Assembly (NCBI GenBank): GCA_036019775.1
Contig: JAYXXD010000002.1
Span: 1 to 60,641 of the forward strand
Direction: 5' to 3'
Length of the DNA stretch: 60,641 nucleotides
Source: Thermoplasmatota archaeon
GTDB taxonomy: Archaea; Thermoplasmatota; Poseidoniia; Poseidoniales; Poseidoniaceae
The notes under the pieces were generated by a model. It was not told the DNA's origin, made no database searches, and saw only the letters and a program-made list of their open reading frames with translations. Numbering within the stretch: position 1 is the first letter of the stretch; every line of letters begins with the position of its first letter. Of the stretch, positions 1 through 60,641 are shown piece after piece. A program made the translations under genes and the position numbers.

Positions 1-12
1 AATGGAACATTT

Positions 13-1485
13 ATGGGGATGTTTGACCAAGCCGATTGGGGCGTTTTCAAACGCTCCGAAACGTGGAAGGCATTCGGTATTGCCGTAGTTTTATTCGGTG
101 TCATTGCCTTTGCAGGTTTGTCTTTGTTCGATAGCATGGATGAGATCTTTGAGTCGGATGCAGAACCTGCTCCTATTCCTGAAATTGTCATTCAAAGTCT
201 CAATCGAACTGGGATCGAAGAGAATTATACGAATTCAGATGGTGAGATTCGCCTCTCTGAGCTGCGAGGGGATGTCATCATTCTTGATTTAATGGCCAGA
301 GATTGTGGTAGTTGTCATTACGTTCAAGAACATCTTGAAAAGGAAATGGACGGTTGGAATAAGACTGCTGAAGAAAACGGTGTGGGTTTCCATATCATCG
401 CCTACGGCGCATGGTATGATGAAACGCTCGACTATCTCAACACTACAGTAGAGGGGGAGGTGTATACTGTGCCACTTTATCCCACTGGTTTGGGTTCTAC
501 TAAAGCAGCAACGCTTGAGGATGGTTCCTCAGCAGATCCCAAGCAATTGTTCACGACCGCTGGAACTGGACAAATTCCTGTCGTAATGGTGATTGACGTT
601 GAAGGATACATCATAGAACGCCAAGCTACTGGCACGCCGATTGGGGGGTGGGGCGATTTTAACTCCGCAGTTGAGAAGGCATTAACGGGAGATGTCCAAA
701 CAACCATTGACGATCGAATTGCGTGGGAAGAGCCATCGACATCGTTTGTTGCAGTATTTGCACTGGGAATGATTCTCTCTATCCTAGTTTATTTCTCACC
801 GTGTGCATTCCCTGTTCTTCCCGGTTTCATTTCGTACTATCTCAGTCTCGGCGCTCGCGAAGATGAAATGATCAAAGAAGGCAAACTCAAGACGGCCATG
901 CCATCCTCTTGGGTGATTGGTATCCTCGCTGGATTGGGCATGTGGACGTTCTTTATCATCATTGGAATCATTGCGTTTGCAATGGGTGAAGCGTTTGCTC
1001 AGTCAGGTATGGTTCATTACATTGCAATTGGAATTGCCGTATTTTTGGTCATCCTCGGTTCAATGATGCTCCTTGGAATTACCTCTCACGTTCTTGGCTT
1101 TGTTCAGAAACTGGTTGACCGTTGGTCGACAACTGAAATGGATGAAACGTTCACGCCTCGTCGAAACATGTACCTCTATGGAATTGGTTATGCGGCTGCA
1201 TCGATTGATTGTACGGCCGCAGCTGTGTTGCCGTTTGTTCTCTTCCTTGGTACACTTGGGACCAGTGCTACCATCTCTGGATTATCGGGATTGATGCTTG
1301 GTCTACTCATTCTGATGGTCCTTGTCACCGTTTTGGTTGGCCTCGGTCGTCAGGTGATGATTAACTTCCTGCGAAGAATGACTGGAATGATCAAGATGGT
1401 TGGGTCATGGATGATGATCATGGCAGGTGTTGGCTTGACCATCTATCTTACTCAGCAAGAAGTAGTTTCAGCATTGTTTGCTTGA
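13..1485 (+). CDS. Membrane thiol:disulfide oxidoreductase: signal-anchor plus thioredoxin-like domain fused to a CcdA/DsbD-type transmembrane domain
   Basis: 490-aa ORF. One N-terminal TM helix is followed by a thioredoxin-like stretch with a CxxC motif (DCGSCH). The C-terminal half is multi-TM and carries the CcdA/DsbD signature FSPCAFPVLPGF plus a second membrane Cys (AASIDCTAAAVLPF). Confidence 0.75.
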   Translation: MGMFDQADWGVFKRSETWKAFGIAVVLFGVIAFAGLSLFDSMDEIFESDAEPAPIPEIVIQSLNRTGIEENYTNSDGEIRLSELRGDVIILDLMARDCGSCHYVQEHLEKEMDGWNKTAEENGVGFHIIAYGAWYDETLDYLNTTVEGEVYTVPLYPTGLGSTKAATLEDGSSADPKQLFTTAGTGQIPVVMVIDVEGYIIERQATGTPIGGWGDFNSAVEKALTGDVQTTIDDRIAWEEPSTSFVAVFALGMILSILVYFSPCAFPVLPGFISYYLSLGAREDEMIKEGKLKTAMPSSWVIGILAGLGMWTFFIIIGIIAFAMGEAFAQSGMVHYIAIGIAVFLVILGSMMLLGITSHVLGFVQKLVDRWSTTEMDETFTPRRNMYLYGIGYAAASIDCTAAAVLPFVLFLGTLGTSATISGLSGLMLGLLILMVLVTVLVGLGRQVMINFLRRMTGMIKMVGSWMMIMAGVGLTIYLTQQEVVSALFA

Positions 1486-2207
1486 AGCTGCTCGAAGGCA
1501 TCATCAAATTCGTTTGAATTGCATTGCCTAACGACAGGTTTGATGAAGCGATAATGAACAATGAGTGCAAAGAGAATCCCTGTGATCACATCAAACAGGT
1601 AGTGTTGTTGTGTCGTCATGGTTGAGATTGTGAGCAAAAGCCAAGCACACCAAAGTGATGCGTATGCAAAGCGGTTAACATTGTAGATCATTGGAACACA
1701 TAGAACAACGCATAGACTGTGACCAACATGTAAACTCGGCCAAGCATTGTAAGGTTGATCAACAACATGAATGAGGGATAGCATCGATGTGAGGACATCA
1801 TTTCCTTCAACTCCAGTTCGAATACTGACTTCAACAGGTGCTAGAAGAAAGATGAAGAAAACTGGAATCGTTACGACGAACATTCGTTGTGAGAAGACGA
1901 TTGCAGACTTTTTTTGTCCTTCAGTTGATGCAAAAAATGGAATCATCACATAATACGCATAGAACGAGAAGTACGCTAAATTAAGGAATGGGATGTAGGG
2001 GATTGAGTCATCGATCGCTAACGAAGGATCGAACAAGGTCCAGTCAAGGAATTCAGAAATGCGGTTTGTAAAACCATATGGAACTCCAAATGATGCGAGG
2101 AAAAATATGCCAAAGAACGATGTGAAAACAAGTCTGTTGTCTCGATTCTTCCAAGCATAATTCCACAATCGCCATGGACGAGGATTGAACAGATTACTCA
2201 TCATCAT
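1452..2207 (-). CDS. PAP2-superfamily integral membrane phosphatase/phosphotransferase
   Basis: Track ORF 1452..2411 was trimmed to the ATG triplet run at 2199-2207 (MMMSNLFNPRPW...). Multi-TM protein with PAP2-like motifs PSLHVGHS and TQQHYLFDVITG. The start overlaps the stop of the upstream ABC ATPase by 14 nt. Confidence 0.6.
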   Translation of the reverse strand: MMMSNLFNPRPWRLWNYAWKNRDNRLVFTSFFGIFFLASFGVPYGFTNRISEFLDWTLFDPSLAIDDSIPYIPFLNLAYFSFYAYYVMIPFFASTEGQKKSAIVFSQRMFVVTIPVFFIFLLAPVEVSIRTGVEGNDVLTSMLSLIHVVDQPYNAWPSLHVGHSLCVVLCVPMIYNVNRFAYASLWCAWLLLTISTMTTQQHYLFDVITGILFALIVHYRFIKPVVRQCNSNEFDDAFEQLQANNAETTSC

Positions 2208-2835
2208 CACCTGGTTGTAATTCATTCCAATGAACAACACGGTCGCCAATAATTTCTGCTTCCGCAGGGTCATGCGTAACGTGGATGGCAGGGATGCCTC
2301 TAGCCTTGAGGATTGAGCGGATTTCAAGAGCAACTTTTCTCCGTAAATCGACATCAAGTGCGGAGAGTGGTTCGTCGAGCAACATAAGCTTTGGATTGGT
2401 AAGAAGGGCACGAATCAATACGACCCGTTGTGCTTCTCCACCTGAGAGCGTTTCAATGGTTTGCTTCTCCTTTCCCTTGAGTCCCATCTCGTCGATGATG
2501 GCATTGACTTCATCCATATTCCAATCTTTTTTGCGTTTGTAAGCAAACAGGATGTTTCCAAGTACATCCTTGAAAGGAAATAGGACTGGTCGTTGAAAGA
2601 GCATACCAATGCCTCGTAATTCGCACGGCTGTTCTTGTATGTTGATTCCATTCAATTGAATTGTTCCAGTATCGTGTTTCTGTAAGCCTGCAATCGTGCG
2701 TAACAGTGTGGTCTTCCCACAACCGCTCGGTCCGAGAATGGCAATAATTTCTTTTGATGCAAGTTCAAGTTGGAGGCTATGAATGACATGATGTTCATCG
2801 AATCGAACATTGAGTTGATCGATACTAAGACTCAT
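2194..2835 (-). CDS. thiQ: Thiamine ABC transporter ATP-binding protein (short ThiQ-type, no C-terminal regulatory domain)
   Basis: Walker A GPSGCGKTT, signature LSGGEAQR, Walker B LMLLDEP, H-loop VTHD. The start was trimmed to MSLSIDQL at 2835, which forms an ATGA overlap with the permease stop. Context is thiB/thiP/thiR. Confidence 0.75.
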   Translation of the reverse strand: MSLSIDQLNVRFDEHHVIHSLQLELASKEIIAILGPSGCGKTTLLRTIAGLQKHDTGTIQLNGINIQEQPCELRGIGMLFQRPVLFPFKDVLGNILFAYKRKKDWNMDEVNAIIDEMGLKGKEKQTIETLSGGEAQRVVLIRALLTNPKLMLLDEPLSALDVDLRRKVALEIRSILKARGIPAIHVTHDPAEAEIIGDRVVHWNELQPGDDDE

Positions 2836-4562
2836 CAAAAACCACCTCCTTGATGACTGCGAAATCGTTCTGCAATAACAAACAATAGGAAGGTCAGACA
2901 CATCAAGACAGTTGCTGTAGCCATTGCAATAGGCTCAACAAGTTGGAAGTATTTTGGTCGTGACATGAGTTGATCGACCAACACAGGTAACGTGTCCCAA
3001 GCACCTGAACGCAAAAGAATCCATGATGCTCCAAATTCTCCAAGAGAGAACGCCATCGAGAGTGCAGCTGCTACCACAAGATGGGGCTTCAATAATGGGA
3101 TTTTTATTTTGATAAATCGCTGGCTTTGATTGTATCCAAGTATCTTTCCAGCCTCTTCATAATCCGAATCGATTTCACGCATAGCAGGCAAAAGAATTCG
3201 TACAACAAACGGGGTTGTTAGCATCGCATGTGGCAGGATTGGTAGTGCATACCAAGAGAATAAAGCGGGCCAAACTTTCAGAATCCCAAGCAATACGCCC
3301 AAGCCGACCATGACACCTGAGAGTGCAAGCGGTAGCATCGATAAAACATCGATTGTTTGAGCGAGTTTTGGCCTGTTCCTTTCCTCGAGCGAATGAATCG
3401 TTTGAGCAACGAAAAAACCCAGAATACACGAGACAAGCAAACATCCAATTGCATAAAACAACGAATTCATCAGAGCCTCAGGAACAGAGGCATACGTCAG
3501 GTTCCCTTCAAATGCATAACTCCATGCTTCAGTGCTCCATTGGTAGGACTCCGATGTTCTGTCACGGATTCGAACCGAGGCGAGGACCATCAAGAAAAGA
3601 GGTGCTAAAGCAAAGGCGCATGCAGAAAAGATACCAACTCTCTGGAAAAGACTTGGCTTACCCATATTCTTCCTTGCAAAATGTTCGGAGACAAGTTCGA
3701 TTTCATTGGACTGTTTCTGTTGCCATTTACCGGCTACTCCTAATGCCAAGAGAAGGACAATTCCCTGCAGTGTTGCTCCACCAAGAACAAGAAGACTGAC
3801 ATCTTCTCTGTATGCTGGGATTCCGGCGGCTCCTCCTTCGATAGCCATTAACGATTCGATGGTCCAATATTCGGGCGCTAACCACCGGACTAAGGCAAAG
3901 GATGTGAATGAGAAAATGAATGTGAACACAAATGCGGAAAGGATGGAAGTTCTCAACATTGGCCACCAAAACCGTAGGAGGCGTTCCAATGGAGATGCAC
4001 CAACAGGGAGTATTCGAAACGCTTCTTCATATCGAGGAGGTAATGTCGCTATCTTGGGTTCAACAAATCGTATCACAAGTGCAAGATTGAACCAAGCATG
4101 AGCAAGTAACAAAGCGATGATGTGTCCTGATTGTTCAATGCCAAGGGTTGACGAAAGAGAACCGATGATACCTGTGTCATTTCGAAGATCAATACCTATC
4201 GAAGCGAGGATCCCTCCTTGGTTGATCAATGCTAGGAAGCCCATCGCTGCAACGACGGTTGGTGTCACAAATGGGAGTGTTAAAGCTGCACGAATCAAAC
4301 CAATATGTTTCCACTCGTAGCGCCCGAGCCACCATGCAATCGGCAAACCGATTGCGAGCGTAAGAAGTGCAGAGATTGTTGCCTGTAACAAGGTGAATTG
4401 AACAGCCTCGATAGCAAGTGGATGTTCATCCAGCCGAAAAATTGCTTCGATTGGATTTGAGCCAGTAACAAAGACAAGCCGGTCAAGAGAAAGCAAAATT
4501 GGGACGAGAATTAATCCAAGATACAACACAACTGGGACAGAATGTCCAACTGCTCTTCGCAT
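2835..4562 (-). CDS. thiP: Thiamine ABC transporter permease (duplicated 2 x 6 TM ThiP/FbpB-type)
   Basis: 575-aa polytopic membrane ORF with two permease halves. It lies between a TbpA-like binding protein and a ThiQ-like ATPase and is translationally coupled to thiQ. Confidence 0.75.
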   Translation of the reverse strand: MRRAVGHSVPVVLYLGLILVPILLSLDRLVFVTGSNPIEAIFRLDEHPLAIEAVQFTLLQATISALLTLAIGLPIAWWLGRYEWKHIGLIRAALTLPFVTPTVVAAMGFLALINQGGILASIGIDLRNDTGIIGSLSSTLGIEQSGHIIALLLAHAWFNLALVIRFVEPKIATLPPRYEEAFRILPVGASPLERLLRFWWPMLRTSILSAFVFTFIFSFTSFALVRWLAPEYWTIESLMAIEGGAAGIPAYREDVSLLVLGGATLQGIVLLLALGVAGKWQQKQSNEIELVSEHFARKNMGKPSLFQRVGIFSACAFALAPLFLMVLASVRIRDRTSESYQWSTEAWSYAFEGNLTYASVPEALMNSLFYAIGCLLVSCILGFFVAQTIHSLEERNRPKLAQTIDVLSMLPLALSGVMVGLGVLLGILKVWPALFSWYALPILPHAMLTTPFVVRILLPAMREIDSDYEEAGKILGYNQSQRFIKIKIPLLKPHLVVAAALSMAFSLGEFGASWILLRSGAWDTLPVLVDQLMSRPKYFQLVEPIAMATATVLMCLTFLLFVIAERFRSHQGGGF

Positions 4563-4571
4563 GTTTCCAAC

Positions 4572-5714
4572 TCAGATCGATTTGGTTGCATCTCGCCAAT
4601 CCTTGACCCATGTTTCCATTTCAGCATCGATACGTTCAGTTGAGATTTCAGCAGGGTTTGTTGGAACTGGGCTATGATATCTGTAACCATTTTCTTCTGG
4701 AAGATCTTCGCCTTCAAGGACAGAATACATGTAGTTGTTTTCTGGCATATTCGTGTTGATTTCATCACTCAGGAGAAATTCAATGAACGCATCAACTGCG
4801 TCTGCTGATCCTCCTCCATTCACCTTCGCAGCGTATTCAACCTGGTGGAAGGTTGCATGATCGATATCAATGGCCTTCGAAATTGTGTAATTTCCTCCAT
4901 ATTTTGCCTCGACACCTGGTGAATGGCAATAGGATACAGTAAGCCATGCATCACCGATGTATCCTGGCTCCCAAACGCCGTATCCACCCGTATAATGAAC
5001 TTCATACGCTTCACTCCAGCCTGTTGTAAAGATTGCATCATTGTCAGCCATTGCACTCCACCACTCCATGGCATCCATGGTCGATGATTGTTCGAAATAA
5101 TCGATTGTTGCAGTCATAAATGCACGACCGGGAGAGGATGTTGCCGGGCTTGGGAATGCAGTTCGACCTTTCCATGCATCATCGGTCAATTCCTCCAATG
5201 TGGTTGGAAACGATATGTTGTTGGCTTCCAATGCTTCAGTATCGGCGTTCAGGCAGACATATCCTTGGTCGAATGGAACCGCCATTTCACCGTTGTAAGG
5301 TACAAGCGATTGTGGGTCGAGTTCAGGCAACGTTGCTGAATGTGGAGCGAGTAGGCAATTCTCAAGAGCCGTTTGCAAGTACGTGTTATCAAGTCCAAGA
5401 GCAAGATCTGCTTGTGGTGCATCTTTTGCGAGCAAGAGGTGTTCAAGAATTCCTCCTGCATCATCGGTTGAAATAATGCTTATTTCGTAACCTGTCTGTT
5501 CCGTAAAGTTAGCGAGAACTTCGTCTGTAATCGCGAAAATGTTGTATGTGACAATGGTCAACGTTCCATCATTCGTGCCGTTTTGAATGACACATTCGTC
5601 ATCTGTACTGTATTGGCTAAGGCATCCCGATAAAGGGGCGAGGAAAACTAATGAAAGCAAGAAAATGGTGCGTATCAATCCATTCCCTCCAAAGTCTTCA
5701 CCAATGTGTGGCAT
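4572..5714 (-). CDS. thiB: Thiamine-binding periplasmic-type substrate-binding lipoprotein (TbpA/ThiB family)
   Basis: Blocks align by eye with E. coli TbpA: ADLALGLDNTYL, VPFDQGYV, SPATSSPG, TTGWSEAY, LTVSYCHSPG, FHQVEYAA, NYMYSV. The N-terminus has a TM/lipobox-like segment LAPLSGC. The annotated start overlaps the thiR 3' end by 40 nt, so the true start may be slightly downstream. Confidence 0.85.
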   Translation of the reverse strand: MPHIGEDFGGNGLIRTIFLLSLVFLAPLSGCLSQYSTDDECVIQNGTNDGTLTIVTYNIFAITDEVLANFTEQTGYEISIISTDDAGGILEHLLLAKDAPQADLALGLDNTYLQTALENCLLAPHSATLPELDPQSLVPYNGEMAVPFDQGYVCLNADTEALEANNISFPTTLEELTDDAWKGRTAFPSPATSSPGRAFMTATIDYFEQSSTMDAMEWWSAMADNDAIFTTGWSEAYEVHYTGGYGVWEPGYIGDAWLTVSYCHSPGVEAKYGGNYTISKAIDIDHATFHQVEYAAKVNGGGSADAVDAFIEFLLSDEINTNMPENNYMYSVLEGEDLPEENGYRYHSPVPTNPAEISTERIDAEMETWVKDWRDATKSI

Positions 5715-6538
5715 CGGTCAACGACTTCCAGTGGACTTTGTCCCAACACGTAAAGGGATGGTTCCCAACCAAAATCACCGATGTCAAGGATGACGTCAAC
5801 ATTTGAGTTAGGATTTTCCAAACCATTTCGGTCAGCGTCTGCAAGCTTCCATCCCAATTGATTGCAGGCTTCTTGGACAGCATCGATGTCCGTACCTTCG
5901 TAGTCACCAGGGGGGCGTATGTTGATGATGGCGCTTTTTGAAGCGTCAATGTTTCTTGCTTCAAGGAGCAATTCGGCAAGATGTTTGGATGAACCAAACT
6001 GTGGTTTGCCGTGTGTTCGCAATTCTCCATCGACAGAGGTAATTTTTCCGGGAACCGCTGCAACCTCGTCGACAGAATTTGCAGTTTGAAGGCATGCGGC
6101 TATGTTCATACCTACGTTGGGAAGAACGGGCATGATTGTTCGAGCATCAAGACGGCCAATGGCCCATTCAAGTCTGCGAATCAGTGCGTGTTCGTTTTGA
6201 TCGACTTCAAGATCAAGGCCTGTAAGCGTTTTATCGAAGCGGAGGACTTGGTTGCCTGTAAATTGAAATTCCACGATGAATCGCTGACGGAGTAGTTCTT
6301 CATTTTGCCCAACGGAGAGCAGTCCACCAGCAATTTCTTTGGCCCAACCATCGACTGCGAGTTCATCTGCAGAACCAGGTAACGAGGTTACAGGCTTTTG
6401 GTATTGTCTTGAAATCGTACTTTGCGTTGTACCTAGCATTGCTGCAATGTTCATCTGCGACCATCCTTGGCCTCGTAATTCTCTTGCAAGTTGCATGTGC
6501 AGTCGTGACAGCCATGCGTCTCCATTTTCTCCTAACAT
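5675..6538 (-). CDS. thiR: HTH-ThiN fusion protein (ThiR-like archaeal thiamine regulator, or thiamine-phosphate synthase ThiN with a DNA-binding domain)
   Basis: N-terminal helix-turn-helix (WSQMNIAAMLGTTQSTISRQ). C-terminal ThiN-type blocks (PGKITSVDG, FGSSKHLAELLLEA, AIINIR, DIGDFGWEPSLYVLGQSP). It heads the thiBPQ operon. Confidence 0.7.
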   Translation of the reverse strand: MLGENGDAWLSRLHMQLARELRGQGWSQMNIAAMLGTTQSTISRQYQKPVTSLPGSADELAVDGWAKEIAGGLLSVGQNEELLRQRFIVEFQFTGNQVLRFDKTLTGLDLEVDQNEHALIRRLEWAIGRLDARTIMPVLPNVGMNIAACLQTANSVDEVAAVPGKITSVDGELRTHGKPQFGSSKHLAELLLEARNIDASKSAIINIRPPGDYEGTDIDAVQEACNQLGWKLADADRNGLENPNSNVDVILDIGDFGWEPSLYVLGQSPLEVVDRCHTLVKTLEGMD

Positions 6539-6552
6539 GATTAGCGTAATTT

Positions 6553-6569
6553 GATTCAGTTATTCAATC
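6553..6569. promoter_or_regulatory. Imperfect inverted repeat GATTCA-N5-TCAATC in the thiR / decarboxylase divergent intergenic region (candidate operator)
   Basis: 5 of 6 positions are complementary, with a 5-nt spacer. It lies 15-31 nt upstream of the thiR ATG (6538) on the minus strand. No second copy was found. Confidence 0.2.
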
Positions 6570-6655
6570 TATGTATCAAAAAATGCAAGTCGCATAAGTT
6601 TCCTTCTTCGGAGTCAATGGCCATCTTCAAAGACTGGCTTCTCTAGAGCAGCAAC

Positions 6656-8071
6656 ATGGAGCCTGAACTGTTTCTTGACGAGGTTCTATCTCGGGTCAAG
6701 ACGTTTTTAGCTTCGAGTCAAACTCAGACCAAGATTCGACCTTCTGATACTCACGCCTCACTATCAAGGACATCGGATCTCAAACTCCCGTTGGAAGGCA
6801 GAGGACTTGAGGCAGCTCTTGATGACATTGAATCGGTATTACGAAAATCAGTTCGAACTACTGCACCCGGATTCATGAACCCGCTATGGGGTGGTCTTTC
6901 CATCGCCTCGATCGCTGGTGAACTGGTTACTGCGGCTACCAACACCGCGATGTATACCTATGAGATTGCACCAATTGCTACGCTTATCGAATCGACCATC
7001 ATCAAACGGATTGCAGAACTCGCTGAATTTGGTACAAGCCAGGGCACGCTTACGACTGGTGGTTCCAACGGCAATCTCTTGGGAATGTTGTGTGCTCGCC
7101 AAGCCAAACTACCAATGTCAAGCCATGCAGGCTTTGATGGTACAAATATGGTCGCTTTCGTCTCAGAAGAGTCGCATTATTCATTTAGCATAGCATCTAA
7201 TGTAATTGGAATAGGTCAAGGGAATCTTGTCAAAATTCGATGCAATGAACACGGTCAAATGCGACCAGACGTGCTGGAAGAAGAAATTGAACGTTCTTTG
7301 AGAGAAGGTAGGATACCATTTGCAGTTCTTGCAACGAGCGGAACCACAGTGAAAGGTAGTTTTGATCCTTTACGAGAAATTTCAAAGATTGCGCACAAAT
7401 ACGATCTTTGGATGCATGTTGATGCTGCCTGGGGCGGTTCCTGTCTTTTCTCTTCAAAATACCGATCGCTTATGGATGGCATTGAACTTGCTGACAGTTT
7501 TTGTTGGGACGCTCACAAAATGATGGGTATTCCGTTGATTTGTTCCGCATTTATCGTCAAGGATGCGGATGTCTTGCAAGCGGTTTGTTCGAATGGAAAT
7601 ACTGCTCATTACCTCTACATTGAAACAGGTGAAGATGTTGATTTAGGTCGGTATTCTCTTCAATGTGGTCGGAGAAATGATGCACTCAAATTGTGGTTAG
7701 CTTGGCGCGAGATAGGTGATGCAGGATGGGCTGCAATGGTGGAGCGATTCATGGGATTAGCGAATTTCTTGGAGGAAAGAATCGTACAGCACCCTTCGCT
7801 TGAGTTAATGAGTGAACGAATGTGGACCAACGTTTGTTTCCGTTATATTGGCGAATCTACCAATAGTGACTGGAACAGAATCAATGCAGAATTACGACAA
7901 CGGCTTATACAGGATGGTCGATTTATGGTGAGCCGAAGTACAATAAATGGCTCGATTGTTCTTCGTTCCGTAATCGCTAATCGTAGTATTTCTGAGTCAT
8001 CACTCGACTCATTCCTTGAATGCGTAGTATCGCTTGGAAAGGATATTGAACGAGGTTTACCTCAACAGTAA
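6656..8071 (+). CDS. PLP-dependent group II amino-acid decarboxylase (GAD/CSAD/aspartate-decarboxylase-like)
   Basis: 471 aa. The PLP-lysine block SFCWDAHKMMGIPLICSAF closely resembles the NPHKMMGVPLQCSA block of animal GAD/CSAD. HVDAAWGG block and typical length are also present. Confidence 0.85.
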   Translation: MEPELFLDEVLSRVKTFLASSQTQTKIRPSDTHASLSRTSDLKLPLEGRGLEAALDDIESVLRKSVRTTAPGFMNPLWGGLSIASIAGELVTAATNTAMYTYEIAPIATLIESTIIKRIAELAEFGTSQGTLTTGGSNGNLLGMLCARQAKLPMSSHAGFDGTNMVAFVSEESHYSFSIASNVIGIGQGNLVKIRCNEHGQMRPDVLEEEIERSLREGRIPFAVLATSGTTVKGSFDPLREISKIAHKYDLWMHVDAAWGGSCLFSSKYRSLMDGIELADSFCWDAHKMMGIPLICSAFIVKDADVLQAVCSNGNTAHYLYIETGEDVDLGRYSLQCGRRNDALKLWLAWREIGDAGWAAMVERFMGLANFLEERIVQHPSLELMSERMWTNVCFRYIGESTNSDWNRINAELRQRLIQDGRFMVSRSTINGSIVLRSVIANRSISESSLDSFLECVVSLGKDIERGLPQQ

Positions 8072-8087
8072 TGGGGACGTGAATAAA

Positions 8088-9203
8088 ATGGGCGGAGGAG
8101 AATTGATTCGAACTGCACTCTTTGATGAGCATGTCAAACTTAATGGAAACATTGTCGACTTTCATGGGTTTGAATTACCGATTTGGTATTCCAACATTAA
8201 GGCAGAACACATTGCAACCAGGACGTCCTCAGGCCTCTTCGACGTATCACATATGGGTACATTCCGTTTCTCTGGAGAAAATGTTCGCCAATGGCTTGAA
8301 GGGGTTGCTACACAAAAGGTAGCATCAATTCCCGTAGGACGATGCGCCTACACACACTTCCTTGACCACGATGGATTCATCATCGATGATATGATTTTTG
8401 CAGTTGTCTCCGAAACGGAAATACTTGGTGTTCCGAACGCTTCAATGATCGATGTGATGTGGGATTGGTTTCAAGCGTGTTCGCCTGAAGCTTCGGGCGT
8501 TTCAATTGAGAATTTATCTCCAGGAACATCGATTATCGCCCTTCAAGGCCCGAAGAGCAAACAGCATCTCGATGCAGCCTTTGGTGAAGGACAACACGTT
8601 GGACGATTCAGGTGGGCCACATTATCAGAGAATCAACTCGGAGTCGATGGTTGGATTCAAGGGACAGGATATACAGGTGAAGCAGGATACGAAATTTTTC
8701 TTCCAAACGATCAAGTTGCAACCGCATGGTCGGCTTTGATTGAGGCCGGTGCTACACCGGTCGGATTGGGTGCGCGTGATACACTCCGTCTCGAAAAGGG
8801 CTACCTCCTTTCCGGAGTTGATTTCCTTTGGCCAGGCCTTGATGATGGGTCACACGCATACCTCGCTCGTGATTCTTGGGAGACGAATGTACCATTTGGT
8901 CTCGATACTGAACATGAGTTCATTGGGCGCCATCGCGTGATTTCGCACGCTTCTTCCGAGGAGCGTTGGTGGGGAATCAAATATCTTGAACGAGGTCCAC
9001 TACCTCGGCCTGGAAAAGACGTTTTATCACTCGATGGTGCAAAAATCGGCCAACTTACATCAGGTGCTCCTTCTCCGTCTCTTGGAAATACTGGAATCGG
9101 GATAGGATACATTTCGGGTGTTGAAGAAGGAGATGAAGTCCTCATTGCAGCAAGTCCTCGTTCATCGGTTCGTGCTGTTATTATTCGACCTCCTTTTGTA
9201 TAG
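8088..9203 (+). CDS. gcvT: Glycine cleavage system aminomethyltransferase (T protein)
   Basis: Blocks TALFDEH, FHGFELPIWY, EHIATRTSSGLFDVSHMG, GYTGEAGYEIF, GLGARDTLRLEKGY. The start was trimmed to the ATG at 8088, after the upstream stop at 8071. Confidence 0.9.
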   Translation: MGGGELIRTALFDEHVKLNGNIVDFHGFELPIWYSNIKAEHIATRTSSGLFDVSHMGTFRFSGENVRQWLEGVATQKVASIPVGRCAYTHFLDHDGFIIDDMIFAVVSETEILGVPNASMIDVMWDWFQACSPEASGVSIENLSPGTSIIALQGPKSKQHLDAAFGEGQHVGRFRWATLSENQLGVDGWIQGTGYTGEAGYEIFLPNDQVATAWSALIEAGATPVGLGARDTLRLEKGYLLSGVDFLWPGLDDGSHAYLARDSWETNVPFGLDTEHEFIGRHRVISHASSEERWWGIKYLERGPLPRPGKDVLSLDGAKIGQLTSGAPSPSLGNTGIGIGYISGVEEGDEVLIAASPRSSVRAVIIRPPFV

Positions 9204-9286
9204 ACGGTCTTCGTTTCTTGACGGTTCAATGACGAACATTATGAGCGCTACGCGATTGGTTGATTCTAACTGCGAGGGAGTTCTCA

Positions 9287-10657
9287 ATGGTCGACCAGTT
9301 GCCAAACCTTGGAAGAGAAGAAGAAATGCTCAAAGAAATGGGCTTTGAATCCATCGATGAACTCTTTGCCGATGTGCCAGAATCTGTTCGAATGAACGGT
9401 GATTTACCGTTGCCTGAAGCACAAAGCGAAGAAGAGCTATTGGCAGATGCAAAACGTTTGCTCGGTGCAAACGTTGCTCTCGGTCAACAACCATCTTTCC
9501 TTGGAGCAGGACTGTATCGGAATTTTGTTCCCTCCAGTGTTTTCCAACTTATCACTCGAGGCGAATTTTTAACATCATACACACCCTACCAACCAGAAGT
9601 TTCCCAAGGTATGCTTCAAGCGATGTGGGAATTCCAATCCCTTATTTCCGAATTAATTGGTATGCCGATTACCAATCTTTCGCTGTATGATGGCTCGACG
9701 GCTGCTGCAGAGGCGATAACGTGTGCAGTTCGAGTACACAATCGTAAAGCTGAACAAAAAGACACTGTATACATCTCGGAACTAACACCTCCCGATCGTG
9801 TGTCTGTGATTCACAATTACTGCCAAGGTGCCGGTATTGAAATCAAGACGTTACGTCATGATGACAATGGTTGCATCAATCTTGGAGATGTTGAGCGAGC
9901 ACGAGGATCTTGTGCAGTCTATGTTGAACAACCCAATCCAATTGGAATCATCGATGGTGGCTACCCGTCCTTGAAGGAGATTATCGGCGAGAATACTGCG
10001 CTCATCGTCGGTGTCCAACCTGTCTCACTCGGTCTTCTCGAAGCACCAGGTCATTACGGGGCGGACATCGTGGTCGGAGAAGGTCAGCCGTTAGGAAGTC
10101 CAATTACGGGTGGCGGTCCAATTTACGGCATTTTTGGATGTACCAAACCATACCTTCGCTTGATGCCAGGCCGAATTGTCGGTCGAAGCATCGATGTTGA
10201 TGGAAAGGAAGCATATTGTCTCACTCTCTCAACACGAGAACAACACATTCGCCGCCATCGAGCAACGTCCAATATCTGTACCAATGAAACCTTGATTGCT
10301 CTTATGGGTGCTATGCACATGTCCTTGCTTGGCCCTGAAGGATTGCAACACTTGGCTGTTCGAAATATGGCTGCTTTGACCCAATTGAAGCGTCAGTTAT
10401 CGGACTTAGAATCCGTTCAACTTCCATATTCTGACCAATCTCATTTTAATGAATTCGTTGTCGAATTGCCTTCAACAACTTCAGAATGTTTGGCGTATCT
10501 TGAGAATGAAGGCATCATAGGTGGATTTGATGTATCTCACTGGTATCCTGAAAAAACGAACCAAATGCTGCTCACTGTGACCGACCAGACCAGCCAAAAC
10601 GACATCGATCGATTGATTCAATCACTTACGAACTGGGCAAAGGAGGTGAATGCTTGA
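9287..10657 (+). CDS. gcvPA: Glycine dehydrogenase (decarboxylating) subunit 1 (P protein, alpha part)
   Basis: Blocks FLGAGLYRNFVPS, TSYTPYQPEVSQGMLQAMWEFQ, TREQHIRRHRATSNICTN. ATG at 9287 is preceded by GAGGGAG. The track start at 9260 is a TTG. Confidence 0.9.
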   Translation: MVDQLPNLGREEEMLKEMGFESIDELFADVPESVRMNGDLPLPEAQSEEELLADAKRLLGANVALGQQPSFLGAGLYRNFVPSSVFQLITRGEFLTSYTPYQPEVSQGMLQAMWEFQSLISELIGMPITNLSLYDGSTAAAEAITCAVRVHNRKAEQKDTVYISELTPPDRVSVIHNYCQGAGIEIKTLRHDDNGCINLGDVERARGSCAVYVEQPNPIGIIDGGYPSLKEIIGENTALIVGVQPVSLGLLEAPGHYGADIVVGEGQPLGSPITGGGPIYGIFGCTKPYLRLMPGRIVGRSIDVDGKEAYCLTLSTREQHIRRHRATSNICTNETLIALMGAMHMSLLGPEGLQHLAVRNMAALTQLKRQLSDLESVQLPYSDQSHFNEFVVELPSTTSECLAYLENEGIIGGFDVSHWYPEKTNQMLLTVTDQTSQNDIDRLIQSLTNWAKEVNA

Positions 10658-12153
10658 GTCGTTTTTTTTATAAAAAATGTGGTGAAGGAAAGGGATATGC
10701 TCAACCAGCACCACTTCTTCCTGCTTCAGAGTTTGATTTACCAGCAAACATGATCAGAAAGAATCTGCCTCGCTGGCCTCGTCTTTCCGAGCCAGAGATG
10801 GTTCGACATTACACATGGTTATCGAAGAGAAACTTTGGAATCGATACAGGTTTCTATCCGCTTGGATCATGCACGATGAAGCACAACCCGCGTGTCAACG
10901 AAGTCGTTGCACAACTTCCCGGAATTGCCGACATTCATCCACATCAGCCTGAACATCAACTGCAAGGATTGCTTTCGATCTATTACGAAATGCAGGAGAT
11001 GTTAGCTATTTGTGCTGGAATGGATGCAGTGACCTTACAACCTGTAGCTGGTGCCCAAGGAGAATTTACTGCCGTACGGTGCTTCCAAGAATACTTCCGC
11101 CATCGTGGTGAACACCACAGGACCAAAGTCATCGTTCCTGATTCTGCGCACGGAACAAATCCAGCGAGTGCAGCAATGGCTGGTTTTGAAATCATTGAAA
11201 TTCCAAGTCAAGAAGATGGACGAATTGATCTTTCAGCACTTCGTGCTGTTGTCGGCGATGATACTGCGGCCATGATGATTACAAATCCGAATACACTTGG
11301 TCTCTTTGAGCAAGATATCGCAGAAGCATCTGAAATCGTGCACAATGTTGGAGGCTTGATGTATTATGATGGTGCAAACTTCAATGCCATTCTTGGACGA
11401 ACAAGTCCAGGATTGATGGGCTTTGATGCTGTTCATTACAACCTTCACAAGACGTTTAGTCAACCACACGGTGGTGGAGGCCCGGGATCAGGACCAATCG
11501 GTGTAAAAGAACATCTCGCACCATTTTTGCCGTCTCCGATTGTAACTCGTCGCAATCCAACTGAATCAGAACATGAGCAGGCTGTTGACGAATACTGGTA
11601 CACATGGCATGTTCCTGAACATACGATTGGAAAAGTTCAGCAATGGCATGGTAACGCAGGAGCTGTTTTGCGATGTTGGGCTTATTACCGCCGCTACGGT
11701 AAAGAATTACGAACAATGTCTGAACATGCTGTCCTTAATGCAAATTATTTGCGTCATGCGATTCATCGTGAGGCGAAAGCTGCAGGCGTTGATCATCTCT
11801 TTGTGGATGGTGCCGATACTGTTGTTGCTAAACACGAATTTACCTTATCACTTGGCCCAGCTAAGGAGTCGCTCGGGATTTCAGCGATGGATGTTGCAAA
11901 AGGTCTTCTTGACATGGGCTACATGGCCCCTACAGTCTACTTCCCATTGGTCGTTCCTGAATGCATGATGATCGAACCGACTGAAACAGAATCCAAAGAT
12001 ACTCTTGATACCTTTGCAAAAGATTTCTGTAAAGTCTTGCAACTCGATGCTGAAACTCTTCACAACGCTCCGATTACAACACCTGTCCGACGTGTTGATG
12101 AGGTCTATGCTGCTCGAAATTTGTGCTTGCGTCATCCATTCGATGATGAATGA
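10654..12153 (+). CDS. gcvPB: Glycine dehydrogenase (decarboxylating) subunit 2 (P protein, beta part)
   Basis: Blocks LSEPEMVRHYTWLSKRNFGIDTGFYPLGSCTMKHNPR and the PLP-lysine block NLHKTFSQPHGGGGPG. TTG start at 10654 lies 7 nt after AGGAGG and overlaps the gcvPA stop (TTGA). Confidence 0.9.
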   Translation: MSRFFYKKCGEGKGYAQPAPLLPASEFDLPANMIRKNLPRWPRLSEPEMVRHYTWLSKRNFGIDTGFYPLGSCTMKHNPRVNEVVAQLPGIADIHPHQPEHQLQGLLSIYYEMQEMLAICAGMDAVTLQPVAGAQGEFTAVRCFQEYFRHRGEHHRTKVIVPDSAHGTNPASAAMAGFEIIEIPSQEDGRIDLSALRAVVGDDTAAMMITNPNTLGLFEQDIAEASEIVHNVGGLMYYDGANFNAILGRTSPGLMGFDAVHYNLHKTFSQPHGGGGPGSGPIGVKEHLAPFLPSPIVTRRNPTESEHEQAVDEYWYTWHVPEHTIGKVQQWHGNAGAVLRCWAYYRRYGKELRTMSEHAVLNANYLRHAIHREAKAAGVDHLFVDGADTVVAKHEFTLSLGPAKESLGISAMDVAKGLLDMGYMAPTVYFPLVVPECMMIEPTETESKDTLDTFAKDFCKVLQLDAETLHNAPITTPVRRVDEVYAARNLCLRHPFDDE

Positions 12154-12563
12154 GAACGAAGTGTGCTCGGTTCTTGTGTAAATTGGAGCAATTCCCAAGT
12201 GAGTTGTGATGAATATACAATCAATGCCAATCCAAGCAAGACCAATTCAATCGCAAGCATCCACCAAGATGCAACGAAAGCAGTTGCAACAAGTATCGAA
12301 GAGAGCATCAACAGGCCGACGACTGTGATGCTTGGGCGGAAACGTACCAGCAACTCATCACCAATTTCATTGTACGTCAAAATTACGAATTGAAGCATTC
12401 CTCGATAGACCTGAATCTCCTGTCCTTTGTGCACAAGATGCAGGTCTCGATGTTGATTCAGGCGGGCAAGGAACGCCTCTGAATCGCATCGATATATCTG
12501 TTCCATTAAGCGATGTATATTCGTTCTTGATTTAATTTCATCGCCGATATCCAACAGACACAA
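12132..12563 (-). CDS. Hypothetical membrane protein
   Basis: 143-aa ORF with two C-terminal TM helices (VVGLLMLSSILVATAFVASWWMLAIELVLLGLALIVY). No recognisable motif. Its 3' end overlaps the gcvPB 3' end by 22 nt (convergent). Confidence 0.4.
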   Translation of the reverse strand: MCLLDIGDEIKSRTNIHRLMEQIYRCDSEAFLARLNQHRDLHLVHKGQEIQVYRGMLQFVILTYNEIGDELLVRFRPSITVVGLLMLSSILVATAFVASWWMLAIELVLLGLALIVYSSQLTWELLQFTQEPSTLRSHSSSNG

Positions 12564-12587
12564 GAACCCGAATCGTCTGGTCCCAAC

Positions 12588-13202
12588 ATGGTAGGGCTAT
12601 TCGTAGCAGGCTGGTATCCCTCCGAAGAAAAAGCAGTGATGAACATCCCTCTCTTCACACTGGCCGCCTCGCTATTAACAATGGCCTTTCCAATACTGAT
12701 GTTGCTCTCTGGAAAATACACATCATTTGTTCCTTGGTTAACGCTCATCTCGGCCCTGCTCATTGGCATAGCTTTACTTTCAACGTACTCCCAACGTCGG
12801 GTATTGATTCTTCATCGAGGCATACATGTCGGTGTTGTTTATTTTTGTCTCGCCCTCTTTTTTGCATTCATGGATCACTATTCACCATATCTTGGGTTGT
12901 TGTTTTGTTTCCTCTTATTCATCGTCACGTTTAGGGTTGCAAACAAAACTTCAGCTGGTTACGGCGTTCAGTTTCGTCGAGAATGGGATACAAATCGTCT
13001 TCTCAAACTTGAATCAAAGCGTCTTAGCCATTGGAACATTGTTAATGCAAAAGCAAGCAATGGGCTCATGGCTGTATCGAGAACAAAACAGCAACTCGCT
13101 GTATTGTATTGTACCTTTGATGAGGAAGGTTGTTGGCTCCATCTCGATGTCTTCTCACAGCAGATTTTCAACCTTGATGGATTTTTGATTGAAGATGCGT
13201 GA
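12588..13202 (+). CDS. Hypothetical polytopic membrane protein
   Basis: 204-aa ORF with about 4 hydrophobic helices and a soluble C-terminal tail. No recognisable motif. The start could be the internal Met at MNIPLF. Confidence 0.45.
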   Translation: MVGLFVAGWYPSEEKAVMNIPLFTLAASLLTMAFPILMLLSGKYTSFVPWLTLISALLIGIALLSTYSQRRVLILHRGIHVGVVYFCLALFFAFMDHYSPYLGLLFCFLLFIVTFRVANKTSAGYGVQFRREWDTNRLLKLESKRLSHWNIVNAKASNGLMAVSRTKQQLAVLYCTFDEEGCWLHLDVFSQQIFNLDGFLIEDA

Positions 13203-13241
13203 AGGGTCATCTAAAAGAACTACCCGCGTTGCGGTTTAGTC

Positions 13242-13721
13242 ATGGATGTTTCTATCTTACTTGGCTCGAAGTCTGACATGCCGATTGCAGAAAAGTGCAC
13301 GAAGGTGCTTGACAAATTCGGTGTAAATTATCAATTGCGTGTTGCTTCAGCACATCGCTCACCAAAATTTGTTGAGGACATTATTCACAAGGCGGAAGAA
13401 GATGGATGCAAGGTATTCATTGCAATGGCTGGACTTGCCGCTGCATTGCCCGGTGCTGTAGCAGCCTTGACCACGAAGCCAGTTATTGGAGTTCCTTGTG
13501 GAGGTCGAGTACCATACGATTCTCTTCTTTCAATTGTTCAACTTCCGCCTGGTGTTCCAGCAGCAACGGTCGGTGTTGATCGAGGAGACAACGCAGGTCA
13601 CCTTGCAGTCCAAATGCTTGCACTTGTCAACGATGAAATGGCACAACGCCTCGTTCAAGACAAACTCGACCAAGTTGAGCGCGTGCTCCAAATGGATCGA
13701 GAAGTCAACGGCAGGGCTTGA
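13242..13721 (+). CDS. purE: N5-carboxyaminoimidazole ribonucleotide mutase
   Basis: 159 aa. Blocks ILLGSKSDMPIAEK, VASAHRSP, AGLAAALPGAVAALT, PVIGVP. Confidence 0.9.
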   Translation: MDVSILLGSKSDMPIAEKCTKVLDKFGVNYQLRVASAHRSPKFVEDIIHKAEEDGCKVFIAMAGLAAALPGAVAALTTKPVIGVPCGGRVPYDSLLSIVQLPPGVPAATVGVDRGDNAGHLAVQMLALVNDEMAQRLVQDKLDQVERVLQMDREVNGRA

Positions 13722-13722
13722 G

Positions 13723-14670
13723 ATGTTCGATGCGCCTGAATTTATCGAAGAATCGATTCAGCAACTAAAGTCAACCATTGACGACGTTGCAATCATTGCG
13801 TGTTCAGGTGGTGTTGATTCAACTGTAGCAGCTGTTATTGCAAACAAAGCCGTTGGCAATCTCTTGCATTGTGTCTATGTTGATACTGGATTTATGCGAA
13901 AGAATGAGACCGAAGAAATAGAGGCTATGCTCGCTGAGCAAGGCATCAATCTCATTACAGTAAAGGCAGCCGATCGTTACTTCGAAGCACTTCAAGGTGT
14001 CACTGAACCTGAGCAAAAGCGCAAAGTCATAGGTGAATTATTCATCCGTATTTTTGAGGATGAGCAGAAGAAATGTGGAGCAAAGTATCTTGTTCAAGGC
14101 ACCATCGCTCCTGACTGGATAGAATCTGGTGGCGGTGTTCGTGACACAATCAAATCTCACCACAATGTTGGAGGTTTGCCAGAAGATATGACGCTTGAAG
14201 TCGTTGAGCCTCTTCGTGAATTGTACAAGGATGAAGTTCGAGAACTTGCTCGAGAACTTGACATTATTGTTGCCGAACGACAACCATTCCCTGGTCCAGG
14301 TCTAGCAGTTCGAACACTTGGTGAACTGACGCCTGAACGTGTTGAAGTAGTTCGTGAAGCATGTGCAATCGTCGAAGAAGAATTTGAAGCGGGAGCAGCA
14401 GCAGGTGAGATGGAATTGCCCTGGCAGTATTTTGCAGCACTCTTGCCCGTTCGCTCAGTTGGTGTCCATGGTGACGTTCGAGCCTATGGAGAAACAATTG
14501 TGGTCCGTGCAGTACGAAGTATGGACGGAATGTCAGCAAGATATTCGGAGATACCACATCACATTTTACAAAAGATCAGTACACGAATCACCAACACGGT
14601 CAAAGGTGCAGTCAATCGAGTTGTCTACGATATTACCCACAAACCACCAGGTACAATCGAGTGGGAATAG
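13723..14670 (+). CDS. guaA: GMP synthase subunit B (ATP pyrophosphatase domain only, archaeal split form)
   Basis: PP-loop ACSGGVDSTVAA, then QGTIAPDWIES, HHNVGGLPE, and a C-terminal dimerisation block ending KPPGTIEWE. The start was trimmed to the ATG at 13723, one nt after the purE stop. The upstream part of track ORF 13486.. overlaps purE out of frame. Confidence 0.9.
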   Translation: MFDAPEFIEESIQQLKSTIDDVAIIACSGGVDSTVAAVIANKAVGNLLHCVYVDTGFMRKNETEEIEAMLAEQGINLITVKAADRYFEALQGVTEPEQKRKVIGELFIRIFEDEQKKCGAKYLVQGTIAPDWIESGGGVRDTIKSHHNVGGLPEDMTLEVVEPLRELYKDEVRELARELDIIVAERQPFPGPGLAVRTLGELTPERVEVVREACAIVEEEFEAGAAAGEMELPWQYFAALLPVRSVGVHGDVRAYGETIVVRAVRSMDGMSARYSEIPHHILQKISTRITNTVKGAVNRVVYDITHKPPGTIEWE

Positions 14671-14674
14671 TTTG

Positions 14675-14824
14675 CTACTTTTCGGCTTCTTCCTCGAGCA
14701 TTTGCCGAGCAAGTTTGATTTTTTGACCACGTTTGAAAAACGTGTACCAATGCCAAAAGCGGGCTGCAACAGCAAGTGGAAGAAAGAAACAGAACAGGAC
14801 GCCGAGAACAGTTTCGGATATCAT
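14675..14824 (-). CDS. Possible small (49-aa) single-TM protein, below the ORF-track size cutoff
   Basis: Hand translation gives MISETVLGVLFCFFLPLAVAARFWHWYTFFKRGQKIKLARQMLEEEAEK. This is a hydrophobic helix followed by a basic then acidic tail. It sits between guaA and tRNA-Asn. Confidence 0.3.
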   Translation of the reverse strand: MISETVLGVLFCFFLPLAVAARFWHWYTFFKRGQKIKLARQMLEEEAEK

Positions 14825-14856
14825 GCATTCACCTGATTACGTTTGGAGTTGAAATA

Positions 14857-14929
14857 CGCCGATTGTGGGGCTCGAACCCACGACCTTGGGATTAACAGTC
14901 CCACGCTCCACCAGCTAAGCTAAATCGGC
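14857..14929 (-). tRNA. tRNA-Asn (anticodon GTT), no encoded CCA
   Basis: The reverse complement folds as a cloverleaf: acceptor GCCGATT/AATCGGC, anticodon stem-loop TGGGA-CTGTTAA-TCCCA, T-arm GTGGG-TTCGAGC-CCCAC, discriminator G. Confidence 0.9.
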
Positions 14930-14972
14930 GAGTTTGGCCACTAACATCTCCTTTATGATGGCTTCCATCGAT

Positions 14973-16253
14973 TCAAGTCGTTGAGCATTCGCGAATTGTT
15001 ATACTTTCAAGAATCCTTGAAGCAACACCGACTTTATAATCTGAGATTGTAATTGCATCTTTCAATCGCTGAAGAAGATGAATGTTGAGTCCAAACGGTC
15101 CATCAAGCGTTAAGATTGCATCCCCCTCCTCAACCTTTGAACCAATATGGTGGTGAATCTCAATACCGATTCCATGATCAATTTCTTCGTCTTGCATCGA
15201 TCGACCAGCACCTGCTTCACAAAGCACCTGACCTATTGCGAGTGCATCCATATCAGCAACATAGCCTGATTGTTCAGATTGTATTGCGTATTGTTGAGGT
15301 GCACGTTCGAGTACACTCCATGGCTCATCAATGAGTTGTTGAGCAATCAAAGCATCAACCCCTTGACGTTCAAGCATCGATTTGAATTCATTCAATGCAG
15401 AGCCATTTGCAATCACTTCTGAAATGTCAAAACCCAATGCACTTGCTTGAGCATGAACAAGTTCCATGGTGTCAGCAGGCCCCTTTCCTTTGAGACAATC
15501 AATCGATTCAGCAATTTCATGACTATTTCCGAGCATGTTGCCGATTGGATGATCCATTTGTGTGAGCTGAGATGTGACATCGATTCCAAGTTCAGTACCA
15601 ACTCTGACCATTGACTGTGCGAGTTTACGTGCATCTTCTGAATGTTGCATGAAAGCGGCTCGGCCGTACTTGACATCCAGCACAAGTGCTTGAATTCCTT
15701 CAGCAGCTTTCTTTGAAAGAATTGATGCAGTAATCAATCCAATACACGGAACCGTGGCTGTAACATCACGAATCGCATAAAGAATCGAATCTGTTGGAGC
15801 AATTTCGTCGGTTTGACGAGAAATAAAACACGGATTGTTTTCCATCTCTTGAATGGTCAATCCAGTGTTGAACCCACGAATCGCCTCAAGTTTGTCAATC
15901 GTTCCACCAGTATGTGCTAGACCTCTTCCAGCCAACATCGGAACGATTGCTCCACAAGCACGTAGTGCTGGTGCAAGAATGAGGCTCATCTTATCACCAA
16001 CTCCTCCCGTTGAATGTTTGTCGATGGCTCCTTCCCGATGCGGTAGACGCTTTCCTTGTTCGAGCATAGCTTTGGTAAGGTAGGTCGTTTCTTCAGCATT
16101 CAAGCCATTGATTTGACACGCCATCAAAAAAGCACCAATTTGTTCATTTGGAATTTCGTGCAAATTCTGTATAAACCACTCAATCTCATTCTTTTCAAGA
16201 ATCAACCCATCACGTTTCTTTGCAAGTAGGCTTGGAATGTGCATGAGCATCAA
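14973..16253 (-). CDS. deoA: Thymidine/pyrimidine-nucleoside phosphorylase
   Basis: 426 aa, near-collinear by eye with E. coli DeoA. Blocks KKRDG, DKHSTGGVGDK, GRGLAHTGGTIDKLE, YAIRDVTATV, LITASILSKKAAEG. Confidence 0.85.
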   Translation of the reverse strand: MMLMHIPSLLAKKRDGLILEKNEIEWFIQNLHEIPNEQIGAFLMACQINGLNAEETTYLTKAMLEQGKRLPHREGAIDKHSTGGVGDKMSLILAPALRACGAIVPMLAGRGLAHTGGTIDKLEAIRGFNTGLTIQEMENNPCFISRQTDEIAPTDSILYAIRDVTATVPCIGLITASILSKKAAEGIQALVLDVKYGRAAFMQHSEDARKLAQSMVRVGTELGIDVTSQLTQMDHPIGNMLGNSHEIAESIDCLKGKGPADTMELVHAQASALGFDISEVIANGSALNEFKSMLERQGVDALIAQQLIDEPWSVLERAPQQYAIQSEQSGYVADMDALAIGQVLCEAGAGRSMQDEEIDHGIGIEIHHHIGSKVEEGDAILTLDGPFGLNIHLLQRLKDAITISDYKVGVASRILESITIRECSTT

Positions 16254-17242
16254 CTCTCATCAGCTGATGCTAGGCCAATTTCCAAGAGGCGTTGGTGCAG
16301 ATACGCTCCTGCAGTAATCGATGGATAATCTGCAACACCACTCGTTTGTTCAATGAACTCTTGTCGAGGCGTTAAATCAATTTCATTTCGAGGATGAACG
16401 AACATCGGCATCGAGAATCGTCGCTGTGTTGGATCTCCTGGATTGACAACTCGATGTGTTGTAGATTTGAACAAACCATTCGTAAGGTTCTGAATCATAT
16501 CTCCGGAATCAACAATAATTTGCTCATGATTTCCTTCAACATCAATCCAAGTTCCATCATGATCCATGACTTGAAGTCCTGCAGCGGTAGCGGTCATGAG
16601 TAATGTGATGAAATTGATATCTTCATGAGCTGCGGAACGAACCGCACCTTCTGGTGTTGAAGAATCCAATGGTGGGTAGTGGATGATACGCATAATGGTG
16701 TTTCCTTTCTCAGCCATTGAAGGAAGCCAATTGGAATCTTTTCCGAGATAGATGCTACAGGCAGAAAGAAGTTGATTTGAAATCGCTTCCATTTGATTGT
16801 AGAGGTTGTCGACCTTTTGCTCGAACTTAGGAATGTGTTCATTTGGCCATATGTTGATTGGATATTTGTTGTCCGTTTCGCTACCTTGCTGACCACGGCC
16901 TGTTTGCCAGAATTCTTTGAGGTCAGGTGCAGGATTGTCTTTCGCATGCTCAACACCAAAAGCCGTGTAACCTCGTTGGTGCGAAATCTCTGGCTTTGCA
17001 TACAATCGCTTCACAGATTCATCAAGCATGAAAAAAGATTCAGCTTCGTGATACGTTTCCTCAATCAAGGAGAGGTCAATGCCGTGATTGGTCAGCGCAA
17101 AGAAACCAATGTCTGCGAGTGAGTCGCCTACTGCCTGAATAAACGATTGAACGCGTTGTTCATCACCGGATAGGAAATCACTGAGATCAGCGATTGGTAA
17201 TGGACGGGTCAACGAATCACCTGGAATCTCGTAGTTTTGCAA
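16250..17242 (-). CDS. 2-oxoglutarate/Fe(II)-dependent oxygenase (isopenicillin-N-synthase-like family)
   Basis: N-terminal DIOX_N-like region (GFFALTNHGI). His-x-Asp...His facial triad context (AAHEDINFITLL ... STTHRVVNP). ATGA overlap with deoA. Confidence 0.8.
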   Translation of the reverse strand: MQNYEIPGDSLTRPLPIADLSDFLSGDEQRVQSFIQAVGDSLADIGFFALTNHGIDLSLIEETYHEAESFFMLDESVKRLYAKPEISHQRGYTAFGVEHAKDNPAPDLKEFWQTGRGQQGSETDNKYPINIWPNEHIPKFEQKVDNLYNQMEAISNQLLSACSIYLGKDSNWLPSMAEKGNTIMRIIHYPPLDSSTPEGAVRSAAHEDINFITLLMTATAAGLQVMDHDGTWIDVEGNHEQIIVDSGDMIQNLTNGLFKSTTHRVVNPGDPTQRRFSMPMFVHPRNEIDLTPRQEFIEQTSGVADYPSITAGAYLHQRLLEIGLASADES

Positions 17243-17957
17243 TCAATCGAAGCATTTCGAAATACAACCAAATGACTGTTACCATGACGCCGAAGGCACC
17301 CCACCACTCCTGTTGTTTGGGAGCCCCCATTCGAACGCCCGAATCAATCATTCCAAAATTTGAGATGAGCATCAAGGAAGCGATAGTAATGATGAACAGG
17401 CTAATGCCGATGCCAATTGGTCCGGATGAGTGTAGGAAAGGAACTGTCCACGGTGTGAGAAAGACCAGGAAGATGTTGATGAAATAGACAAGGAAAATCG
17501 ATCCTGCAAGTGTAAATACAATCTTGTTGAAAGTTGGCGTAGGTCGAAGAATCCCCACTGAATAGATTGTCAACATGCAGACGACAACAGCGAATGTAGC
17601 GAGTCCAGCCTGTATTGCGATGCCGGGATACGTCAACTCGAAAAAGAGCGTAAGTGGTCCTATGAAGAGGCCTTCAAGGGCGGCATATACAATGACAAAA
17701 GTTGCAGGTTCTGTAGGTCTGGAAAACCAAAGGTAGAACCCCATTCCAAATGTTGCAAACATGCCGAACATCATCATTGGGACAAGAAGCGTGGGCATGA
17801 TGTAGCCGAGTACAACCGATCCAACTGCACTTGCGGTTGCAATTCCGAAGAGAATTCCAGTTTTTTGCAATGTTCCTTCAAGTGTCATTCGGTCATTACC
17901 TTGAATCGTATTCCAAAATTTTGGTTGAAAGACAGGGTTCGTTGAGTTGTATGCCAT
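17217..17957 (-). CDS. BAX inhibitor-1/YccA family membrane protein
   Basis: About 7 TM helices with the typical charged C-terminal end (YFEMLRLIAKLRDSR). The start was trimmed to MAYNSTNPVF at 17957. The upstream part of the track ORF overlaps the neighbouring giant gene. Confidence 0.7.
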   Translation of the reverse strand: MAYNSTNPVFQPKFWNTIQGNDRMTLEGTLQKTGILFGIATASAVGSVVLGYIMPTLLVPMMMFGMFATFGMGFYLWFSRPTEPATFVIVYAALEGLFIGPLTLFFELTYPGIAIQAGLATFAVVVCMLTIYSVGILRPTPTFNKIVFTLAGSIFLVYFINIFLVFLTPWTVPFLHSSGPIGIGISLFIITIASLMLISNFGMIDSGVRMGAPKQQEWWGAFGVMVTVIWLYFEMLRLIAKLRDSR

Positions 17958-17997
17958 GTGTCTGCTTGGAGACGGTCCTTTGTGAAGGTTGCGCGGA

Positions 17998-20900
17998 TTA
18001 ACTGTGTTCAGCGACCTGTTGTTGGTAGTACTCTTCCAATTGGTCGAGTGTCCAACCATGGTCGAGGTACTGTTGCAACATTTCTTCAGTCCAACCGGGG
18101 AACCTCTCAAGGTCGTTGGCGAGAGGTGATGCTTCATCTTCACTTCGTCCATCCAAAACAGGCTGTTCCCATTCCGAGTTGGTTCCAACAACATCATCGA
18201 TGTGTTGTTCCGTAACCCAATCCTTTGTCGCCTCAGTTTCTTTGCGAGATTGAACGATACCATAGACCGCTCCAACGAGCAAGAGAAGGCCACCTAGCAT
18301 CAGAATCAACATGAAATTTTCTCCAAATCCTTCTTCGGCTTCTCCAGCAGCATCACCTGCTTTTTGATTTCGTTGATCGGAAGAACAACCGGAAACATCG
18401 GTTGGTGTTTCTGCAGGCGTATCCGGGCATTCATCATTCGCATTAAGCACACCATCTTGATCATCATCGACACTCGTTTGATTTGTTGTTCCGTTATTGG
18501 TATCAATTGGTTCGATACCACCGAGGTCGCAACCTAAGGCACTTGCTTCGTCAACACCATCTCCATCAGCATCAGCTAAGTTGATTGCATCCCTGGGCGA
18601 TACATCGTCGACATTTTGGTTAAGAGCAGTCGCTTGAGCCCAACTCACTTCAACAGCATCTGGAATACAATCTCCATCGGTATCTGAATTCAATGGGTTG
18701 CCTCCTAGATTGTATTCATCGAGGTTGGATAGACCATCATCGTCGTTGTCCATATCTGCCTCAAGTTCGCCATTGTGCATCGAAATCGTTCGATTCAATC
18801 CATTGTTGACTTCAAAGATATCCGGCATTCCATCATTGTCCGTGTCTGTGACATTATCAAGACGATTCCAATCGGCATACCATGATTCAATGAATGGAGC
18901 TGCAACCACTGTTGAAGTGATAATGAGGCCCATTTCTCGATTGCGAACCATGGCGGAGTCTCCCCAATTGATGCTTGAAATGAGAACGGACTCTCCATCA
19001 ACAATCGCGCCCTTGTTGTGCAATTTCATAACATCATCATCCTCGCTCATGATGACAGCGGAAGCATCCCAACCATTGGTGATGTTCCAATCGTTGTTGA
19101 TTCGATCAACAACATCTTGAATGTCCTCATCGAGATAGGCTCCGTTGATAATGAGGCGTATCGATACTCCATCAGTAGCGGCTTGTTCCAAAGCTGAAAC
19201 CAGTGGATTTTCTCCCCAGCCCCATTTCCAATCCAAGTCAAGGTACTGAAGCGAAAGTAGGATTTCACTATCAGCAGATTGAATCAATTCAGTCAAGCCT
19301 TCAACACAATCATCAGGACATGTGAGGAGTTGGCCACTGAATGTGCCTGTGAGGGCATCAGCAGTCGCCTGATCAATGACTTGGGCATCGGGGATGACAT
19401 AGGAAATTGTCGGTTGAGTCGAGGAAACTGCTTGCACATGTCTTGAGTTTTCATCGAAAGCCATGTTCGCTTTGACATTGGCCGCAAGTTGTGCACTGTC
19501 GACTAGTATACCCCAGTCACGGTTACCTCGATCACCTTCGTATGGGAGTGAAGATGGTTTCCAGTTTCCAGAACCAATCCAAACCGAGGTATCGTCACGG
19601 ACTGCTACCTTCGAATGGAGGTAGAGGTAAGGGTCGTCTCCTGAGCCTCCAAACCAATGAACTTCGACACCAGCCGACTTCAATGCGTACGCATACGCTT
19701 TCTGTGCCTGATTATCGTTCGAATTCCACCAATCCTCGGGTTCATTGAGGACCACAACAACATCAACTCCTCGGTTTTTCGCATCGATTAGTGCCTGAGT
19801 AATTTCACTGGATTGTAGGATATACAGGTGAACGTGGAGAGAAGTCTGAGCCCCATCAATCCAGTTAATGATGTCCATCAAACCATGTTCGGGTGCAATA
19901 AGTGGAGTGATCTTAGTTGCATCATCAAATCCAGAGTCTTGACAGAAATCGCTTGCGCCCAATCGACCCCATCGCTGATGCCAATCAACGGATTGGTTCG
20001 TGTCTGTCAAGAGTCCGCATCCATCGCCCCGATATAGGATAAGATTGTCAATACCACTTACTGGCTCTGAAAGGGAGACGCCACTCCAGCCTTCGCTGTC
20101 AACGGGCCCGTTCTTGTAGACGATGGTATCTGCGATGACGCCCGTTGGATGGATGAGTTGCAAGGCCATTCCGCTGTCGAGCAGGAAGATTGGATTCTCC
20201 ATTGCAATACCCATGTCGATGATGTTTCCATCTTCGAACAATTCCAAAGCGGCCACATCGTTGGAGAGTTTTACCGACGAACCTGCGTCAAGCTGCAAAT
20301 TCGTAATGTCCGATTCAAACGATGATCCGTCCGAAGCGATCCGCTTAAGTTTCCATCCATTGAGGATTGCGGATTCAGTACCAATATTGGTAAGCTCAAA
20401 GAATTCCATTTCAGTTGATATTGAGGAGACTCCATCCCACATGATCGAACTAAATTTGATGTCATCAATGGATGCCATCATACTTGCATCTGGTTCTGGA
20501 GACCCTGGAGTTGGCCACATGAATTCAATCCATTCTTGATTTGTCTCGTTGTATCCGTAGGTTGCACAAGTCGTACTTAGATGTGAAGCAGGAGGTGCTA
20601 TTGTGAGGACTAGTTCACCATCTGGATTGAGGACATTCATGGTGTTTACATCGTCCAAATCAGGGCCGAAGATGTCGTGCTGAAGTTCGACAGCAACTCG
20701 CTCCATCGGCGAAAGAATTGCATCTGATGTGGAATCGTAAAGCATGTTCGCATCGATAAACTGACGTCCCATCAGAGGATTGGTAGCATAATCAGCATGC
20801 AATATCCATCGACTCAAATTGATCTCACTGCTTCCATTATTGTACAACTCGATCCAATCGGCTGCGGGTTGGAATGTTGGAAGGTCGCAAGCGGTTGCAA

Positions 20901-22953
20901 TTTCGGTGACGAGGAGATCTTCGCTTCCTGAATAGGCAGGCCATACTGGATTTTCCTCGCCCGGTGTTGACCAAGCACTGTTGAGCCAATCGATCTCGCT
21001 CCACGTAGTGGATGATGATGGTGCATTGGTTCCGGATGGACCTGCTCCTGCGTGTGTTTCTGTATGGTTGATGAGGGATACGCCTTCGAGCGTATGTGTC
21101 CATTGCGCAGAATGGACCGCTACTCCGTTGCCATCGTAAAGGAAAATTTGGTCAGGTGTCGTGTGTTTCAGATAGAATTGTGACGTACCATTCAGAGCGA
21201 TGAGGGTCGTTTCTCCAGGCTGAAGAACGGTGTCAGATTTCGATGGCATGTTGTATTGGTGGAGAATGAGCGTTCGTCCCGTTGCAGAGAACCTCCAACC
21301 GGCAACATCGACTTCTTCTGCACCCATGTTTCGGATTTCGAGCCACTCTCCATCGGGGTAGGATGCGGAATCGCTTCCAACAGCATCTGGCAGAACTTCT
21401 GTGATTTTCACATCACCTGTCGTTGGTGTAGGTGTTGGTTCGGGTTGACCGGGAGAGGGTGTGACAGATGGAGTCCATGGGTCATGGTAATTTTGTCCAC
21501 GCACCAATGAAATGTCTGGCCCGTAGTTGGTCGTGTAATGTCCCATGTCGGCAATGGTTCCAGACGAATCTCGAACCACGACATGGTTGTAGTTATCCCA
21601 GAGACGTGTGTCGGCTGTAAATTCAACAAGTCTTCGTTCACCAGCATTGATCATCGTACTACCTTGTGAACTGTTGACAACGATAGAACCAGGGTCGAGG
21701 AACGTAACATTGCCCATGCCATCAATAATCGACCAGCCATTCAAATCAACATCAATTGTCCCTGTATTGTAAAATTCAACCCATTCACCATCAGGTGCAG
21801 AGGTTCCATCCATTGTGCTGACAGGGTAGATTTCGTTCAAGACGACATCGCCTGTTGAAGTAATTTCATCGATTTTTGGTGCGTTCGTTGCATTTGGAGT
21901 CGGATAGGTTGAGTATTGCCACATTGCTCCATTTGGAGATGCTTCAAGAGAAAATCCTGGTTGATTGGAACTCCACATGACCTCATGGCCGATGCTTCCG
22001 TTTGCAAGGTAGAGTCTCAGAGTTTCCTGTCCATTGTTCAAAACACCACTGTTTGACGTTGAGTTGACCGCAACAATTCTTGTTTCTTGAGGATGGATAA
22101 GAAGTGATGACACATCACTCGATGCTCCAACCAAATGACCTTCATCCAGCAGAATCATATTTCCTGCAATATCCTGCAACCAGTATCCTGTAAGGTCGAT
22201 GGTAGAAGTGCCGTTGTTGTACAGTTCAACCCATTCACCTCCGGGCCAAGTTTCGTTGTCATAACTTGGCCATGGGTCTGCCATGACTTCGTTAATGATG
22301 ACATCACTTTGTGCATACGTTGGACCACCAGTGCCTCCGCCTCCACCGGAGTTGATGGAACCGGGAGTCGGATTGGATGTAGGTATCCAGTCGTTGTAAG
22401 CATTTGCAGGGTCCTCTTCAAGACTTACACCACTTGAACTGGAATTCCATGTCGCTTCATCAACCCAACTGTTCGATGAATCGTAGAGCGTCATGAAATC
22501 ATTCGAGTTTGCAACATAGAAAACCGAATTTGGTGTTCCGTTCCGAGCCACAATCATGTAATCGCCTGGAGCGATTGTGTAGGTTGATGGATTGCTTGCA
22601 TTGTAACCAACGATGGAAGCAGAATCTAGCGTCAGTACTTTCGATGCCTTGTTTGAAAAATACCAGTTGCGAACATCGACAGACGCTGTTCCACCGTTGT
22701 ACAATTCGAGCCACTCGCCATTTGGCCATGCTGCATCATCGTACCCGTTTGGATTCGGCATAACTTCGTTGATGCAGACTGAACCTCCACAAGGCTGAGC
22801 GCGAGCCGAAACTGCTTCAGAAGGTTCGACAAATGGCGTAAGCGGTACCAACATCATCAGGCAAATAAGGAAAATCGGCTCAAATCGCATATGGCATCGT
22901 CGAATCAATCCACCGCCTTCCCCCTCATATCTTTTGGTGCGGGGAATCCTCAT
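17998..22953 (-). CDS. Giant tail-anchored surface protein: signal peptide, six lamin-tail domains (LTD), two PLD-type HKD domains, TSP3-like Ca-binding repeats, TM anchor, ~85-aa cytoplasmic tail
   Basis: 1651-aa ORF. An alternative start is MRFEPIFLI at 22890. Six copies of the LTD pattern (I/V)NE(V/I)...PDGEW(V/L)E(L/F)YN.G...(V/I)(D/N)L.GW. HKD motifs LHSKVAVRDDTSVWIGSGNW (His codon 19615-19617) and LHNKGAIVDGESVLISSINW (His codon 19018-19020). Asp-rich loops DTDNDGMPD and DTDGDCIPD. TM FMLILMLGGLLLLVGAVYGIV. Confidence 0.8.
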   Translation of the reverse strand: MRIPRTKRYEGEGGGLIRRCHMRFEPIFLICLMMLVPLTPFVEPSEAVSARAQPCGGSVCINEVMPNPNGYDDAAWPNGEWLELYNGGTASVDVRNWYFSNKASKVLTLDSASIVGYNASNPSTYTIAPGDYMIVARNGTPNSVFYVANSNDFMTLYDSSNSWVDEATWNSSSSGVSLEEDPANAYNDWIPTSNPTPGSINSGGGGGTGGPTYAQSDVIINEVMADPWPSYDNETWPGGEWVELYNNGTSTIDLTGYWLQDIAGNMILLDEGHLVGASSDVSSLLIHPQETRIVAVNSTSNSGVLNNGQETLRLYLANGSIGHEVMWSSNQPGFSLEASPNGAMWQYSTYPTPNATNAPKIDEITSTGDVVLNEIYPVSTMDGTSAPDGEWVEFYNTGTIDVDLNGWSIIDGMGNVTFLDPGSIVVNSSQGSTMINAGERRLVEFTADTRLWDNYNHVVVRDSSGTIADMGHYTTNYGPDISLVRGQNYHDPWTPSVTPSPGQPEPTPTPTTGDVKITEVLPDAVGSDSASYPDGEWLEIRNMGAEEVDVAGWRFSATGRTLILHQYNMPSKSDTVLQPGETTLIALNGTSQFYLKHTTPDQIFLYDGNGVAVHSAQWTHTLEGVSLINHTETHAGAGPSGTNAPSSSTTWSEIDWLNSAWSTPGEENPVWPAYSGSEDLLVTEIATACDLPTFQPAADWIELYNNGSSEINLSRWILHADYATNPLMGRQFIDANMLYDSTSDAILSPMERVAVELQHDIFGPDLDDVNTMNVLNPDGELVLTIAPPASHLSTTCATYGYNETNQEWIEFMWPTPGSPEPDASMMASIDDIKFSSIMWDGVSSISTEMEFFELTNIGTESAILNGWKLKRIASDGSSFESDITNLQLDAGSSVKLSNDVAALELFEDGNIIDMGIAMENPIFLLDSGMALQLIHPTGVIADTIVYKNGPVDSEGWSGVSLSEPVSGIDNLILYRGDGCGLLTDTNQSVDWHQRWGRLGASDFCQDSGFDDATKITPLIAPEHGLMDIINWIDGAQTSLHVHLYILQSSEITQALIDAKNRGVDVVVVLNEPEDWWNSNDNQAQKAYAYALKSAGVEVHWFGGSGDDPYLYLHSKVAVRDDTSVWIGSGNWKPSSLPYEGDRGNRDWGILVDSAQLAANVKANMAFDENSRHVQAVSSTQPTISYVIPDAQVIDQATADALTGTFSGQLLTCPDDCVEGLTELIQSADSEILLSLQYLDLDWKWGWGENPLVSALEQAATDGVSIRLIINGAYLDEDIQDVVDRINNDWNITNGWDASAVIMSEDDDVMKLHNKGAIVDGESVLISSINWGDSAMVRNREMGLIITSTVVAAPFIESWYADWNRLDNVTDTDNDGMPDIFEVNNGLNRTISMHNGELEADMDNDDDGLSNLDEYNLGGNPLNSDTDGDCIPDAVEVSWAQATALNQNVDDVSPRDAINLADADGDGVDEASALGCDLGGIEPIDTNNGTTNQTSVDDDQDGVLNANDECPDTPAETPTDVSGCSSDQRNQKAGDAAGEAEEGFGENFMLILMLGGLLLLVGAVYGIVQSRKETEATKDWVTEQHIDDVVGTNSEWEQPVLDGRSEDEASPLANDLERFPGWTEEMLQQYLDHGWTLDQLEEYYQQQVAEHS
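20074..22782 (-). repeat. Array of six tandem LTD (lamin tail domain) modules inside the giant CDS (protein-level repeat)
   Basis: Module starts were read at about aa 58, 218, 370, 515, 680 and 832 of the ORF. Each has the NE-x...GEW-x-E-x-YN core. Confidence 0.7.
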
Positions 22954-22957
22954 AATT

Positions 22958-24460
22958 TCAGATGAAACCGAAACTATCTGCCATCTGTGCGAACGTGTAA
23001 ATCATGATGGGAACGAGGATGATTCCCATTCCGTGGCTTCGTCGAATTCCGATACGTGGGGGCATGAGTCCAAGAATGGTTCCCACAATCAGAACGCCAA
23101 TACCTACAAACCCTGTCGAAAGCCAAACCAATGCAGTGACGAAAATGATGACGCCCATCACCATGGATTGCAAAGGTATCGCTGCATGGAGTCTAAGCAT
23201 ACCTTTACCTACGATTTTCATGATCGGCATCGCCATAATTCCAGCTGCAAGCGTTACGGCGAGAAGTCGAACAAAATCAGCAGTAGGTTGAGTTGAGTTC
23301 CAAGTTTCAATTGGATACATCATTTTCAGAGCGAGCGTAGCACCTGAACGTGATCTGCCAATGATGTACAAAAATCCGAGAACCATTACAGTCACTGCAG
23401 TGTTCACAGCTGACAGGATTGCAATGACTTCCAAGTCCTGCTTCGTTTGCGGACCTTCATATCCGTCCTCTGCTTCTGCAACTGCAATTTCCAACAATTC
23501 CTCATCGCTGAGTTCAGTCAAGCGTCGAGTTTCCCAGTCCATGCCATATCCTTCTTTCCCTTGCACTTTGGCTGCGACATTGCGACCTCCCATTACCAGA
23601 ACGGTAGCTTGAGATGCGGTCATACCCGGCAACACGCCCATGCTTGCACCTGCTACAGCGGACCAGAAACACGGTGCAATGAGGGGTTTAACAGGGGGCA
23701 AATCCCAGTTCTCTTTTTGGGGGGGGAGATGGCTTGTTGTTGCATAGATGTCGAGGAGATTGGCAATGCCAAACAAACCGGCCAAACTTGGAAGCAACAG
23801 GGAAGGCGATGGCATCCCAACTGGGCTATCGACCGGCAGTTCAAACACAGCCCATCCATACAATCCAGCAAGCAAAAAGAAGACTGTTGCAGCAAAGAAT
23901 CCAGCCAGTCGACTGTCCTTTCCAAGGCGCTTTCGTGTAAGCTTTTGCACCCATTTCGGCCAATCAAGACGAGTTGTTTCAGTAGCAAGAAGAAGAAGTG
24001 ATATCACGAGAAGAATAACTGGAAGCCAATCTCTCAGCCCGTCGTACCAATTCAATTCAGGGCCAAAGGCAATTCGAGCAACAACGATGAGGGGTAGAGA
24101 TAGAAACAGGCCAAGTTGTGACCCTCTCGCTGACCATGCAACACCACGAGCAGCATTACCAGCAAGCAACATCCGATGGCCTGGAAGTAACGACAACGCT
24201 GTATCTCCATCAGGTGCGCCAATCAACGCTGAAGGGATATAATTCAAAAACGTGTGAACGGTTCCTGTCGATACGATAATGGCCGCCACTGCTGACAGAG
24301 GTATGCCTAATTCCAGTAGTCCTGGTGAGAGTGCGAGTAGAATCAATGCGACGTTGTTAACGTGGAAACCGGGAATCAATCCAGTAAGAGATCCAAGCAA
24401 GACTCCGAAGAACAAGGCGCCCAAGAGCCACCAGAGTTCGTAGAAGTAGGCTTCAATCAT
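22958..24460 (-). CDS. TctA-family (DUF112) polytopic membrane protein / putative permease
   Basis: 500 aa with about 12 TM helices. It has the duplicated G-x-(I/L)PG motif typical of TctA/DUF112 (GSLTGLIPGFHV and GASMGVLPGMTASQ). Gaps are 8 nt to the upstream gene and 4 nt to the downstream ORF. Confidence 0.6.
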   Translation of the reverse strand: MIEAYFYELWWLLGALFFGVLLGSLTGLIPGFHVNNVALILLALSPGLLELGIPLSAVAAIIVSTGTVHTFLNYIPSALIGAPDGDTALSLLPGHRMLLAGNAARGVAWSARGSQLGLFLSLPLIVVARIAFGPELNWYDGLRDWLPVILLVISLLLLATETTRLDWPKWVQKLTRKRLGKDSRLAGFFAATVFFLLAGLYGWAVFELPVDSPVGMPSPSLLLPSLAGLFGIANLLDIYATTSHLPPQKENWDLPPVKPLIAPCFWSAVAGASMGVLPGMTASQATVLVMGGRNVAAKVQGKEGYGMDWETRRLTELSDEELLEIAVAEAEDGYEGPQTKQDLEVIAILSAVNTAVTVMVLGFLYIIGRSRSGATLALKMMYPIETWNSTQPTADFVRLLAVTLAAGIMAMPIMKIVGKGMLRLHAAIPLQSMVMGVIIFVTALVWLSTGFVGIGVLIVGTILGLMPPRIGIRRSHGMGIILVPIMIYTFAQMADSFGFI

Positions 24461-24468
24461 GTTATCAC

Positions 24469-26211
24469 CTACGATTGTTCGATGTATTCCTGACGGTCAC
24501 TCGTTCCATCGCCATCAGTATCCTCAGTGTTGGAACTCGTACCAAATGCGGATTCAAGTGCGTCGCTCAAGCCGTCGTTGTCCTTGTCATCGACATCTGC
24601 GTCATTCAAGGTGTAGACCATCGACAACGAATTGGCATCCTCTGTTTGTCGAAGTCGACCCTCCCAGGTCATTGCAGTGCCGATATGCAATTCATCCAAA
24701 CCGATGCAGTTGTTGACGGCTTGCAAACGAATCCGCTTATCGCTGCCCGGTTCAGAAAGGTACCACGTACCGTTTTCCTCGGTTGCTAATCCATTGATTC
24801 GAACAATCTTGTTCTTATCGTATCCCCAGTTTGTTGCTCCGTCTGACCAAAGCAGGTTCATTGGGCTCGCTTTTTGCCCTTCAGAGTACTCATGAACCAA
24901 CAATTCTGCACGCATGTTCTCATCATCCCATGCCACTGAAACATTTGCAATGATTTCTTGACCCGCTTCAAGCCAAGATGATCTGGGTCCGGGAATCGTT
25001 ACGGCGATGCTTGTCCAACCTGGAGTGTATCCCGGAGAATCGACGAAGTATGCTCCTTCATCTTCGACACTCGGCTCGAGTGCGTATTTCATGTAAGCAG
25101 AAACAACATAACGTTTCGTGGAATCTTGTAAAGCCTCACTAGGGTTTGCGCTGAGGAGTAGTAACAAATCGTCGATACTTGATGTCGCTGTTAACTCATC
25201 GTTCATTGAGCCACCTTTGTCAAGACACCACGATGAAATTGCGGTATTCCAAACCAAACGTCCCCGCATTTGTATCGCAAGTCCCTCCCATTGTTCCGAA
25301 TTACTGAGATCTTCATCGCTGGGTAGGACACATAGCGGGGATCCAGCAGAACCTGAAAGCCACCAATCACCGTTTTCGATTGACAGTACGCCAGCAACAT
25401 CGACGGTACTTCCTGCCTGATACATCCATGTGGATTGACCAGCCCAGTCAAGCAACGGAATTTCAACCGGGTGATTTCGATCGAGAAGAATCTCTGGTCC
25501 TTGAACGTGGATGCTCCATCGAAGGTCTCGTTGTTGGTACGAAAGAATGCCTTGCACTGTAACTTTCGATCCTGATTCAATCCACTCACCGGTGGATGAA
25601 TGCATGATCATGTGCATTTGATGTTCAGAATTGCCGTAGGTTGGATGATCTCCGAGGTATGCGCTGTTAAACGATACATCGGGTGCAATTGATTCAGAAA
25701 GAAAACCAGTGAGTTGAATGACTTCACCAGCGTATGCCTCAGGTTCAAGAGCGACATCTGAAATCGAAAGTAATGGTGCATCTGGTATGTCTTCTTGATC
25801 CCAATTCATAGCTCCAGCACCAAGTGCTTGGAGCCACATGCGTCCTTCGTACTCGATGACGTCACCAATCACAGTTACATTCGTGCCGATAGGGGGCAAT
25901 TCCGCAGGGCGATACCATCGGAGTTCGACGACTCCTGTTCCGTCATCGATAATCGCATCGAGACGATCATCTCCTGAATTGTATGGATCTTCAACCCAAG
26001 AGATGAGCTGACCCTCTACTTTGACAACCTCATTGATGTAATCTGTGAGTTCATCAACGTCGACAATCGATGGTTCTCGAACCATTGCATACCAATTCAA
26101 GGTTGCTACAAGAAATAATGAAATCGCAAACATGACCCATAAACGAGGTCCGTTGGTTTCGGGGTCGTCGGTCGATAATCGAGCAAGGAAGCCTTTCAGA
26201 CCATCTGCCAT
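24469..26211 (-). CDS. N-terminally anchored extracellular protein with about five OB-fold-like repeats and a C-terminal TSP3-like Ca-binding motif
   Basis: 580 aa. TM LWVMFAISLFLVATLNWYAMV. Repeated pattern V.V.G.L....(D/N)G.W.L......(I/L).(L/V)........G..V.V.G.L. An example is VKVEGQLISWVEDP...IIDDGTGVVELRWY...GTNVTVIGDVIEYEGRMWL. C-terminal motif DKDNDGLSD...DTDGDGTSD. Confidence 0.55.
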   Translation of the reverse strand: MADGLKGFLARLSTDDPETNGPRLWVMFAISLFLVATLNWYAMVREPSIVDVDELTDYINEVVKVEGQLISWVEDPYNSGDDRLDAIIDDGTGVVELRWYRPAELPPIGTNVTVIGDVIEYEGRMWLQALGAGAMNWDQEDIPDAPLLSISDVALEPEAYAGEVIQLTGFLSESIAPDVSFNSAYLGDHPTYGNSEHQMHMIMHSSTGEWIESGSKVTVQGILSYQQRDLRWSIHVQGPEILLDRNHPVEIPLLDWAGQSTWMYQAGSTVDVAGVLSIENGDWWLSGSAGSPLCVLPSDEDLSNSEQWEGLAIQMRGRLVWNTAISSWCLDKGGSMNDELTATSSIDDLLLLLSANPSEALQDSTKRYVVSAYMKYALEPSVEDEGAYFVDSPGYTPGWTSIAVTIPGPRSSWLEAGQEIIANVSVAWDDENMRAELLVHEYSEGQKASPMNLLWSDGATNWGYDKNKIVRINGLATEENGTWYLSEPGSDKRIRLQAVNNCIGLDELHIGTAMTWEGRLRQTEDANSLSMVYTLNDADVDDKDNDGLSDALESAFGTSSNTEDTDGDGTSDRQEYIEQS

Positions 26212-26302
26212 GACTCGTCCTGAGGCTCAATGAAGAATATCCTTTCCATCAGCCTTTTTGCAAAGAGATGCCTTGAAATGATAGTCATGGACAGCATTTA
26301 CC

Positions 26303-27610
26303 ATGCGAGACCGGGTTATTCGTGATGAAATTCACCGAGATATCTTGGTTCCCGGGCACCATGCGCGCATTATCGATACACAAGAGTTTCAACGGTTGAG
26401 GAACATTCAACAACTCTCAACGTGTGAATTTGTCTTTCCATCGGCGACCCACACTCGATTTGCTCATTCACTAGGGGCCTATCACCTTGCAGGAGAGTTG
26501 ACCTCCTCGTTGCAGGAAGTTCAGCCAGGAATCTTATCCAATTCAGACGCTGAACTTGTACAACTGGGTGCTCTTCTTCACGACATTGGCCATCCACCCT
26601 ATTCTCATCTTCTGGAAACACCAGAAGTTTTCGCAACATTCCACTCACATGAACACTGGGGTAGAATCCTTCTCGAAAGTGACGACTCCGAGATTGGCAA
26701 GGTGTTGACAGATGTACTTGGTGAAGACCGGAAACGACGTCTTTTCGCGCTGCTCGACGGTCTAAACGAATGCAATGGCGAACCAATAGCTCCGTTTCTA
26801 AAAGAGATCATCAGCAGTCAACTCGATGTTGATCGTATGGATTACATGATACGTGATCAAGCAAATACAGGTGCACAGATTGGTGGCTTTGACAGTGCCA
26901 GAGTTATTCGGGCACTAAGGGTGAATGATGAGGGTCGTTTGTATGTAAAATCATGGGGATTGCCTGCAATTGAGGCCTACTTAGTAACCAGATATCACAT
27001 GTACAATCAAGTCTACTTTCACAAGGTCAATATGTTGACACAATCGTATCTTGTTCGAATGCTCGCCCGAGCCAGAGAATTGGTACTCAGCGAACAAATT
27101 GAACTTGATCGAGAGATTGAGGACATGTTGACGAACAAATTCTTGACTCCAGAACAATACGCTTCCTTGCACGATTCGCATGTTAAGGTTGCAATCAGAC
27201 GCTTTGCAGAGCATGATGATGCCATTTTGTCAGGGTATGCTCAGCGCCTCCTTGCTCGAAGGGATTATCACAAATCACTCAGGATTCCCTCATTGACGTC
27301 GGAAATGTTTCAGTCAGTTCAAGCAGAAGTTGTCTCGTATTTGCGTAAGGAAGGATTCGATCCAGTACACGATTTGATAACAGCATCGATTCGAAAACGA
27401 GGATACATGCCCTATGTTCAAGGTATTATCTTGGAAGATGGCCGGGATGCTGCTGAACATTCACCTCTTATCCGTTCGTTAACACAAACAGATGAACGAA
27501 TCCTCGTGTTTGTTCCAGAACGAATCCGCGATGCCTGTGAGGCTTTGGTTCGTTCGAAAACCAAACCGTCTCAATCGTCATTGGCAATGTTCGATTCGGC
27601 AGACTCATGA
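26303..27610 (+). CDS. HD-domain phosphohydrolase (dGTPase/SAMHD1-like dNTP triphosphohydrolase family)
   Basis: Blocks RLRNIQQL, THTRFAHSLGAYHL, LLHDIGHPPYSH, DVDRMDYMIRD, characteristic of the COG1078-type HD family. Confidence 0.85.
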   Translation: MRDRVIRDEIHRDILVPGHHARIIDTQEFQRLRNIQQLSTCEFVFPSATHTRFAHSLGAYHLAGELTSSLQEVQPGILSNSDAELVQLGALLHDIGHPPYSHLLETPEVFATFHSHEHWGRILLESDDSEIGKVLTDVLGEDRKRRLFALLDGLNECNGEPIAPFLKEIISSQLDVDRMDYMIRDQANTGAQIGGFDSARVIRALRVNDEGRLYVKSWGLPAIEAYLVTRYHMYNQVYFHKVNMLTQSYLVRMLARARELVLSEQIELDREIEDMLTNKFLTPEQYASLHDSHVKVAIRRFAEHDDAILSGYAQRLLARRDYHKSLRIPSLTSEMFQSVQAEVVSYLRKEGFDPVHDLITASIRKRGYMPYVQGIILEDGRDAAEHSPLIRSLTQTDERILVFVPERIRDACEALVRSKTKPSQSSLAMFDSADS

Positions 27611-27634
27611 AGGACATCTTCACAGCATTGACAA

Positions 27635-27708
27635 GGGCCTGTAGCTTAGTTGGTTAGAGCACCCGGCTCATAACCGGGCGGTCAAGGGTTCAAATCCCTT
27701 CAGGCCCA
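27635..27708 (+). tRNA. tRNA with CAT anticodon (elongator tRNA-Met, or tRNA-Ile2 if C34 is modified), no encoded CCA
   Basis: Cloverleaf: acceptor GGGCCTG/CAGGCCC, anticodon arm CCCGG-CTCATAA-CCGGG, T-arm AAGGG-TTCAAAT-CCCTT, discriminator A. It lacks the A1:U72 pair of archaeal initiators. Confidence 0.9.
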
Positions 27709-27778
27709 CATCATTCATCCATTCCAGGGACACTTTGCGACACAATGGTTATGAGGGTCGATAGAGTGGGATTAGTTA

Positions 27779-28717
27779 GTGAGCACGATGTCAACCCGAA
27801 AGAGCACCTTCACCGTTCTAGTGATATACCTTGCATCCTTATTGCTTGTGGCTGTACCTGCTCAAGCACAAATTCCTACGGCTGCTGTTTCAATCACATG
27901 CCAACCAGCTGAAATCAAGGTTGACGTCAAGCCCGGGTCAACCCTTGTAGGCTTCACAACATGTACAGCATCCAACCCAACCGCATACATTGAGAAAATC
28001 GCCCTTTCCGTTACTTCCGATGGCCTGGCTGCTGCAGCCCCGGGTGATATTTACGTCGGTGGTGGGCAAGACGAAGACTTCCAGGTTGTTGTTCGAGCTC
28101 AACCATTCATGACGATGCAAGCACGTAGCCTTGTCATTCAGGGAAGCGTTCAGGAAATCAACGGTCTACCACCTGCAAATCAAGCAACTTCTGGTGCATC
28201 AATGATTGTCTCCATTACACAATTCGCTCTCCTGCAAGTAGAAGCTGTCGAACCGTTCGTCCAACTCATGCCAAAGACAGACAAGGACTTTGAATTCAAA
28301 GTTTACAACCTTGGAAACCAATTCGATTTCATGAAGGTTGGAATTTCAGAAAACTCCCGTGAGTCGCTTGAAGATGCCGGATTTAACATCAACATCCCAA
28401 TCAGCAAGGTGAACGTCGAGCCTATGGTTGCTCCTGCGAAAGTACGAATTCAGGTGCGCACACCCAAGACCCAAGGATGGACTGATGCATACCACACGCT
28501 TGATTTCTACGCTGAATCCGACTTCTCGTGCAAGAACGGAGGCTGCGATCGAGAATCACAAATGATTACCATCTACGTCCGAGGTATTTATCTCCCAGGG
28601 TTTGAAGTGATTCCAGCACTTTCGATGGTTGCCTTGGCTGCTGCTGTGGCAGGTCGGCGATTCATCAATGCTGACGATGAAGAAGACGAGTGGCGTGAAG
28701 CCGCCCCTGGCCTGTAA
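27779..28717 (+). CDS. Secreted beta-sandwich protein with a PGF-CTERM-like C-terminal anchor
   Basis: GTG start. Signal peptide LVIYLASLLLVAVPAQAQ. C-terminus LPGFEVIPALSMVALAAAVAGRRF followed by an acidic 17-aa tail. Confidence 0.7.
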   Translation: MSTMSTRKSTFTVLVIYLASLLLVAVPAQAQIPTAAVSITCQPAEIKVDVKPGSTLVGFTTCTASNPTAYIEKIALSVTSDGLAAAAPGDIYVGGGQDEDFQVVVRAQPFMTMQARSLVIQGSVQEINGLPPANQATSGASMIVSITQFALLQVEAVEPFVQLMPKTDKDFEFKVYNLGNQFDFMKVGISENSRESLEDAGFNINIPISKVNVEPMVAPAKVRIQVRTPKTQGWTDAYHTLDFYAESDFSCKNGGCDRESQMITIYVRGIYLPGFEVIPALSMVALAAAVAGRRFINADDEEDEWREAAPGL

Positions 28718-28797
28718 CCTGAAAATTCAAACGAAATCCACCCTCAGTAGGGTTGGGTTCTTAACCTATCCATGCGAGGGTTCTATGAGTTGAGAAT

Positions 28798-29169
28798 ATG
28801 AGTGGACTTTTGAGTAAGGCTGCAGCAGCAGAAGAAACAAACGAATCCCAACCTGTTGAGCAAGAGGTCAAGGCTGAAGCTGCTGGTGGATTATTGAATG
28901 TCCAACCAAGTGATGGGCCTGATACTTCGACCATTCTCACCTCGGTTGGTTGGGCTGTCATCGTTGTTGGAGGCCTTCTTTCACTGCAAGGAGGGTCGTG
29001 GGGCCTCATCGTTGTTCTTACCGTACTTGTAGTAGGAATCGGTGCACTATATGCCGGTCAAAACATGTCTGAAGCAGGTGTTGATCCTGTGCGAATGGGC
29101 GAGTGCGATCGAGCTTCTTGCAGTTCTTCTTGCAGCAGGTCCTTACGGAGTATCAATGATTATGCCTGA
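28798..29169 (+). CDS. Hypothetical membrane protein (2 TM); possibly the 5' part of a frameshifted or overlapping gene
   Basis: 123-aa ORF with an acidic N-terminus and two TM helices (SVGWAVIVVGGLLSL, WGLIVVLTVLVVGIGALYA). Its last ~25 codons look non-protein-like (Cys/Ser-rich) and overlap the next ORF by 128 nt. Confidence 0.45.
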   Translation: MSGLLSKAAAAEETNESQPVEQEVKAEAAGGLLNVQPSDGPDTSTILTSVGWAVIVVGGLLSLQGGSWGLIVVLTVLVVGIGALYAGQNMSEAGVDPVRMGECDRASCSSSCSRSLRSINDYA

Positions 29170-30082
29170 AAGTTCCTTTGGTATCGCTGATATGGAACTC
29201 AAAGAAGACTCAAACGAACTCACATTCAGAATTATTGGTTCAGCAAATGAAGTTGATGCGGTGGTGAAAGCAGACGGTAATGTAATGTGGAGTGGTTCAA
29301 AGACGCTCTCTTCCGATTCAGCTCGATTTAACATCCCATTGGAAGAGATTTTCGTGGGTAATGCTTGGGCTTGTGGCGTATCATCATGTGACGTCAGTAC
29401 AACACAAGTCGAATATATGGTTGAGGTAACATCCGGTAGTGTCACACAGAGTGTTGAGATCAACCCTGAAATTATGACAAGAGAAGTGAAAGATTCTGGT
29501 GTGAGAATCACGCCGATCATCAAACAAGAATCGACCAATTCTGGAAACGACAAGCGGGTTGAAGGAATCCTGGTTGAAATGGAAGCAGGGTTGTTGCCTT
29601 CCTCCCACGCTCATGCAGATGGAGGAAGCCACTCCGACACTGGCGGTATATGGGTGGAATCCGACTACACACTCGAACTGATTATCAAGAAAGGCAATAG
29701 TGTTGTATACGGAAGTACGGACTGCTCAAATCCTTCAGATGTTGGCTTCCCTCATATTGTAGTAAACGGTACTGATGGGATTTCCTGCAAGGGCGATTCA
29801 GGTGTTACGATTAACGGTTGGTTCTCGATGCCAGGAGATGCGAATGATGATGCATATGGCGAGTATCTGAGTTTAGATGCTATGGATTATGACGACAATG
29901 GTGACGGTTGCTATACATTTGAAGTTCGCATTCACAACACGTTTTATTCAGGAATGAACGATGATGGAACTTCTTCGGATGGACTGATCATCGATTCTGA
30001 TGTGGCTTGGGAGTTGGATTTCGAGAGTTACAACAGCAATTCAGATTCGCAAAAGGCAGACCCACAAATGAATGCATGTTAG
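29042..30082 (+). CDS. Hypothetical secreted/anchored protein
   Basis: 346-aa ORF. N-terminal hydrophobic segment WASAIELLAVLLAAGPYGVSMIM, then an acidic, Cys-containing extracellular-type domain. The true start is uncertain: ATG at 29042, an internal GTG, or read-through from the previous ORF. Confidence 0.55.
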   Translation: MHYMPVKTCLKQVLILCEWASAIELLAVLLAAGPYGVSMIMPESSFGIADMELKEDSNELTFRIIGSANEVDAVVKADGNVMWSGSKTLSSDSARFNIPLEEIFVGNAWACGVSSCDVSTTQVEYMVEVTSGSVTQSVEINPEIMTREVKDSGVRITPIIKQESTNSGNDKRVEGILVEMEAGLLPSSHAHADGGSHSDTGGIWVESDYTLELIIKKGNSVVYGSTDCSNPSDVGFPHIVVNGTDGISCKGDSGVTINGWFSMPGDANDDAYGEYLSLDAMDYDDNGDGCYTFEVRIHNTFYSGMNDDGTSSDGLIIDSDVAWELDFESYNSNSDSQKADPQMNAC

Positions 30083-30097
30083 ACATACAGTTGTGAC

Positions 30098-31798
30098 TTA
30101 ATCGCCATCTTGGGAGATGATGGGGTTGCCATCTGCATCAAGCCACTCATCGTTTTGTTCAGCTATGTAATCTTTGGAGACGTCGTATCGAGCACGTGCA
30201 GCGATTACAGCAGCAAAAATGAGGACAATCATAATGATGAAGCCATACAAAATGATTGGTAATTCATCGACTTCTTCAGCTGTTGTGAATGAAACTTCTC
30301 CTGATGTTGTACCAGTCTCGCTCGCAATAAGGTCGCTGACAGGTTCGAGTTTATCAGGATAGAGGAATTTACAGGTCAACTGAGCCGCTCCATCTTCTTG
30401 ATGATACCATGTGATTGGTACATCTTTTGTTTGACCAGGTTCAACTGCCCAATTTGCATTGTTTGCGGTCGTATCTGCCTCAACATCATCGACATAACAG
30501 CGTACGTTAGGATCAACAGCAACTGAACCGGTATTGGAAATGGTTACCATGACTCCATGAGAACGTCCAGTATCTGCAGTAACAGCCTCCGGCTCGATTT
30601 TGTCTATGGAAATCTGTGGATATACGACATCGATGTTTGCGCTTGTTGTCAGAGGAGCATCAATATCAGCAACGAAGTTGCCCCAATTTGTTTCAACTGT
30701 TACTTTTACAGTTCCCGATTCTTGGCCATAGACTCCATTACCATCAAGCCATTCGACAATTCGCTTTTGCTCATTGGTGCCGATATCAACTTTCCATGAG
30801 CTCGGATCATCGTAGTCTGCGTTGATGATTGTATTGATTGTATTTCCACTGTATCCTATTCCGGTTGCGACGACTGTAGCTTCTGGAGCGTTAACAATCA
30901 ATTCGCGAGAAGAGAGCAATCGGATCCATGCATCGGTGTAGCCGCCAGTTCCAGTTGAATTGGTGTAATCGATTGTTGCTTGATCGTGCAAGATGATGTC
31001 TTCATCGGTTCGCGAACCCAGCATAGTTGACTCAAGGAAATCGAGGTGGATGCCATCTGCAACATGAATTGGTCCACTTCCGTAGAGAGTGGATTCTTCA
31101 ATTGTACAGCCTCCATGACACGTGATGTTAGCACCCATGAGCATGGAATCTTTTGCGATGAATGTCCCATGATTCTCGATATTGAATGAGGCCTCATTCC
31201 AAACAACATTCCCTCCTGTTTGTGTGATTTCGTCTGCAGTAATGGTTCGTAATTCAGAGTTTGAATGAAACAATTCGATGTGTGTGATGCCAAGTTGGAA
31301 TGGATAAAAATGATCAACTGTAATGTTCACGGCTTGCCTTAGGTCTACCACGAACGTTTCGCTATTTCCAGTGATGTCATTGGTTGTGACGTCGTCAACT
31401 GTCAAATTGAGGTGGGCTGATTCAAGAACATCGATGTTGAAGTAGAGCTTCATACTTGCTGAAGAATCATCGATGTTCTCATCGATGATGATTTCTGTTC
31501 CATCATAAATGAGAAGTGTTGATGCAGCATTTTCAGTCTCAAAATCCGCAACGTCCAGATGGAGTGTGCCTCCATTTTCAATAATGATTCTTGCATCCTC
31601 TTTAACGGATACTGGTCCTGTCCAATATAAATCTCCACCATCCTTAACGATGATTTCACCATCGAATGTACCACCGTTCCACGAAACAGAATCAGTTACG
31701 GTTACACTTGAACCATCTGAGGGTGCTGAGGCAAGAACAGGTGCACAAAATGTGACAGCGCTAAGCATAACTATTGCAAGAAACGTTGCAGTTCGCAT
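30098..31798 (-). CDS. Tail-anchored surface protein (beta-helix-like N-terminal region, CARDB-like beta-sandwich, C-terminal TM)
   Basis: 566 aa. Signal peptide MRTATFLAIVMLSAVTFCAPVLASA. CARDB-like block VMVTISNTGSVAVDPNVRCYVDD. TM LPIILYGFIIMIVLIFAAVIAA followed by a basic then acidic tail. Confidence 0.7.
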   Translation of the reverse strand: MRTATFLAIVMLSAVTFCAPVLASAPSDGSSVTVTDSVSWNGGTFDGEIIVKDGGDLYWTGPVSVKEDARIIIENGGTLHLDVADFETENAASTLLIYDGTEIIIDENIDDSSASMKLYFNIDVLESAHLNLTVDDVTTNDITGNSETFVVDLRQAVNITVDHFYPFQLGITHIELFHSNSELRTITADEITQTGGNVVWNEASFNIENHGTFIAKDSMLMGANITCHGGCTIEESTLYGSGPIHVADGIHLDFLESTMLGSRTDEDIILHDQATIDYTNSTGTGGYTDAWIRLLSSRELIVNAPEATVVATGIGYSGNTINTIINADYDDPSSWKVDIGTNEQKRIVEWLDGNGVYGQESGTVKVTVETNWGNFVADIDAPLTTSANIDVVYPQISIDKIEPEAVTADTGRSHGVMVTISNTGSVAVDPNVRCYVDDVEADTTANNANWAVEPGQTKDVPITWYHQEDGAAQLTCKFLYPDKLEPVSDLIASETGTTSGEVSFTTAEEVDELPIILYGFIIMIVLIFAAVIAARARYDVSKDYIAEQNDEWLDADGNPIISQDGD

Positions 31799-31838
31799 GT
31801 TTGGCCCAAGACAAAGGGGAAAATCAATCCTTCTCTAT

Positions 31839-32543
31839 TTAGTACGGTACATCCTTCCAGCCAATAGCATAGCCAATCAAGTTGAATGAACGATGAAGAA
31901 CAGGCGTTATGATGATGATAATAGCCATTGGAAGAAGCAAGTCATTGGATGCTAGCAGGGATTCTCCCAAGAAGAGTTGGCCCCAAAGGAAGACCATGAT
32001 TGCAAAGGGTAGCGTATCGAGCAACGGGGCTTTGGATGAGACATCTCCCTCTCGCTTCAAACCTCTTCGGCGCTTGAAAAACGATCCTGTCATATCGCCA
32101 AGCAGGCATGCAAAGCCAAGAAACGTACCAAGGATGTAAGCAGTTAGCCAAGGGCCTCCAATGGAAAACCAAGCATCTTCTGAACCGGTCAAGGGTGTAA
32201 CAAAGATGGATGCTTCATCAAATGTTGTCCCAACCAGAGCAACCTGCAGCATGCACAACAATCCAGCCGTTAAGGAGCCCCCAATCAATCCATTCCAAGT
32301 TTTCCCGTCACCGAGCATGCGATTCCCATCTTTCATGACCCGTCCTCCATCGATTGGCCAAGGCCCATATCCCGTTTTAGGGAACCATTTCCCCCACATC
32401 ATAGCAAAGGTGTTCGCTATGAAACCAGGAAGGTAGAGCCACAAGGTCATCAAGGCAAGAAGGAAAACGCCCATCTCAGTTGCATCCGTGACATCGCTCA
32501 TGAGGAGATGTGATTCCACCAAGCACATGAAGACTGTTGTCAT
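31839..32543 (-). CDS. carS: CDP-archaeol synthase (CTP:2,3-di-O-geranylgeranylglyceryl phosphate cytidyltransferase)
   Basis: Small polytopic membrane protein with CarS/DUF46-type blocks PGFIANTFAM, PIDGGRVMKDGNRMLGDGKTWNG.IGG and DM.GSFFKRR. The start may be an internal Met (MSDV or MGVF). Confidence 0.75.
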   Translation of the reverse strand: MTTVFMCLVESHLLMSDVTDATEMGVFLLALMTLWLYLPGFIANTFAMMWGKWFPKTGYGPWPIDGGRVMKDGNRMLGDGKTWNGLIGGSLTAGLLCMLQVALVGTTFDEASIFVTPLTGSEDAWFSIGGPWLTAYILGTFLGFACLLGDMTGSFFKRRRGLKREGDVSSKAPLLDTLPFAIMVFLWGQLFLGESLLASNDLLLPMAIIIIITPVLHRSFNLIGYAIGWKDVPY

Positions 32544-32593
32544 CTAATGGCCAAAGCGGTTGAATTATCAGCCCATTCTTGTAGGGCAATAAC

Positions 32594-33856
32594 ATGGGTC
32601 GAACCGTACTTGTTGTTGGCGGTGGTGGTAGAGAACACGCATTGTGTTTGGCGCTATCAGACTCGGAATCGATCATTGAAATACATACGACACCAGGCAA
32701 CGCAGGAACTCATCATTTTGGAACAAATCACAACGTACCTGCCTCGGACATTGATGGTCTTGTCAATTTAGCCAAACACTTGAATGTCGATTACGTTGTT
32801 GTTGGTCCAGAAGCACCCTTGTGCGATGGGCTTGCTGACAAACTTTTGGGCATCAATGTGCCCTGCTTTGGTCCACAGCAAGTCCATGCTGAACTTGAAG
32901 GTTCCAAATTATTTGCTAAGAAAGCTATGGAAGCTGCAGGTGTACCAACCGCCGAGTATGATGTGATTAATGCTTCGAGCGACATCGATGCATGTCTTGA
33001 TGCTCGTTGTGAAGATCCATGGGTCATCAAACGTGATGTACTCGCAGGTGGAAAAGGAGTTGTTGTTACTTCCGACCGAATTGAGGCCATTGAATTCATC
33101 GAACAATCCATCGAGACAGATGGCCATGTCCTTCTCGAACGATTTCTACCTGGCGAAGAAGCCAGCATGCTCGTTGTGATGGACAAATCCGGCTACGTTT
33201 GTTTGCCTCCAAGTCAAGATCACAAGCGTGCCTTTGATGATGACGAAGGCCCGAATACTGGTGGTATGGGTGCATATTGCCCAGCTCCAGTGGTTACAGA
33301 AACGATTCATCGGAAAACTGTTGAACGAATTGTTGAACCGATGCATACCTATCTGTCTTCCAAGGAGATTCCTTACCGCGGTGTTCTCTATGTTGGGCTT
33401 ATGATTGATGGAAACGGTGATCCATATGTCGTTGAATTCAATGTCCGTTTTGGTGACCCGGAATGCCAGGTTACACTGCCCCTGATTGATGGAGATGTTG
33501 GTGAGTTTCTGTACGGTGCGGCGACGGACCAATTATCGGACGTGAGCGTTTCGTTCAAACTTCAACATGCTCTAACAGTTGTTCTTGCCTCCGAAGGGTA
33601 TCCAAAATCCGCTATCAAAGGTCGTAAGATTCACGGCATAGAGCGTTCAAATGACACTCCTTCGACGTGGGTCAGTCATGCGGGAACGGCTGTTGATGAA
33701 CAAGGAGATATTGTTTCATCAGGTGGTCGAGTCCTATCGGTAACCTCGATTTCAGATAGTTTGCAACATGCTCATGATCTCTCCTACGCTCGGATTGGAT
33801 GCATTCAGCTTGAAGGGTCCCACCATCGAACGGATATTGGTCATCGGGCTTTGTAA
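32594..33856 (+). CDS. purD: Phosphoribosylamine-glycine ligase
   Basis: Blocks VLVVGGGGREHAL, GPEAPL, K.DVLAGGKGV, DHKRAFDDDEGPNTGGMGAY, VEFNVRFGDPE, GGRVL. Confidence 0.92.
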   Translation: MGRTVLVVGGGGREHALCLALSDSESIIEIHTTPGNAGTHHFGTNHNVPASDIDGLVNLAKHLNVDYVVVGPEAPLCDGLADKLLGINVPCFGPQQVHAELEGSKLFAKKAMEAAGVPTAEYDVINASSDIDACLDARCEDPWVIKRDVLAGGKGVVVTSDRIEAIEFIEQSIETDGHVLLERFLPGEEASMLVVMDKSGYVCLPPSQDHKRAFDDDEGPNTGGMGAYCPAPVVTETIHRKTVERIVEPMHTYLSSKEIPYRGVLYVGLMIDGNGDPYVVEFNVRFGDPECQVTLPLIDGDVGEFLYGAATDQLSDVSVSFKLQHALTVVLASEGYPKSAIKGRKIHGIERSNDTPSTWVSHAGTAVDEQGDIVSSGGRVLSVTSISDSLQHAHDLSYARIGCIQLEGSHHRTDIGHRAL

Positions 33857-33979
33857 TCTAAAAATTCGATGACGTCCCTCGATTTTCGCTATTCCCTCAT
33901 CGTCATTGTTAAAAGAGGGTCGAAAGTGGGCAAAACGCTCCAGCCTTGCTGCTGTCGAGCAATCCTCAGAGGGAACAAA

Positions 33980-36900
33980 ATGGAAAAGGTATCTAAGACC
34001 TCGCAACGACCCGTTTTTGGTTGGCTTATTGCCCCACTTGCGGTTCTCATTGCAGTACTAGCAAACTACGTCGATGGACTGATGTCGATCGATGTCGAAC
34101 TGAACAGCGATACGATGACGCCATTCATCGTCACTGGTGTAGCCGGTCTCTTGGCTGTTACACCTCGCATCCTCAATCAGCTAGGCAGCCTCCCAGAGTC
34201 GATTTCACAAACACAAATTTCCCTCGTTATGTTTATCCTCGCTCTTGTAGGTTCGGGCTTCGTAGAAGCTCAAACAGATGGTTTTGTTGCTTTCACGTTC
34301 TTCATCACCCTCTTCGGGGGTTATCTTCTCGATACACGGGAGCGATACGAATGGATGACAATGCTGGTTTTCACAACAGTTGGTATTCATGCCAGTTTTG
34401 ACATTGCAGCTGCTGCAGCAGTGGATGCGTATTTGCCAACAATGTACGAATTTTCCGAAGGGCAATCCTATGATGTTTCAACATTCCAAGAAACTGCTCT
34501 AGGTTTTGTTTTCTTCACTTGGTTCACAATCTTCGCAATTCTTGGCCTACTCGTCGGCGTGGTTGGACGTGGTGTCCTCAGCCCTGCAGGTGACAAGGGT
34601 TGGTTCTCGTTCAACAAAGTCGAGGATGGTTGGAACCGTCAAGCCCTCCCATTGCAAATCGCTTTGTTCGTATGGGCTGGAGCGCATCTCGCAACCATTT
34701 GGCATTTCGATCAAGGTTCAATTGCGGACCGACTTCGACTCGGCGGCCTTGGTGGCGTTGAAGCCAGTGGCTTTGTTGGATATTACACAGCCCTCCTTAC
34801 TGGAATTATCGCTATCATCGTTTCTGGAATGGTTGCAGAACGCTGGTTTACTCGAGCGATGACGCTATCTTCTCTATGGGGTCTCTACCTCATTGGTTCT
34901 TGGTATGAAGAAGGATTCTGGACCAACGAGACCTTTGCCGAATCGTGGGCGCCATTGATCTGGCTCGCTATCACATTCTTCATCGGTGTTGCGATTTCGA
35001 TGATTGGGAACCACGACAAATATGGCGGTTGGTCAAACCGTGAAGAACATCGGCCAAGTGGTGCTCGACAGTTCTGGAACGCCCATTGGGCAAGCCTCCT
35101 AACGGTCGTAGCATTCATTGTCGGTTTCGTTATCCGTATTCAATGGTATGCAATCCCTTCGATGCATGCTTTGGGAACAGATGGCTTTGACATGACAGGT
35201 GGTTCTGACCCTTGGTACATGAAGCGTGTTGTTGACTACATTCTCGCTCAAAATGCGCACTTGGTCCTCGACGCAGATCGTGCCTATCCGCTCGGTGGAA
35301 TCAATCCACGTCCGCCATTGTTTACTTGGACCTTGGCAATTGGAGCTATGATTCTGGAGCCATTCCTTGGTGAAGATGCAGTTTGGTGGAGCATGCTTGC
35401 TCTTCCAGCTGTATACGGTGCTCTGACCATACTACCTGTAGCGGCAATTGCACGTGATCATTTCGGCAAGGCTGCTGGTGTTATCGCAGCTTGGTTGATC
35501 GCTTTCATGCCTGCTCACGTTACCCATTCAACGTGGGGTCTTGCTGACCACGATTCATTTGTTATGCTGTTCATTGGTCTTGGATTCATGTTTTACTTAC
35601 GGGCTGTGAAATACGCTGGCTCGGAACGTTTGGTTCGCACGACATCGATTCGCCCAATTGACATGCTTACCGCCATGGGTGCTGTAGCCCAGCAACGTAA
35701 GTATGCCATGGCGAACGCAGTTCTGGCCGGTGTTTCATTCGCAGCAGCAAGCCTTGGATGGAAGGGATTCGTCGTCGGACCGGCTATCCTGTTCCTCGCC
35801 TATGCTGCTCAGGTTGCACTCAACATGTTCCGACGCCGTGACTCAACGATTCTCAGCACGTTGTTCCTAACGATGTTGTTAACGAATCTCTTGATTGCAC
35901 TACCATTCTACGCTCATCCACAAATGAACCTCATGTTGGATGGAACCGGTCTTCAGCCGTTCCTTTTCATATTGCTGTTCACCATTGTCATCATGTACAT
36001 TACAACAGGATTCCGAGACAAGCCTTGGTTGCTCGTTCTCGGGACACTTGCTGTTGGTGCAACGGTTTTCTTGGCAACATTGTACGTCTTGAAACTCACA
36101 AACCTAAGCAATGCATGGGATGTCTTGTTTACTGGTAGTGGATATTTCACGAAAACTAAGATTTTCGGAACTGTTGCTGAAGCAAATGCTCCAGATCGAG
36201 GTTACATGTTCGCAAGTTTCGGGCCGATTGTGTTTGTTTTCGCACTCGTTGTTGGTTTGACTTCTTTGTGGAGAGCATTCAGTCAACGCAGTCAAATCTC
36301 GCTCATTTTTGCAGTTTGGATCTTTACAGCATCGTACATGTCTTGGACCGCTGCTCGTTTCCTCTTCAATGCAACACCTGTTGTTGCTGTGATGGGGGCT
36401 GCTGGAATCGTTGGATTCTGGAAGTGGGCAGATTGGGACGGTCTCGTACGAACATGGCGTCGGGCTGGAATACGAACTCCGTCGGAACGTATTGCAGGTG
36501 CACGTCGCGCTGTTTGGCGCACACCATCATTCTCCGCAGTTGTTCTCGTACTCATCATGCTTTCAGGACAACAACTCACTTACGGTCTCGATTCAGCGAT
36601 TCCGGGTAATTCCCCTGCTGAAGGAGATCTCGATGAATCGTTTTACTATACCATTCCGGACATCATGCGATGGGATGGACTTGGTGTCTCCGTACTCGAC
36701 AGTCGAGATTACGAGGCATTTGGTGGCAGAGCCTACATGGGTTCGTTTGGAAGTGGATTTAACGGTCAACATTGGAATGATGCACATCAATGGCTTGCTG
36801 AGCAAGACAGATATCATGAGGGCGTATCCGATGAATCTGGTTGCGATCAAGAGAACGGTATTTGGCTTTCAGACTTAGGTCTGTGTGAAATGAGATTCGG

Positions 36901-39900
36901 TGATAAACCAGCTTTCGTTTCATGGTGGGATTACGGATTCCAAGCACTGAATACAGGTGAACACCCTTCCGTTGCTGACAACTTCCAGAGTGGTATTCCT
37001 GCTTCAGGTAACATGTTGCTTGCACGCAGTCAAACTGATTTGGTCGCCATGTTTACACAACTCCTTATTGCTGGTGATCTCTCATACAATGCTGCAAAAA
37101 CTGGCGAATGGTCGTTTACTCCTCAATTTGAAGCAGCAATGAAGAATGGATTAAACAACCCTGAACAGTTTGCAGAACTTGAACTCATCATGGTCCGTGA
37201 AGGCATGGATTTCGATGAGATGAAGGAAGTTGTTATCGACCATTCCTTTGAGGTTTTCAAGAATAAGGGTGATACGTACATGAGCCGAGGTTATCCACTC
37301 GATACAAACGGTATTCCTGATGAATCACTCGGGCTCCATTATCGTGTTTGGGCGGATGGAGAATTGATTCCTTGTGACAACCCAAGCCTAGATATCTGTT
37401 CGAATGGAGATTATATCTCCGAACAAGCTGCAAACAGCACATTCCGAAACAATGCAGATGTCAGTGCATCTGAAGTATCTGAGGTTACGCATTACACCTT
37501 TGGTGAGTATTGGTACACAGCTGATTTGGTCGAAGAGTACGCCTCAGTATCAACCGAAATACATCGAGCAAATGCACACATCGCACTCGTTGTCCAACTC
37601 CTAACCAATGGTTTAACTGATGAAGAGGTGGTTGATTTGTATCATTCAGTCATCGAACTCGAAGACATCTACGAAGTTCAAGATTACAACGGAGCTCCTG
37701 GTCAGACTCTTGAGCGAGACCATGAAATCCGATATTTTGCCATCGATGACAAACTCTATCCAAGAGCGGGAAGATACAACTCTGAAGCAGGTTACAATGG
37801 AGGACGGCCACTCGGTATCTTCGGTGCACCAACGATTCTTTCAGGTCAAGATTTCAACACGTTTACGAACGAAGTCTACGAAACAAAGCGAGGCGATCAG
37901 CCTGTTCGCGAGATGGACCGAGAGGCTGTTGATGAGGCCATGTTGAAAGACGTTCTCGACCAACAATCCGGAGCAGATATCGAACCGCTTACCGTTCAAG
38001 ACATCCGTATCGATCATCTTCCTGAATTCTTCGATACTATGTTGGCTCGGTCCTATGTTGGTTATGGTGCATCAACGCTTGGCGCTGATTCTGGTTCAAC
38101 CAACCCACAACCTCGTCAACAATTGAGCGAAAGTGCAAGAGGGACATCGTTCCTTCAACAAGCCTACCCGTTACCAGGTGCTATGATGAATCACTTTGTC
38201 ATTGCAAATTGGTACGATCCTGAATCACCTGCAATTCTTGCAAATGCAAACGTCAAGGTCATGAAGTACTACTCAGGTGCTGAGATTTCAGGAACCGTCA
38301 TGACAGAAGATGACAAGATGGGGCTTCCAAATGCTCGAATCCTCATCGAGCGTGACGCATTCTCAGGTGAAGGAGCCGAAGATTTGGACGAAGATACGTA
38401 CTGGATTCCTATCGGTATGACCGATGCTGACGAGAATGGTGATTGGAGTTTCTTAGCACCTGCTGGTCGAATCCGAGTTTCTGCATTCGCAGGTGTCTTC
38501 GATGATACGCTAGCGATTCAAGAAATCCAAAATGGTGAATTTGCCCAAGGATTTGGTGACGTGTTAACCGATGTTAATGACAATCGTGAGGTCTACACAA
38601 TTACTGCTGTTCTGGGACAAGTTGCAAACATGACATGGCTGGGAGAAACGACACTCAACATCACGGGGGCACAAGCAGATCGTGATGTGAACGCACCAGC
38701 TCCAGAAACCATGGACATTGAGGTGCAAAGTTCTGGCGTTTCCGGTACTGTCTCTTGGTCTGGTTACGGAGATTTCGACGGCGAACCACTGATTGAAACA
38801 GAATTTATTTTGAGAAACATTTGGTCGATGACCAACAATTACACACTCACCACGACGAATGGTTCGTTTGAAACGGATGAGACTCGTATTCTGCAAGGAA
38901 CAGGTGAAGTAACATTCTCCGAGGAGGGTACATTCACAAGCGAAGGTGTTGCTCTTGCGTACGACTTTACAGGTAATTTCACTCGAGAAATTTCCGATGG
39001 CCGTGTGTTCTCAGGAAACGGAACTTGGAATGGTAAGGGTACCATCGAAGCTACTTGGATTGACCACGATAATGCAACTTTGGATTGTGGTGAGAACTCT
39101 ACTATGCCAGAAAATGCTACACTTTGTCTTATCAGTACTGGGACAGATTTCTCCACTTACCTTCTCGATGGTGAAGCAATAGCAAATGGCCGCTTGACTT
39201 CGGACGGAATCAGTACATTGATGAAGCAACTTGATGGTGAAACTTTTGAAGGCACAGGTGTCTTTGAAGGAGTAGGTACGCTTAATGGAACAGGTCTCTT
39301 TGTCGGTCCTGGAAGTTTCAGCGGCGATATCGTCGATCCAGGTTCATTCTATCAGACTGGCCTTGTACCGGGCGTCTATCACATGATTGCCCAAATGCCG
39401 AACGGTCGAGAAATTCTCTTACCCGATCCAGTTGAAGTAGGCATTGAGCCAACGTTCGACCTTGAAATGACCTTGCCAGCTTCTGTGTTTGAAGGAACAC
39501 TGAAGACTGTAACGGACGATCCAATAGCGAATCAAATCGTTGAATTTGTGGATATTGAACTGGGTGAAGACGAGATTGTAACGTTTACTTCCGATGATGT
39601 TGGTAATGTCACATACGGCCCGATCACCTCTGGTGATTATTTCGTACGAGTGGACATTGATGGTGACGGTTTCTACGAACTCAATCAAACAATCGAAGTC
39701 ATTGATGATCCTATGAATTTCACATTCGATGGCGCTGTACCTGACATGTACGATCTTACGATTACGCTTGATGGGCCTGAAGGCTTTGATGTCTCTGAAC
39801 GAAACATCACGTTTACAGATTCATTAGGTCTAGAATCATTTGACATCATTTCAGATGAAAGCGGTACCGTATTTGTTGAACTTCCATCTGGAGAATGGTC

Positions 39901-42900
39901 GATGAGCGACAGCAGCGATGACGATTACATCCTCGTAGAGGACATTCTTGTAGAAGATGCTGACATGGTCCTTGACTTCAGTTATGCGATCTCTGTTTGG
40001 GTCAATGGTACAATCCAAGCACCGAGTTTCGAAGGATACCCTCCTGAAGATTGGGCTATGCTTCCTGAGGATGATAGGCCGTATGCGAATGCAAGCAATG
40101 TTCAGATACGATTCCATGGAAACAATCTCGAGTTCGAAGCAGTAACTGACCTGTCTGGAACCTTCCAACAACGATTGCCTGCTGGAATGACCTTTAATCT
40201 GAATGCGATTAGCACAATTGGCTACGCAGCAGGTGCTTCCGTTACTGTTACCGAAGGAATGGGTGAACTTGACGTACTACGGCTTAATCAAACCAAAGAA
40301 GTGATTGGCTCGATTTTCCTCTTCGATAATGAGAGTAATTGGAACCAGAACATTCCCGGGTATCAACCGGTTGAAGTATATGCAACAAATGAAGACGGTA
40401 TAGTTTGGACAACTGAAACAGACGCTGATGGATCGTTTAACCTACCACTACTCTACGGTAACTGGTCAATTAGCGCACCTGCACCAGAATACAACGTATC
40501 ACCAGTCACTGATTACACTGTTGATGTTAATGACACTGACGGCATCAGACATGTGGAGTTGATCGCCAACCCAAGCAATTCAACAGTTACTTTGAATGTG
40601 TTTACAGACCTTGGTGATGGAGTCTTTGAAAACGGTACTGCCATTCGCCCAGGCATCCAACTTGTACCGATTACAAACGTTGGAGAACAAGTGAATGTTA
40701 CTTCGGATGATTATTCAGAAGACGGTATCGTTGAGGTTGTTCTCAGTCCTGGCGTGTACTCGATTTCAACAAGCTATGTTGACGCTAATGATGAGAATGC
40801 AACGGATGCTAGCCTTGAAATCAAAGGTCTTCTCGACCCAATCGAAATCGGTCTGTCTGGACCGGATGAAGCAGTCCTCGTTCCGATTGTTGATGAATGG
40901 AGAATGAATGGAACCATAACATGGTCAAACGGTTCAGCAATGAGCGAGAACTTCCTATTGTCCACTCCTGACGGTTCTGATTACGTTTCTGTATCTGTCG
41001 ATGAGAACGGTTCGTTTGCTACATACGTCCCAAGTGGAGACTACATCGTTGTTGTTGCACCTCTTGAGAATGAGGATGGAGTGACCGAATCGTTGCGAAT
41101 GCCGATTACTATTGATGCTGATTCGAATACACGAACTGAACTCTCGCTTGTTTTGGTTGAAGCTGTTGAAATTTCACTTACACTCAAGGAGAGTGGAACA
41201 GAGAACATACTTTCTGATAAGAGGGTAGTTCTCGTGAGCCATGATGGTTTTGGAAACATTACAATGAATCCAACGGACTCAGGAGGAAACTCTTCACAAT
41301 TGGTTATGCCGGGAACTTGGAGCTTGTACATGAATGAATCAGGTTCGCAGCGATTCTGGAACATTGATACGTACAGCGCTCCTGAGGAATACGTTTCGAA
41401 CAGTTCACTCGGAATTATCCATGCTGATCTTGAAGTCGAAATTGGTGGAAAGGTATACTGGGATACAGATGAAGATGAAGTTCCTGACATCAATGAGGGT
41501 GTTGAAGGAGCAAATGTAATCATCCAAGGTGGAGGCCTTGATACCAACGTTTCCACTGATCCTGCAGGTGTTTGGAGAATCTATGTTCCTATCTTGGAAA
41601 GTTACACTGTAAGTGTTTCAAAGGACGGATTTGGCGTTGTATCTTATGATGACAACAACACTGGCACCTATATCGTTGAGAATGAACCTGTTTCACAAGA
41701 CATCACGATGACTGCAGCGGAAGTTACTGTAACCGGTACCGTCACAGATGTCCTTGACGCTTCCCGACTCGATGGTGCTTCAATCACATTGTATGGAACC
41801 TCAGAAAACCAACAAGATTCGGTTGATGTCGTAGGCACACTTGACTCCGATACGCTATCATTTAGCGCCGTAGTTGAACCAGGTCAATGGGTTGTTGTTG
41901 TCTATGAAGCTGATGCTCCATTCAATGGTGGAGGCGTTGCAATCGGCCTTTTGGATGCTGAAGTGCAAGATGGTGGTTCTATCGAATTGGTCATGAGCAA
42001 AGGAGGATGGGTCGATGTTTCTACTGAATTTACATCATTCAATCTCCAAACTTTCAACGCAGGAACCGATAACGAATCCTCTCCTGTGAACGATATTGTC
42101 CAAGTTGAAGTCGACTTGGGAGATGGAAAGGCGTGGGAGATTCCTCTCGAATCAGACGGAACGCTTGAAGTTCTATTGCCTGCAGACTCGGTTACCTTCA
42201 ATTCGGATTTCTCTACGGTACAGCGTGATCTTGTCATGAATTATACCGCAGGAATTTCCATTGAAAATGGTGATGAAGGCCGGACAGCACTGATGCTTTC
42301 CTACAACCGAAGAACCAACAGCGATCTAACGCTCTCTGTTTTCGATGTCGAAGGGGCAACAGTTCTTGGTGATGAAAACCGTGACTTACGTGCAATAATC
42401 AACTCCGATGACACAGATAACTATACATCGATAGAATTTGAAGTCCGAGCACAATATGAAGGAACAGAGATTTCCGATCCGTTCGATGTTTCAGGAACTG
42501 TATCTGTATCTCCCGACCAAGCTGAATGGTCTGTTGAGTTCTACAATGGAACTGATTGGATCAGCAGTACTGAAGTTCAACTCGGAATAGGCGACGTAGC
42601 AGCAAATGCAACATTGGAAGCAACGATTCAAGCACGAATCCTACTTCCATCGGTTGAAGCAGCTTGGTGGCTTGAGAACGGTCATGATGTCAACATTCGT
42701 TTCTCTGCTGATAGTGGAGATATGACAGAAGTGTCGATCAATGTTGAAGTTCCACAAATCTATGCATTTAACGTAACAGACCTGACCTCTACAGTTGGAG
42801 TCTCTCCTGCTGGAAGCACGACTGCAACACTGACCATCAACAACAACGGGAATGGTGATGATTCCTTTACCTACGAGGTTGTGGATAACATTCCTGATGG

Positions 42901-43528
42901 ATGGACAGTCAGCCCAATGAATGGTGTCACCACAATTGCAAAGGAAAACTTGCGTGACCTAGCCTTCACAATCACTTCCCCTGCAGACTTCAACGAAGGG
43001 GAAATTAAGGTAAAGGTACGAATTACAAGTGAAGACGGTACCACACAAGTCGAAGAAGAGATAACTGTGGAATCGGCACGAATTGCGTTGAATTGGAATC
43101 AAGACCTATCAAAGTCGAGAAGCAATAACTTCGCTGACATTGATCCGAACACCCTTGTAATCGTTATCGAGAATAACGGTCTTCGAGACGCTCAACAAGT
43201 TACAGTTTTCGCCAAGACAGAAGGTCTATCCGAGGTGAATATGACGCTCAGTGTACCTGCTGAAGGGTCGACTGACTTTGAATTCATATTGCCAAAGGCC
43301 AGTCAAGGAATTACACGTTATGACGTACGTGCTGTTGTTCTAGGCGATGATTTGAATTATTCCACAACTACGGTTGGTGATGACTTCAGCATCGAATACT
43401 TAGTTCAAGGTTCTGAAGATTCATCAAACCCAATTGTGATTATCACAATCATTGCGTTGATTTTCATTATCCTATACTTTGGATTCAAGGCGTCTTCACG
43501 TGCTCGTAGTTCAGGTAGTCGATTCTGA
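33980..43528 (+). CDS. aglB: Giant archaeal oligosaccharyltransferase (AglB/STT3) fused to an extra N-terminal multi-TM module, a ~2,000-aa beta-sandwich-repeat extracellular region and a C-terminal TM anchor
   Basis: 3182 aa from the ATG at 33980 (the track ORF starts at 33869). STT3/AglB motifs appear in canonical order: EL1 GGSDPWYMKR (35198-), GLADHD (35537-35554), TIxE-like TVAE (36170-36181), WWDYG (36923-36937). About 8-9 additional TM helices precede the core. Repeated CarboxypepD_reg-like and CARDB-like modules follow it. C-terminal TM NPIVIITIIALIFIILYFGF (43427-43486). Confidence 0.85.
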   Translation: MEKVSKTSQRPVFGWLIAPLAVLIAVLANYVDGLMSIDVELNSDTMTPFIVTGVAGLLAVTPRILNQLGSLPESISQTQISLVMFILALVGSGFVEAQTDGFVAFTFFITLFGGYLLDTRERYEWMTMLVFTTVGIHASFDIAAAAAVDAYLPTMYEFSEGQSYDVSTFQETALGFVFFTWFTIFAILGLLVGVVGRGVLSPAGDKGWFSFNKVEDGWNRQALPLQIALFVWAGAHLATIWHFDQGSIADRLRLGGLGGVEASGFVGYYTALLTGIIAIIVSGMVAERWFTRAMTLSSLWGLYLIGSWYEEGFWTNETFAESWAPLIWLAITFFIGVAISMIGNHDKYGGWSNREEHRPSGARQFWNAHWASLLTVVAFIVGFVIRIQWYAIPSMHALGTDGFDMTGGSDPWYMKRVVDYILAQNAHLVLDADRAYPLGGINPRPPLFTWTLAIGAMILEPFLGEDAVWWSMLALPAVYGALTILPVAAIARDHFGKAAGVIAAWLIAFMPAHVTHSTWGLADHDSFVMLFIGLGFMFYLRAVKYAGSERLVRTTSIRPIDMLTAMGAVAQQRKYAMANAVLAGVSFAAASLGWKGFVVGPAILFLAYAAQVALNMFRRRDSTILSTLFLTMLLTNLLIALPFYAHPQMNLMLDGTGLQPFLFILLFTIVIMYITTGFRDKPWLLVLGTLAVGATVFLATLYVLKLTNLSNAWDVLFTGSGYFTKTKIFGTVAEANAPDRGYMFASFGPIVFVFALVVGLTSLWRAFSQRSQISLIFAVWIFTASYMSWTAARFLFNATPVVAVMGAAGIVGFWKWADWDGLVRTWRRAGIRTPSERIAGARRAVWRTPSFSAVVLVLIMLSGQQLTYGLDSAIPGNSPAEGDLDESFYYTIPDIMRWDGLGVSVLDSRDYEAFGGRAYMGSFGSGFNGQHWNDAHQWLAEQDRYHEGVSDESGCDQENGIWLSDLGLCEMRFGDKPAFVSWWDYGFQALNTGEHPSVADNFQSGIPASGNMLLARSQTDLVAMFTQLLIAGDLSYNAAKTGEWSFTPQFEAAMKNGLNNPEQFAELELIMVREGMDFDEMKEVVIDHSFEVFKNKGDTYMSRGYPLDTNGIPDESLGLHYRVWADGELIPCDNPSLDICSNGDYISEQAANSTFRNNADVSASEVSEVTHYTFGEYWYTADLVEEYASVSTEIHRANAHIALVVQLLTNGLTDEEVVDLYHSVIELEDIYEVQDYNGAPGQTLERDHEIRYFAIDDKLYPRAGRYNSEAGYNGGRPLGIFGAPTILSGQDFNTFTNEVYETKRGDQPVREMDREAVDEAMLKDVLDQQSGADIEPLTVQDIRIDHLPEFFDTMLARSYVGYGASTLGADSGSTNPQPRQQLSESARGTSFLQQAYPLPGAMMNHFVIANWYDPESPAILANANVKVMKYYSGAEISGTVMTEDDKMGLPNARILIERDAFSGEGAEDLDEDTYWIPIGMTDADENGDWSFLAPAGRIRVSAFAGVFDDTLAIQEIQNGEFAQGFGDVLTDVNDNREVYTITAVLGQVANMTWLGETTLNITGAQADRDVNAPAPETMDIEVQSSGVSGTVSWSGYGDFDGEPLIETEFILRNIWSMTNNYTLTTTNGSFETDETRILQGTGEVTFSEEGTFTSEGVALAYDFTGNFTREISDGRVFSGNGTWNGKGTIEATWIDHDNATLDCGENSTMPENATLCLISTGTDFSTYLLDGEAIANGRLTSDGISTLMKQLDGETFEGTGVFEGVGTLNGTGLFVGPGSFSGDIVDPGSFYQTGLVPGVYHMIAQMPNGREILLPDPVEVGIEPTFDLEMTLPASVFEGTLKTVTDDPIANQIVEFVDIELGEDEIVTFTSDDVGNVTYGPITSGDYFVRVDIDGDGFYELNQTIEVIDDPMNFTFDGAVPDMYDLTITLDGPEGFDVSERNITFTDSLGLESFDIISDESGTVFVELPSGEWSMSDSSDDDYILVEDILVEDADMVLDFSYAISVWVNGTIQAPSFEGYPPEDWAMLPEDDRPYANASNVQIRFHGNNLEFEAVTDLSGTFQQRLPAGMTFNLNAISTIGYAAGASVTVTEGMGELDVLRLNQTKEVIGSIFLFDNESNWNQNIPGYQPVEVYATNEDGIVWTTETDADGSFNLPLLYGNWSISAPAPEYNVSPVTDYTVDVNDTDGIRHVELIANPSNSTVTLNVFTDLGDGVFENGTAIRPGIQLVPITNVGEQVNVTSDDYSEDGIVEVVLSPGVYSISTSYVDANDENATDASLEIKGLLDPIEIGLSGPDEAVLVPIVDEWRMNGTITWSNGSAMSENFLLSTPDGSDYVSVSVDENGSFATYVPSGDYIVVVAPLENEDGVTESLRMPITIDADSNTRTELSLVLVEAVEISLTLKESGTENILSDKRVVLVSHDGFGNITMNPTDSGGNSSQLVMPGTWSLYMNESGSQRFWNIDTYSAPEEYVSNSSLGIIHADLEVEIGGKVYWDTDEDEVPDINEGVEGANVIIQGGGLDTNVSTDPAGVWRIYVPILESYTVSVSKDGFGVVSYDDNNTGTYIVENEPVSQDITMTAAEVTVTGTVTDVLDASRLDGASITLYGTSENQQDSVDVVGTLDSDTLSFSAVVEPGQWVVVVYEADAPFNGGGVAIGLLDAEVQDGGSIELVMSKGGWVDVSTEFTSFNLQTFNAGTDNESSPVNDIVQVEVDLGDGKAWEIPLESDGTLEVLLPADSVTFNSDFSTVQRDLVMNYTAGISIENGDEGRTALMLSYNRRTNSDLTLSVFDVEGATVLGDENRDLRAIINSDDTDNYTSIEFEVRAQYEGTEISDPFDVSGTVSVSPDQAEWSVEFYNGTDWISSTEVQLGIGDVAANATLEATIQARILLPSVEAAWWLENGHDVNIRFSADSGDMTEVSINVEVPQIYAFNVTDLTSTVGVSPAGSTTATLTINNNGNGDDSFTYEVVDNIPDGWTVSPMNGVTTIAKENLRDLAFTITSPADFNEGEIKVKVRITSEDGTTQVEEEITVESARIALNWNQDLSKSRSNNFADIDPNTLVIVIENNGLRDAQQVTVFAKTEGLSEVNMTLSVPAEGSTDFEFILPKASQGITRYDVRAVVLGDDLNYSTTTVGDDFSIEYLVQGSEDSSNPIVIITIIALIFIILYFGFKASSRARSSGSRF

Positions 43529-43584
43529 TTTGTCAAGAGACAAGAGTTCATACACTGGACCTACCCATTTGCAATGGGGAGAGC

Positions 43585-44790
43585 ATGGAAGAACTGCGTG
43601 GAGTTGAGTTGCTCCCAGAACCGGGAGAACCAAAAATTCTCTCCGCTGTAGATCCTTCAACATCAGAACATGAAGGACAATGGAGAGCTGAAGTGACCGG
43701 ATGGGCGCCAGTGGTGCCCGATACGATACCATATCGTTCGAGAAGATTGTTCTCGCTTACATCTGGATTTATTTTAGCGGTTTTTCTCGGTGCCATCGTG
43801 TTGTTATGGCAATCCAACCTCTTGCTGTTGGAGTTACCACCAGCTACGTCTGAATGGGCATTTGAAGATACAGAAATTCGAACTTTGCAGGATGAAGGCC
43901 TGACTGGAGATGGTGTGAAAGTTTGCATGGTTGATACCGGCGTTTCCAAAAGTCACGCTTCTCTTGATGGTGCAGATATCACATTAAAGGATTTTTTATG
44001 CAATGCTGCCGAACCAACTGACTATGGTTCAATTGCACATGGGACGCTCATGGCAGGTATTCTTCTTTCAACTGACTTGCAGAGAGGTGTTGCTCCGAAT
44101 GTGACTCTTGGCATGGCTGCTGCATTGAAAGCCGATGGTCAGAACAACACTGGCTCGGAAGCACGAGTTGCAGATGCAATCAGGTGGTGCATTTTTGATT
44201 TCGAAGCCGATATTATTTCTCTGTCATTGGGCGGTCAGCAAGATCAATCAACATCCAGAGAAGGTCCTGCTGCCTCTGCCACTCGTCAGGCAATCGATGC
44301 TGGAATCTATGTTGTTGTTGCTGCTGGAAACGATGGAGGTTCGGGAGATGATGGTTATGTTAGTGCTCCAGGCAACGTCAACTTGGCGATCACAGTTGGT
44401 GCATCCGACCGTGTTGGAAATACGTGGTACAAATCATCACAAGGTGAACTCATAGATTCAGATGGCAACATACGAGAGTATCCTCACCAGAAGCCAGAGT
44501 TAACTGCGCCCGGTGTCAATATTCTTTCAACGGGCATGAATGATCAATGGTACACATCCAGTGGGACCTCAGATGCCACGGTCTTTGTTACGGGAGCTTT
44601 GTCGCTCATTCTTGAGGCATATCCTGAACTAAAGCCGAGGGAAGATTCCACTACAACTTGCATTGAACTCGTAAAACGTGCACTCGCAGATTCAATCAGT
44701 TCCGATTTGAGTCATGATTCTCGTTCAGGCTATGGACAATTGGATGCAAAGAAATGGAAAAACCAACTTGCTGGGAACACAGAATGCTGA
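43585..44790 (+). CDS. Membrane-anchored subtilisin-family (S8) serine protease
   Basis: Catalytic triad context VCMVDTGV (Asp), HGTLMAGIL (His), SGTSDATVFVTGA (Ser). N-terminal TM FILAVFLGAIVLLW. Confidence 0.85.
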   Translation: MEELRGVELLPEPGEPKILSAVDPSTSEHEGQWRAEVTGWAPVVPDTIPYRSRRLFSLTSGFILAVFLGAIVLLWQSNLLLLELPPATSEWAFEDTEIRTLQDEGLTGDGVKVCMVDTGVSKSHASLDGADITLKDFLCNAAEPTDYGSIAHGTLMAGILLSTDLQRGVAPNVTLGMAAALKADGQNNTGSEARVADAIRWCIFDFEADIISLSLGGQQDQSTSREGPAASATRQAIDAGIYVVVAAGNDGGSGDDGYVSAPGNVNLAITVGASDRVGNTWYKSSQGELIDSDGNIREYPHQKPELTAPGVNILSTGMNDQWYTSSGTSDATVFVTGALSLILEAYPELKPREDSTTTCIELVKRALADSISSDLSHDSRSGYGQLDAKKWKNQLAGNTEC

Positions 44791-44938
44791 TTTTGCGACG
44801 GATTATTTTGATACTCTTTCACATATTTGATATTTATAATGGTTAAATAATGATATTTTAAACAATAAATGATATTATTGGATGTGTCAATTGGGGCGCA
44901 GTATTATATTTGTTCAGTTTCTAGGTTCGGATAGAGGA
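44791..44938 (+). promoter_or_regulatory. AT-rich promoter region with TATA-like boxes and four phased TGATA(C/T)T repeats
   Basis: This is the only long AT-rich intergenic stretch in the window. TTTATAA at 44834-44840, TTTTAAA at 44857-44863. TGATACT at 44809, and TGATATT at 44829, 44852 and 44871 (spacing 20, 23, 19 bp). GAGGA at 44934-44938 precedes the start codons at 44939/44945. Confidence 0.45.
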
Positions 44939-47900
44939 ATGCACATGCAGATTGCAAATGTTGGAAAAAGCGTGGGATTGGTTGGATTACTCCTTACATC
45001 CCTAATGATCGGATTGGTTACTGTACCAACTGCGAGTGCAGTTAACGAAACATCCAGTGGTACAATCACGACAACCGAGACGTGGAGTGGTACTCACACT
45101 CTAACTGGTAACGTCACTGTTGCTGAAGGTGCGAAACTTGTCATTAATGCCGGTACGACCGTGAATATTCCTGCTGGTGCTTACATCGATGTCGAAGGAG
45201 CAATGTGTGCTGGTTCCGCTTCTTGTGGGGCTTCCCAAGGCAGTGCATCATCTCCAGTTCGATTTGAATGGGCAACACCAGCAGATTACGATGTTCTTGG
45301 CTGGTGCTTACAACAAAACAGTCAGTTCTACACAAACCCGGATGCAGGGTGCGGTTCCGGAGTTATCATTCGAAGTACTATCAACCAGGCATCGACAGGA
45401 TTGTCCTTTGTTTCGTTTAACAACGCTTACGGACACCCAGTATTAGTTCAAACTGGCCAATCCCAATCCATTCAGTATGCTACCCTGATTTTTGATGGAT
45501 CCACAACAAATGCAGATAATCTTGTATTTTCGAACATCAATACGTCTAACATTATCGCTCTTGATTTTGCAGCTCCAATCATTCGAGACTCAACATTTAC
45601 GCTCGGTGATGATGGACGAGGTTATGATGCCTCCGCAGTGCGCGCCTACGATGCAGGTGCAGGTATTTTGTCACCGTTGGTTCTCACGGGTTCGACATTC
45701 ACAGGCAATACTGAAGCTCAGTGTGGAACTTCAGGTGGAGGAAAGGCTGTAATCTATGCAGAATCATCGTACATTTCGATGGACCAACTTGATGTCAAGG
45801 AAAATGCGTATGGTGTTTTCCTCAGAGAATCATCAGGTTCTCTAGGCAACAGTACCTTCGATGTTCTTTGCAATGCAATCGACACCAACTCATTCAAATC
45901 CACAGGAAACTTCGCCCACACGCTTTACCTTGATAGCAATGATATCACCACTGAAGAGGGTGCGGGAATCACAGCATTTTCTGGAGCAATTGTTACTGCA
46001 ACGAACAATGTGATTTCAGGTGCATCGGCAGGTTCTGGATTTGGTATTCGAGACTCAACCGTTTCAGCGCATGGGAATACAGTCGGGCCGATTGAAGGGT
46101 TCAATGGTTTCTGGGTTTTCGGTCAATCAGAGGTTGAAATTGAAAACAACACCATCCAAGATACTGCAAAAGAACCCATCCAAATCGGCGAATACCACTA
46201 CAAGGATCCGAACAGCAACTATCCTCCACCTTCTGCAAATCGAGCATACATTGCCAACAACGTTATTTCAAACAATTCTGGTACATGCACCTCTCAATTC
46301 ATGTATAATGGAGATTTCACTTGCCCAGCAATCCATATCTTTTCATCTTCAGCAACAATCGTTGACAATACAGTCACCAACAACGCAGGTGATGGATTAC
46401 GAATCAAAGGATCCATTGTGAACGTCCAACGAAATACTGTTGAAGCGGGACAATTCGCTGTAAACATCAGTCACTTTGACACGATAACAGCTTCCAAGTA
46501 TGGATCGATTGGTTACTTTTCAGGAAACACTTGGACCAATGCTACGCAAGTGTACAACATCACTGAGTCACGGGTAACAGTGCAGTCGGAGTACATTCCT
46601 GATGCTGGTGGAGACTACATCTATCCAGTCATGCTTCAATGGCTTAGTGCAGAATGTCCAGATGTGACATCGGAATGTTTGTTGCTGCCAGATACAGCAG
46701 TTACCCCTCCAAGAGATATGCCTCTTGCGATTGAGTTGGTCAACAATTCAACTGTATTCTCGTTTGCAAATTTACAAAACTTCGATCCTTCAAAGATTCA
46801 TGTTCAGAACCAAAACACCGAGTGGGGGTCACAAGTCCGACAAGGTGAACTTGTTCGCTATCAGGTCAAAGCGAAGAACAGCAATGTTGCTGGCGCTACG
46901 GTGATCATTAAAGATGCAACAGGACTTCCATTGTATGAACTGACAACGGATAATTTTGGAATGACGCAACAAGTCTCACTCCCTTCCGATTTCTTGCTCG
47001 ATCGCAACTGGAATCATGCAGTGGGTGAAACTGGAGTTACTGTTCCGGGCACGAATCCAACCAACCCGACCATTTTGGATGAAGACACATGTTCTGATGG
47101 ATACGACAATGACGGTGATACGTACGTTGATGACGAAGATCCTGATTGTATTAATGGCCGAGAGCTTCCATTCTACATCGTTGAAGCTTACAAATTCGAT
47201 AAAGGCAAGAAAGATTTCGACTTCGTTCTCAGTGGTCCAATCGACGATGTCATCAATCTTGACAACTTGCGACCAAGTGTCACAGTTGAACAATACGATG
47301 GGGAATCTTTCGCCATCAATGCTGTCCTCACTGGGACTGCTTGGGATGGAGTATCGGGTCCATATCCTCTCGATGTAATCGCATACGATCGACAATTCGG
47401 TTTGATTGACCGTGTTGAGATTCAACCACCAGGCAGCACCGACTGGTACTATGCCGTTGATACCTCTGGAGCGAACGGCGAATTGACCAAGGAAAACCAT
47501 CCATTCAAGACATGGTCGTTTGATTGGGATCTATCGGCTCATCCTGATGGAGAAAGTGATGTTACATTCAGAATCCGCTCATACGATGGTCTGGATTACT
47601 CTCCAATAGAAGTGCGTAAGTTCAAACTCAATTTGGTACCTCCAACACTGTACCTCAACGAACCATTGGACGGTTCCACTCACTCAAATGGAAAGATTCT
47701 CTTCACAGGCACAGCATCCGATCCTTATTCAGGAACATGGGGGTCGGATATTCAGGATATTTGGTTTGATGTTACTGGGCCAAATGGCTACAATTCTCAC
47801 TTTGCTATCAACGGATCAATTGCTTGGGCATATGAATGGAATTTTGAGGATTTAGAAACTGGTCAATACACGTTCGAAGTTTGGGCGAGTGACAGTGACT

Positions 47901-49279
47901 TCTGTGATGATGTACAAGGGAATTGTGTTATTTCCACTCGAACTGTTAATGTGCTTAACGATAACGCCATCCCAATTGTTGATTTAATTGAACCGGATGG
48001 AACAAAAGCAGTTCGTGCCGATGCCAATACACAATTGGTGGGCTTTGCCAGCGATGGTGCTGATGGTACGATCACACGTGTAGAAATTGAGATTCTTGAT
48101 TTGGCAAGTGGACTTATCCTCAATGACGGGCCTGCTCCTGTAACGACGTTTACGAAGTCAGGTCCTGGTTATTCCTGGTCAGCAAATTGGGATACAAGCA
48201 AACTGAATCATGAAGGACAGTACGAAATTCGAGTTAAGGCATACGATGGAGAGGATTATTCCGTCGCAGATATCGTCAGAATTACCATTTCAAAACCGAC
48301 GGATGCAAACAACATACCTCCACAATTTAATGCCACAAATTGGCCGAATACGCTGACAATTTTCTGTGTTGTTGGTTCATCTTCAGAAAACCAGTGCGGT
48401 GGAGGAGTGGAACTTGATTTGACTCAGTATTTCAACGACCCGGATTCAGATGTCCTGATTATCGATTTCGTTGACGATGCAACCACTGAAGATGATGATA
48501 ATCATCCGTTCCTCATCGATATCGATATTAATGGTGTTGCAAAGTACGATCCTGCGAGCAAACAGAACAATCAAAACATCTCAAGTTGGACCATTGAAAA
48601 TGTTCGATTTATTGTCCGAGACGCTTTTGATGAATCAAAGATGTCCAGTAGCGTTACGTTCTTCGTACAAGCTGTTGAATTCAATGTTGTTCGCGATGAT
48701 CCAAATGATCCGGTGACTGCGACAAACCCTGCCGAGTTTAGTGGAACAGGTTTGCCCGGTGCAAAAATTGAAGCCCGTTCCGTCGCTTCGAAATCGCTCA
48801 TTAAGTCCGTGATTGTTGGAGATACTGGTGCTTGGTCGATGAATCTCAGTCTTCAAGATATGAATGATGCGTCAAATAACTTGATGTTCCTGATGGATGA
48901 ACAAACTTTCGGAGGAAGTTCGGAGCCTTCGTCATTTAGAGTTGAAGTTGGTGAAGTTGATGAAGGCTCAAACCTTCTGCTCATCATAGGTATCGTTGTT
49001 GCTGCTTTGATCTTGCTTGCCGGAGTTGCTTACTTCTTCGTTGAATTTGAGGAAATTGAAGATGAAGGATTTGATGCGACAACAGAGGTTGTTCAAGAAG
49101 AAGACCCTTATGCATGGGGCAAGAAAACGACCCCAGCTATCCCTCAGCAAACCGTTGCTCCAACGCCGGCTGTCCAGCCTGAAGTCGTACAACAATCCGC
49201 ACAACACCCTGGCTGGATTTGGGATCAAGAAAACAATCAATGGGTCCCTGATCCAAATTATCAACCGCCCAGCCAATAA
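44939..49279 (+). CDS. Giant tail-anchored surface protein: right-handed parallel beta-helix repeats, Cys-bracketed Asp-rich metal-binding motif, Ig-like domains, C-terminal TM and cytoplasmic tail
   Basis: About 1446 aa. The start is ATG 44939, or 44945 which has better spacing to GAGGA. Signal peptide VGLVGLLLTSLMIGLVTVPTASA. PbH1-like repeats (NNVISGASAGSGFGIRDS, NNTIQD, NNVISNNSG, DNTVTNNAGDGLRI). CSDGYDNDGDTYVDDEDPDC at 47090-47149. TM LLLIIGIVVAALILLAGVAYFFV. Confidence 0.75.
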   Translation: MHMQIANVGKSVGLVGLLLTSLMIGLVTVPTASAVNETSSGTITTTETWSGTHTLTGNVTVAEGAKLVINAGTTVNIPAGAYIDVEGAMCAGSASCGASQGSASSPVRFEWATPADYDVLGWCLQQNSQFYTNPDAGCGSGVIIRSTINQASTGLSFVSFNNAYGHPVLVQTGQSQSIQYATLIFDGSTTNADNLVFSNINTSNIIALDFAAPIIRDSTFTLGDDGRGYDASAVRAYDAGAGILSPLVLTGSTFTGNTEAQCGTSGGGKAVIYAESSYISMDQLDVKENAYGVFLRESSGSLGNSTFDVLCNAIDTNSFKSTGNFAHTLYLDSNDITTEEGAGITAFSGAIVTATNNVISGASAGSGFGIRDSTVSAHGNTVGPIEGFNGFWVFGQSEVEIENNTIQDTAKEPIQIGEYHYKDPNSNYPPPSANRAYIANNVISNNSGTCTSQFMYNGDFTCPAIHIFSSSATIVDNTVTNNAGDGLRIKGSIVNVQRNTVEAGQFAVNISHFDTITASKYGSIGYFSGNTWTNATQVYNITESRVTVQSEYIPDAGGDYIYPVMLQWLSAECPDVTSECLLLPDTAVTPPRDMPLAIELVNNSTVFSFANLQNFDPSKIHVQNQNTEWGSQVRQGELVRYQVKAKNSNVAGATVIIKDATGLPLYELTTDNFGMTQQVSLPSDFLLDRNWNHAVGETGVTVPGTNPTNPTILDEDTCSDGYDNDGDTYVDDEDPDCINGRELPFYIVEAYKFDKGKKDFDFVLSGPIDDVINLDNLRPSVTVEQYDGESFAINAVLTGTAWDGVSGPYPLDVIAYDRQFGLIDRVEIQPPGSTDWYYAVDTSGANGELTKENHPFKTWSFDWDLSAHPDGESDVTFRIRSYDGLDYSPIEVRKFKLNLVPPTLYLNEPLDGSTHSNGKILFTGTASDPYSGTWGSDIQDIWFDVTGPNGYNSHFAINGSIAWAYEWNFEDLETGQYTFEVWASDSDFCDDVQGNCVISTRTVNVLNDNAIPIVDLIEPDGTKAVRADANTQLVGFASDGADGTITRVEIEILDLASGLILNDGPAPVTTFTKSGPGYSWSANWDTSKLNHEGQYEIRVKAYDGEDYSVADIVRITISKPTDANNIPPQFNATNWPNTLTIFCVVGSSSENQCGGGVELDLTQYFNDPDSDVLIIDFVDDATTEDDDNHPFLIDIDINGVAKYDPASKQNNQNISSWTIENVRFIVRDAFDESKMSSSVTFFVQAVEFNVVRDDPNDPVTATNPAEFSGTGLPGAKIEARSVASKSLIKSVIVGDTGAWSMNLSLQDMNDASNNLMFLMDEQTFGGSSEPSSFRVEVGEVDEGSNLLLIIGIVVAALILLAGVAYFFVEFEEIEDEGFDATTEVVQEEDPYAWGKKTTPAIPQQTVAPTPAVQPEVVQQSAQHPGWIWDQENNQWVPDPNYQPPSQ

Positions 49280-49294
49280 TTCGGTTGTGATTGA

Positions 49295-51808
49295 ATGATT
49301 CCCAAACCAGGTGTTCAGGAGAAGGTGCTGCTGCATCTTCTGGATTATGCTGATTTCAAGGAAAAAGTGGAAGTTCCCTTCGCACTCTCACAGATGGGAA
49401 TTGCCAATGCTGTTGCAATTGCACGGTCAAACGTACCTCGAGCGATATCTGGTTTGAGAGATCAAGGTCTTCTTGTAGAACGACAGGCTCACGTCCATGG
49501 AGTAAGTCGGAAACGAAAAGCATACTTTCTCACGGACTCTGGTATTCTCGCAGCTGAGGAAACATGGGGCAGACTTCGGGAATTCCAATTTCGATGCATC
49601 AATGTTGATGGTGAAACGGTGTCAACTACCTTAGGGGCGGCTCATGAAGTACTCCCATTTACCATGCGTCCAGTCGATATTATTCGATATTTAGACGATA
49701 ATCTCATCCTTGATGCTCGTTCTCTTTCAGAGGATCTCATCGAACGAGATTTATCAAAACAAGTAGAGAAACAACTTGTGACATCACTGGGTGATCTACC
49801 AAGATTGCGCCATTTCTATGGGCGAGAGAAAGAATTGGATAACATGGTCAATCTTCTCGATGCTCGTGCAACAACATTGTTGGTTCCTGGTATTGCAGGA
49901 ATTGGTAAAACTACAATTGCAGCGAAACTGATTGAACGATTTATGCATCGTCGCAACCTTTTGTATCATCGTTGTCAAGACTGGGAAGGATCTCGGGCTT
50001 TATTTGAATCACTTGCTGAATGGCTACTCAACATTGGTGATTCCTCATTTGCTGATTATCTCGCAGCCACTCCAGTGCCTAAACCGGATGATGCTGCCCG
50101 AATTCTGATTGATTCTTTGGAAAACACACCAACACTCATCGTAATCGACGATTTTCACAAAGTTTCAGATCCCATACTTTTCCAAACGATTCAATCAATG
50201 ACACTCGGTTTGCTTGGTAGTGAGGAATCGATTGGTCTTGTGATTTTTTCCCGCTCATTCAAACCAGTTGTCCCAACCAAAGATGCAGAAGGAAGAATCA
50301 CCAGCCTCGTTCTTCCGCTTGATGGGCTTGACTCTGATTCAGCGCGAAATCTGCTGACTGGATTTGATGAACTCTCTACAGAGCAATGGCTGCATATTCA
50401 TGGCCTGTCCCGTGGGCATCCACTGGTCCTTGAACTCATTAATCGCGGTGCTTCTGCTGGAGCATTCCATGATACGCTCGAGCATTATGTAACCAAAGAG
50501 ATTTTTTCGAAACTTTCTGCTGAACAAAAACGTGTTCTTACAGTTCTTTCGATCTTTAGAGAAGCCGTATCTTTGGATGCATTACTCGCCCACGAATTGG
50601 ATGTCGATGTTCTCGATAGTCTTGTTGAACAGGGGCTCGCTCGACAAGTCGATACTGATGTGTATGACGTGCATGATTTGATTCGAGAATTTCTTGTAAG
50701 GAGCATCGATGATCAGACAAAACAATCGGTTCACAGCAATTGTGCAACTTATTACAGCAAATTAAGCAAATCATCAGAAACGACACTCGAACAAATTTAC
50801 CATGAACTCGCATCCGAGCATGAGCAAGAAGCAATTGAGAAAATTGTAGAGTTTGGAAGGCAACTTGTTTCGCAAGGCCACCTGGAATTGTTAAGTCTCA
50901 TTGAAAGTGTTAATCTGGAACGCCTCCATCCTTCCTTGATGGCACCGATGATGCAATTGCAAGGTGATATCCTCGTTATGCTTGGCAGGTTTGAACAGGC
51001 CTCGACTGTGTTGGATACGGCAAGTAAGGCAGCACGTGATGCAAACTTAGCAGTCGTGTACTCAGAGATTCTTGGTTCACAAGCAGATATTGCGATGAAA
51101 CAAGGTCAAACAGACAAAGCCCTCTCAGCTCACAAGGAGGCATTGGAAGTCCAAGTTGAACTCGGGGATGCTCAAGGAGCAGCTCGAACCTACAACAACA
51201 TGGGTTATCTCTATCGAAGGAAGAACAATCGAAGCAAAGCCTTGGAGGCCTATTCCGAGGTTGAAGCCATCATTATGAACGATGAAACTCTGTTGGACGC
51301 GCAAATCATTCTTGGCCGTGCACTACTCGATTTAGGAGAAGTGAATCGTGCTCGGAAGCATGCATTCGAAGCCTTTCAACGAACTGAAAAAGCGGAAAAT
51401 CTACTTGCCCATGCTCGTGCGCAAGCATTGCTTGGTCGATATCATGCAAAAATGAATGATGCTGAAACTTCCATGCACCATTATACAGAATCGCTGAATA
51501 TCATGTCCGATGTTGGTGATCCTGTATCCATGGTTGAACTTATGATTCTCTTAGGTGAAGTTCTTGAAGATAGTGGGAGGAGTGAAGAAGCTCTCGAGCG
51601 ATACAGAGAAGCACTCGTTATCGCTGAAGCAAATGATTTACGCATGCAGATAGGGGAACTTCTGTCGAAACTTGGAGGCGTTGCTCCAGACCGACAACGT
51701 CGAATGGAATACTTGCAACGAGCACTAGCAGTCTTCAGAGAACTTGGTGCTCGAACACGAATGCGTGAAGTACAATCCCAAGTACACTCGGCAATTATGG
51801 GTCGTTAG
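49295..51808 (+). CDS. STAND-type P-loop NTPase with N-terminal winged-HTH and C-terminal TPR repeats (putative signal-sensing transcription regulator)
   Basis: 837 aa. wHTH-like LSQMGIANAVAIARSNVPRAISGLRDQGLLVE. FYGREKEL lead-in, Walker A GIAGIGKTT, Walker B LIVIDDFHKV. Multiple TPR-like units (ARTYNNMGYLYRRKNNRSKALEAY, etc.). It begins 15 nt after the beta-helix giant. Confidence 0.75.
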   Translation: MIPKPGVQEKVLLHLLDYADFKEKVEVPFALSQMGIANAVAIARSNVPRAISGLRDQGLLVERQAHVHGVSRKRKAYFLTDSGILAAEETWGRLREFQFRCINVDGETVSTTLGAAHEVLPFTMRPVDIIRYLDDNLILDARSLSEDLIERDLSKQVEKQLVTSLGDLPRLRHFYGREKELDNMVNLLDARATTLLVPGIAGIGKTTIAAKLIERFMHRRNLLYHRCQDWEGSRALFESLAEWLLNIGDSSFADYLAATPVPKPDDAARILIDSLENTPTLIVIDDFHKVSDPILFQTIQSMTLGLLGSEESIGLVIFSRSFKPVVPTKDAEGRITSLVLPLDGLDSDSARNLLTGFDELSTEQWLHIHGLSRGHPLVLELINRGASAGAFHDTLEHYVTKEIFSKLSAEQKRVLTVLSIFREAVSLDALLAHELDVDVLDSLVEQGLARQVDTDVYDVHDLIREFLVRSIDDQTKQSVHSNCATYYSKLSKSSETTLEQIYHELASEHEQEAIEKIVEFGRQLVSQGHLELLSLIESVNLERLHPSLMAPMMQLQGDILVMLGRFEQASTVLDTASKAARDANLAVVYSEILGSQADIAMKQGQTDKALSAHKEALEVQVELGDAQGAARTYNNMGYLYRRKNNRSKALEAYSEVEAIIMNDETLLDAQIILGRALLDLGEVNRARKHAFEAFQRTEKAENLLAHARAQALLGRYHAKMNDAETSMHHYTESLNIMSDVGDPVSMVELMILLGEVLEDSGRSEEALERYREALVIAEANDLRMQIGELLSKLGGVAPDRQRRMEYLQRALAVFRELGARTRMREVQSQVHSAIMGR

Positions 51809-52275
51809 AACATTGGCCGATCAAGCTCGAGTGAAATCACTCCATCTTGATACACGACCCATATGGATTCAACTCCTGCGAGGTTAATCACGCCTGAGTG
51901 TGGTGCTGATGCCGTACCTGATAACGAACGTTCAGCATCCAATTCACCCTGGGCATCATGCAATATCAACAACGTATCTGTTAATTCAAGTGTAAATTGG
52001 GATTCGTCCGCCTCAGTTGCTCTCCAGTAGACTTGTTCAGCATACGATGAATTTCCAATACGGCTAGCAATATCTGTTCGTTCAATTGCATCGGACAAAT
52101 CATTCATGTTTGCGTCAATCGCTTCAACATTCCAACGTTCACGTGTTGCAGTTTCGATATCGTATATCCAGATACTAAATGCTGTCAATAGAAGGACGCC
52201 GAGCAAGAATGTGAAGACATATCCGAGTTCTGTTGCTGCAGCTTCTCGGTTCTTCTGAAGGGAGGATACTTTCAC
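51805..52275 (-). CDS. Small protein with an archaeal class III (type IV pilin-like) signal peptide
   Basis: 156 aa. N-terminus MKVSSLQKNREAAATELGYVFTFLLGVLLLTAFSIW (charged n-region, small residue, long hydrophobic helix). 4-nt overlap with the upstream gene. Confidence 0.5.
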   Translation of the reverse strand: MKVSSLQKNREAAATELGYVFTFLLGVLLLTAFSIWIYDIETATRERWNVEAIDANMNDLSDAIERTDIASRIGNSSYAEQVYWRATEADESQFTLELTDTLLILHDAQGELDAERSLSGTASAPHSGVINLAGVESIWVVYQDGVISLELDRPMF

Positions 52276-54458
52276 GCAATCACCTCAGAAACATGTGCAT
52301 CTAGGGAAGAAATTTGAAGTGAAAATTGGATTGGCTGACCCCCTGTATGCCATACAGATTCCATGGTTCCAAATCCTGGGTCTGGGACCCAACCAACATA
52401 ATCCGTCAACAGATCCAATCTGCCGGGGTAAATTGTCCAATCTTCACTCGCTTCCAATCCTTGTGTAGACGTTTGTGCAATAGCGCCACCATACGGTTCA
52501 GCCCAACCTCGTCGAACCTCGTATGCAATTTCACTCGCAAGAGAGGTACGCTTTGCTAGGGTTACTTCGACTGAAAGAGATCCTCCTCCCATCACAGAAT
52601 CGCTTGTTGGGTGCAGTGCAGGGATCGTTGCTGCAAATCGTGGCCCAGGTCCGCCACGGTCAAGTGGTGGTGCAATAACGGTCGGGTTGTATTCCGGATG
52701 ATTTGTCAAAACAGCTCCTCCACTCATTGCAACTTCCATGCCAGTGACCGAGGATTCAAATTCGTATACAAGTCGGGAAACTTGCATCACCCATGCACTT
52801 CCGATAGGGGTGTATGGCTCTTCAACAATAAGTCCGTAGAGCTCGATGTGCAAACTAGCAGGAAATGCCCCACTTTGCCATGCTTCTTGCAAATCAACGA
52901 TGCTTCGTCCACCCATGCTGGTCCAAGGCATTGTCAAATCCACCCAACCAGATGCAGTAACTCCGATTGAAACGCAACGCCTTGCACCATCATGAACTCC
53001 ATCGTGAAGTCCAATGGATCCATGGTCTGCGAATGCATACACTCCATGGCCTTGTGTGGTATTCACATAAATTGGTTCTTGGTTGACTGGTATGGTCAAT
53101 GTTTCACCGTAATTGAGAATAGTTTCGTTTTCAGTTAATGTAGATGCATTGATTGTCGTTCGGTCTCCGTTGCTACGCAGTTCCAAATCGTAGTTCTCTA
53201 AATTATTGAGATGCATGAATAATCCAGACTCCATTCCGGTATCAATCGCTCCAATTTCGTAAACTCCTGAGGGACTTTCGTCACCTGACCAAACGACCGA
53301 TATTGGCATATCACTCTGGAGAAGACTGGCCCCATCAAGACCTACAGGAGGCCAATCAGTTGTGTAACTCCCAAATTCTTCGATGGTGACGCCAGAGCCT
53401 CTCCACGTTATTGTAGCCGGTTCATTGTTTGGGTTTGAAAGGATAAGATGTCCCTCTAATGTTGGTGGGATAAATTGTGTTCCGTGTACAGAACCAGTTT
53501 GACTTCTCCAGCTTGTCACACCCTCAGTAGTTGTGGACACCATCAACTGGGCATCAGTAGTCGTTGTGAGATGAACCACTTGTGGTTTATCGAGACTGAG
53601 TGTCTTCATCCAACTCGTCCCAACGTTCAGTAAATCCGATGGGACCGAAACTTCGGTAAAGTCGCCAAATTCTCCATTGCCGTGAACCATCATCAGATCC
53701 TCAGAGACAAGGTTGAGTTGAATCGTTCCTGATGGCAACGGCAGAGCCCAGGAACGTCCTAAACCATTCGCATTTGCGTCGGTGGGGCGGACTTCTGTTG
53801 TTCCATGTTCACCTCGCATCCAATGCACGATAAGTTCCTGTGAGGCTTTAATCGCCCAGTTTTCATCATCCAAAGTCCATTTTTGGACATCATCCACAAA
53901 CAGCTCAGCCGTCTGGTCAAGAATTCCGTTTCGAATCAGGTCGACTTTGACGGGACCGAGTGGAAAACTTAGGCCTGGTTTTGTTGTCAAAATTACGCCA
54001 TCTGCCCAGGCTGGGGCTGAATAATGATGCGGTCGATCTGGTCCCAATCGAAGATCAGAAAAGCAAGCAGTCGAAGATGTGGATTCAGGGTGTCGAATTT
54101 TCAGCATATCATCATAATCCAATACGTCTCGAACTCGAAAGGAATGGTCGTCCTGCCATGTTGATGAATACCACATACCGCCTCGCATCATATCCCAAGA
54201 AAGTGTACCGTCAACAGGAGCAATTTCTTGGGTTACAACATCACCTGGCATCCCTTGCTCGCTAAGTGTTGAAGTTTGAAGATTAAACTGCATCATTTGT
54301 GCTGACATGTCATGTCGCTCAACACTTCCTTCCAATTCTTCGATGACTGGAATCATCGTGACCATCATCAAACTGATAATGGATATGACTCCCCCAAAGA
54401 GCAAGACTGTGGCGATGGCTGCAGATACTGCTTCTTCATCGCGGTGGAGTTCAATCAT
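52272..54458 (-). CDS. Large (728-aa) protein with an archaeal class III (type IV pilin-like) signal peptide
   Basis: N-terminus MIELHRDEEAVSAAIATVLLFGGVISIISLMMVTM. No other recognisable motif. 4-nt overlaps with both neighbours. Confidence 0.55.
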   Translation of the reverse strand: MIELHRDEEAVSAAIATVLLFGGVISIISLMMVTMIPVIEELEGSVERHDMSAQMMQFNLQTSTLSEQGMPGDVVTQEIAPVDGTLSWDMMRGGMWYSSTWQDDHSFRVRDVLDYDDMLKIRHPESTSSTACFSDLRLGPDRPHHYSAPAWADGVILTTKPGLSFPLGPVKVDLIRNGILDQTAELFVDDVQKWTLDDENWAIKASQELIVHWMRGEHGTTEVRPTDANANGLGRSWALPLPSGTIQLNLVSEDLMMVHGNGEFGDFTEVSVPSDLLNVGTSWMKTLSLDKPQVVHLTTTTDAQLMVSTTTEGVTSWRSQTGSVHGTQFIPPTLEGHLILSNPNNEPATITWRGSGVTIEEFGSYTTDWPPVGLDGASLLQSDMPISVVWSGDESPSGVYEIGAIDTGMESGLFMHLNNLENYDLELRSNGDRTTINASTLTENETILNYGETLTIPVNQEPIYVNTTQGHGVYAFADHGSIGLHDGVHDGARRCVSIGVTASGWVDLTMPWTSMGGRSIVDLQEAWQSGAFPASLHIELYGLIVEEPYTPIGSAWVMQVSRLVYEFESSVTGMEVAMSGGAVLTNHPEYNPTVIAPPLDRGGPGPRFAATIPALHPTSDSVMGGGSLSVEVTLAKRTSLASEIAYEVRRGWAEPYGGAIAQTSTQGLEASEDWTIYPGRLDLLTDYVGWVPDPGFGTMESVWHTGGQPIQFSLQISSLDAHVSEVIA

Positions 54459-55495
54459 CCATTCACCACCAACCTTCGAACATCGATTTCCAACGCAAGT
54501 GGTTGACCATGAGTTTCAACGGTTAAGCCATCGCTTCCGCTTGCACGTTGGTAAGGGGTAATGCCAACAAATTCTCCCAGAGTTCCTGCCGCACGGTTGA
54601 TGGTATAATCATTCAACCATATGTCGCTGTACTGGGGGTCGATGACAGAATGAAGTGTATTTGTGACTTTAATTTGAAGGTTGTATGAATTCCCCGTAAA
54701 GAGTTGAATCGGTCCGAGTGACTCTATCTTGAATCCTACATTTGGTCCATTTCCGAGTGGCTCTTCAAGCCGTACATCTGTCAATACGATTGAGAGGCGA
54801 GTCGAGCCATCAACAAGTGTGTCGAGACGCAGACGAGGCGCTTTTTCTATGGTCCAAGAGGAGGTGGGATCTTTTGAAATTCGTGCGTCGTTGATAAGTG
54901 TAATTTGATTCAATCCTCCATCAATAGCAGTACTGATGCTCATTCCTGAAAGAACGAATCTTGACCAACGATGGACATGCTGTCCAGCTGCATTGTAGAA
55001 ATCAATGATGAGAAACGACTCACTCTCTAAATTGTGGTCGATAACAATCGAATCGAAACTCGAATCAACACTAAATTCAGATGTATTTTCTGGGTTTTGG
55101 ACGGTAATCGCAGTCACGGATTCATTGAGTGCTAGAAATTCAAATGAACTCGCATTCAATTCATTGACTGTAACAACTTCATGTCTCGTTAAATCGGATG
55201 AAATCACCCATTGCTCAACGAGATTCGCTGGGTTAATCGATGATGATTTTAGCGAAAGTGCTTGTCTTGTACCTGTTCCGTCAGGAGCATCTCCTACGAC
55301 ATCTATGCGATCTTCGACACGATCGGCAATGTTACTCGCACTGTTCCAATTGGTATTATCATTGAAGGCAACAAGATATGGATTGAGGAAGACCCAGACG
55401 CCTCCCATGATTGTAATGACCATGGCAAGCATCATGATGACGCCGAGAATTTCACTCACAGCATCGTCATCATCAGTTCTGCTCTGGCGATGCAT
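54455..55495 (-). CDS. Archaeal type IV pilin-like protein (DUF1628/Pilin_N-type N-terminus)
   Basis: 346 aa. N-terminus MHRQSRTDDDDAVSEILGVIMMLAMVITIMGGVWVF matches the archaeal pilin N-terminal pattern (acidic/basic n-region, A/G-VS-x-(V/I)-(I/L)-G-V-(I/L)). A strong SD GGGGAGG lies about 6 nt upstream of the ATG. Confidence 0.6.
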   Translation of the reverse strand: MHRQSRTDDDDAVSEILGVIMMLAMVITIMGGVWVFLNPYLVAFNDNTNWNSASNIADRVEDRIDVVGDAPDGTGTRQALSLKSSSINPANLVEQWVISSDLTRHEVVTVNELNASSFEFLALNESVTAITVQNPENTSEFSVDSSFDSIVIDHNLESESFLIIDFYNAAGQHVHRWSRFVLSGMSISTAIDGGLNQITLINDARISKDPTSSWTIEKAPRLRLDTLVDGSTRLSIVLTDVRLEEPLGNGPNVGFKIESLGPIQLFTGNSYNLQIKVTNTLHSVIDPQYSDIWLNDYTINRAAGTLGEFVGITPYQRASGSDGLTVETHGQPLALEIDVRRLVVNG

Positions 55496-55561
55496 GTTGA
55501 CCTCCCCTCAACCCTCGTAGTCATTCGGCTGCATTTAGGTATTGACCTGAAGGTTACTGAT

Positions 55562-56392
55562 TCATAGCGATTCTCGTTGGATACGTTGGATAGCGTTTGT
55601 TGCAAATCCATCGCCATCACGCCGACCAATGAAGTGAGAGAATTGTGGACCATCTTGCATTGAAATGTTAATGTCGCCTTCGAACACCTCATCAATTGCA
55701 AACAAAACGGTTGATTCTGCAAGATGGGGTGCATTATTCATTTCCGAAAGATGTGTTAACGTTATGCTTCGAGTTGCATCAGTACAAACTTGACTGAGAA
55801 ATTCCCCCGTTTGAGCGTTTGACAAGTGTCCACCCCGCCCTGAAATTCTGTCCTTGAGTGATGCCGGGTATGGGCCAGACATCAATCGATTACGATCGTA
55901 ATTTGCTTCTACAGCAATATGTTGACAACCTCTGACGTGGTGAACAAGCTCATCTGTCCAACTGCCTAAATCGGTAATAATCGCTGAACGCTCACCTGCA
56001 TGGCTTGCTACAAAGGCAACATTGTCTGCCCCAGAATGGGGCACAGGGACCGGAAGCAAGGAAATCCCTTGGTTAAACTGCAGGACATCAAGAGCCTCGA
56101 AATGATGTGTTCTATCTGGCAAGAGGCCAAGTTCAGAAATGGTTCTGTGGTTCGCATAAACTGGTACGTTCCATCGCTTCTGGGCAATAAGAGCGCCTCC
56201 ACCATGGTCTCCATGGTGGTGCGTGATAACAATCGCTTCCAAGTCGTTCGGGGAGACATCGAGCATGTTCAGTCGTTTTTCTAATTGCACACCACTGAAT
56301 CCTTGGTCAACGAGGATATGGGATGAACCAGAACTGAGCAACGTAGCATTGCCACGGCTTCCAGTCCCAAGGTGTGTGATTGACATCCCCAT
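55562..56392 (-). CDS. Metallo-beta-lactamase-fold hydrolase
   Basis: Blocks THLGTGSRGNATLL and the zinc motif ITHHHGDHGGG, with later His/Asp ligands. The start was trimmed to MGMSITHLG. Confidence 0.85.
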   Translation of the reverse strand: MGMSITHLGTGSRGNATLLSSGSSHILVDQGFSGVQLEKRLNMLDVSPNDLEAIVITHHHGDHGGGALIAQKRWNVPVYANHRTISELGLLPDRTHHFEALDVLQFNQGISLLPVPVPHSGADNVAFVASHAGERSAIITDLGSWTDELVHHVRGCQHIAVEANYDRNRLMSGPYPASLKDRISGRGGHLSNAQTGEFLSQVCTDATRSITLTHLSEMNNAPHLAESTVLFAIDEVFEGDINISMQDGPQFSHFIGRRDGDGFATNAIQRIQRESL

Positions 56393-56555
56393 CTGAATCG
56401 TTACAAGGCGAACACAGGCGGATATTGAATACACCGCATAAAAACTATGATTCACGTCGATTTTCAAGATTCTGAAATTAAGCCGTGTATGAACAACGCT
56501 CCATCATTCCTATAAGCATGGAGAATAGGAGAATTTTCAGGGCGTTGGTCCGTAG

Positions 56556-59500
56556 GTGATTTTGTTGCGTAGGAGCCAGACCACATTACTTACTTCTCTT
56601 GCAGTTATCGCAGGACTGCTCTTTATGTCTCAGTTCCCAGTTATTTCGCCGGTGTCCAACATTCATCCCGACCAAACATTCGGAGAAAAGCCACCAACAA
56701 CGGACACAGATGGGGACGGAATTCCAGATGTTCACGAAAATATTTTCGAAGAATGGATTAATTTCTCAGCAGTTGATGGCCGATTGGTGACAATGCAAGG
56801 TCTGGATAAAAGCGATGCATCGGATGCTAATTTCGATACTGATCGTGATGGTTTAAACAACACAGAAGAGTATTGTTGGCCCTATCCAGACAATTGCAAC
56901 GATCCAGGTTTTTCTCGTGGATTAACAGGGACTCTTGACGATAATGGAGATCGGATGTACCTCGATCCGAGAGTTGCTGATACAGATGGCGATGGTATGC
57001 CGGATGGGTTTGAAGTCTGGATGTGTTCGCGTGCTGGAGGTTTCGATGAGTTGACTCAACGCTATGTTTGTCCTTACTTTGATCCTCTCAATGGTAGTGA
57101 TGCGACTGATGATCCTGATGATGATGGATTTGATGTGAACAGAGACGGCTTCCTTTCAGTGGCTGAACTCTTTACCTCTCCAGAGGAATACCAATACGGC
57201 ATGCCCGGTAATTTCACAACAGAACTTGATGGATTGTGGTGCTATGCGACCCTTCCTCAAGGTTCTGCGAATGAACAATGGCCTTTTATCAACAATGGGT
57301 TGAACGCCTCATTTCAAAATATTCTTTCAGCATGCACAGTAAATGCCACCGATGTAATCGGTGAAGATCTATGGCTTGGAACGGATCCACTATTGGACGA
57401 TTCCGATCGATTTAGTTGGGATGGATTTGCTGTACGTCCACTTTACCCTTCCTTCGGAGATGGGATGCCGGACGGATGGGAAGTTCATTTCGGTCTTGAT
57501 CCACTCAATCGCTCAAATGCTCTTCTCGATGGTGATAACGACGGTTGGGACGTTAACCGCGATGGTTTGGTATCAGCTGATGTTACTCGGACCGATTCTG
57601 CACTCAAACTCGGTGAAGCACTTTCGAATTTGGAAGAATTTTACATCCATAACGACGAAGGAAATACTGTTCGTTCTGGTCTGAAAGAGGTTCAACTCGG
57701 TGTCAACGAGTCCTCATTCAAGGAGTATCCTCTCACATTCAACGCCATCCCAGGCCATCTCTCTGTTATGCACCATGATGTTCGAAGCATTTTGGTTCAA
57801 GATTCCATGGCATATTACCTCACCCGATATGGTATCACAACAATGGATTATTCCGATGATACAACCAGCGATCAATGGTTTCCTCAAGGCGTTGAAGGTC
57901 ATGAAGCGATTTTCATTGAATCTGAATCAGGACCTCATTCAATCGCCATTGCAACATCTCATGGAGTTCACGTTGCAGCTCTTCAAGTGGATGGATTCAT
58001 CGAACCATTGGAGTCATGGTCATCCTCAGAATCGATCGAACTCTTCGCACTCGAGCAGCTTGCAATTGAAGGTTCGAGTCAACAGATCATCGCTTTAGGA
58101 GCAAACGGGGACGGGTTGGTCCTTGAAGTTTCAACGGGCGGATTAATTACTCAAACGTTTGAACTTGGCGTCAATTTCAAATCAGTTCTAAGCGATGACC
58201 AAATTGTTGTGACCGAGATAGAACACGGAAATGTTCCCGGAGGTGGGCTTGTTCTTTACGTCGGCACAGAACGTGGGCTCATGACGCTTGAAACTGCTAC
58301 GGGTCGAGATGATGCCAGCCCGTCTTGGAGATTTTTCTTCGATGCTAATCCATCCAATATATCCAACAAAATCGATGACTTGCGTACCCTCAACCTTGGT
58401 GCAACAGGGAACCCCGCTGAAGTTCAATCATTGGTACTTGATGGCCCAACTGAACAAAAAAACCCAACCGTTTTGTGGATTGGCACGCCATCAGGATTGC
58501 ACAAATTGAATCTCGAGTTGAACGATATGTCGTTCGGTGGTTTACTCGAACATCCTGGAAACGACGCAGATGAACTTGCTCGTTCGAACAATATTCATTC
58601 AATTTACCCGACTGGTAATGAAATTCTTGTTGGTTCATCGGCAGGGCTTTGGGTCTTAGCTGGAAATTATCTTGACGTTTACGGCTTGCAATCAAATTCT
58701 GAAATGCCTGGTGAAATTGCTTCCCTGGCAACCATTGAAAGGCAAGAAGCAACATATATCCTTGGAGGTGCAGCTCCCGGTCGTTTTGCGAATCTCGAAC
58801 TTATGGATCCTGGAGCTAATGATTCTGATAGCGATGGAATGCCGGATGGCTGGGAAATAACCTATGGTTTAGACCCTACCGATCCATGGGACGCAATGTT
58901 GGATGGTGATGTTGATGGTCTCCGCCTGAACGGCGGTACTGATTTGGACCGTTGGTGGACCAATCTTGAAGAATATCGTTACATTGCTCGAACAGACTCG
59001 GGTTTTAATTCAACTCTTCCAAATCAAAGCGATTCTGACATGGACGGGCTTCTTGATGGTGCTGAGTTCTTTGGCTATTATCTTGAGGAAACCAATTTTG
59101 ATTGCCATTATACCCCACAATTGGCTTATGTTTGTGATGAAACTCTAGGTGAGCAAGCAAGAACCACCTATGTGAATCTAAATTCTATCGACGTCGGTAC
59201 AGATCCAACGGTGCTCGATACGGACGGGGATGGTATGCCTGATGGTTGGGAGATACAGCACCGTCGATGGGTTGGAACTCAGTATAATGGTGGGAACAAC
59301 TGGTCCCTTGATCCAACCCGTGCAGAAGATGCTGCTTGGGATGCAGATCAGGATGGATTACCGAACCTTTGTGAGTACCAGTGGTCATTGGTCCGTGAAG
59401 CAGGACTTAACGGGGACCTCTTTGAGGAATTCGGTGAATCACCTGATTCCGTTGCCAGCTGGTCAATACTCGACCCAAATCTTGTCGATTCCGATGGCGA

Positions 59501-60641
59501 TACCCTCCCGGATGGGTGGGAAGCTGATCGTCAATGCACTTGGTCCCCTCAACGACTAGGTGTAAATCCATTGAACGGTTCTGACTTATTTGAAAATCCT
59601 GATGGAGATGGATACGATGTGAATAAGGATGGTTTGCTCACACCAAACGAAATGTTCGTCAACTATCTTGAGTATCACATACGATACGGACTTTTCTTGG
59701 ACAACCAAACGTTGGATGGTGTTGAGTTGCCAAATGGATTTACAACCGATCTTTTTGATAACATCTCTGAATTTGGGACGCCTGAAGCAGATTTTGCAAA
59801 TCGTGCCAGTGGTGCAATTCTTGCAAGCCAACTCCCGATTGAGAAGGGTTCCACGGACCCATTTAGCGCCGATTCAGATGATGATGGAATGCCAGATGGA
59901 TGGGAGATATGGTTTGCTCGTTGGAATGTTATTGATGACGAATGGACATTAAATCCACTCCAACCGAGTGACCGATGGCTCGATGCCGACGATGACGGAA
60001 TGACCAACTGGGAGGAATACAACCTGATCGATGCTGAGTTGTCAGAAACGAATTCCAACCGTTCCTCACCACAATGGTTCGTGACAACACTTGGTTCAGC
60101 ATATGCCTTCCAGCAATGGCCAACATCGTCAACAACTTTCTCGTTTGGAACATACATAACCGAGGAACAATACAATCAAACAGGCCCTACTGGAGACCCA
60201 AATAACGTCGATACAGACGGTGATGGAATCATCGACGGTATGGAATTGCTCTTCACCTCTTGGAACCTGTCAGCTCAAACATGGACGTTGAATCCAGTTG
60301 TTGCAGGGGACGGAAACTTCGATAGCGATGACGATGGTCTTGCTGATTTGCAAGAATTTGCTTTAGCAACCTCCAACCCAGAGAATGGTATTGATGCTCC
60401 AGTCGATGCACCTCTCTTACACGAAGATGGTGATGCACAAGAACCAACGAAGAAAGCACAACGTGTTTTCCAGATTTTGATTTCAAAGGATTCGCGTGGT
60501 AAACGTTTGTTGGATGATTTCAATGCGTGGCAATCCGGTGAACCTCCAAATGTATTCATCTCTCTTCTTTTGGGAATGACGGACCCGACCAATCCAGATA
60601 CCGATGACGATGGGATGTATGATGGGTTTGAGTACTGGTTT
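56556..60641 (+). CDS. Giant secreted protein, 5' portion (open at window end): many TSP3/EF-hand-like Asp-rich Ca-binding repeats plus a Reg_prop-like beta-propeller segment
   Basis: Not in the supplied ORF track because it has no stop within the window. Hand translation of the frame with codon starts divisible by 3 showed no stop from 56556 to 60641 (1362 codons). Start candidates are GTG 56556, or TTG 56562/56565 just after AGGTGA. Signal peptide (M)RRSQTTLLTSLAVIAGLLF. At least 18 Asp-rich loops, five of them D.D.DGMPDGWE. GT..GL repeats lie around 57960-58680. Confidence 0.8.
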   Translation, partial: MILLRRSQTTLLTSLAVIAGLLFMSQFPVISPVSNIHPDQTFGEKPPTTDTDGDGIPDVHENIFEEWINFSAVDGRLVTMQGLDKSDASDANFDTDRDGLNNTEEYCWPYPDNCNDPGFSRGLTGTLDDNGDRMYLDPRVADTDGDGMPDGFEVWMCSRAGGFDELTQRYVCPYFDPLNGSDATDDPDDDGFDVNRDGFLSVAELFTSPEEYQYGMPGNFTTELDGLWCYATLPQGSANEQWPFINNGLNASFQNILSACTVNATDVIGEDLWLGTDPLLDDSDRFSWDGFAVRPLYPSFGDGMPDGWEVHFGLDPLNRSNALLDGDNDGWDVNRDGLVSADVTRTDSALKLGEALSNLEEFYIHNDEGNTVRSGLKEVQLGVNESSFKEYPLTFNAIPGHLSVMHHDVRSILVQDSMAYYLTRYGITTMDYSDDTTSDQWFPQGVEGHEAIFIESESGPHSIAIATSHGVHVAALQVDGFIEPLESWSSSESIELFALEQLAIEGSSQQIIALGANGDGLVLEVSTGGLITQTFELGVNFKSVLSDDQIVVTEIEHGNVPGGGLVLYVGTERGLMTLETATGRDDASPSWRFFFDANPSNISNKIDDLRTLNLGATGNPAEVQSLVLDGPTEQKNPTVLWIGTPSGLHKLNLELNDMSFGGLLEHPGNDADELARSNNIHSIYPTGNEILVGSSAGLWVLAGNYLDVYGLQSNSEMPGEIASLATIERQEATYILGGAAPGRFANLELMDPGANDSDSDGMPDGWEITYGLDPTDPWDAMLDGDVDGLRLNGGTDLDRWWTNLEEYRYIARTDSGFNSTLPNQSDSDMDGLLDGAEFFGYYLEETNFDCHYTPQLAYVCDETLGEQARTTYVNLNSIDVGTDPTVLDTDGDGMPDGWEIQHRRWVGTQYNGGNNWSLDPTRAEDAAWDADQDGLPNLCEYQWSLVREAGLNGDLFEEFGESPDSVASWSILDPNLVDSDGDTLPDGWEADRQCTWSPQRLGVNPLNGSDLFENPDGDGYDVNKDGLLTPNEMFVNYLEYHIRYGLFLDNQTLDGVELPNGFTTDLFDNISEFGTPEADFANRASGAILASQLPIEKGSTDPFSADSDDDGMPDGWEIWFARWNVIDDEWTLNPLQPSDRWLDADDDGMTNWEEYNLIDAELSETNSNRSSPQWFVTTLGSAYAFQQWPTSSTTFSFGTYITEEQYNQTGPTGDPNNVDTDGDGIIDGMELLFTSWNLSAQTWTLNPVVAGDGNFDSDDDGLADLQEFALATSNPENGIDAPVDAPLLHEDGDAQEPTKKAQRVFQILISKDSRGKRLLDDFNAWQSGEPPNVFISLLLGMTDPTNPDTDDDGMYDGFEYWF
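56700..60641 (+). repeat. Dispersed protein-level repeats D-x-D-x-D-G-(M/I/L)-P-D-G-(W/F)-E and D-V-N-(R/K)-D-G within the open-ended giant CDS
   Basis: Examples: DTDGDGIPDVHE (56703-), DTDGDGMPDGFE, GDGMPDGWEVHFGLDP, DSDSDGMPDGWEITYGLDP, DTDGDGMPDGWEIQH, DSDGDTLPDGWE, DSDDDGMPDGWEIWF, DTDDDGMYDGFEYWF. EF-hand/dockerin-like loops: DDDGFDVNRDGFL, DNDGWDVNRDGLV, DGDGYDVNKDGLL. Confidence 0.75.

Follow-up and report, generated by a model that had tools for sequence, protein, structure and literature searches.

The closest described counterpart of the locus analysed here is found in Methanococcus maripaludis, in which the genes MMJJ_13020, encoding an OB-fold protein with one transmembrane (TM) segment, and MMJJ_13030, encoding a TctA-like protein, are adjacent (Fonseca 2023, PMC10133366). 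In-frame deletion of either of these genes, or of MMJJ_16440, which encodes a membrane-anchored thermonuclease, abolishes transformation, and complementation rescues it (PMC10133366). A TctA homologue is also essential for transformation in Methanoculleus thermophilus, in which no clear OB homologue was found (PMC10133366). Moreover, Helicobacter pylori NucT, a nuclease of the PLD family, has been implicated in transformation as well as in purine salvage (PMC5714352).

This paper describes a trio of genes encoding an OB-fold protein, a TctA-like permease and a putative nuclease in a 60,641-nt stretch of DNA (the window) from a member of the Poseidoniaceae. The first-pass annotation of this DNA knew of no archaeal system of such composition, which has to be corrected, as the OB-fold/TctA-like/thermonuclease set of M. 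maripaludis fits it (Fonseca 2023, PMC10133366). In both archaea an OB-fold protein with one TM segment is encoded immediately upstream of a TctA protein (~11 TM segments), the families and their order being the same, a tethered extracellular nuclease is the third component, and TctB and TctC are lacking. The present locus differs in its putative nuclease, which is of the two-HKD PLD/Nuc type on a stalk of six lamin-tail domains (LTDs) instead of the staphylococcal type, and in the position of the nuclease gene, which is part of the cluster here and lies apart from the OB and TctA genes in M. maripaludis. Five OB folds and Ca-binding repeats further set its OB protein apart from the small methanogen counterpart. 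We consider it probable that the products of the trio work together at the cell surface to capture, cut and import DNA from outside, as the Marine Group II form of the methanogen OB-fold/TctA-like transformation machinery. We read it as a self-contained variant of the archaeal DNA-uptake machinery, with the nuclease in the same cluster, and such a variant would be new.

Results

Gene organization and putative promoters

The ORF list placed three minus-strand genes within the span given by the first-pass annotation: gene 1 (24469..26211, 580 aa), gene 2 (22958..24460, 500 aa) and gene 3 (17998..22953, 1651 aa). The spacers measure 8 nt (gene 1/gene 2) and 4 nt (gene 2/gene 3), the latter becoming 67 nt if gene 3 starts at M22 (22890), which gives a protein of 1,630 aa. 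This later start is more likely, because a signal-peptide-like segment opens at M22 and the called gene 3 counterparts in relatives begin 40-80 nt after TctA; the segment can also be aligned with the N-terminal end of a distant homologue. The candidate BRE/TATA element of gene 1, AAAGGATATT (26236..26245, minus strand), is located 25-34 nt upstream of the start codon, within the 91-nt divergent intergenic region common to gene 1 and an HD-domain gene, and homologous loci carry an A/T-rich element equally far from the ATG. A second, TATA-like element, AAAAGATATGA (22925..22935, minus strand), precedes the M22 start of gene 3 by 35-45 nt and could act as an internal promoter, so that the trio possibly comprises two transcription units, a point against the proposed joint function.

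On the same strand, the gene for a BaxI-like membrane protein (17217-17957) starts 40 nt after the gene 3 stop and overlaps a 2OG-Fe(II) oxygenase gene (16250-17242), which has a 4-nt overlap with a gene of the pyrimidine-nucleoside/thymidine phosphorylase family (14973-16253). These three genes (14973..17957), assigned by Pfam and sequence, may belong to one unit with the trio, and their run is collinear in all relatives, with BaxI absent in the deeper lineage L164. The divergent neighbour (26303..27610, plus strand), mentioned for context, encodes an HD + HD_assoc_2 protein related to dNTP triphosphohydrolases (Pfam) and adjoins gene 1 in all Poseidoniales loci. A block of ~25 kb around the trio is collinear as a whole in all Poseidoniales loci examined, and synteny within the Poseidoniales is therefore uninformative about linkage of the trio. 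No pilus genes were found in the window.

Gene 1 encodes a predicted multi-OB surface protein

Hydropathy analysis revealed a single N-terminal hydrophobic segment in the gene 1 protein (residues 26-44), predicting a short cytoplasmic N-terminus and a TM anchor at residues ~22-44 (26080-26148, minus strand). The anchor is followed by a conserved OB1-OB2 core (25501-26040, minus strand) that is common to ~210-aa partners in other archaea, a Poseidoniales-specific extension comprising OB3-OB5 (24592-25419, minus strand), and a C-terminal Asp-rich Ca-binding repeat of the TSP3 type (24472-24591, minus strand; TSP3_bac E 1.8e-4, below cut-off). Five small beta-barrels are present in the AlphaFold2 model (mean pLDDT 76.8), whose best Foldseek/PDB matches were without exception tandem-OB nucleic-acid binders (p204 HIN 6e-11, RADX, CTC1, RPA70, POT1, TEBP-alpha, LEF-3 and bS1). 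Hydropathy and the predicted structure agree with the anchor and the approximately five OB-fold-like repeats noted in the first-pass annotation. The protein is strongly acidic (96 D+E vs 32 K+R) and contains ~18 invariant Trp residues.

Gene 2 encodes a member of a separate TctA clade

The gene 2 product belongs to the TctA family (PF01970, E 8.6e-46) and is a polytopic membrane protein with ~11 hydrophobic segments by hydropathy; the earlier description as a 12-TM TctA/DUF112 protein holds for the family, and no firm count of 12 was obtained. Its clade corresponds to archaeal COG1784/arCOG04469, one relative being annotated as COG1784/K08971. A search of 1.84 billion representatives retrieved only 1,412 relatives (E<1e-3), and the clade therefore stands apart from the bulk of bacterial TctA. 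The protein carries an acidic insertion of ~45 aa (residues ~299-345), and the profile of the OB insertion of other TctA relatives gave no match in it. Identity across the Poseidoniaceae is 85-99% in gene 2, compared with 54-96% in gene 1 and 46-87% in gene 3. With the TctABC system the locus shares the Pfam family of gene 2; it differs from that system in lacking TctB and TctC, in its separate clade, and in a TM-anchored OB partner that replaces the soluble binding protein.

Gene 3 encodes an LTD-PLD surface protein

On the minus strand, gene 3 specifies a signal peptide (22810-22890, hydropathy), six LTDs (19984-22788; Pfam LTD x6, E 4e-73), a two-HKD PLD/Nuc-like module (18856-19896; Pfam PLDc_2 x2, E 3.6e-38), Asp-rich Ca-binding repeats (18364-18855), a TM segment (~18253-18315, hydropathy) and a cytoplasmic tail of ~85 aa (18001-18252). 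The six LTDs and the two HKD motifs reported earlier were recovered by Pfam and motif search; the N-terminal signal peptide, C-terminal TM segment and cytoplasmic tail make the product a predicted type-I surface protein, not a strictly tail-anchored one as had been stated. Like gene 1, the protein is strongly acidic (251 D+E vs 67 K+R). The first HKD motif, LHSKVAVRDDTSVWIGSGNW (residues 1113-1131; 19543..19617, minus strand), contains H1113, K1115, D1120 and GSGN, and the second, LHNKGAIVDGESVLISSINW (residues 1312-1330; 18946..19020, minus strand), contains H1312, K1314, D1319 and SSIN and is covered by the Pfam PLDc active-site match (residues 1311-1333). Neither of the HxK(x)4D...GSxN / SSxN motifs varies among 12 homologues, the least similar of which is 48% identical.

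Profile comparison of the PLD halves with the PDB yielded Nuc (1.9e-13), Zucchini/MitoPLD (8.8e-10) and NucT (3.6e-9), and in NCBIfam the module matched DrmC (1.6e-23) better than ClsB (2.6e-8), all below the curated family cut-offs. The closest superfamily members thus appear to be nucleases (Nuc, NucT, Zucchini, DrmC) rather than phospholipases or cardiolipin synthases, and we infer that the module is a nuclease. MitoPLD was initially reported to be a lipid hydrolase. Salmonella Nuc (1BYR), H. pylori NucT (6EHI), Zucchini/MitoPLD and DrmC of the DISARM system share the HxK(x)4D...GSxN motif with gene 3 and are its best PDB, NCBIfam and PADLOC matches, and NucT is membrane-associated as gene 3 is tethered to the surface. 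These enzymes carry one HKD per chain and form homodimers, whereas gene 3 has both HKD halves in one chain, embedded in an LTD-rich surface protein of 1,651 aa. Shewanella ExeM likewise joins LTDs to a secreted or anchored nuclease, of which the catalytic domain is of the endonuclease/exonuclease/phosphatase instead of the PLD type (PMC6085458).

DrmC belongs to the DISARM anti-phage system. As the best matches of the PLD module in both PADLOC and NCBIfam are to DrmC, incoming foreign (viral) DNA could be destroyed on the cell surface by the nuclease together with the OB array, with no import. We hold such a defence role to be highly improbable, since no other DISARM component is present, genes 1 and 2 have no PADLOC match, gene 3 is extracellular and tethered, unlike DrmC, and the conserved permease would be left without a role; the DrmC matches themselves fall short of the family cut-off.

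Association of TctA with OB domains and nucleases in other genomes

Directly upstream of TctA, a co-directional ORF of ~200-236 aa matching the gene 1 profile was present in 45 of the 62 metagenomic TctA loci whose upstream sequence was long enough, ending between 8 nt inside TctA and 90 nt before it. Pfam detected tRNA_anti-codon (OB-fold nucleic acid binding) in 34 of 42 such small partners and, sub-threshold, DUF4131 (ComEC TM + OB module) in 20 of the 42. The gene 1 core (residues 26-238) is homologous to this widespread TM + double-OB partner (hhalign of the two alignments, 98.6%, E 8e-16). In 42 of 210 near-full-length TctA relatives, the place of this partner is taken by an insertion of ~80-130 aa in one TctA loop, and the insertion is homologous to the first OB domain of the small partner (hhalign 97.1%, E 6.6e-11). 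We regard OB-TctA as an ancient unit. Methanocalculus has a stand-alone TctA, with which the lack of a clear OB homologue in M. thermophilus agrees.

TctA has repeatedly and independently become physically linked with OB domains, and likewise with nucleases of four unrelated types. A C-terminal SNase domain is fused to TctA relatives in five 50%-identity clusters, three of which also contain Excalibur, and upstream of one such fusion lies a gene for a TM + 2x OB protein (Pfam score above cut-off); other fusions amounted to one weak OB (BOF) and one weak DUF3149 match (E 3.6e-4). On a TARA archaeal contig the OB partner has an N-terminal, signal-less YqaJ/lambda-exonuclease domain ahead of the TM helix, so that an enzyme for processing DNA ends would lie on the cytoplasmic side of the membrane. 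In another Thermoplasmata clade, the second with this arrangement, an SP-LTDx2-PLDx2-PKD-TM protein, smaller than gene 3 and homologous to it, directly follows TctA, and the flanking genes differ from those in Poseidoniales. Most non-Poseidoniales loci have no nuclease adjoining TctA. Co-conservation of the trio, uninformative within Poseidoniales, is thus backed by OB-TctA and TctA-nuclease couplings in unrelated contexts and fusions.

These couplings bear on a reading in which the three genes are unrelated neighbours, adjacent through Poseidoniales collinearity, with TctA as a carboxylate transporter, the OB-like protein binding glycans or another surface ligand, and the LTD-PLD protein acting as a phospholipase or adhesin. 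The ~25-kb collinear block deprives family-level synteny of value as linkage evidence, arCOG04469 was predicted in 2015 to be a carboxylate transporter (PMC5898192), invariant Trp residues and strong acidity as in gene 1 are also seen in carbohydrate-binding modules, and matches of the PLD module to ClsB/cardiolipin synthase exist. This reading is nevertheless very unlikely, considering the OB-TctA pairing amid unrelated flanks, the OB insertion within TctA, the TctA-SNase fusions, the LTD-PLD protein after TctA among other neighbours in the second clade, and the methanogen genetics (PMC10133366).

An extracytoplasmic OB fold, a polytopic conduit and a nuclease, partly fused in TctA relatives, also recall bacterial ComEC, and the OB domains resemble RPA32/STN1, the templates also behind ComEC OB-fold models. 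ComEC combines DUF4131, Competence and a metallo-beta-lactamase nuclease, whereas no Competence (PF03772) or metallo-beta-lactamase domain occurs here and the membrane part has the unrelated TctA fold, making ComEC an analogue and not a member of the same family.

Discussion

The first-pass annotation had read the trio as binding (OB), cutting (PLD) and importing (permease). Our results support this reading, and none of the three outcomes it had named as contrary (a 580-aa protein devoid of OB folds, a PLD module grouping with phospholipases or cardiolipin synthases, lack of co-conservation) was obtained. For Marine Group II we infer substrate, transport direction and physiological role as follows. 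The gene 1 protein, anchored by its one N-terminal helix, would bind nucleic acid with its five external OB folds and hand it to the transporter. Gene 3 would provide a six-LTD stalk, tethered by the C-terminal helix and bearing a pseudo-dimeric Nuc/NucT-like nuclease with two HKD motifs, which could cut captured DNA to make ends or single strands, or trim the part that is not imported. The TctA-like permease and the OB protein would together form the membrane conduit, through which polymeric DNA, and not its breakdown products, would pass, and the imported DNA could serve recombination or nutrition. The genes are probably functionally orthologous to those of M. maripaludis, as suggested by common membership of PF01970/COG1784 and by agreement in gene order and in the architecture of the partner.

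Several considerations count against DNA import. To our knowledge, passage of polymeric DNA through the small-anion-carrier fold of TctA has never been shown, methanogens included. Strong acidity such as that of the gene 1 and gene 3 proteins is not typical of proteins that bind DNA, save where divalent cations mediate the contact. Extracellular OB folds can bind other ligands, and there were weak matches to YgiW/BOF and CcmE. The sub-cut-off scores of the PLD matches, the original description of MitoPLD, the scarcity of nucleases beside TctA outside Poseidoniales and the lack of pilus genes in the window weigh in the same direction.

Nutrient scavenging alone offers another explanation, to which we assign a rather low though appreciable probability. 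The tethered nuclease would break down DNA or RNA outside the cell into mono- or oligonucleotides, and TctA, as an ordinary secondary carrier for salvage and catabolism, would import these small anions (or phosphate), with the OB protein as extracytoplasmic receptor in place of the missing TctC and no entry of intact DNA. TctA-family members are also present in DPANN archaea (Pacearchaeota, Woesearchaeota), a group whose capacity for nucleotide biosynthesis is generally low, and this favours scavenging. So does the adjacency of one distant TctA to adenine deaminase and two phosphoribosyltransferases. The TctA family comprises small-anion carriers, archaea lack TctB and TctC (PMC5898192; PMC10133366), and NucT serves purine salvage besides transformation (PMC5714352). 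DNA-degradation loci of Candidatus Izemoplasmatales resemble the trio in co-locating genes for nucleic-acid binding, nuclease and transport, pairing LTD/OB nucleases with nucleoside transporters, and differ in being bacterial and catabolic (PMC8289736). The gene run extends into the pyrimidine-nucleoside phosphorylase, with the HD dNTPase-like gene, guaA, purE and purD in the flanks, but these nucleotide-metabolism neighbours form part of a large block, the collinearity of which has other causes, and the cluster contains no 5'-nucleotidase or phosphatase. Moreover, loss of the methanogen OB or TctA protein abolishes uptake of a transforming plasmid, which must enter as a polymer (PMC10133366), and fusion of a cytoplasmic YqaJ/lambda-exo-type domain to the OB partner is sensible only if DNA ends reach the cytoplasm. 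With uptake of polymeric DNA as the preferred reading, Marine Group II, which are abundant archaea of the ocean, probably import DNA from their environment.

Gene Organization and Domain Composition

The three minus-strand genes that the first-pass annotation placed at 17998-26211 were recovered with exactly the same positions and sizes, i.e., gene 1 (24469-26211; 580 aa), gene 2 (22958-24460; 500 aa), and gene 3 (17998-22953; 1,651 aa), separated by intergenic gaps of 8 nt (genes 1 and 2) and 4 nt (genes 2 and 3). The domains it had assigned were also detected with Pfam, namely TctA (E 8.6e-46) in gene 2, and six lamin-tail domains (LTD; E 4e-73) and two PLDc_2 domains (E 3.6e-38) in gene 3. 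The closest relatives of the window genes are Poseidoniales MAG proteins, in agreement with the source of the window in the Poseidoniaceae (Marine Group IIa), and a CDP-archaeol synthase is also encoded in the window.

Gene 1 encodes a protein with a single transmembrane (TM) segment according to hydropathy, lies immediately upstream of and co-directional with gene 2, and has a relative in 202 GTDB species genomes. Apart from a weak C-terminal TSP3 calcium-binding repeat, no Pfam family was assigned to it. Its AlphaFold2 model, built with 25 homologues (mean pLDDT 76.8), places five small beta-barrels after an N-terminal helix, and essentially all of the top 50 Foldseek matches of this model in the PDB are tandem-OB nucleic-acid binders, including p204 HIN (6e-11), RADX, CTC1, RPA70, POT1, TEBP-alpha, LEF-3, and ribosomal bS1. 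The OB folds that had been called from the raw sequence are therefore correct according to both model and structural search. Approximately 18 tryptophans are invariant in gene 1.

Gene 3 contains a signal-peptide-like N-terminal segment from M22 and a C-terminal hydrophobic segment that is followed by a tail of approximately 85 residues. On sequence grounds, M22 (position 22890) is the more likely start of this gene, because the N-terminus of a distant homologue aligns at this residue, and because the corresponding genes of relatives begin 40-80 nt after TctA. A mechanically called BaxI-like ORF (17217-18293, minus strand) overlaps the 3' end of gene 3 by approximately 300 nt; this overlap appears to be an artifact of ORF calling, since the BaxI Pfam match begins at residue 119 and an in-frame ATG at 17957 provides a plausible start. 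Both surface proteins are extremely acidic, with net charges of about -64 (24469-26211) and about -184 (17998-22953), which is unexpected for DNA-binding proteins.

The PLD Module of Gene 3

Two copies of HKD, the catalytic motif of the PLD superfamily, are present in gene 3 (H1113/K1115/D1120 followed by GSGN, and H1312/K1314/D1319 followed by SSIN), and both copies of the HxK(x)4D(x)6G(S/G)xN motif are unchanged across 12 homologues with identities as low as 48%. In a profile search against the PDB, the module matched Nuc (1.9e-13), MitoPLD (8.8e-10), and NucT (3.6e-9), with a phospholipase at only 7e-5, and the single-sequence and profile searches together yielded only Nuc, NucT, and Zucchini/MitoPLD as solved relatives, with phospholipase far behind. 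Similarly, DrmC (1.6e-23) and NucT (2.3e-14) scored better than ClsB (2.6e-8) in NCBIfam, all below curated cut-offs, and in NCBIfam and PADLOC combined DrmC and NucT outranked the cardiolipin synthases. The PLD domains, for which clustering with phospholipases or cardiolipin synthases had been considered, are thus closer in sequence to nucleases, with matches below cut-offs. Since this holds for every nuclease-family match, the sequence comparison places the two PLD halves in clade proximity to nucleases and not within a nuclease family. A reading as a surface-defense system was rejected, since genes 1 and 2 had no match in PADLOC and the PLD module matched DrmC and Mko only below threshold. 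An AlphaFold2 model of this region from the single sequence had a pLDDT of 40, too low to be of use. Nuc, NucT, Zucchini, and DrmC have one HKD motif per chain of approximately 150-200 aa and are active as homodimers, whereas gene 3 carries two HKD halves in one chain, as a pseudo-dimer, inside a protein of 1,651 aa.

The TctA-Like Family

Gene 2 is 85-99% identical across relatives, a far higher conservation than that of either surface protein; a search for close homologues of TctA recovered nothing below 83% identity. Relatives beyond the order were obtained by a TctA search of representative sequences, followed by a profile of the distant members and analysis of their locus contexts. Only 1,412 relatives were found among 1.84 billion representatives, and these form a small clade apart from ordinary bacterial TctA. 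Named relatives belong to Thermoplasmatota, Methanosarcinaceae, Methanocalculus, Hydrothermarchaeales, and DPANN, and no named Methanococcus or Thermococcus members were among those retrieved. No solved structure of any TctA relative was detectable by sequence.

The TctABC system combines TctA with TctB and the solute-binding protein TctC, whereas only TctA was found in the trio locus: TctB and TctC had no Pfam match among the scanned window ORFs of at least 150 aa, a set that left out a 235-aa ORF (2194-2901) and shorter ones. TctB proteins are only about 150 aa long. According to the literature, archaea lack TctB and TctC (PMC5898192, PMC10133366), and the members of arCOG04469/COG1784, as which one gene 2 relative is annotated, are mostly stand-alone genes for which a carboxylate transporter function has been guessed (Makarova et al., 2015, PMC5898192). 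One distant stand-alone TctA (locus L091:1161-4217) adjoins genes for adenine deaminase and two phosphoribosyltransferases, which may represent a purine-salvage context, and the gene downstream of it has a weak match to RMMBL (beta-CASP RNase).

The OB Partner of TctA beyond Poseidoniales

Of the metagenomic TctA loci, 62 extend 700 nt or more upstream of the gene, and 45 of these 62 contain a co-directional ORF there that matches the gene 1 profile. The ORFs are approximately 200-236 aa in length, except in three Poseidoniales-type loci with partners of 585-659 aa, and their 3' ends fall anywhere from 8 nt within TctA to 90 nt ahead of it. The small OB partners consist of one TM helix and two OB domains, and half of them (21/42) have a tRNA_anti-like match in Pfam. 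DUF4131 was matched by 20 of the 42 (best E 2.9e-7), the first member remaining below the cut-off (18.8 versus 31.6 bits). Gene 1 itself is without a DUF4131 match in Pfam, and its core is homologous to partners matching PF01336. Profile-profile alignment connected the small partners to residues 26-238 of gene 1 (98.6% probability, E 8e-16), which indicates that gene 1 corresponds to the conserved partner extended by three more OB folds and a calcium-binding tail. Downstream of TctA, no conserved partner was found in 27 diverse loci, which contained only unrelated genes such as those for GAPDH and acyl-CoA dehydrogenase.

Moreover, 42 of 210 near-full-length TctA relatives carry a loop insertion of 80-130 residues at roughly residues 170-290 (P0437, P0436, and about 40 others), which is homologous to the first OB domain of the partner (hhalign 97.1%, E 6.6e-11). 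The loci fetched for two such OB-insertion TctA proteins contained no separate upstream OB gene. Judged from these homologies, OB and TctA form one unit. An OB domain placed inside TctA recalls the internal OB module of ComEC, and DUF4131 is the TM and OB module of bacterial ComEC (PMC5031224).

Predicted Nucleases Attached to TctA-Like Proteins

In the 47 relatives with 500 aa or more, the additional Pfam domains were SNase (five proteins), Excalibur (three), a BOF OB fold (one, weak), and DUF3149 (one, weak, E 3.6e-4). The SNase domain is C-terminal and follows two extra hydrophobic segments in P0327 (L085:3510-5651), P0334, P0366, P0380, and P0375, and three of these five fusions contain the calcium-binding Excalibur domain. 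Some of the TctA-SNase fusions are located on contigs of 2-5.6 Mb, and the L085 fusion has a PQQ dehydrogenase and a c-type cytochrome as neighbors, which suggests a bacterial host, so that the TctA-like clade may not be purely archaeal. In the locus of one TctA-SNase-Excalibur fusion, the gene located 15 nt upstream encodes a TM segment and two OB domains, with a Pfam score above the cut-off. SNase was not detected by Pfam in the trio or in the scanned window ORFs.

In a TARA archaeal contig (L090:27-1505), the OB partner itself carries a nuclease domain: a signal-less N-terminal YqaJ/lambda-exonuclease domain (E 7.9e-24) is followed by a lysine-rich stretch, a TM helix, and a double-OB ectodomain. 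This order would place the exonuclease on the cytoplasmic face of the membrane. The same marine contig encodes TiaS and archease.

A second Thermoplasmata clade encodes an OB-insertion TctA followed directly by a protein of 879-896 aa with a signal peptide, two LTDs, two PLD domains, PKD, and a TM segment, which is homologous to gene 3 (E 6e-29; PLD profile 7e-41). The genes upstream differ between the two examples of this clade, and differ from those of Poseidoniales, so the TctA-LTD/PLD pairing does not merely reflect inherited Poseidoniales synteny. Apart from the known fusion, metagenome loci outside Poseidoniales contained no PLD, LTD, or SNase within 6 kb of TctA. In one Thermoplasmata MAG, TctA is preceded by a gene (L174:1985-3931) for a polytopic membrane region of approximately 400 aa followed by an Exo_endo_phos domain; it was not counted as a nuclease, its best architectural match being PGAP2IP/CWH43-like, and its product may be either a nuclease or a lipid-remodeling enzyme. 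Counting the unlinked thermonuclease of Methanococcus along with PLD, SNase, and YqaJ in the loci described here, the OB-TctA pair has acquired nucleases of four unrelated families.

Genomic Neighborhood of the Trio

Among the 80 GTDB species loci, all those with a sufficiently long contig have the three genes side by side, as do deeper lineages. Collinearity includes a choice-of-anchor-T gene and an HD-domain gene upstream, and BaxI, a 2OG-Fe oxygenase, and a pyrimidine-nucleoside phosphorylase downstream; it persists at 48-49% identity, and in a deeper lineage whose gene 1 is 37% identical. Co-conservation of the three genes is therefore borne out as adjacency; as proof of their linkage it was rejected, because purD, CarS, and the AglB giant are as collinear as the trio in Poseidoniales loci. 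With the whole neighborhood equally collinear, co-conservation at the family level does not discriminate and says nothing on function.

Several neighboring genes encode nucleotide-metabolism functions (12588-16253, 26303-27610, and 32594-33856), including purE, a GMP synthase C-domain, pyrimidine-nucleoside phosphorylase, an HD dNTPase-like protein, and purD. A GMP-synthase-like gene also precedes a distant TctA (L157), and this clustering near TctA may be coincidence. The gene at 27779-28717 (plus strand), beside the HD gene in all Poseidoniales loci, matches the NCBIfam "choice-of-anchor T" model (E 1.1e-88) and is without a Pfam match. An ORF of 3,219 aa (33869-43528, plus strand) combines an STT3/AglB oligosaccharyltransferase domain near its N-terminus with CarboxypepD_reg repeats further on, an unusually large fusion that is kept in relatives as a gene for 2,200-3,200 aa. 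It is followed at 43585-51808 (plus strand) by genes for a subtilase of 401 aa, a beta-helix/Ig-like surface protein of 1,465 aa, and a STAND-like protein of 837 aa with AAA_16 and TPR domains.

Discussion

To our knowledge, archaea lack ComEC, and a single genetic study in methanogens provides the only lead on how DNA crosses the archaeal membrane. In Methanococcus maripaludis, MMJJ_13020 (OB, one TM), the adjacent MMJJ_13030 (TctA-like), and MMJJ_16440 (anchored thermonuclease) are each essential for transformation, as determined by transposon screening, clean deletions, and complementation, and the TctA-like protein was proposed to be the archaeal DNA transporter (Fonseca et al., 2023, PMC10133366). 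Methanoculleus thermophilus likewise requires its TctA homologue for transformation and has no clear OB homologue (PMC10133366), matching the stand-alone TctA that was found in the related Methanocalculus. This published system contradicts the initial view that no archaeal system of this composition had been described. Both modules consist of a TctA-family protein with an OB-fold, single-TM gene immediately upstream, whereas the third component is an anchored staphylococcal-type thermonuclease in M. maripaludis and a predicted anchored nuclease of the different, PLD-type family in the trio. The Competence (PF03772) and metallo-beta-lactamase domains of ComEC are absent from the three trio proteins according to Pfam. 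Bacterial LTD nucleases and "DNA-degradation loci" are known (PMC6085458, PMC8289736); the ExeM type combines LTD with an endonuclease/exonuclease/phosphatase domain, whereas gene 3 combines six LTDs with a PLD-type module. In the literature, no follow-up on the TctA-like protein was found after 2023, and nothing was found on this locus in Marine Group II.

The proposed sequence of binding (OB), cutting (PLD), and import (permease) appears to be supported overall by the comparative evidence and the methanogen precedent. The most economical reading is that the trio would represent a version, complete in itself, of the archaeal DNA-uptake machinery of OB protein, TctA, and nuclease, in which a PLD-type enzyme would have replaced the nuclease and its gene would have joined the cluster, and the OB receptor would have been greatly extended, perhaps to reach past a thick surface layer, as implied by the many giant surface proteins encoded nearby. 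The trio is thus not a categorically new system, and represents a variant of one that was recently discovered and is still poorly understood. Import of polymeric DNA is favored over import of its breakdown products, since the methanogen mutants are deficient in plasmid DNA uptake and one lineage carries a putatively cytoplasmic YqaJ fusion. Caution is warranted, as TctA-type carriers are known only for small anions, the gene run of the trio continues into a nucleoside phosphorylase, and both surface proteins are strongly acidic; orthology of the trio to the methanogen transformation genes should likewise be assumed with caution. Uptake of DNA as genes and as food would not be mutually exclusive, as illustrated by the PLD-family NucT of Helicobacter pylori, which has been implicated in both transformation and purine salvage (PMC5714352).

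At the level of sequence, the case for TctA-like proteins as the archaeal counterpart of ComEC is strengthened by conservation of the pair, by insertion of an OB domain into TctA, by fusions with nucleases, and by the LTD-PLD protein of a second clade, which add independent comparative evidence to a lead that came from a single genetic study of methanogens. Conservation of the OB-TctA pair spans Thermoplasmatota, family members occur in DPANN and other archaeal lineages, and the natural fusion proteins appear suited to structural work. A broader reading, to which we give somewhat less than an even chance, is that the TM-anchored OB protein and the TctA-like protein constitute a general archaeal DNA translocase, analogous to ComEC, and that Marine Group II takes up polymeric DNA. 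Such a translocase would have a fold unrelated to that of ComEC and would repeatedly recruit OB domains and nucleases by insertion, fusion, and adjacency, and Marine Group II would take up polymeric environmental DNA via a self-contained operon with a giant tethered PLD-type nuclease. Marine Group II is uncultured, belongs to the most abundant archaea of the surface ocean, and dominates the archaeal plankton. Extension of the system to this group makes DNA uptake by uncultured cells directly testable, with gene exchange or the acquisition of phosphorus and nucleotides as possible purposes, and the broader reading, if true, would imply natural competence in uncultured planktonic archaea.

What the first reader, a model, noticed from the sequence alone, without database searches (positions are those of the whole stretch)
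33980..43528. A ~3,180-residue AglB: oligosaccharyltransferase embedded in a giant doubly anchored surface protein
All hallmark STT3/AglB motifs occur in the right order: EL1 Asp in GGSDPWYMKR, GLADHD, TVAE, and WWDYG at 36923-36937. The catalytic subunit itself is therefore not in doubt. Three features are exceptional. (1) About 360 residues with 8-9 extra TM helices precede the canonical first TM (33980 to about 35070). (2) After the soluble catalytic domain come roughly 2,000 residues of repeated CarboxypepD_reg-like and CARDB-like beta-sandwich modules. (3) A second TM anchor sits at the extreme C-terminus (43427-43486). Characterised AglB proteins are, to my knowledge, roughly 600-1,000 aa. 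The long stalk resembles S-layer or adhesin architecture. This suggests an OST that is physically part of the cell envelope, or one that presents its own heavily glycosylated stalk.
Basis: partly seen in the sequence, partly recalled or inferred. Interest (0 to 1): 0.75.

Follow-up and report, generated by a model that had tools for sequence, protein, structure and literature searches.

The report
Giant membrane-anchored archaeal glycosylation enzyme
This marine archaeon's enzyme that attaches sugars to proteins is about four times the usual length, because it is fused to a long, sugar-site-rich surface stalk anchored in the membrane at its far end, and this design turns out to be standard across a whole archaeal phylum.

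Summary
Window 33980-43528 (+) is one uninterrupted 3,182-codon gene. Its product has about 10 extra N-terminal helices, a complete STT3/AglB core with every checked catalytic motif, about 2,280 external residues and a C-terminal membrane helix.

It is not an assembly artefact. More than 120 full-length, nearly gapless homologues (98-48% identity) come from independent assemblies of Poseidoniales (Marine Group II).

STT3 proteins of 2,000-2,800 aa with the same stalk and C-terminal anchor, but without the N-terminal module, occur throughout Thermoplasmatota. These include the named species Aciduliprofundum sp. MAR08-339 (2,081 aa) and Methanomassiliicoccus luminyensis (2,173 aa).

New points:
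- The N-terminal module is specific to Poseidoniales and matches no known family.
- Residues 1200-1800 are as conserved as the catalytic core.
- Confident beta-sandwich modules start only near residue 1834.
- The stalk holds 42 N-glycosylation sites where 18 are expected. Seventeen of them, plus one in the membrane core, are invariant in 26 homologues.

Best reading: an active oligosaccharyltransferase whose own ectodomain is a heavily N-glycosylated envelope component. This is a new variant of a known kind. None of my eight literature searches found a paper on such long AglB proteins. Whether the genome holds a second aglB was not tested.

The parts
33980..43528 (+). Complete giant aglB/STT3 gene (3,182 codons plus stop)
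   Evidence: Uninterrupted ORF. The start matches the invariant Met1 of the homologues. More than 120 full-length homologues of 3,150-3,230 aa.
33980..35065 (+). N-terminal extension, aa 1-362: about 10 predicted membrane helices, found only in Poseidoniales, orphan fold
   Evidence: Hydropathy and the Lys+Arg pattern of the loops. Model helices with pLDDT about 56-87 over aa 10-280. Absent from the 2,000-2,800-aa relatives. No Pfam or PDB sequence match. Not a duplicate of the STT3 membrane core.
35066..36595 (+). STT3 membrane core, aa 363-872 (the canonical 13-helix GT-C module)
   Evidence: Pfam STT3 over aa 400-803. Aligns to 3WAJ residues 6-442. Foldseek top hits are A. fulgidus AglB and yeast and human STT3.
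35198..35218 (+). First external loop motif GGSDPWY (catalytic D410)
   Evidence: Aligns to GGNDPWY of 3WAJ. Invariant in 26 sequences.
35546..35554 (+). Second acidic motif D523-H524-D525
   Evidence: Aligns to NDHH of 3WAJ. Invariant.
36170..36181 (+). External loop 5 motif TVAE (E734), the TIXE motif
   Evidence: Aligns to TIAE of 3WAJ. T and E are invariant.
36923..36937 (+). WWDYG motif, aa 982-986
   Evidence: invariant. In this subclade it is preceded by a 25-aa insertion containing two Cys.
36596..38524 (+). External catalytic domain plus its extension, aa 873-1515. Shared with the 2,000-2,800-aa Thermoplasmatota STT3s. Sequon-poor (1 site).
   Evidence: AglB_core-like hit at aa 931-1018, below cutoff. 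Collinear BLAST matches to class-2 proteins over aa 366-1067 and about 1200-1515. Sequon count.
38525..39478 (+). Highly conserved Gly/Thr-rich, sequon-dense region, aa 1516-1833, fold unknown
   Evidence: 53-65% identity per 100-residue block in homologues that are about 49% identical overall. Many invariant sequons. pLDDT 20-60. No match to class-2 proteins except a weak alignment with P0394 that runs into its first part, to aa 1643.
39479..43399 (+). Stalk of divergent beta-sandwich modules, aa 1834-3140 (CarboxypepD_reg / CnaB / prealbumin-like; Ig- or CARDB-like near the end)
   Evidence: Pfam CarboxypepD_reg at aa 2037-2093 and 2505-2577. Model pLDDT 70-89 for aa 1834-2349. Foldseek hits are tandem CnaB or pilin modules, NOMO and SlaB. 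choice_anch_T at aa 2912-3024, below cutoff. No sequence repeats.
43430..43486 (+). C-terminal membrane helix, aa 3151-3169
   Evidence: Kyte-Doolittle peak of 2.84. The same feature is present in nearly all class-1 and class-2 giants.
43487..43525 (+). Short basic cytoplasmic tail KASSRARSSGSRF. All class-1 homologues end in RF or PF.
43585..44790 (+). Subtilase (Peptidase_S8) gene 57 nt downstream on the same strand, conserved neighbour
   Evidence: Pfam E = 2.5e-38. Same position next to homologues of 49-71% identity. Not found next to class-2 genes.
44882..49279 (+). 1,465-aa beta-helix / Big_7 protein, conserved neighbour, not sequon-enriched

Best explanation
The gene encodes a catalytically active AglB, the archaeal STT3-type oligosaccharyltransferase, of a Poseidoniales (Marine Group II) archaeon.

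Proposed layout. The N-terminus is in the cytoplasm. About 10 lineage-specific helices come first, then the 13-helix STT3 core, so the rest of the protein is outside the cell. The external part holds the WWDYG catalytic domain, a conserved extension, a sequon-dense conserved region and a stalk of roughly a dozen divergent beta-sandwich modules. A final helix returns the chain to the membrane and leaves a short basic tail inside. The ectodomain is therefore tethered at both ends.

Proposed mechanism (inferred). The core transfers dolichol-linked glycans to Asn-X-Ser/Thr sites on exported proteins, as other AglBs do. Its own stalk is a major substrate, either of the same molecule or of neighbouring copies. 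The result would be a long, heavily N-glycosylated arch on the cell surface that contributes to the envelope or glycocalyx. This would matter in a phylum in which, according to the papers read, most Thermoplasmatales isolates lack a classical S-layer.

The N-terminal module has conserved residues mainly on the cytoplasmic side (E124, R197-G198, E287-R288-W289). It probably docks a cytoplasmic or membrane partner or handles the lipid-linked glycan. Its role is unknown.

Shown: the sequence architecture, motif conservation, collinearity, taxonomic spread and sequon enrichment. Inferred: enzyme activity, topology, self-glycosylation and the envelope role.
For: - The ORF is intact.
- STT3 family hit above cutoff. 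Residue-level alignment to A. fulgidus AglB-L across the membrane domain and WWDYG. Foldseek top hits are AglB and STT3.
- GGSDPWY, DHD, T[VI]xE, WWDYG and DNFQ are invariant in 26 sequences spanning Poseidoniaceae and Thalassarchaeaceae, down to about 38% identity.
- More than 120 full-length collinear homologues with almost no gaps.
- The stalk and C-terminal anchor are conserved in at least 528 loci of Thermoplasmatota species genomes.
- Sequons: 42 observed against 18.0 +/- 3.8 expected in aa 1501-3140, with 0 of 2,000 shuffles reaching 42. Seventeen of these sites are invariant in 26 homologues. The catalytic ectodomain carries only 1.
- The neighbouring large surface proteins are not enriched, with z = -0.5 and 1.1.
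- Beta-sandwich stalk resembling adhesin, pilin and SlaB stalk modules.
- The loop charge pattern fits an N-in, 10-helix extension.
- An oligosaccharyltransferase gene is transcribed in situ in a Thalassarchaeaceae genome (PMC9723583).
Against: - There is no biochemical, proteomic or imaging evidence for activity, glycosylation or surface location.
- Both structure models are poor overall (mean pLDDT 56.8 and 54.7), so packing of the N-terminal module on the core and the fold of aa 1150-1833 are unknown.
- The Ser/Thr-pocket motif (DK or MI) was not assigned.
- Scores against TIGR04154 (161.7 vs 450) and Pfam AglB_core-like (21-23 vs 27) are below the curated cutoffs.
- The strong conservation of aa 1200-1800 suggests a specific function beyond a passive stalk, which this explanation does not name.
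- Cuniculiplasma isolates are reported to carry AglB genes yet show no S-layer by electron microscopy (PMC5155288). I found a 1,589-aa STT3 only in a Cuniculiplasma sp. genome assembled from a metagenome. An ordered lattice role is therefore unlikely, at least there.
Confidence: 0.6

Rival explanations
1. Polyprotein. The gene is translated as one chain but is cut, perhaps by the conserved adjacent S8 subtilase, into a normal-sized AglB and a separate surface glycoprotein anchored by the C-terminal helix. The fusion would then serve co-expression and co-localisation rather than a permanent tether.
For: An S8 subtilase gene lies 57 nt downstream on the same strand. It keeps this position at 49-71% identity. 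The stalk has its own anchor and resembles stand-alone stalk or anchor proteins such as SlaB. Several class-2 relatives carry PGF-CTERM-like ends typical of independently processed surface proteins.
Against: I found no conserved linker or cleavage motif. The region between core and stalk (aa 1200-1800) is among the most conserved parts rather than a loose linker. The S8 gene is absent beside class-2 genes that share the fusion. The fusion is stable across a whole phylum, with no split versions seen among the top hits.
Confidence: 0.12
2. Scaffold or ruler. The ectodomain is not mainly a substrate or wall component. It is a functional extension of the enzyme that holds the catalytic site at a set distance, binds nascent substrates or the Sec translocon, or recognises particular acceptor proteins. 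The sequons would only protect it from proteases.
For: Residues 1200-1800 are as conserved as the membrane core. Homology to class-2 proteins continues through about aa 1515. This suggests an enlarged catalytic-domain periphery, like the extra peripheral units of long AglBs (my own knowledge of the Kohda-group structures).
Against: About 1,300 residues of divergent beta-sandwich modules plus a second anchor are more than a substrate-binding accessory would need. Sequon positions are conserved and enriched only in this protein.
Confidence: 0.15
3. Inactive paralogue. A conventional aglB elsewhere in the genome does the catalysis, and this giant is a structural surface protein that merely retains an STT3-derived anchor.
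For: The rest of the genome could not be searched. Mid-sized (1,125-1,190 aa) unanchored STT3 proteins exist in some Thermoplasmatota.
Against: All catalytic motifs are invariant across Poseidoniales down to about 38% identity, and the membrane core is the most conserved part of the protein. None of the mid-sized proteins was attributed to Poseidoniales.
Confidence: 0.05
4. Assembly or gene-calling artefact that joins a normal aglB to a neighbouring surface-protein gene.
For: None found.
Against: There is no stop or frameshift. Hundreds of independent assemblies give the same 3,150-3,230-aa product, collinear and nearly gapless. Contigs of up to 619 kb carry it.
Confidence: 0.01

Closest known systems
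Archaeoglobus fulgidus AglB-L (PDB 3WAJ, 3WAK, 5GMY, 7E9S) and other characterised archaeal AglBs
   Same: Same family. The membrane core aligns residue by residue, with the first-loop Asp, the D-x-D/H motif, the TIXE motif and WWDYG all in register. These are the best structural matches.
   Different: The characterised enzymes are far shorter: the solved A. fulgidus chain is 875 residues, and others are about 600-1,050 aa to my knowledge. They have no N-terminal 10-helix module, no stalk of more than 2,000 residues and no C-terminal anchor.
Unnamed giant STT3 proteins of other Thermoplasmatota, for example Aciduliprofundum sp. MAR08-339 (2,081 aa) and Methanomassiliicoccus luminyensis (2,173 aa), annotated 'carboxypeptidase regulatory-like domain-containing protein' or 'STT3 domain-containing protein'
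   Same: STT3 core, extended external domain, CarboxypepD_reg-type stalk and a C-terminal helix with a basic tail. Collinear homology to the window protein over aa 366-1067 and 1200-1515, and in one case 1957-2978.
   Different: About 1,000 residues shorter. They lack the N-terminal module. Apart from one weak alignment reaching aa 1643, they do not match the conserved aa 1516-1833 region. Some end in a PGF-CTERM-like signal instead of a plain anchor. No adjacent S8 subtilase.
Membrane-anchored S-layer stalk proteins (Sulfolobus SlaB) and C-terminally anchored archaeal S-layer glycoproteins
   Same: A string of beta-sandwich modules carrying many N-glycosylation sites and ending in a C-terminal membrane anchor. 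SlaB is among the Foldseek matches (8qox_B).
   Different: Those proteins are not enzymes and are anchored at one end only. No lattice-forming partner or domain was identified here.
Gram-positive adhesins and pilins built of CnaB / prealbumin-like modules (B. anthracis TIE, SpaC, Cna B repeats) and eukaryotic NOMO
   Same: Best fold matches for aa 1834-2349. Same Pfam clan as CarboxypepD_reg.
   Different: Fold-level resemblance only (7-15% identity). Different domain of life and different anchoring chemistry.

Membership tests
STT3 / AglB oligosaccharyltransferase (GT66, GT-C fold) | Family profile match (Pfam PF02516 STT3) above the curated cutoff | tested here: met
   44.6 bits against a cutoff of 24.5, E = 1.9e-11, aa 400-803.
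STT3 / AglB oligosaccharyltransferase (GT66, GT-C fold) | Acidic residue in the first external loop (the Asp of GGNDPWY in A. fulgidus AglB-L) | tested here: met
   D410 in GGSDPWY aligns to GGNDPWY of 3WAJ. Invariant in 26 sequences.
STT3 / AglB oligosaccharyltransferase (GT66, GT-C fold) | Second D-x-D / D-x-H metal-binding motif | tested here: met
   D523-H524-D525 aligns to D-H-H of 3WAJ. Invariant.
STT3 / AglB oligosaccharyltransferase (GT66, GT-C fold) | TIXE motif Glu in external loop 5 | tested here: met
   TVAE at aa 731-734 aligns to TIAE of 3WAJ. T731 and E734 are invariant.
STT3 / AglB oligosaccharyltransferase (GT66, GT-C fold) | WWDYG motif in the external domain | tested here: met
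   aa 982-986, invariant.
STT3 / AglB oligosaccharyltransferase (GT66, GT-C fold) | DK or MI motif forming the Ser/Thr pocket | tested here: inconclusive
   No simple DxxK or MxxI pattern could be assigned after WWDYG. The external-domain model is low confidence there. The AglB_core-like profile scores 21-23 bits against a cutoff of 27.
STT3 / AglB oligosaccharyltransferase (GT66, GT-C fold) | 13-helix GT-C membrane fold | tested here: inconclusive
   Hydropathy and the alignment to 3WAJ residues 6-442 fit. Foldseek ranks AglB and STT3 first (E = 3e-6), but the model is poor (pLDDT 56.8, TM-score 0.2-0.4).
STT3 / AglB oligosaccharyltransferase (GT66, GT-C fold) | Transfer of a lipid-linked glycan to Asn in N-X-S/T | not testable with these tools
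   Needs an enzyme assay or genetics.
NCBIfam TIGR04154 (archaeosortase A system-associated STT3 subfamily) | Score at or above the curated cutoff | tested here: not met
   161.7 bits against a cutoff of 450. It is related to this subfamily but is not a member of it.
PGF-CTERM / archaeosortase A substrates | Pro-Gly-Phe motif immediately before the C-terminal helix | tested here: not met
   The window protein ends ...NPIVIITIIALIFIILYFGFKASSRARSSGSRF, with no PGF. Nine class-2 relatives do show PGF/PSF-type ends.
Archaeal S-layer protein | Forms the paracrystalline surface lattice | not testable with these tools
   Only fold-level similarity to stalk modules. No cell-envelope images of Poseidoniales were examined.
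Pfam CarboxypepD_reg (PF13620) domain-containing proteins | Domain match above cutoff | tested here: met
   75.8 bits against a cutoff of 32.3, with stretches at aa 2037-2093 and 2505-2577.

The most novel reading that the evidence does not exclude
The giant AglB is itself the principal envelope glycoprotein of Poseidoniales and, more broadly, of Thermoplasmatota. In this reading the enzyme glycosylates its own doubly anchored stalk, so one polypeptide builds the glycocalyx that replaces or underlies an S-layer. The Poseidoniales-specific 10-helix N-terminal module would feed the lipid-linked glycan to the active site, for example as the missing flippase or as a docking site for the assembly enzymes.
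Probability: 0.15. Interest if true: 0.8.

Novelty: new variant of a known kind. Interest (0 to 1): 0.55.

Why it matters
Poseidoniales are among the most abundant archaea in the surface ocean, and to my knowledge none has been cultivated. I found nothing on what covers their cells. If their only oligosaccharyltransferase is also a 340-kDa, doubly anchored, densely glycosylated surface protein, it is a strong candidate for a major envelope component. It would then be a likely target for viruses and grazers.

The wider point is that a whole phylum, including named and culturable Methanomassiliicoccus and Aciduliprofundum, carries AglB proteins two to four times the textbook size. This offers a tractable way to ask why an enzyme would be fused to its own substrate-like stalk. 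It also raises the question of how N-glycosylation is coupled to envelope assembly in archaea that mostly lack classical S-layers. Finally, the orphan 10-helix N-terminal module is a candidate for an unknown step in handling the lipid-linked glycan.

Tried and rejected
- Internal repeats. BLASTP of the ectodomain against itself gave no hits at E <= 1. The modules are therefore old and divergent, not recent repeats.
- N-terminal module as a duplicate of the STT3 membrane core. hhalign gave probability 0.1%, so I rejected this.
- N-terminal module against known families. Pfam on the single sequence and on 10 members, and a profile search of all PDB sequences, gave nothing credible.
- Structure of aa 1-1150, to see whether the extra helices pack on the core. 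Mean pLDDT was 56.8 and pTM 0.40, too poor to judge packing.
- Structure of aa 1150-2349. Only aa 1834-2349 were modelled with confidence. The conserved aa 1150-1833 region stayed unmodelled.
- Second aglB in Poseidoniales. The single genome-collection scan went on the class-2 survey. Looking up 10 shorter STT3 hits (nine of 1,125-1,190 aa and one of 846 aa) found only 'Thermoplasmatota archaeon' names and none from Poseidoniales. This is inconclusive.
- Literature. Eight searches combined AglB, STT3, oligosaccharyltransferase, N-glycosylation or 'giant protein' with Marine Group II, Poseidoniales, Thermoplasmat*, named genera or 'carboxypeptidase regulatory-like'. None found a description of giant AglBs. 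Subscription papers, such as the AglB surveys from the Eichler laboratory, were not searchable.
- S8 subtilase as a universal partner. It is not found beside class-2 genes.
Full report
**1. What is in the sequence**

Window 33869-43528 (+) is one open reading frame without stops. The ATG at 33980 corresponds to the invariant first Met of all homologues, giving a 3,182-residue product. Base composition matches the neighbouring genes.

Pfam finds STT3 (aa 400-803, 44.6 bits, cutoff 24.5) and CarboxypepD_reg (75.8 bits). NCBIfam finds the archaeal STT3 subfamily TIGR04154 at 161.7 bits, below its cutoff of 450.

A sequence search of the PDB aligns aa 364-809 to residues 6-442 of Archaeoglobus fulgidus AglB-L. 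The following pairs are in register:
- GGSDPWY with GGNDPWY
- GLADHD with GFNDHH
- TVAE with TIAE
- SWWDYG with SWWDYG

**2. Topology**

Hydropathy finds nine strong hydrophobic segments before the canonical first STT3 helix. The structure model shows ten helices in aa 10-344. The Lys+Arg content of the loops alternates, apart from one loop, in the way expected for a cytoplasmic N-terminus and ten membrane passes. This keeps the STT3 core in its normal orientation.

After the last core helix (about aa 862) some 2,280 residues are predicted to be outside the cell. A very hydrophobic helix at aa 3151-3169 and a basic 13-residue tail end the protein. The total is about 24 membrane helices.

**3. 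Not an artefact, and who owns it**

The protein database search returned more than 120 full-length proteins of 3,150-3,230 aa, from 98% down to 48% identity. They come from ENA, JGI, NCBI, TARA and Logan assemblies, on contigs of up to 619 kb. Where named, they are 'Candidatus Poseidoniaceae' or 'Poseidoniales archaeon'. An alignment of 27 of them is collinear with almost no gaps.

A profile-free search of 1.8 billion representative proteins extends this class to 38-39% identity. Cluster look-ups name Candidatus Thalassarchaeaceae among these. The 3,150-3,230-aa form with the N-terminal module therefore spans both families of the order Poseidoniales (Marine Group II).

**4. The wider family**

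The same search shows a second, much larger class. These are STT3 proteins of about 2,000-2,800 aa that match only aa 365-1035 of the query and start at their own residue 5-140, so they lack the N-terminal module. Nearly all keep WWDYG and end in one membrane helix plus a basic tail. Nine carry a PGF/PSF motif before that helix, like archaeosortase substrates.

Named members are Thermoplasmata or Thermoplasmatota archaea. A scan of one genome per prokaryotic species found at least 528 such loci. The best 80, most of them matching nearly the whole query, are in Thermoplasmata, Methanomassiliicoccales, the DHVE2 group, Ca. Lutacidiplasma, Halarchaeoplasma, Natronoplasma and Cuniculiplasma.

Named species have them too: Aciduliprofundum sp. 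MAR08-339 (2,081 aa) and Methanomassiliicoccus luminyensis (2,173 aa).

The window protein is collinear with these over aa 366-1067 and 1200-1515, and with one marine relative over aa 1957-2978. The fusion of STT3 to a long anchored stalk is therefore old and phylum-wide. The Poseidoniales version is the largest and adds the N-terminal module. It also adds the aa 1516-1833 region, into which only one weak class-2 alignment (to aa 1643) extends.

Some Thermoplasmatota also have mid-sized (1,125-1,190 aa) unanchored STT3 proteins.

**5. Conservation pattern**

Among homologues that are about 49% identical overall, identity to the window protein per 100-residue block is:
- Membrane core: 62-75%.
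- aa 1201-1800: 54-69%.
- N-terminal module: 32-56%.
- Distal stalk: 31-50%.

In Thalassarchaeaceae the N-terminal module falls to 15-22% while the core stays at 45-50%.

GGSDPWY, DHD, T[VI]xE, WWDYG and DNFQ are invariant in all 26 sequences checked. This argues for a working enzyme.

This subclade has a 25-residue insertion with two Cys just before WWDYG.

**6. The ectodomain**

There are no sequence-level repeats.

The model of aa 1150-2349 is confident only for aa 1834-2349 (pLDDT 70-89), which is all beta. Its best structural matches are tandem CnaB / prealbumin-like modules of Gram-positive adhesins and pilins, NOMO, and the Sulfolobus S-layer stalk protein SlaB.

Pfam places CarboxypepD_reg at aa 2037-2093 and 2505-2577. 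Weak Ig- or CARDB-like signals appear near aa 2912-3030.

Residues 1150-1833 could not be modelled.

**7. Glycosylation sites**

The protein has 46 N-X-S/T sequons, 42 of them in aa 1501-3140. Shuffling that segment gives 18.0 +/- 3.8 (z = 6.4), and none of 2,000 shuffles reached 42. The catalytic ectodomain (aa 863-1500) has one.

Eighteen sequon positions are invariant across 26 homologues, 17 of them in the stalk and one (N797) in the membrane core. Homologues carry 35-56 stalk sequons.

Other proteins in the same window are not enriched. The 1,465-aa beta-helix protein gives z = -0.5 and the 1,651-aa lamin-tail/PLD protein gives z = 1.1. The enrichment is therefore a property of this stalk, not of the organism's composition.

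**8. The N-terminal module**

It has no Pfam match, no PDB sequence match with a 10-sequence profile, and no similarity to the STT3 membrane core. Invariant residues such as E124, R197-G198 and E287/W289 lie at the predicted cytoplasmic ends of helices. The overall model was too poor (pTM 0.40) to say whether it packs on the core.

**9. Gene neighbourhood**

The order is CDP-archaeol synthase, purD, the giant gene, an S8 subtilase 57 nt downstream, a roughly 1,450-aa beta-helix/Big_7 protein and a STAND/TPR ATPase. The order from CDP-archaeol synthase through the beta-helix protein is seen next to homologues of 49% and 71% identity, each contig showing the genes it reaches. The STAND/TPR ATPase was confirmed only at the 49% locus. 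The subtilase is not found beside class-2 genes.

**10. Interpretation**

The best-supported reading is an active AglB whose own doubly tethered ectodomain is a heavily N-glycosylated surface structure. I consider the following less likely:
- A cleaved polyprotein.
- A stalk that is purely a functional accessory of the enzyme.
- An inactive paralogue.
- An assembly artefact, which is excluded.

**11. Known or new**

The sequences are in public databases under generic names: 'STT3 domain-containing', 'carboxypeptidase regulatory-like domain-containing' and 'glycosyltransferase family 39'. Eight full-text searches found no paper that describes giant AglBs.

Papers on Thermoplasmatales mention AglB only as present (PMC3750248, PMC5155288). 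One metatranscriptome study lists an oligosaccharyltransferase among genes with higher transcript abundance when a Thalassarchaeaceae genus was active (PMC9723583). Subscription literature could not be searched.

I rate this a new variant of a known kind. It is of moderate to high interest for archaeal cell-surface biology, but it is not a new kind of system.

Noticed in passing
window 31839-51808; loci L081, L082, L083, L084: The gene order CDP-archaeol synthase, purD, giant STT3, S8 subtilase, roughly 1,450-aa beta-helix/Big_7 protein is seen next to Poseidoniaceae homologues of only 49-71% identity, each contig showing the genes it reaches. A STAND/TPR ATPase follows in the window and at the 49% locus. 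The subtilase and the beta-helix protein may be functional partners of the giant enzyme.
   Followed up: partly
proteins P0149, P0154, P0156, P0161, P0162, P0168, P0201, P0216, P0220: Nine of the 2,000-2,700-aa Thermoplasmatota STT3 proteins end in a PGF/PSF motif plus helix plus basic tail. That is an archaeosortase A sorting signal on the oligosaccharyltransferase itself. It implies that in those lineages the far end of the enzyme is cut and lipid-anchored like an S-layer glycoprotein.
   Followed up: no
window 43517-43525 (last residues) and the class-1 homologues: Every Poseidoniales homologue inspected ends in Arg-Phe or Pro-Phe. Such a conserved C-terminal Phe on the short cytoplasmic tail suggests a recognition signal.
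   Followed up: no
window 36806-36880 (about aa 943-967): A 25-residue insertion with two conserved Cys lies immediately upstream of WWDYG. It is present only in this subclade and in P0076, and absent in most Poseidoniales homologues. It may form a disulphide-bonded loop next to the active site.
   Followed up: partly
window 17998-22953 (-): A 1,651-aa ORF with five lamin-tail domains (E = 4e-73) and two PLD-like domains. It is probably a large secreted or surface phospholipase- or nuclease-like protein. The listed ORF overlaps the 3' end of the Bax-inhibitor-like gene at 17217-18293, so the true start of that downstream gene is probably later than listed.
   Followed up: no
window aa 254-398 versus P0180 aa 114-257: A weak BLAST match (25% identity, E = 2e-5) links the last part of the N-terminal module to the helix 2-5 region of a class-2 STT3. 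The profile comparison of the module with the window's own core found nothing. This could be compositional, or a trace of a partial duplication.
   Followed up: partly
proteins P0204, P0214, P0215, P0217, P0231, P0243, P0250, P0264, P0270: A third size class of STT3 (1,125-1,190 aa) has no C-terminal anchor. They lie on contigs longer than the gene and where named are 'Thermoplasmatota archaeon'. So not all members of the phylum have the anchored giant form, or some have two kinds.
   Followed up: partly
locus L079 2995-7764: The Cuniculiplasma sp. STT3 ORF is only 1,589 aa, whereas its relatives at 77-80% identity are 2,099-2,106 aa. This may be a truncation or frameshift in that genome.
   Followed up: no
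window 49295-51808 (+): An 837-aa protein with an N-terminal helix-turn-helix, an AAA/STAND NTPase and TPR repeats. It is a MalT-like signal-transducing regulator, conserved downstream of the surface-protein genes at the 49%-identity locus.
   Followed up: no

What the first reader, a model, noticed from the sequence alone, without database searches (positions are those of the whole stretch)
49295..55495. wHTH-STAND-TPR protein converging on an orphan operon of three class III signal peptide (pilin-like) proteins
Three minus-strand genes (54455-55495, 52272-54458, 51805-52275) are translationally coupled by 4-nt overlaps. The first is preceded by a strong SD. Each protein begins with a charged n-region followed by a small residue and a long hydrophobic helix: DDDAVSEILGVIMMLAMVITIMG, DEEAVSAAIATVLLFGGVISII and NREAAATELGYVFTFLLGVLLL. 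This is the hallmark of archaeal prepilin-peptidase substrates. Their sizes are 346, 728 and 156 aa, and no downstream domain is recognisable. No PilB/FlaI-type ATPase, PilC/FlaJ platform or prepilin peptidase lies within at least 4 kb on either side. The operon ends stop-to-stop against an 837-aa wHTH-P-loop-TPR STAND protein. This may be an uncharacterised pilin-like surface structure or a minor-pilin/tip-complex cassette, possibly under STAND control.
Basis: partly seen in the sequence, partly recalled or inferred. Interest (0 to 1): 0.7.

Follow-up and report, generated by a model that had tools for sequence, protein, structure and literature searches.

The report
Conserved pilin-like gene trio in MGII archaea
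Three adjacent genes of a Marine Group II (Poseidoniales) archaeon encode surface proteins with pilin-type N-termini; they sit in an almost invariant gene block in every genome where they were found, and were seen only in lineages that also have archaellum genes, but they are probably accessory pilin-like subunits rather than a new kind of machine.

Summary
Three overlapping minus-strand genes (P1 346 aa, P2 728 aa, P3 156 aa) each start with a charged stretch, a small residue and a long hydrophobic helix. They end stop-to-stop against an 837-aa wHTH/P-loop/TPR protein.

**Pilin character.** P1 carries the haloarchaeal pilin processing site (DAVS here, RAVS in relatives), and its orthologs hit Pfam DUF7289. 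P2 models confidently as a 66-residue N-terminal helix followed by novel all-beta domains. P3 is pilin-like in shape only; its -2 residue is not conserved.

**Conservation.** The host is a Poseidoniaceae (MGIIa) archaeon. The trio lies in a nearly invariant eight-gene block (about 250 loci): subtilase, giant surface protein, STAND, then P3-P2-P1-MBL hydrolase, then a giant TSP3 protein.

**Machinery.** None lies within the window or within 10 kb in relatives. The same genomes carry flaI/flaJ on other contigs. The trio was seen only in archaellum-bearing lineages (MGIIa, MGIIb.9/.10).

**Reading.** Most likely a 1:1:1 set of accessory pilin-like subunits handled in trans by the preflagellin peptidase and archaellum-type machinery. 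STAND control is unsupported. The operon probably includes the upstream MBL gene.

Verdict: new variant of a known kind; moderate interest.

The parts
54455..55495 (-). P1, 346 aa: pilin-like protein with a class III-type N-terminus (MHRQSRTDDDDA|VSEILGVIMMLAMVITIMGG) and a beta-sandwich globular part
   Evidence: ORF. Pilin_N/DUF7289/TIGR02537 N-terminal hits are below cutoff. Orthologs carry precomputed PF23960 and JGI names such as 'flagellin-like protein'. At -2 R28/D21 and at -1 A/G in 52 orthologs, with VSE[VI]LG invariant; DAVS/RAVS are the Hfx. volcanii PilA sites. Best PDB sequence hit is Natrinema pilin PilA2, E=0.05. AF2 beta core 82-280 is good, N-terminus low confidence.
52272..54458 (-). 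P2, 728 aa: giant pilin-like protein (HRDEEA|VSAAIATVLLFGGVISIISL) with a 66-residue N-terminal helix followed by all-beta domains
   Evidence: ORF. AF2 pLDDT 87.3, pTM 0.85, helix 3-68 then strands. No global PDB fold match, TMq<=0.12, and no PDB sequence match. Narrow family: 111 hits among 1.84e9 cluster representatives, about 14 of them full-length. -2 is D/E in 43/53 orthologs. N-terminal helix and residues 561-720 are the most conserved parts.
51805..52275 (-). P3, 156 aa (GTG start): small protein with a pilin-like N-terminus (QKNREA|AATELGYVFTFLLGVLLLTA)
   Evidence: ORF. No Pfam, NCBIfam or PDB match. AATELGY and the helix are invariant. -2 is charged in only 28/56 orthologs and is W/V in MGIIb. 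994 relatives, all hypothetical proteins.
55500..55505 (-). Shine-Dalgarno GGAGGT, 4 nt upstream of the P1 ATG
   Evidence: Sequence. Conserved in the window's clade.
55508..55534 (-). Eight-codon mini-ORF (MQPNDYEG*) from the conserved upstream SD+ATG. In other clades this ATG is the in-frame start of the 359-361-aa form of P1; in the window a TGA closes it.
55562..56467 (-). MBL-fold metallo-hydrolase (ORF 301 aa; likely start at M26/M28, about 275 aa; cytoplasmic). Always directly upstream of P1 on the same strand, so it is the probable first gene of the operon.
   Evidence: Lactamase_B/Lactamase_B_2. Only generic MBL relatives. Present next to P1 in 208/209 loci. Gap to P1 is 60 nt or less in 112/153 loci and overlapping in 13; 66 nt in the window.
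49295..51808 (+). 837-aa wHTH / P-loop (AAA_16) / TPR STAND-type protein, convergent on P3. It starts 15 nt after the stop of the 1465-aa surface-protein gene.
   Evidence: Adjacent to P3 in 202/202 loci. It is the most conserved gene of the block (47-95% identity).
43585..49279 (+). Context: subtilase S8 (43585-44790) and a 1465-aa beta-helix/Ig-domain surface protein with a C-terminal TM anchor (44882-49279). Both are on the STAND strand and are always present in the block.
56556..60641 (+). Context: giant TSP3-repeat surface protein, divergent from the MBL gene. It runs off the window end; orthologs are 1893-1960 aa.

Best explanation
MBL-P1-P2-P3 is a conserved operon of Poseidoniales. Its last three products are type IV pilin-like (class III signal peptide) surface proteins.

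Inferred mechanism: the three are inserted by Sec with the N-terminal helix in the membrane. P1 and P2, and possibly P3, are trimmed after the [DER]-[AG] site by the genome's preflagellin/prepilin peptidase (FlaK/ArlK-type). Their near-invariant alpha1 helices then bundle into a roughly 1:1:1 heterotrimer, as the translational coupling suggests. This heterotrimer is taken up by a type IV filament machine encoded elsewhere. The only such machine reported in these genomes is the archaellum ArlI/ArlJ.

The complex would act as an accessory (priming, tip or base) module rather than as the bulk filament, with the 728-aa P2 exposing variable beta-domains to the outside (adhesion or recognition).

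Shown: the gene structure, the N-terminal motifs and their conservation, the P2 fold class, the block synteny, and the co-occurrence with fla genes in the same genomes.

Inferred: cleavage, heterotrimer formation, use of the archaellum machinery, and the adhesive role.

The STAND protein is a neighbour of unknown relevance.
For: 1. P1's site DAVS/RAVS followed by SE[VI]LGV and its helix match the FlaFind-predicted sites of Hfx. volcanii PilA1-6. Orthologs hit PF23960/DUF7289 and are named flagellin-like by JGI. The top PDB sequence hit is the N-terminus of a solved haloarchaeal pilin.
2. The P2 AF2 model (pLDDT 87, pTM 0.85) has a 66-residue N-terminal helix followed by beta domains, which is the pilin layout.
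3. The helices are near-invariant while the globular parts diverge to 28-45% identity. This is the conservation pattern expected of subunits that pack through alpha1.
4. The -4/-1 nt stop/start overlaps are kept at 130/132 and 121/132 loci.
5. Twelve MAGs that carry the trio have flaI/flaJ/archaellins on another contig, and UBA124 is also scored flaI/flaJ positive. These include SAT95 and UBA124 from the window's own subclade.
6. All 13 MGIIb MAGs of Tully's set that carry the trio are in the archaellum-bearing subclades 9/10. None of about 35 MAGs of subclades 11-17 appears among the loci. FlaK is annotated in 0.90 of MGIIa and 0.16 of MGIIb genomes.
Against: - No HMM match of the window's own proteins reaches a curated cutoff.
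- P3's -2 residue is not conserved.
- The simple motif rule has about a 5% background among window ORFs.
- No major pilin is encoded with the trio, and nothing shows filament incorporation.
- Foldseek finds no similarity to known pilins or minor-pilin complexes.
- The P1 N-terminus is modelled with low confidence.
- Co-distribution with the archaellum is not specific. The same lineages also have larger genomes and other traits lost in MGIIb.11-17. The negative result rests on pattern-based scans of species representatives only.
- Sequons are not enriched.
Confidence: 0.5

Rival explanations
1. Signal-anchored envelope complex. The N-termini are uncleaved membrane anchors of pilin ancestry. P1-P3 form a fixed cell-surface complex that works with the neighbouring envelope genes (giant AglB oligosaccharyltransferase, subtilase, giant beta-helix and TSP3 adhesins), independently of any type IV filament machine.
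For: - The trio is embedded in an invariant envelope-gene block.
- P3 fails the -2 rule in half of the orthologs.
- No major pilin or machinery is linked.
- P2 is far larger than known filament subunits.
- The motif rule alone is unspecific.
Against: - P1 carries a canonical archaeal pilin processing site and DUF7289/Pilin_N-type similarity.
- Invariance of the residues immediately around the putative cleavage site ([AG]-V-S) is hard to explain for a plain anchor.
- The trio was seen only in lineages that have FlaK and the fla operon.
Confidence: 0.27
2. STAND-controlled module. The wHTH-STAND-TPR protein senses a signal and transcriptionally controls the trio.
For: STAND is adjacent and convergent to P3 in 202/202 loci and is the best-conserved gene of the block. 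It has an N-terminal wHTH and MalT/AfsR-like TPR architecture.
Against: - Adjacency is not discriminating, because all eight genes are equally invariant.
- STAND lies 15 nt downstream of the 1465-aa surface-protein gene on the opposite strand from the trio, so it is more naturally linked to that unit.
- No shared operator was sought or found.
- The HTH hits are below cutoff.
Confidence: 0.15
3. Archaellum accessory proteins of the FlaF/FlaG type (stator or anchor) that have moved out of the fla operon.
For: JGI names some P1 orthologs 'FlaG/FlaF family flagellin'. The proteins have an N-terminal helix plus beta-sandwich. They co-distribute with the fla operon.
Against: No Pfam or NCBIfam FlaF/FlaG match. 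Tully reports FlaG within the MGII fla operon itself. The JGI name probably reflects only the N-terminal segment.
Confidence: 0.08
4. AVAST type 1-like anti-phage system (MBL Avs1a plus STAND Avs1b) with the trio as cargo or bystander.
For: An MBL-fold protein and a STAND-TPR NTPase flank the trio. There are weak Avs1a hits (NCBIfam E=1.1e-4, PADLOC E=6e-4).
Against: The hits are local, generic and far below cutoffs. STAND has no PADLOC Avs match. The block is an invariant, vertically inherited core locus in about 250 loci with up to 95% STAND identity, unlike defence islands. The two genes are on opposite strands, separated by three genes.
Confidence: 0.02

Closest known systems
Haloferax volcanii adhesion pilins PilA1-6 (Pilin_N/DUF1628 type; PMC4371748) and the solved Natrinema pilin PilA2 (PDB 8gi2)
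   Same: Class III signal peptide with a DAVS/RAVS site before a highly conserved H-domain. The genes are not linked to pilB/pilC. Processing is by a shared prepilin peptidase. P1's N-terminus aligns to 8gi2.
   Different: PilA proteins are small (about 150 aa), mutually paralogous major pilins that each support pilus formation. P1-P3 are three non-paralogous proteins of 156-728 aa, with no evidence of forming a filament. The window's P1 is below the Pilin_N cutoff.
Bacterial minor-pilin/pseudopilin priming or tip complexes (GspI-J-K of T2SS; PilV-W-X-(Y1) of T4aP; TadE-F-G of Tad pili). This comparison rests on my own knowledge.
   Same: Several different pilin-like proteins of graded size, one of them large, co-expressed in fixed stoichiometry and thought to bundle through their N-terminal helices.
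   Different: No sequence or fold similarity detected. The site is of the archaeal type. The genes are encoded away from any machinery or major pilin. The operon starts with a cytoplasmic MBL hydrolase.
Methanococcus maripaludis Epd minor pilins and 'standalone pilins' (PMC3875500; 2026 TFF preprint 10.64898/2026.04.22.720090)
   Same: Archaeal class III proteins, some encoded at separate loci, that act with a machine encoded elsewhere.
   Different: Epd pilins carry the EppA-type +1 Gln site, which is absent here. No homology.
Pfam DUF7289 (PF23960)
   Same: Many P1 orthologs have a precomputed PF23960 hit. The window's P1 and P2 match its first roughly 60-75 positions.
   Different: The window proteins score 15.8 and 16.6 bits against a cutoff of 27. 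The family is uncharacterised, and no paper in the library mentions it.
MalT/AfsR-type STAND regulators (for the 837-aa neighbour)
   Same: wHTH, AAA_16 P-loop NTPase and TPR sensor architecture; NCBIfam local matches to MalT and AfsR.
   Different: All matches are far below the equivalog cutoffs. The DNA-binding domain is N-terminal and only weakly recognised. The target genes are unknown.

Membership tests
Archaeal type IV pilin-like proteins (class III signal peptide substrates) | G/A/S at -1 and a charged residue at -2, with the site placed BEFORE the hydrophobic H-domain near the N-terminus (rule as stated in PMC4371748) | tested here: met
   Window sequences: P1 D-A|VSE, P2 E-A|VSA, P3 E-A|AAT, each followed by 20 or more hydrophobic residues. 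Across orthologs the -2 residue is charged in 49/52 (P1), 43/53 (P2) and only 28/56 (P3). The rule also fires on 4/87 other window ORFs.
Archaeal type IV pilin-like proteins (class III signal peptide substrates) | Profile match to Pilin_N (PF07790) or arch_flag_Nterm (TIGR02537) at the curated cutoff | tested here: not met
   P1: 19.2 bits vs 25.2, and 14.7 vs 20. P2 and P3: no hit. Related evidence: many P1 orthologs have a precomputed PF23960 hit.
Archaeal type IV pilin-like proteins (class III signal peptide substrates) | Long N-terminal alpha-helix followed by a beta-rich globular domain | tested here: met
   P2 is confident (helix 3-68, then strands; pLDDT 87). P1's beta core is good but its N-terminus is low confidence.
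Archaeal type IV pilin-like proteins (class III signal peptide substrates) | A class III signal peptidase and an ATPase/platform pair present in the same genome | tested here: inconclusive
   These cannot be seen for the window's own genome. They are absent from the 60-kb window. In 12 relatives carrying the trio, flaI/flaJ are on other contigs, and FlaK is annotated in 0.90 of MGIIa genomes (Tully 2019 supplement).
Archaeal type IV pilin-like proteins (class III signal peptide substrates) | Actual cleavage by the peptidase and incorporation into a filament | not testable with these tools
   This needs proteomics, heterologous expression or imaging.
Minor-pilin / tip (priming) complex | Three or more distinct pilin-like proteins co-expressed as a unit | tested here: met
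   The 4-nt overlaps are conserved. The three are not paralogs beyond the N-terminus.
Minor-pilin / tip (priming) complex | Encoded with, or shown to act with, a major pilin and its machinery | tested here: not met
   No pilin, archaellin, ATPase or platform gene lies within the window or within +/-10 kb in about 250 loci.
Minor-pilin / tip (priming) complex | Structural similarity of the globular domains to known minor pilins | tested here: not met
   Foldseek against the PDB gives only generic jelly-roll/Ig/FN3 local hits. TMq is at most 0.12 for P2 and at most 0.19 for P1.
STAND NTPase regulator (837-aa neighbour) | P-loop NTPase of the AAA_16/STAND type plus a C-terminal repeat sensor | tested here: met
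   AAA_16 39.1 bits (cutoff 32.6), TPR_12 74.5 bits, nSTAND6/nSTAND3 weak.
STAND NTPase regulator (837-aa neighbour) | Recognised DNA-binding domain | tested here: inconclusive
   HTH_Crp_2 22.6 bits (cutoff 27), PadR weak.
FlaF/FlaG archaellum accessory proteins | Profile match to FlaF/FlaG and a position in the fla operon | tested here: not met
   No such Pfam or NCBIfam hit. The trio lies on a different contig from the fla operon in 12 MAGs.
AVAST type 1 (Avs1a MBL + Avs1b STAND) | Specific profile matches to Avs1a and Avs1b; adjacent genes; patchy distribution | tested here: not met
   Avs1a 17.1 bits, local only. No Avs1b hit. The locus is invariant across the clade.

The most novel reading that the evidence does not exclude
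The MBL-P1-P2-P3 operon specifies a so far unrecognised surface appendage component of Marine Group II archaea. This would be a heterotrimeric, archaellum-machinery-dependent cap or adhesive tip (or a separate short pilus primed by the trio), whose 728-aa subunit of novel fold mediates attachment to particles or algae. The flanking STAND regulator and giant glycosylating and adhesin genes would form one coordinated 'attachment island'. This would mean the archaellum-type machine of the ocean's most abundant surface archaea assembles more than archaellins.
Probability: 0.2. Interest if true: 0.7.

Novelty: new variant of a known kind. Interest (0 to 1): 0.45.

Why it matters
Marine Group II archaea are the most abundant planktonic archaea in surface oceans and remain uncultured. 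How they attach to particles and phytoplankton is inferred only from archaellum, flotillin and thrombospondin genes (Rinke 2018; Tully 2019); in those two papers text searches for pili/pilins found no discussion of them.

A strictly conserved trio of pilin-like proteins gives concrete candidates for the attachment apparatus. One of the three is a 728-aa protein of novel fold. The trio was seen only in the archaellum-bearing lineages. The resulting prediction, dependence on FlaK/ArlI/ArlJ, can be tested with existing genomes, metaproteomes and haloarchaeal expression hosts.

It also adds two unannotated families (P2, P3) to the archaeal class-III protein repertoire. If the trio turns out to be a plain membrane-anchored complex, the result is of local interest only.

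Tried and rejected
- **Locus-derived orthologs in structure prediction:** Solved by using P-ids.
- **N-glycosylation sequon enrichment** as a sign of surface exposure: not enriched (3, 3 and 1 sequons against 4.2, 3.7 and 0.9 expected).
- **Foldseek of P2 and P1 against the PDB:** only generic beta-sandwich hits.
- **PDB profile searches for P2 and P3:** nothing.
- **hhalign among the three proteins:** similarity only in the first roughly 40 residues, so they are not recent paralogs.
- **Conserved motif upstream of P1** as a candidate promoter or operator: it is the SD plus start codon of the longer P1 form.
- **Literature search for DUF7289:** no paper.
- **Looking up ARS80 and RS368 in Tully's tables:** not in that data set.
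- **MGIIb-specific scan:** it chose over-specific patterns and returned only 19 loci.
- **Metagenome scan with P0131:** nothing found, so its lineage remains unplaced.
- **AVAST-type defence reading:** tested with PADLOC and rejected.

Full report
**Observation.** The ORF table confirms three minus-strand genes: P1 54455-55495 (346 aa), P2 52272-54458 (728 aa) and P3 51805-52275 (156 aa, GTG start). Each junction overlaps by 4 nt. An 837-aa plus-strand ORF (49295-51808) shares its last 4 nt with the end of P3. GGAGGT lies 4 nt upstream of the P1 ATG. The 837-aa protein has AAA_16 above cutoff, strong TPR matches and weak HTH matches, and local similarity to MalT/AfsR. The globular parts of P1-P3 have no Pfam, NCBIfam or PDB sequence match.

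**Source and surroundings.** The window is archaeal (CDP-archaeol synthase, ThiN). Homologs are named Candidatus Poseidoniaceae/Poseidoniales, so the source is Marine Group II. No secretion ATPase, platform protein or A24 peptidase is encoded anywhere in the 60 kb. The region from 33.8 kb to the window end is an envelope island. It holds:
- a 3219-aa protein with STT3 and AglB-core domains;
- a subtilase;
- a 1465-aa beta-helix/Ig surface protein with a C-terminal anchor;
- the STAND gene;
- the trio;
- an MBL-fold hydrolase;
- a TSP3-repeat giant protein that runs off the window end, followed in relatives by a further 1800-aa gene.

[quoted passage not shown] It lists DAVS and RAVS as the FlaFind-predicted sites of Haloferax volcanii PilA1-6 (PMC4371748).

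- *P1* has DAVS in the window. Across 52 orthologs it has R (28) or D (21) at -2, A/G at -1, and an invariant VSE[VI]LG plus helix. The window's P1 hits Pilin_N, DUF7289 and TIGR02537 only below cutoff. However, many orthologs carry a precomputed PF23960 hit and JGI names such as 'flagellin-like protein'. The best PDB sequence match of the P1 profile is the N-terminus of the solved Natrinema pilin PilA2 (E=0.05).
- *P2* has E/D at -2 in 43/53 orthologs and keeps [DEK][AG]|[VA][STN] in the most divergent members.
- *P3* passes in the window (E-A|AAT), but its -2 residue is charged in only 28/56 orthologs and is W or V in MGIIb.

A bare motif rule also fires on 4 of 87 other window ORFs. The argument therefore rests on the combination of motif, profile hits, conservation pattern and fold. 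The three proteins resemble each other only in the first roughly 40 residues.

**Structure.** With a 20-sequence alignment spanning 27-82% identity, AlphaFold2 models P2 at pLDDT 87.3 and pTM 0.85. It has one 66-residue N-terminal helix (residues 3-68) followed by about 45 beta strands. Foldseek against the PDB gives only local jelly-roll/cupin/C1q-type matches, with query TM of 0.12 or less. The arrangement therefore has no solved relative. P1 models less well (pLDDT 65). Its beta core (82-280) is confident, with generic Ig/FN3 matches only, and its N-terminus is not confident. In P2 the N-terminal helix and residues 561-720 are the most conserved parts and the middle is variable.

**Distribution and synteny.** P2 is a narrow family. 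It has 111 hits among 1.84 billion cluster representatives; about 14 are full-length, all are 715-768 aa, and identity goes down to about 30%. Pattern scans found relatives in 285 species-level genomes, in further MGIIb genomes and in metagenome contigs.

Over about 256 loci (an upper bound on distinct ones), the neighbours are found wherever the contig has room:

| Neighbour | Found / loci with room |
|---|---|
| P3 | 238/239 |
| P1 | 222/223 |
| MBL | 208/209 |
| STAND | 202/202 |
| 1465-aa protein | 155/155 |
| subtilase | 144/144 |

The block is intact even in the most divergent lineage (P0146: STAND 47%, P2 31% identity to the window). The stop/start overlaps are kept at 130/132 and 121/132 junctions. 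Because every gene of the block is equally invariant, adjacency to STAND carries no specific information. STAND starts 15 nt after the 1465-aa gene and so belongs to the convergent unit. By contrast, the MBL gene lies 60 nt or less upstream of P1 in 112/153 loci and overlaps it in 13. The operon is therefore probably MBL-P1-P2-P3. The MBL protein is a generic, apparently cytoplasmic MBL-fold hydrolase.

**Where is the machinery?** Rinke et al. report the archaellum operon in all Poseidoniaceae genera and in half of the Thalassarchaeaceae genera (PMC6461757). Tully et al. report it in all MGIIa subclades and in MGIIb.9.10 and .14 (PMC6336850). Text searches of these two papers for pili/pilins found no discussion of them.

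Tully's Supplementary Table 3 lists flaI, flaJ and archaellins, with contig accessions, for MAGs that also appear in my loci. In SAT95, NAT37, RS406, ARS60, TMED99, SAT1329, IN1222, NAT150, SAT218, SAT165, SP338 and RS348, the fla operon is on a different contig from the trio. SAT95 and UBA124 (which is scored flaI/flaJ positive without a contig accession) share 78-80% P2 identity with the window and belong to subclade MGIIa.5.

All 13 MGIIb MAGs of Tully's set that carry the trio are in subclades 9 or 10. None of about 35 MAGs of subclades 11-17 listed in Supplementary Table 2 appears among 228 loci. A comparative table gives FlaK in 0.90 versus 0.16, flaB in 0.86 versus 0.26 and flaH in 0.86 versus 0.29 of two genome groups. 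The group sizes fit MGIIa versus MGIIb, but I did not read the header.

So the trio was seen only where the archaellum machinery and its peptidase occur. There are caveats. The scans are pattern-based, cover only species representatives and were truncated at 80 loci. The same lineages also differ in genome size and other traits.

**Interpretation.** The best-supported reading (confidence about 0.5) is a set of accessory type IV pilin-like proteins, made in fixed proportion and processed and assembled in trans by the preflagellin peptidase and the archaellum-type machine, with P2 as the exposed module. The main rival (about 0.27) is a membrane-anchored envelope complex of pilin ancestry that does not enter a filament. 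STAND control is possible but has no specific support (about 0.15). A FlaF/FlaG-type role is unlikely. An AVAST-like defence role is nearly excluded.

**Comparison with what is known.** Pilin genes unlinked to machinery, and genomes with dozens of class-III proteins of unknown role, are well known in archaea (47 FlaFind positives in H. volcanii). A 2026 census of archaeal type IV filament systems also notes standalone pilins. What is new here:
- the particular architecture: an MBL hydrolase plus three non-paralogous pilin-like proteins, one of them a 728-aa protein of novel fold;
- its strict conservation in MGII;
- its apparent co-distribution with the archaellum.

I rate it a new variant of a known kind, of moderate interest.

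Noticed in passing
window 33869-43528 (+): A 3219-aa ORF combines STT3 (residues 437-840) and AglB-core domains with two CarboxypepD_reg domains and about 2000 further residues. It is a giant oligosaccharyltransferase fusion, conserved (3181 aa) in relatives, two genes upstream of STAND on the same strand.
   Followed up: partly
window 55508-55534 (-): The SD+ATG used as the P1 start in most clades (359-361-aa forms) is present in the window. A TGA closes the frame after 8 codons, leaving a mini-ORF (MQPNDYEG*) that ends inside the SD region of the real P1 start. It may be a uORF or simply a start-site shift.
   Followed up: partly
L021, L025, L047 (between the MBL stop and the P1 start): A G/C-rich hairpin (for example CACCCCCCTA-TGGGGGGGTG) sits directly after the MBL stop in one MGIIa clade and is absent from the window's clade. 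It could be a terminator, an attenuator or an RNA-stability element inside the putative operon.
   Followed up: no
window 17998-22953 (-): A 1651-aa protein with six lamin-tail domains (E=4e-73) and two PLD-type phosphodiesterase domains. It is possibly a large secreted or anchored nuclease/phospholipase-like enzyme.
   Followed up: no
L008, L019, L096, L200: Contigs carrying this archaeal block sit in GTDB species genomes titled Salipiger bermudensis, Rhodobiaceae bacterium, Verrucomicrobiales bacterium and Salinimicrobium sp. These are most likely binning contamination or mislabelled MAGs.
   Followed up: no
window 51805-51808: The STAND and P3 coding regions overlap tail-to-tail by 4 nt, with no room for a terminator between them, so convergent transcripts must overlap. 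In distant lineages there is a gap of about 5-30 nt instead.
   Followed up: partly
P0131, P0126, P0134, P0122 (P2 relatives): Several divergent full-length P2 cluster representatives (31-43% identity to anything in the species genomes) could not be placed in any genome or JGI metagenome contig. The lineages that carry them, and their gene context, are unknown.
   Followed up: partly
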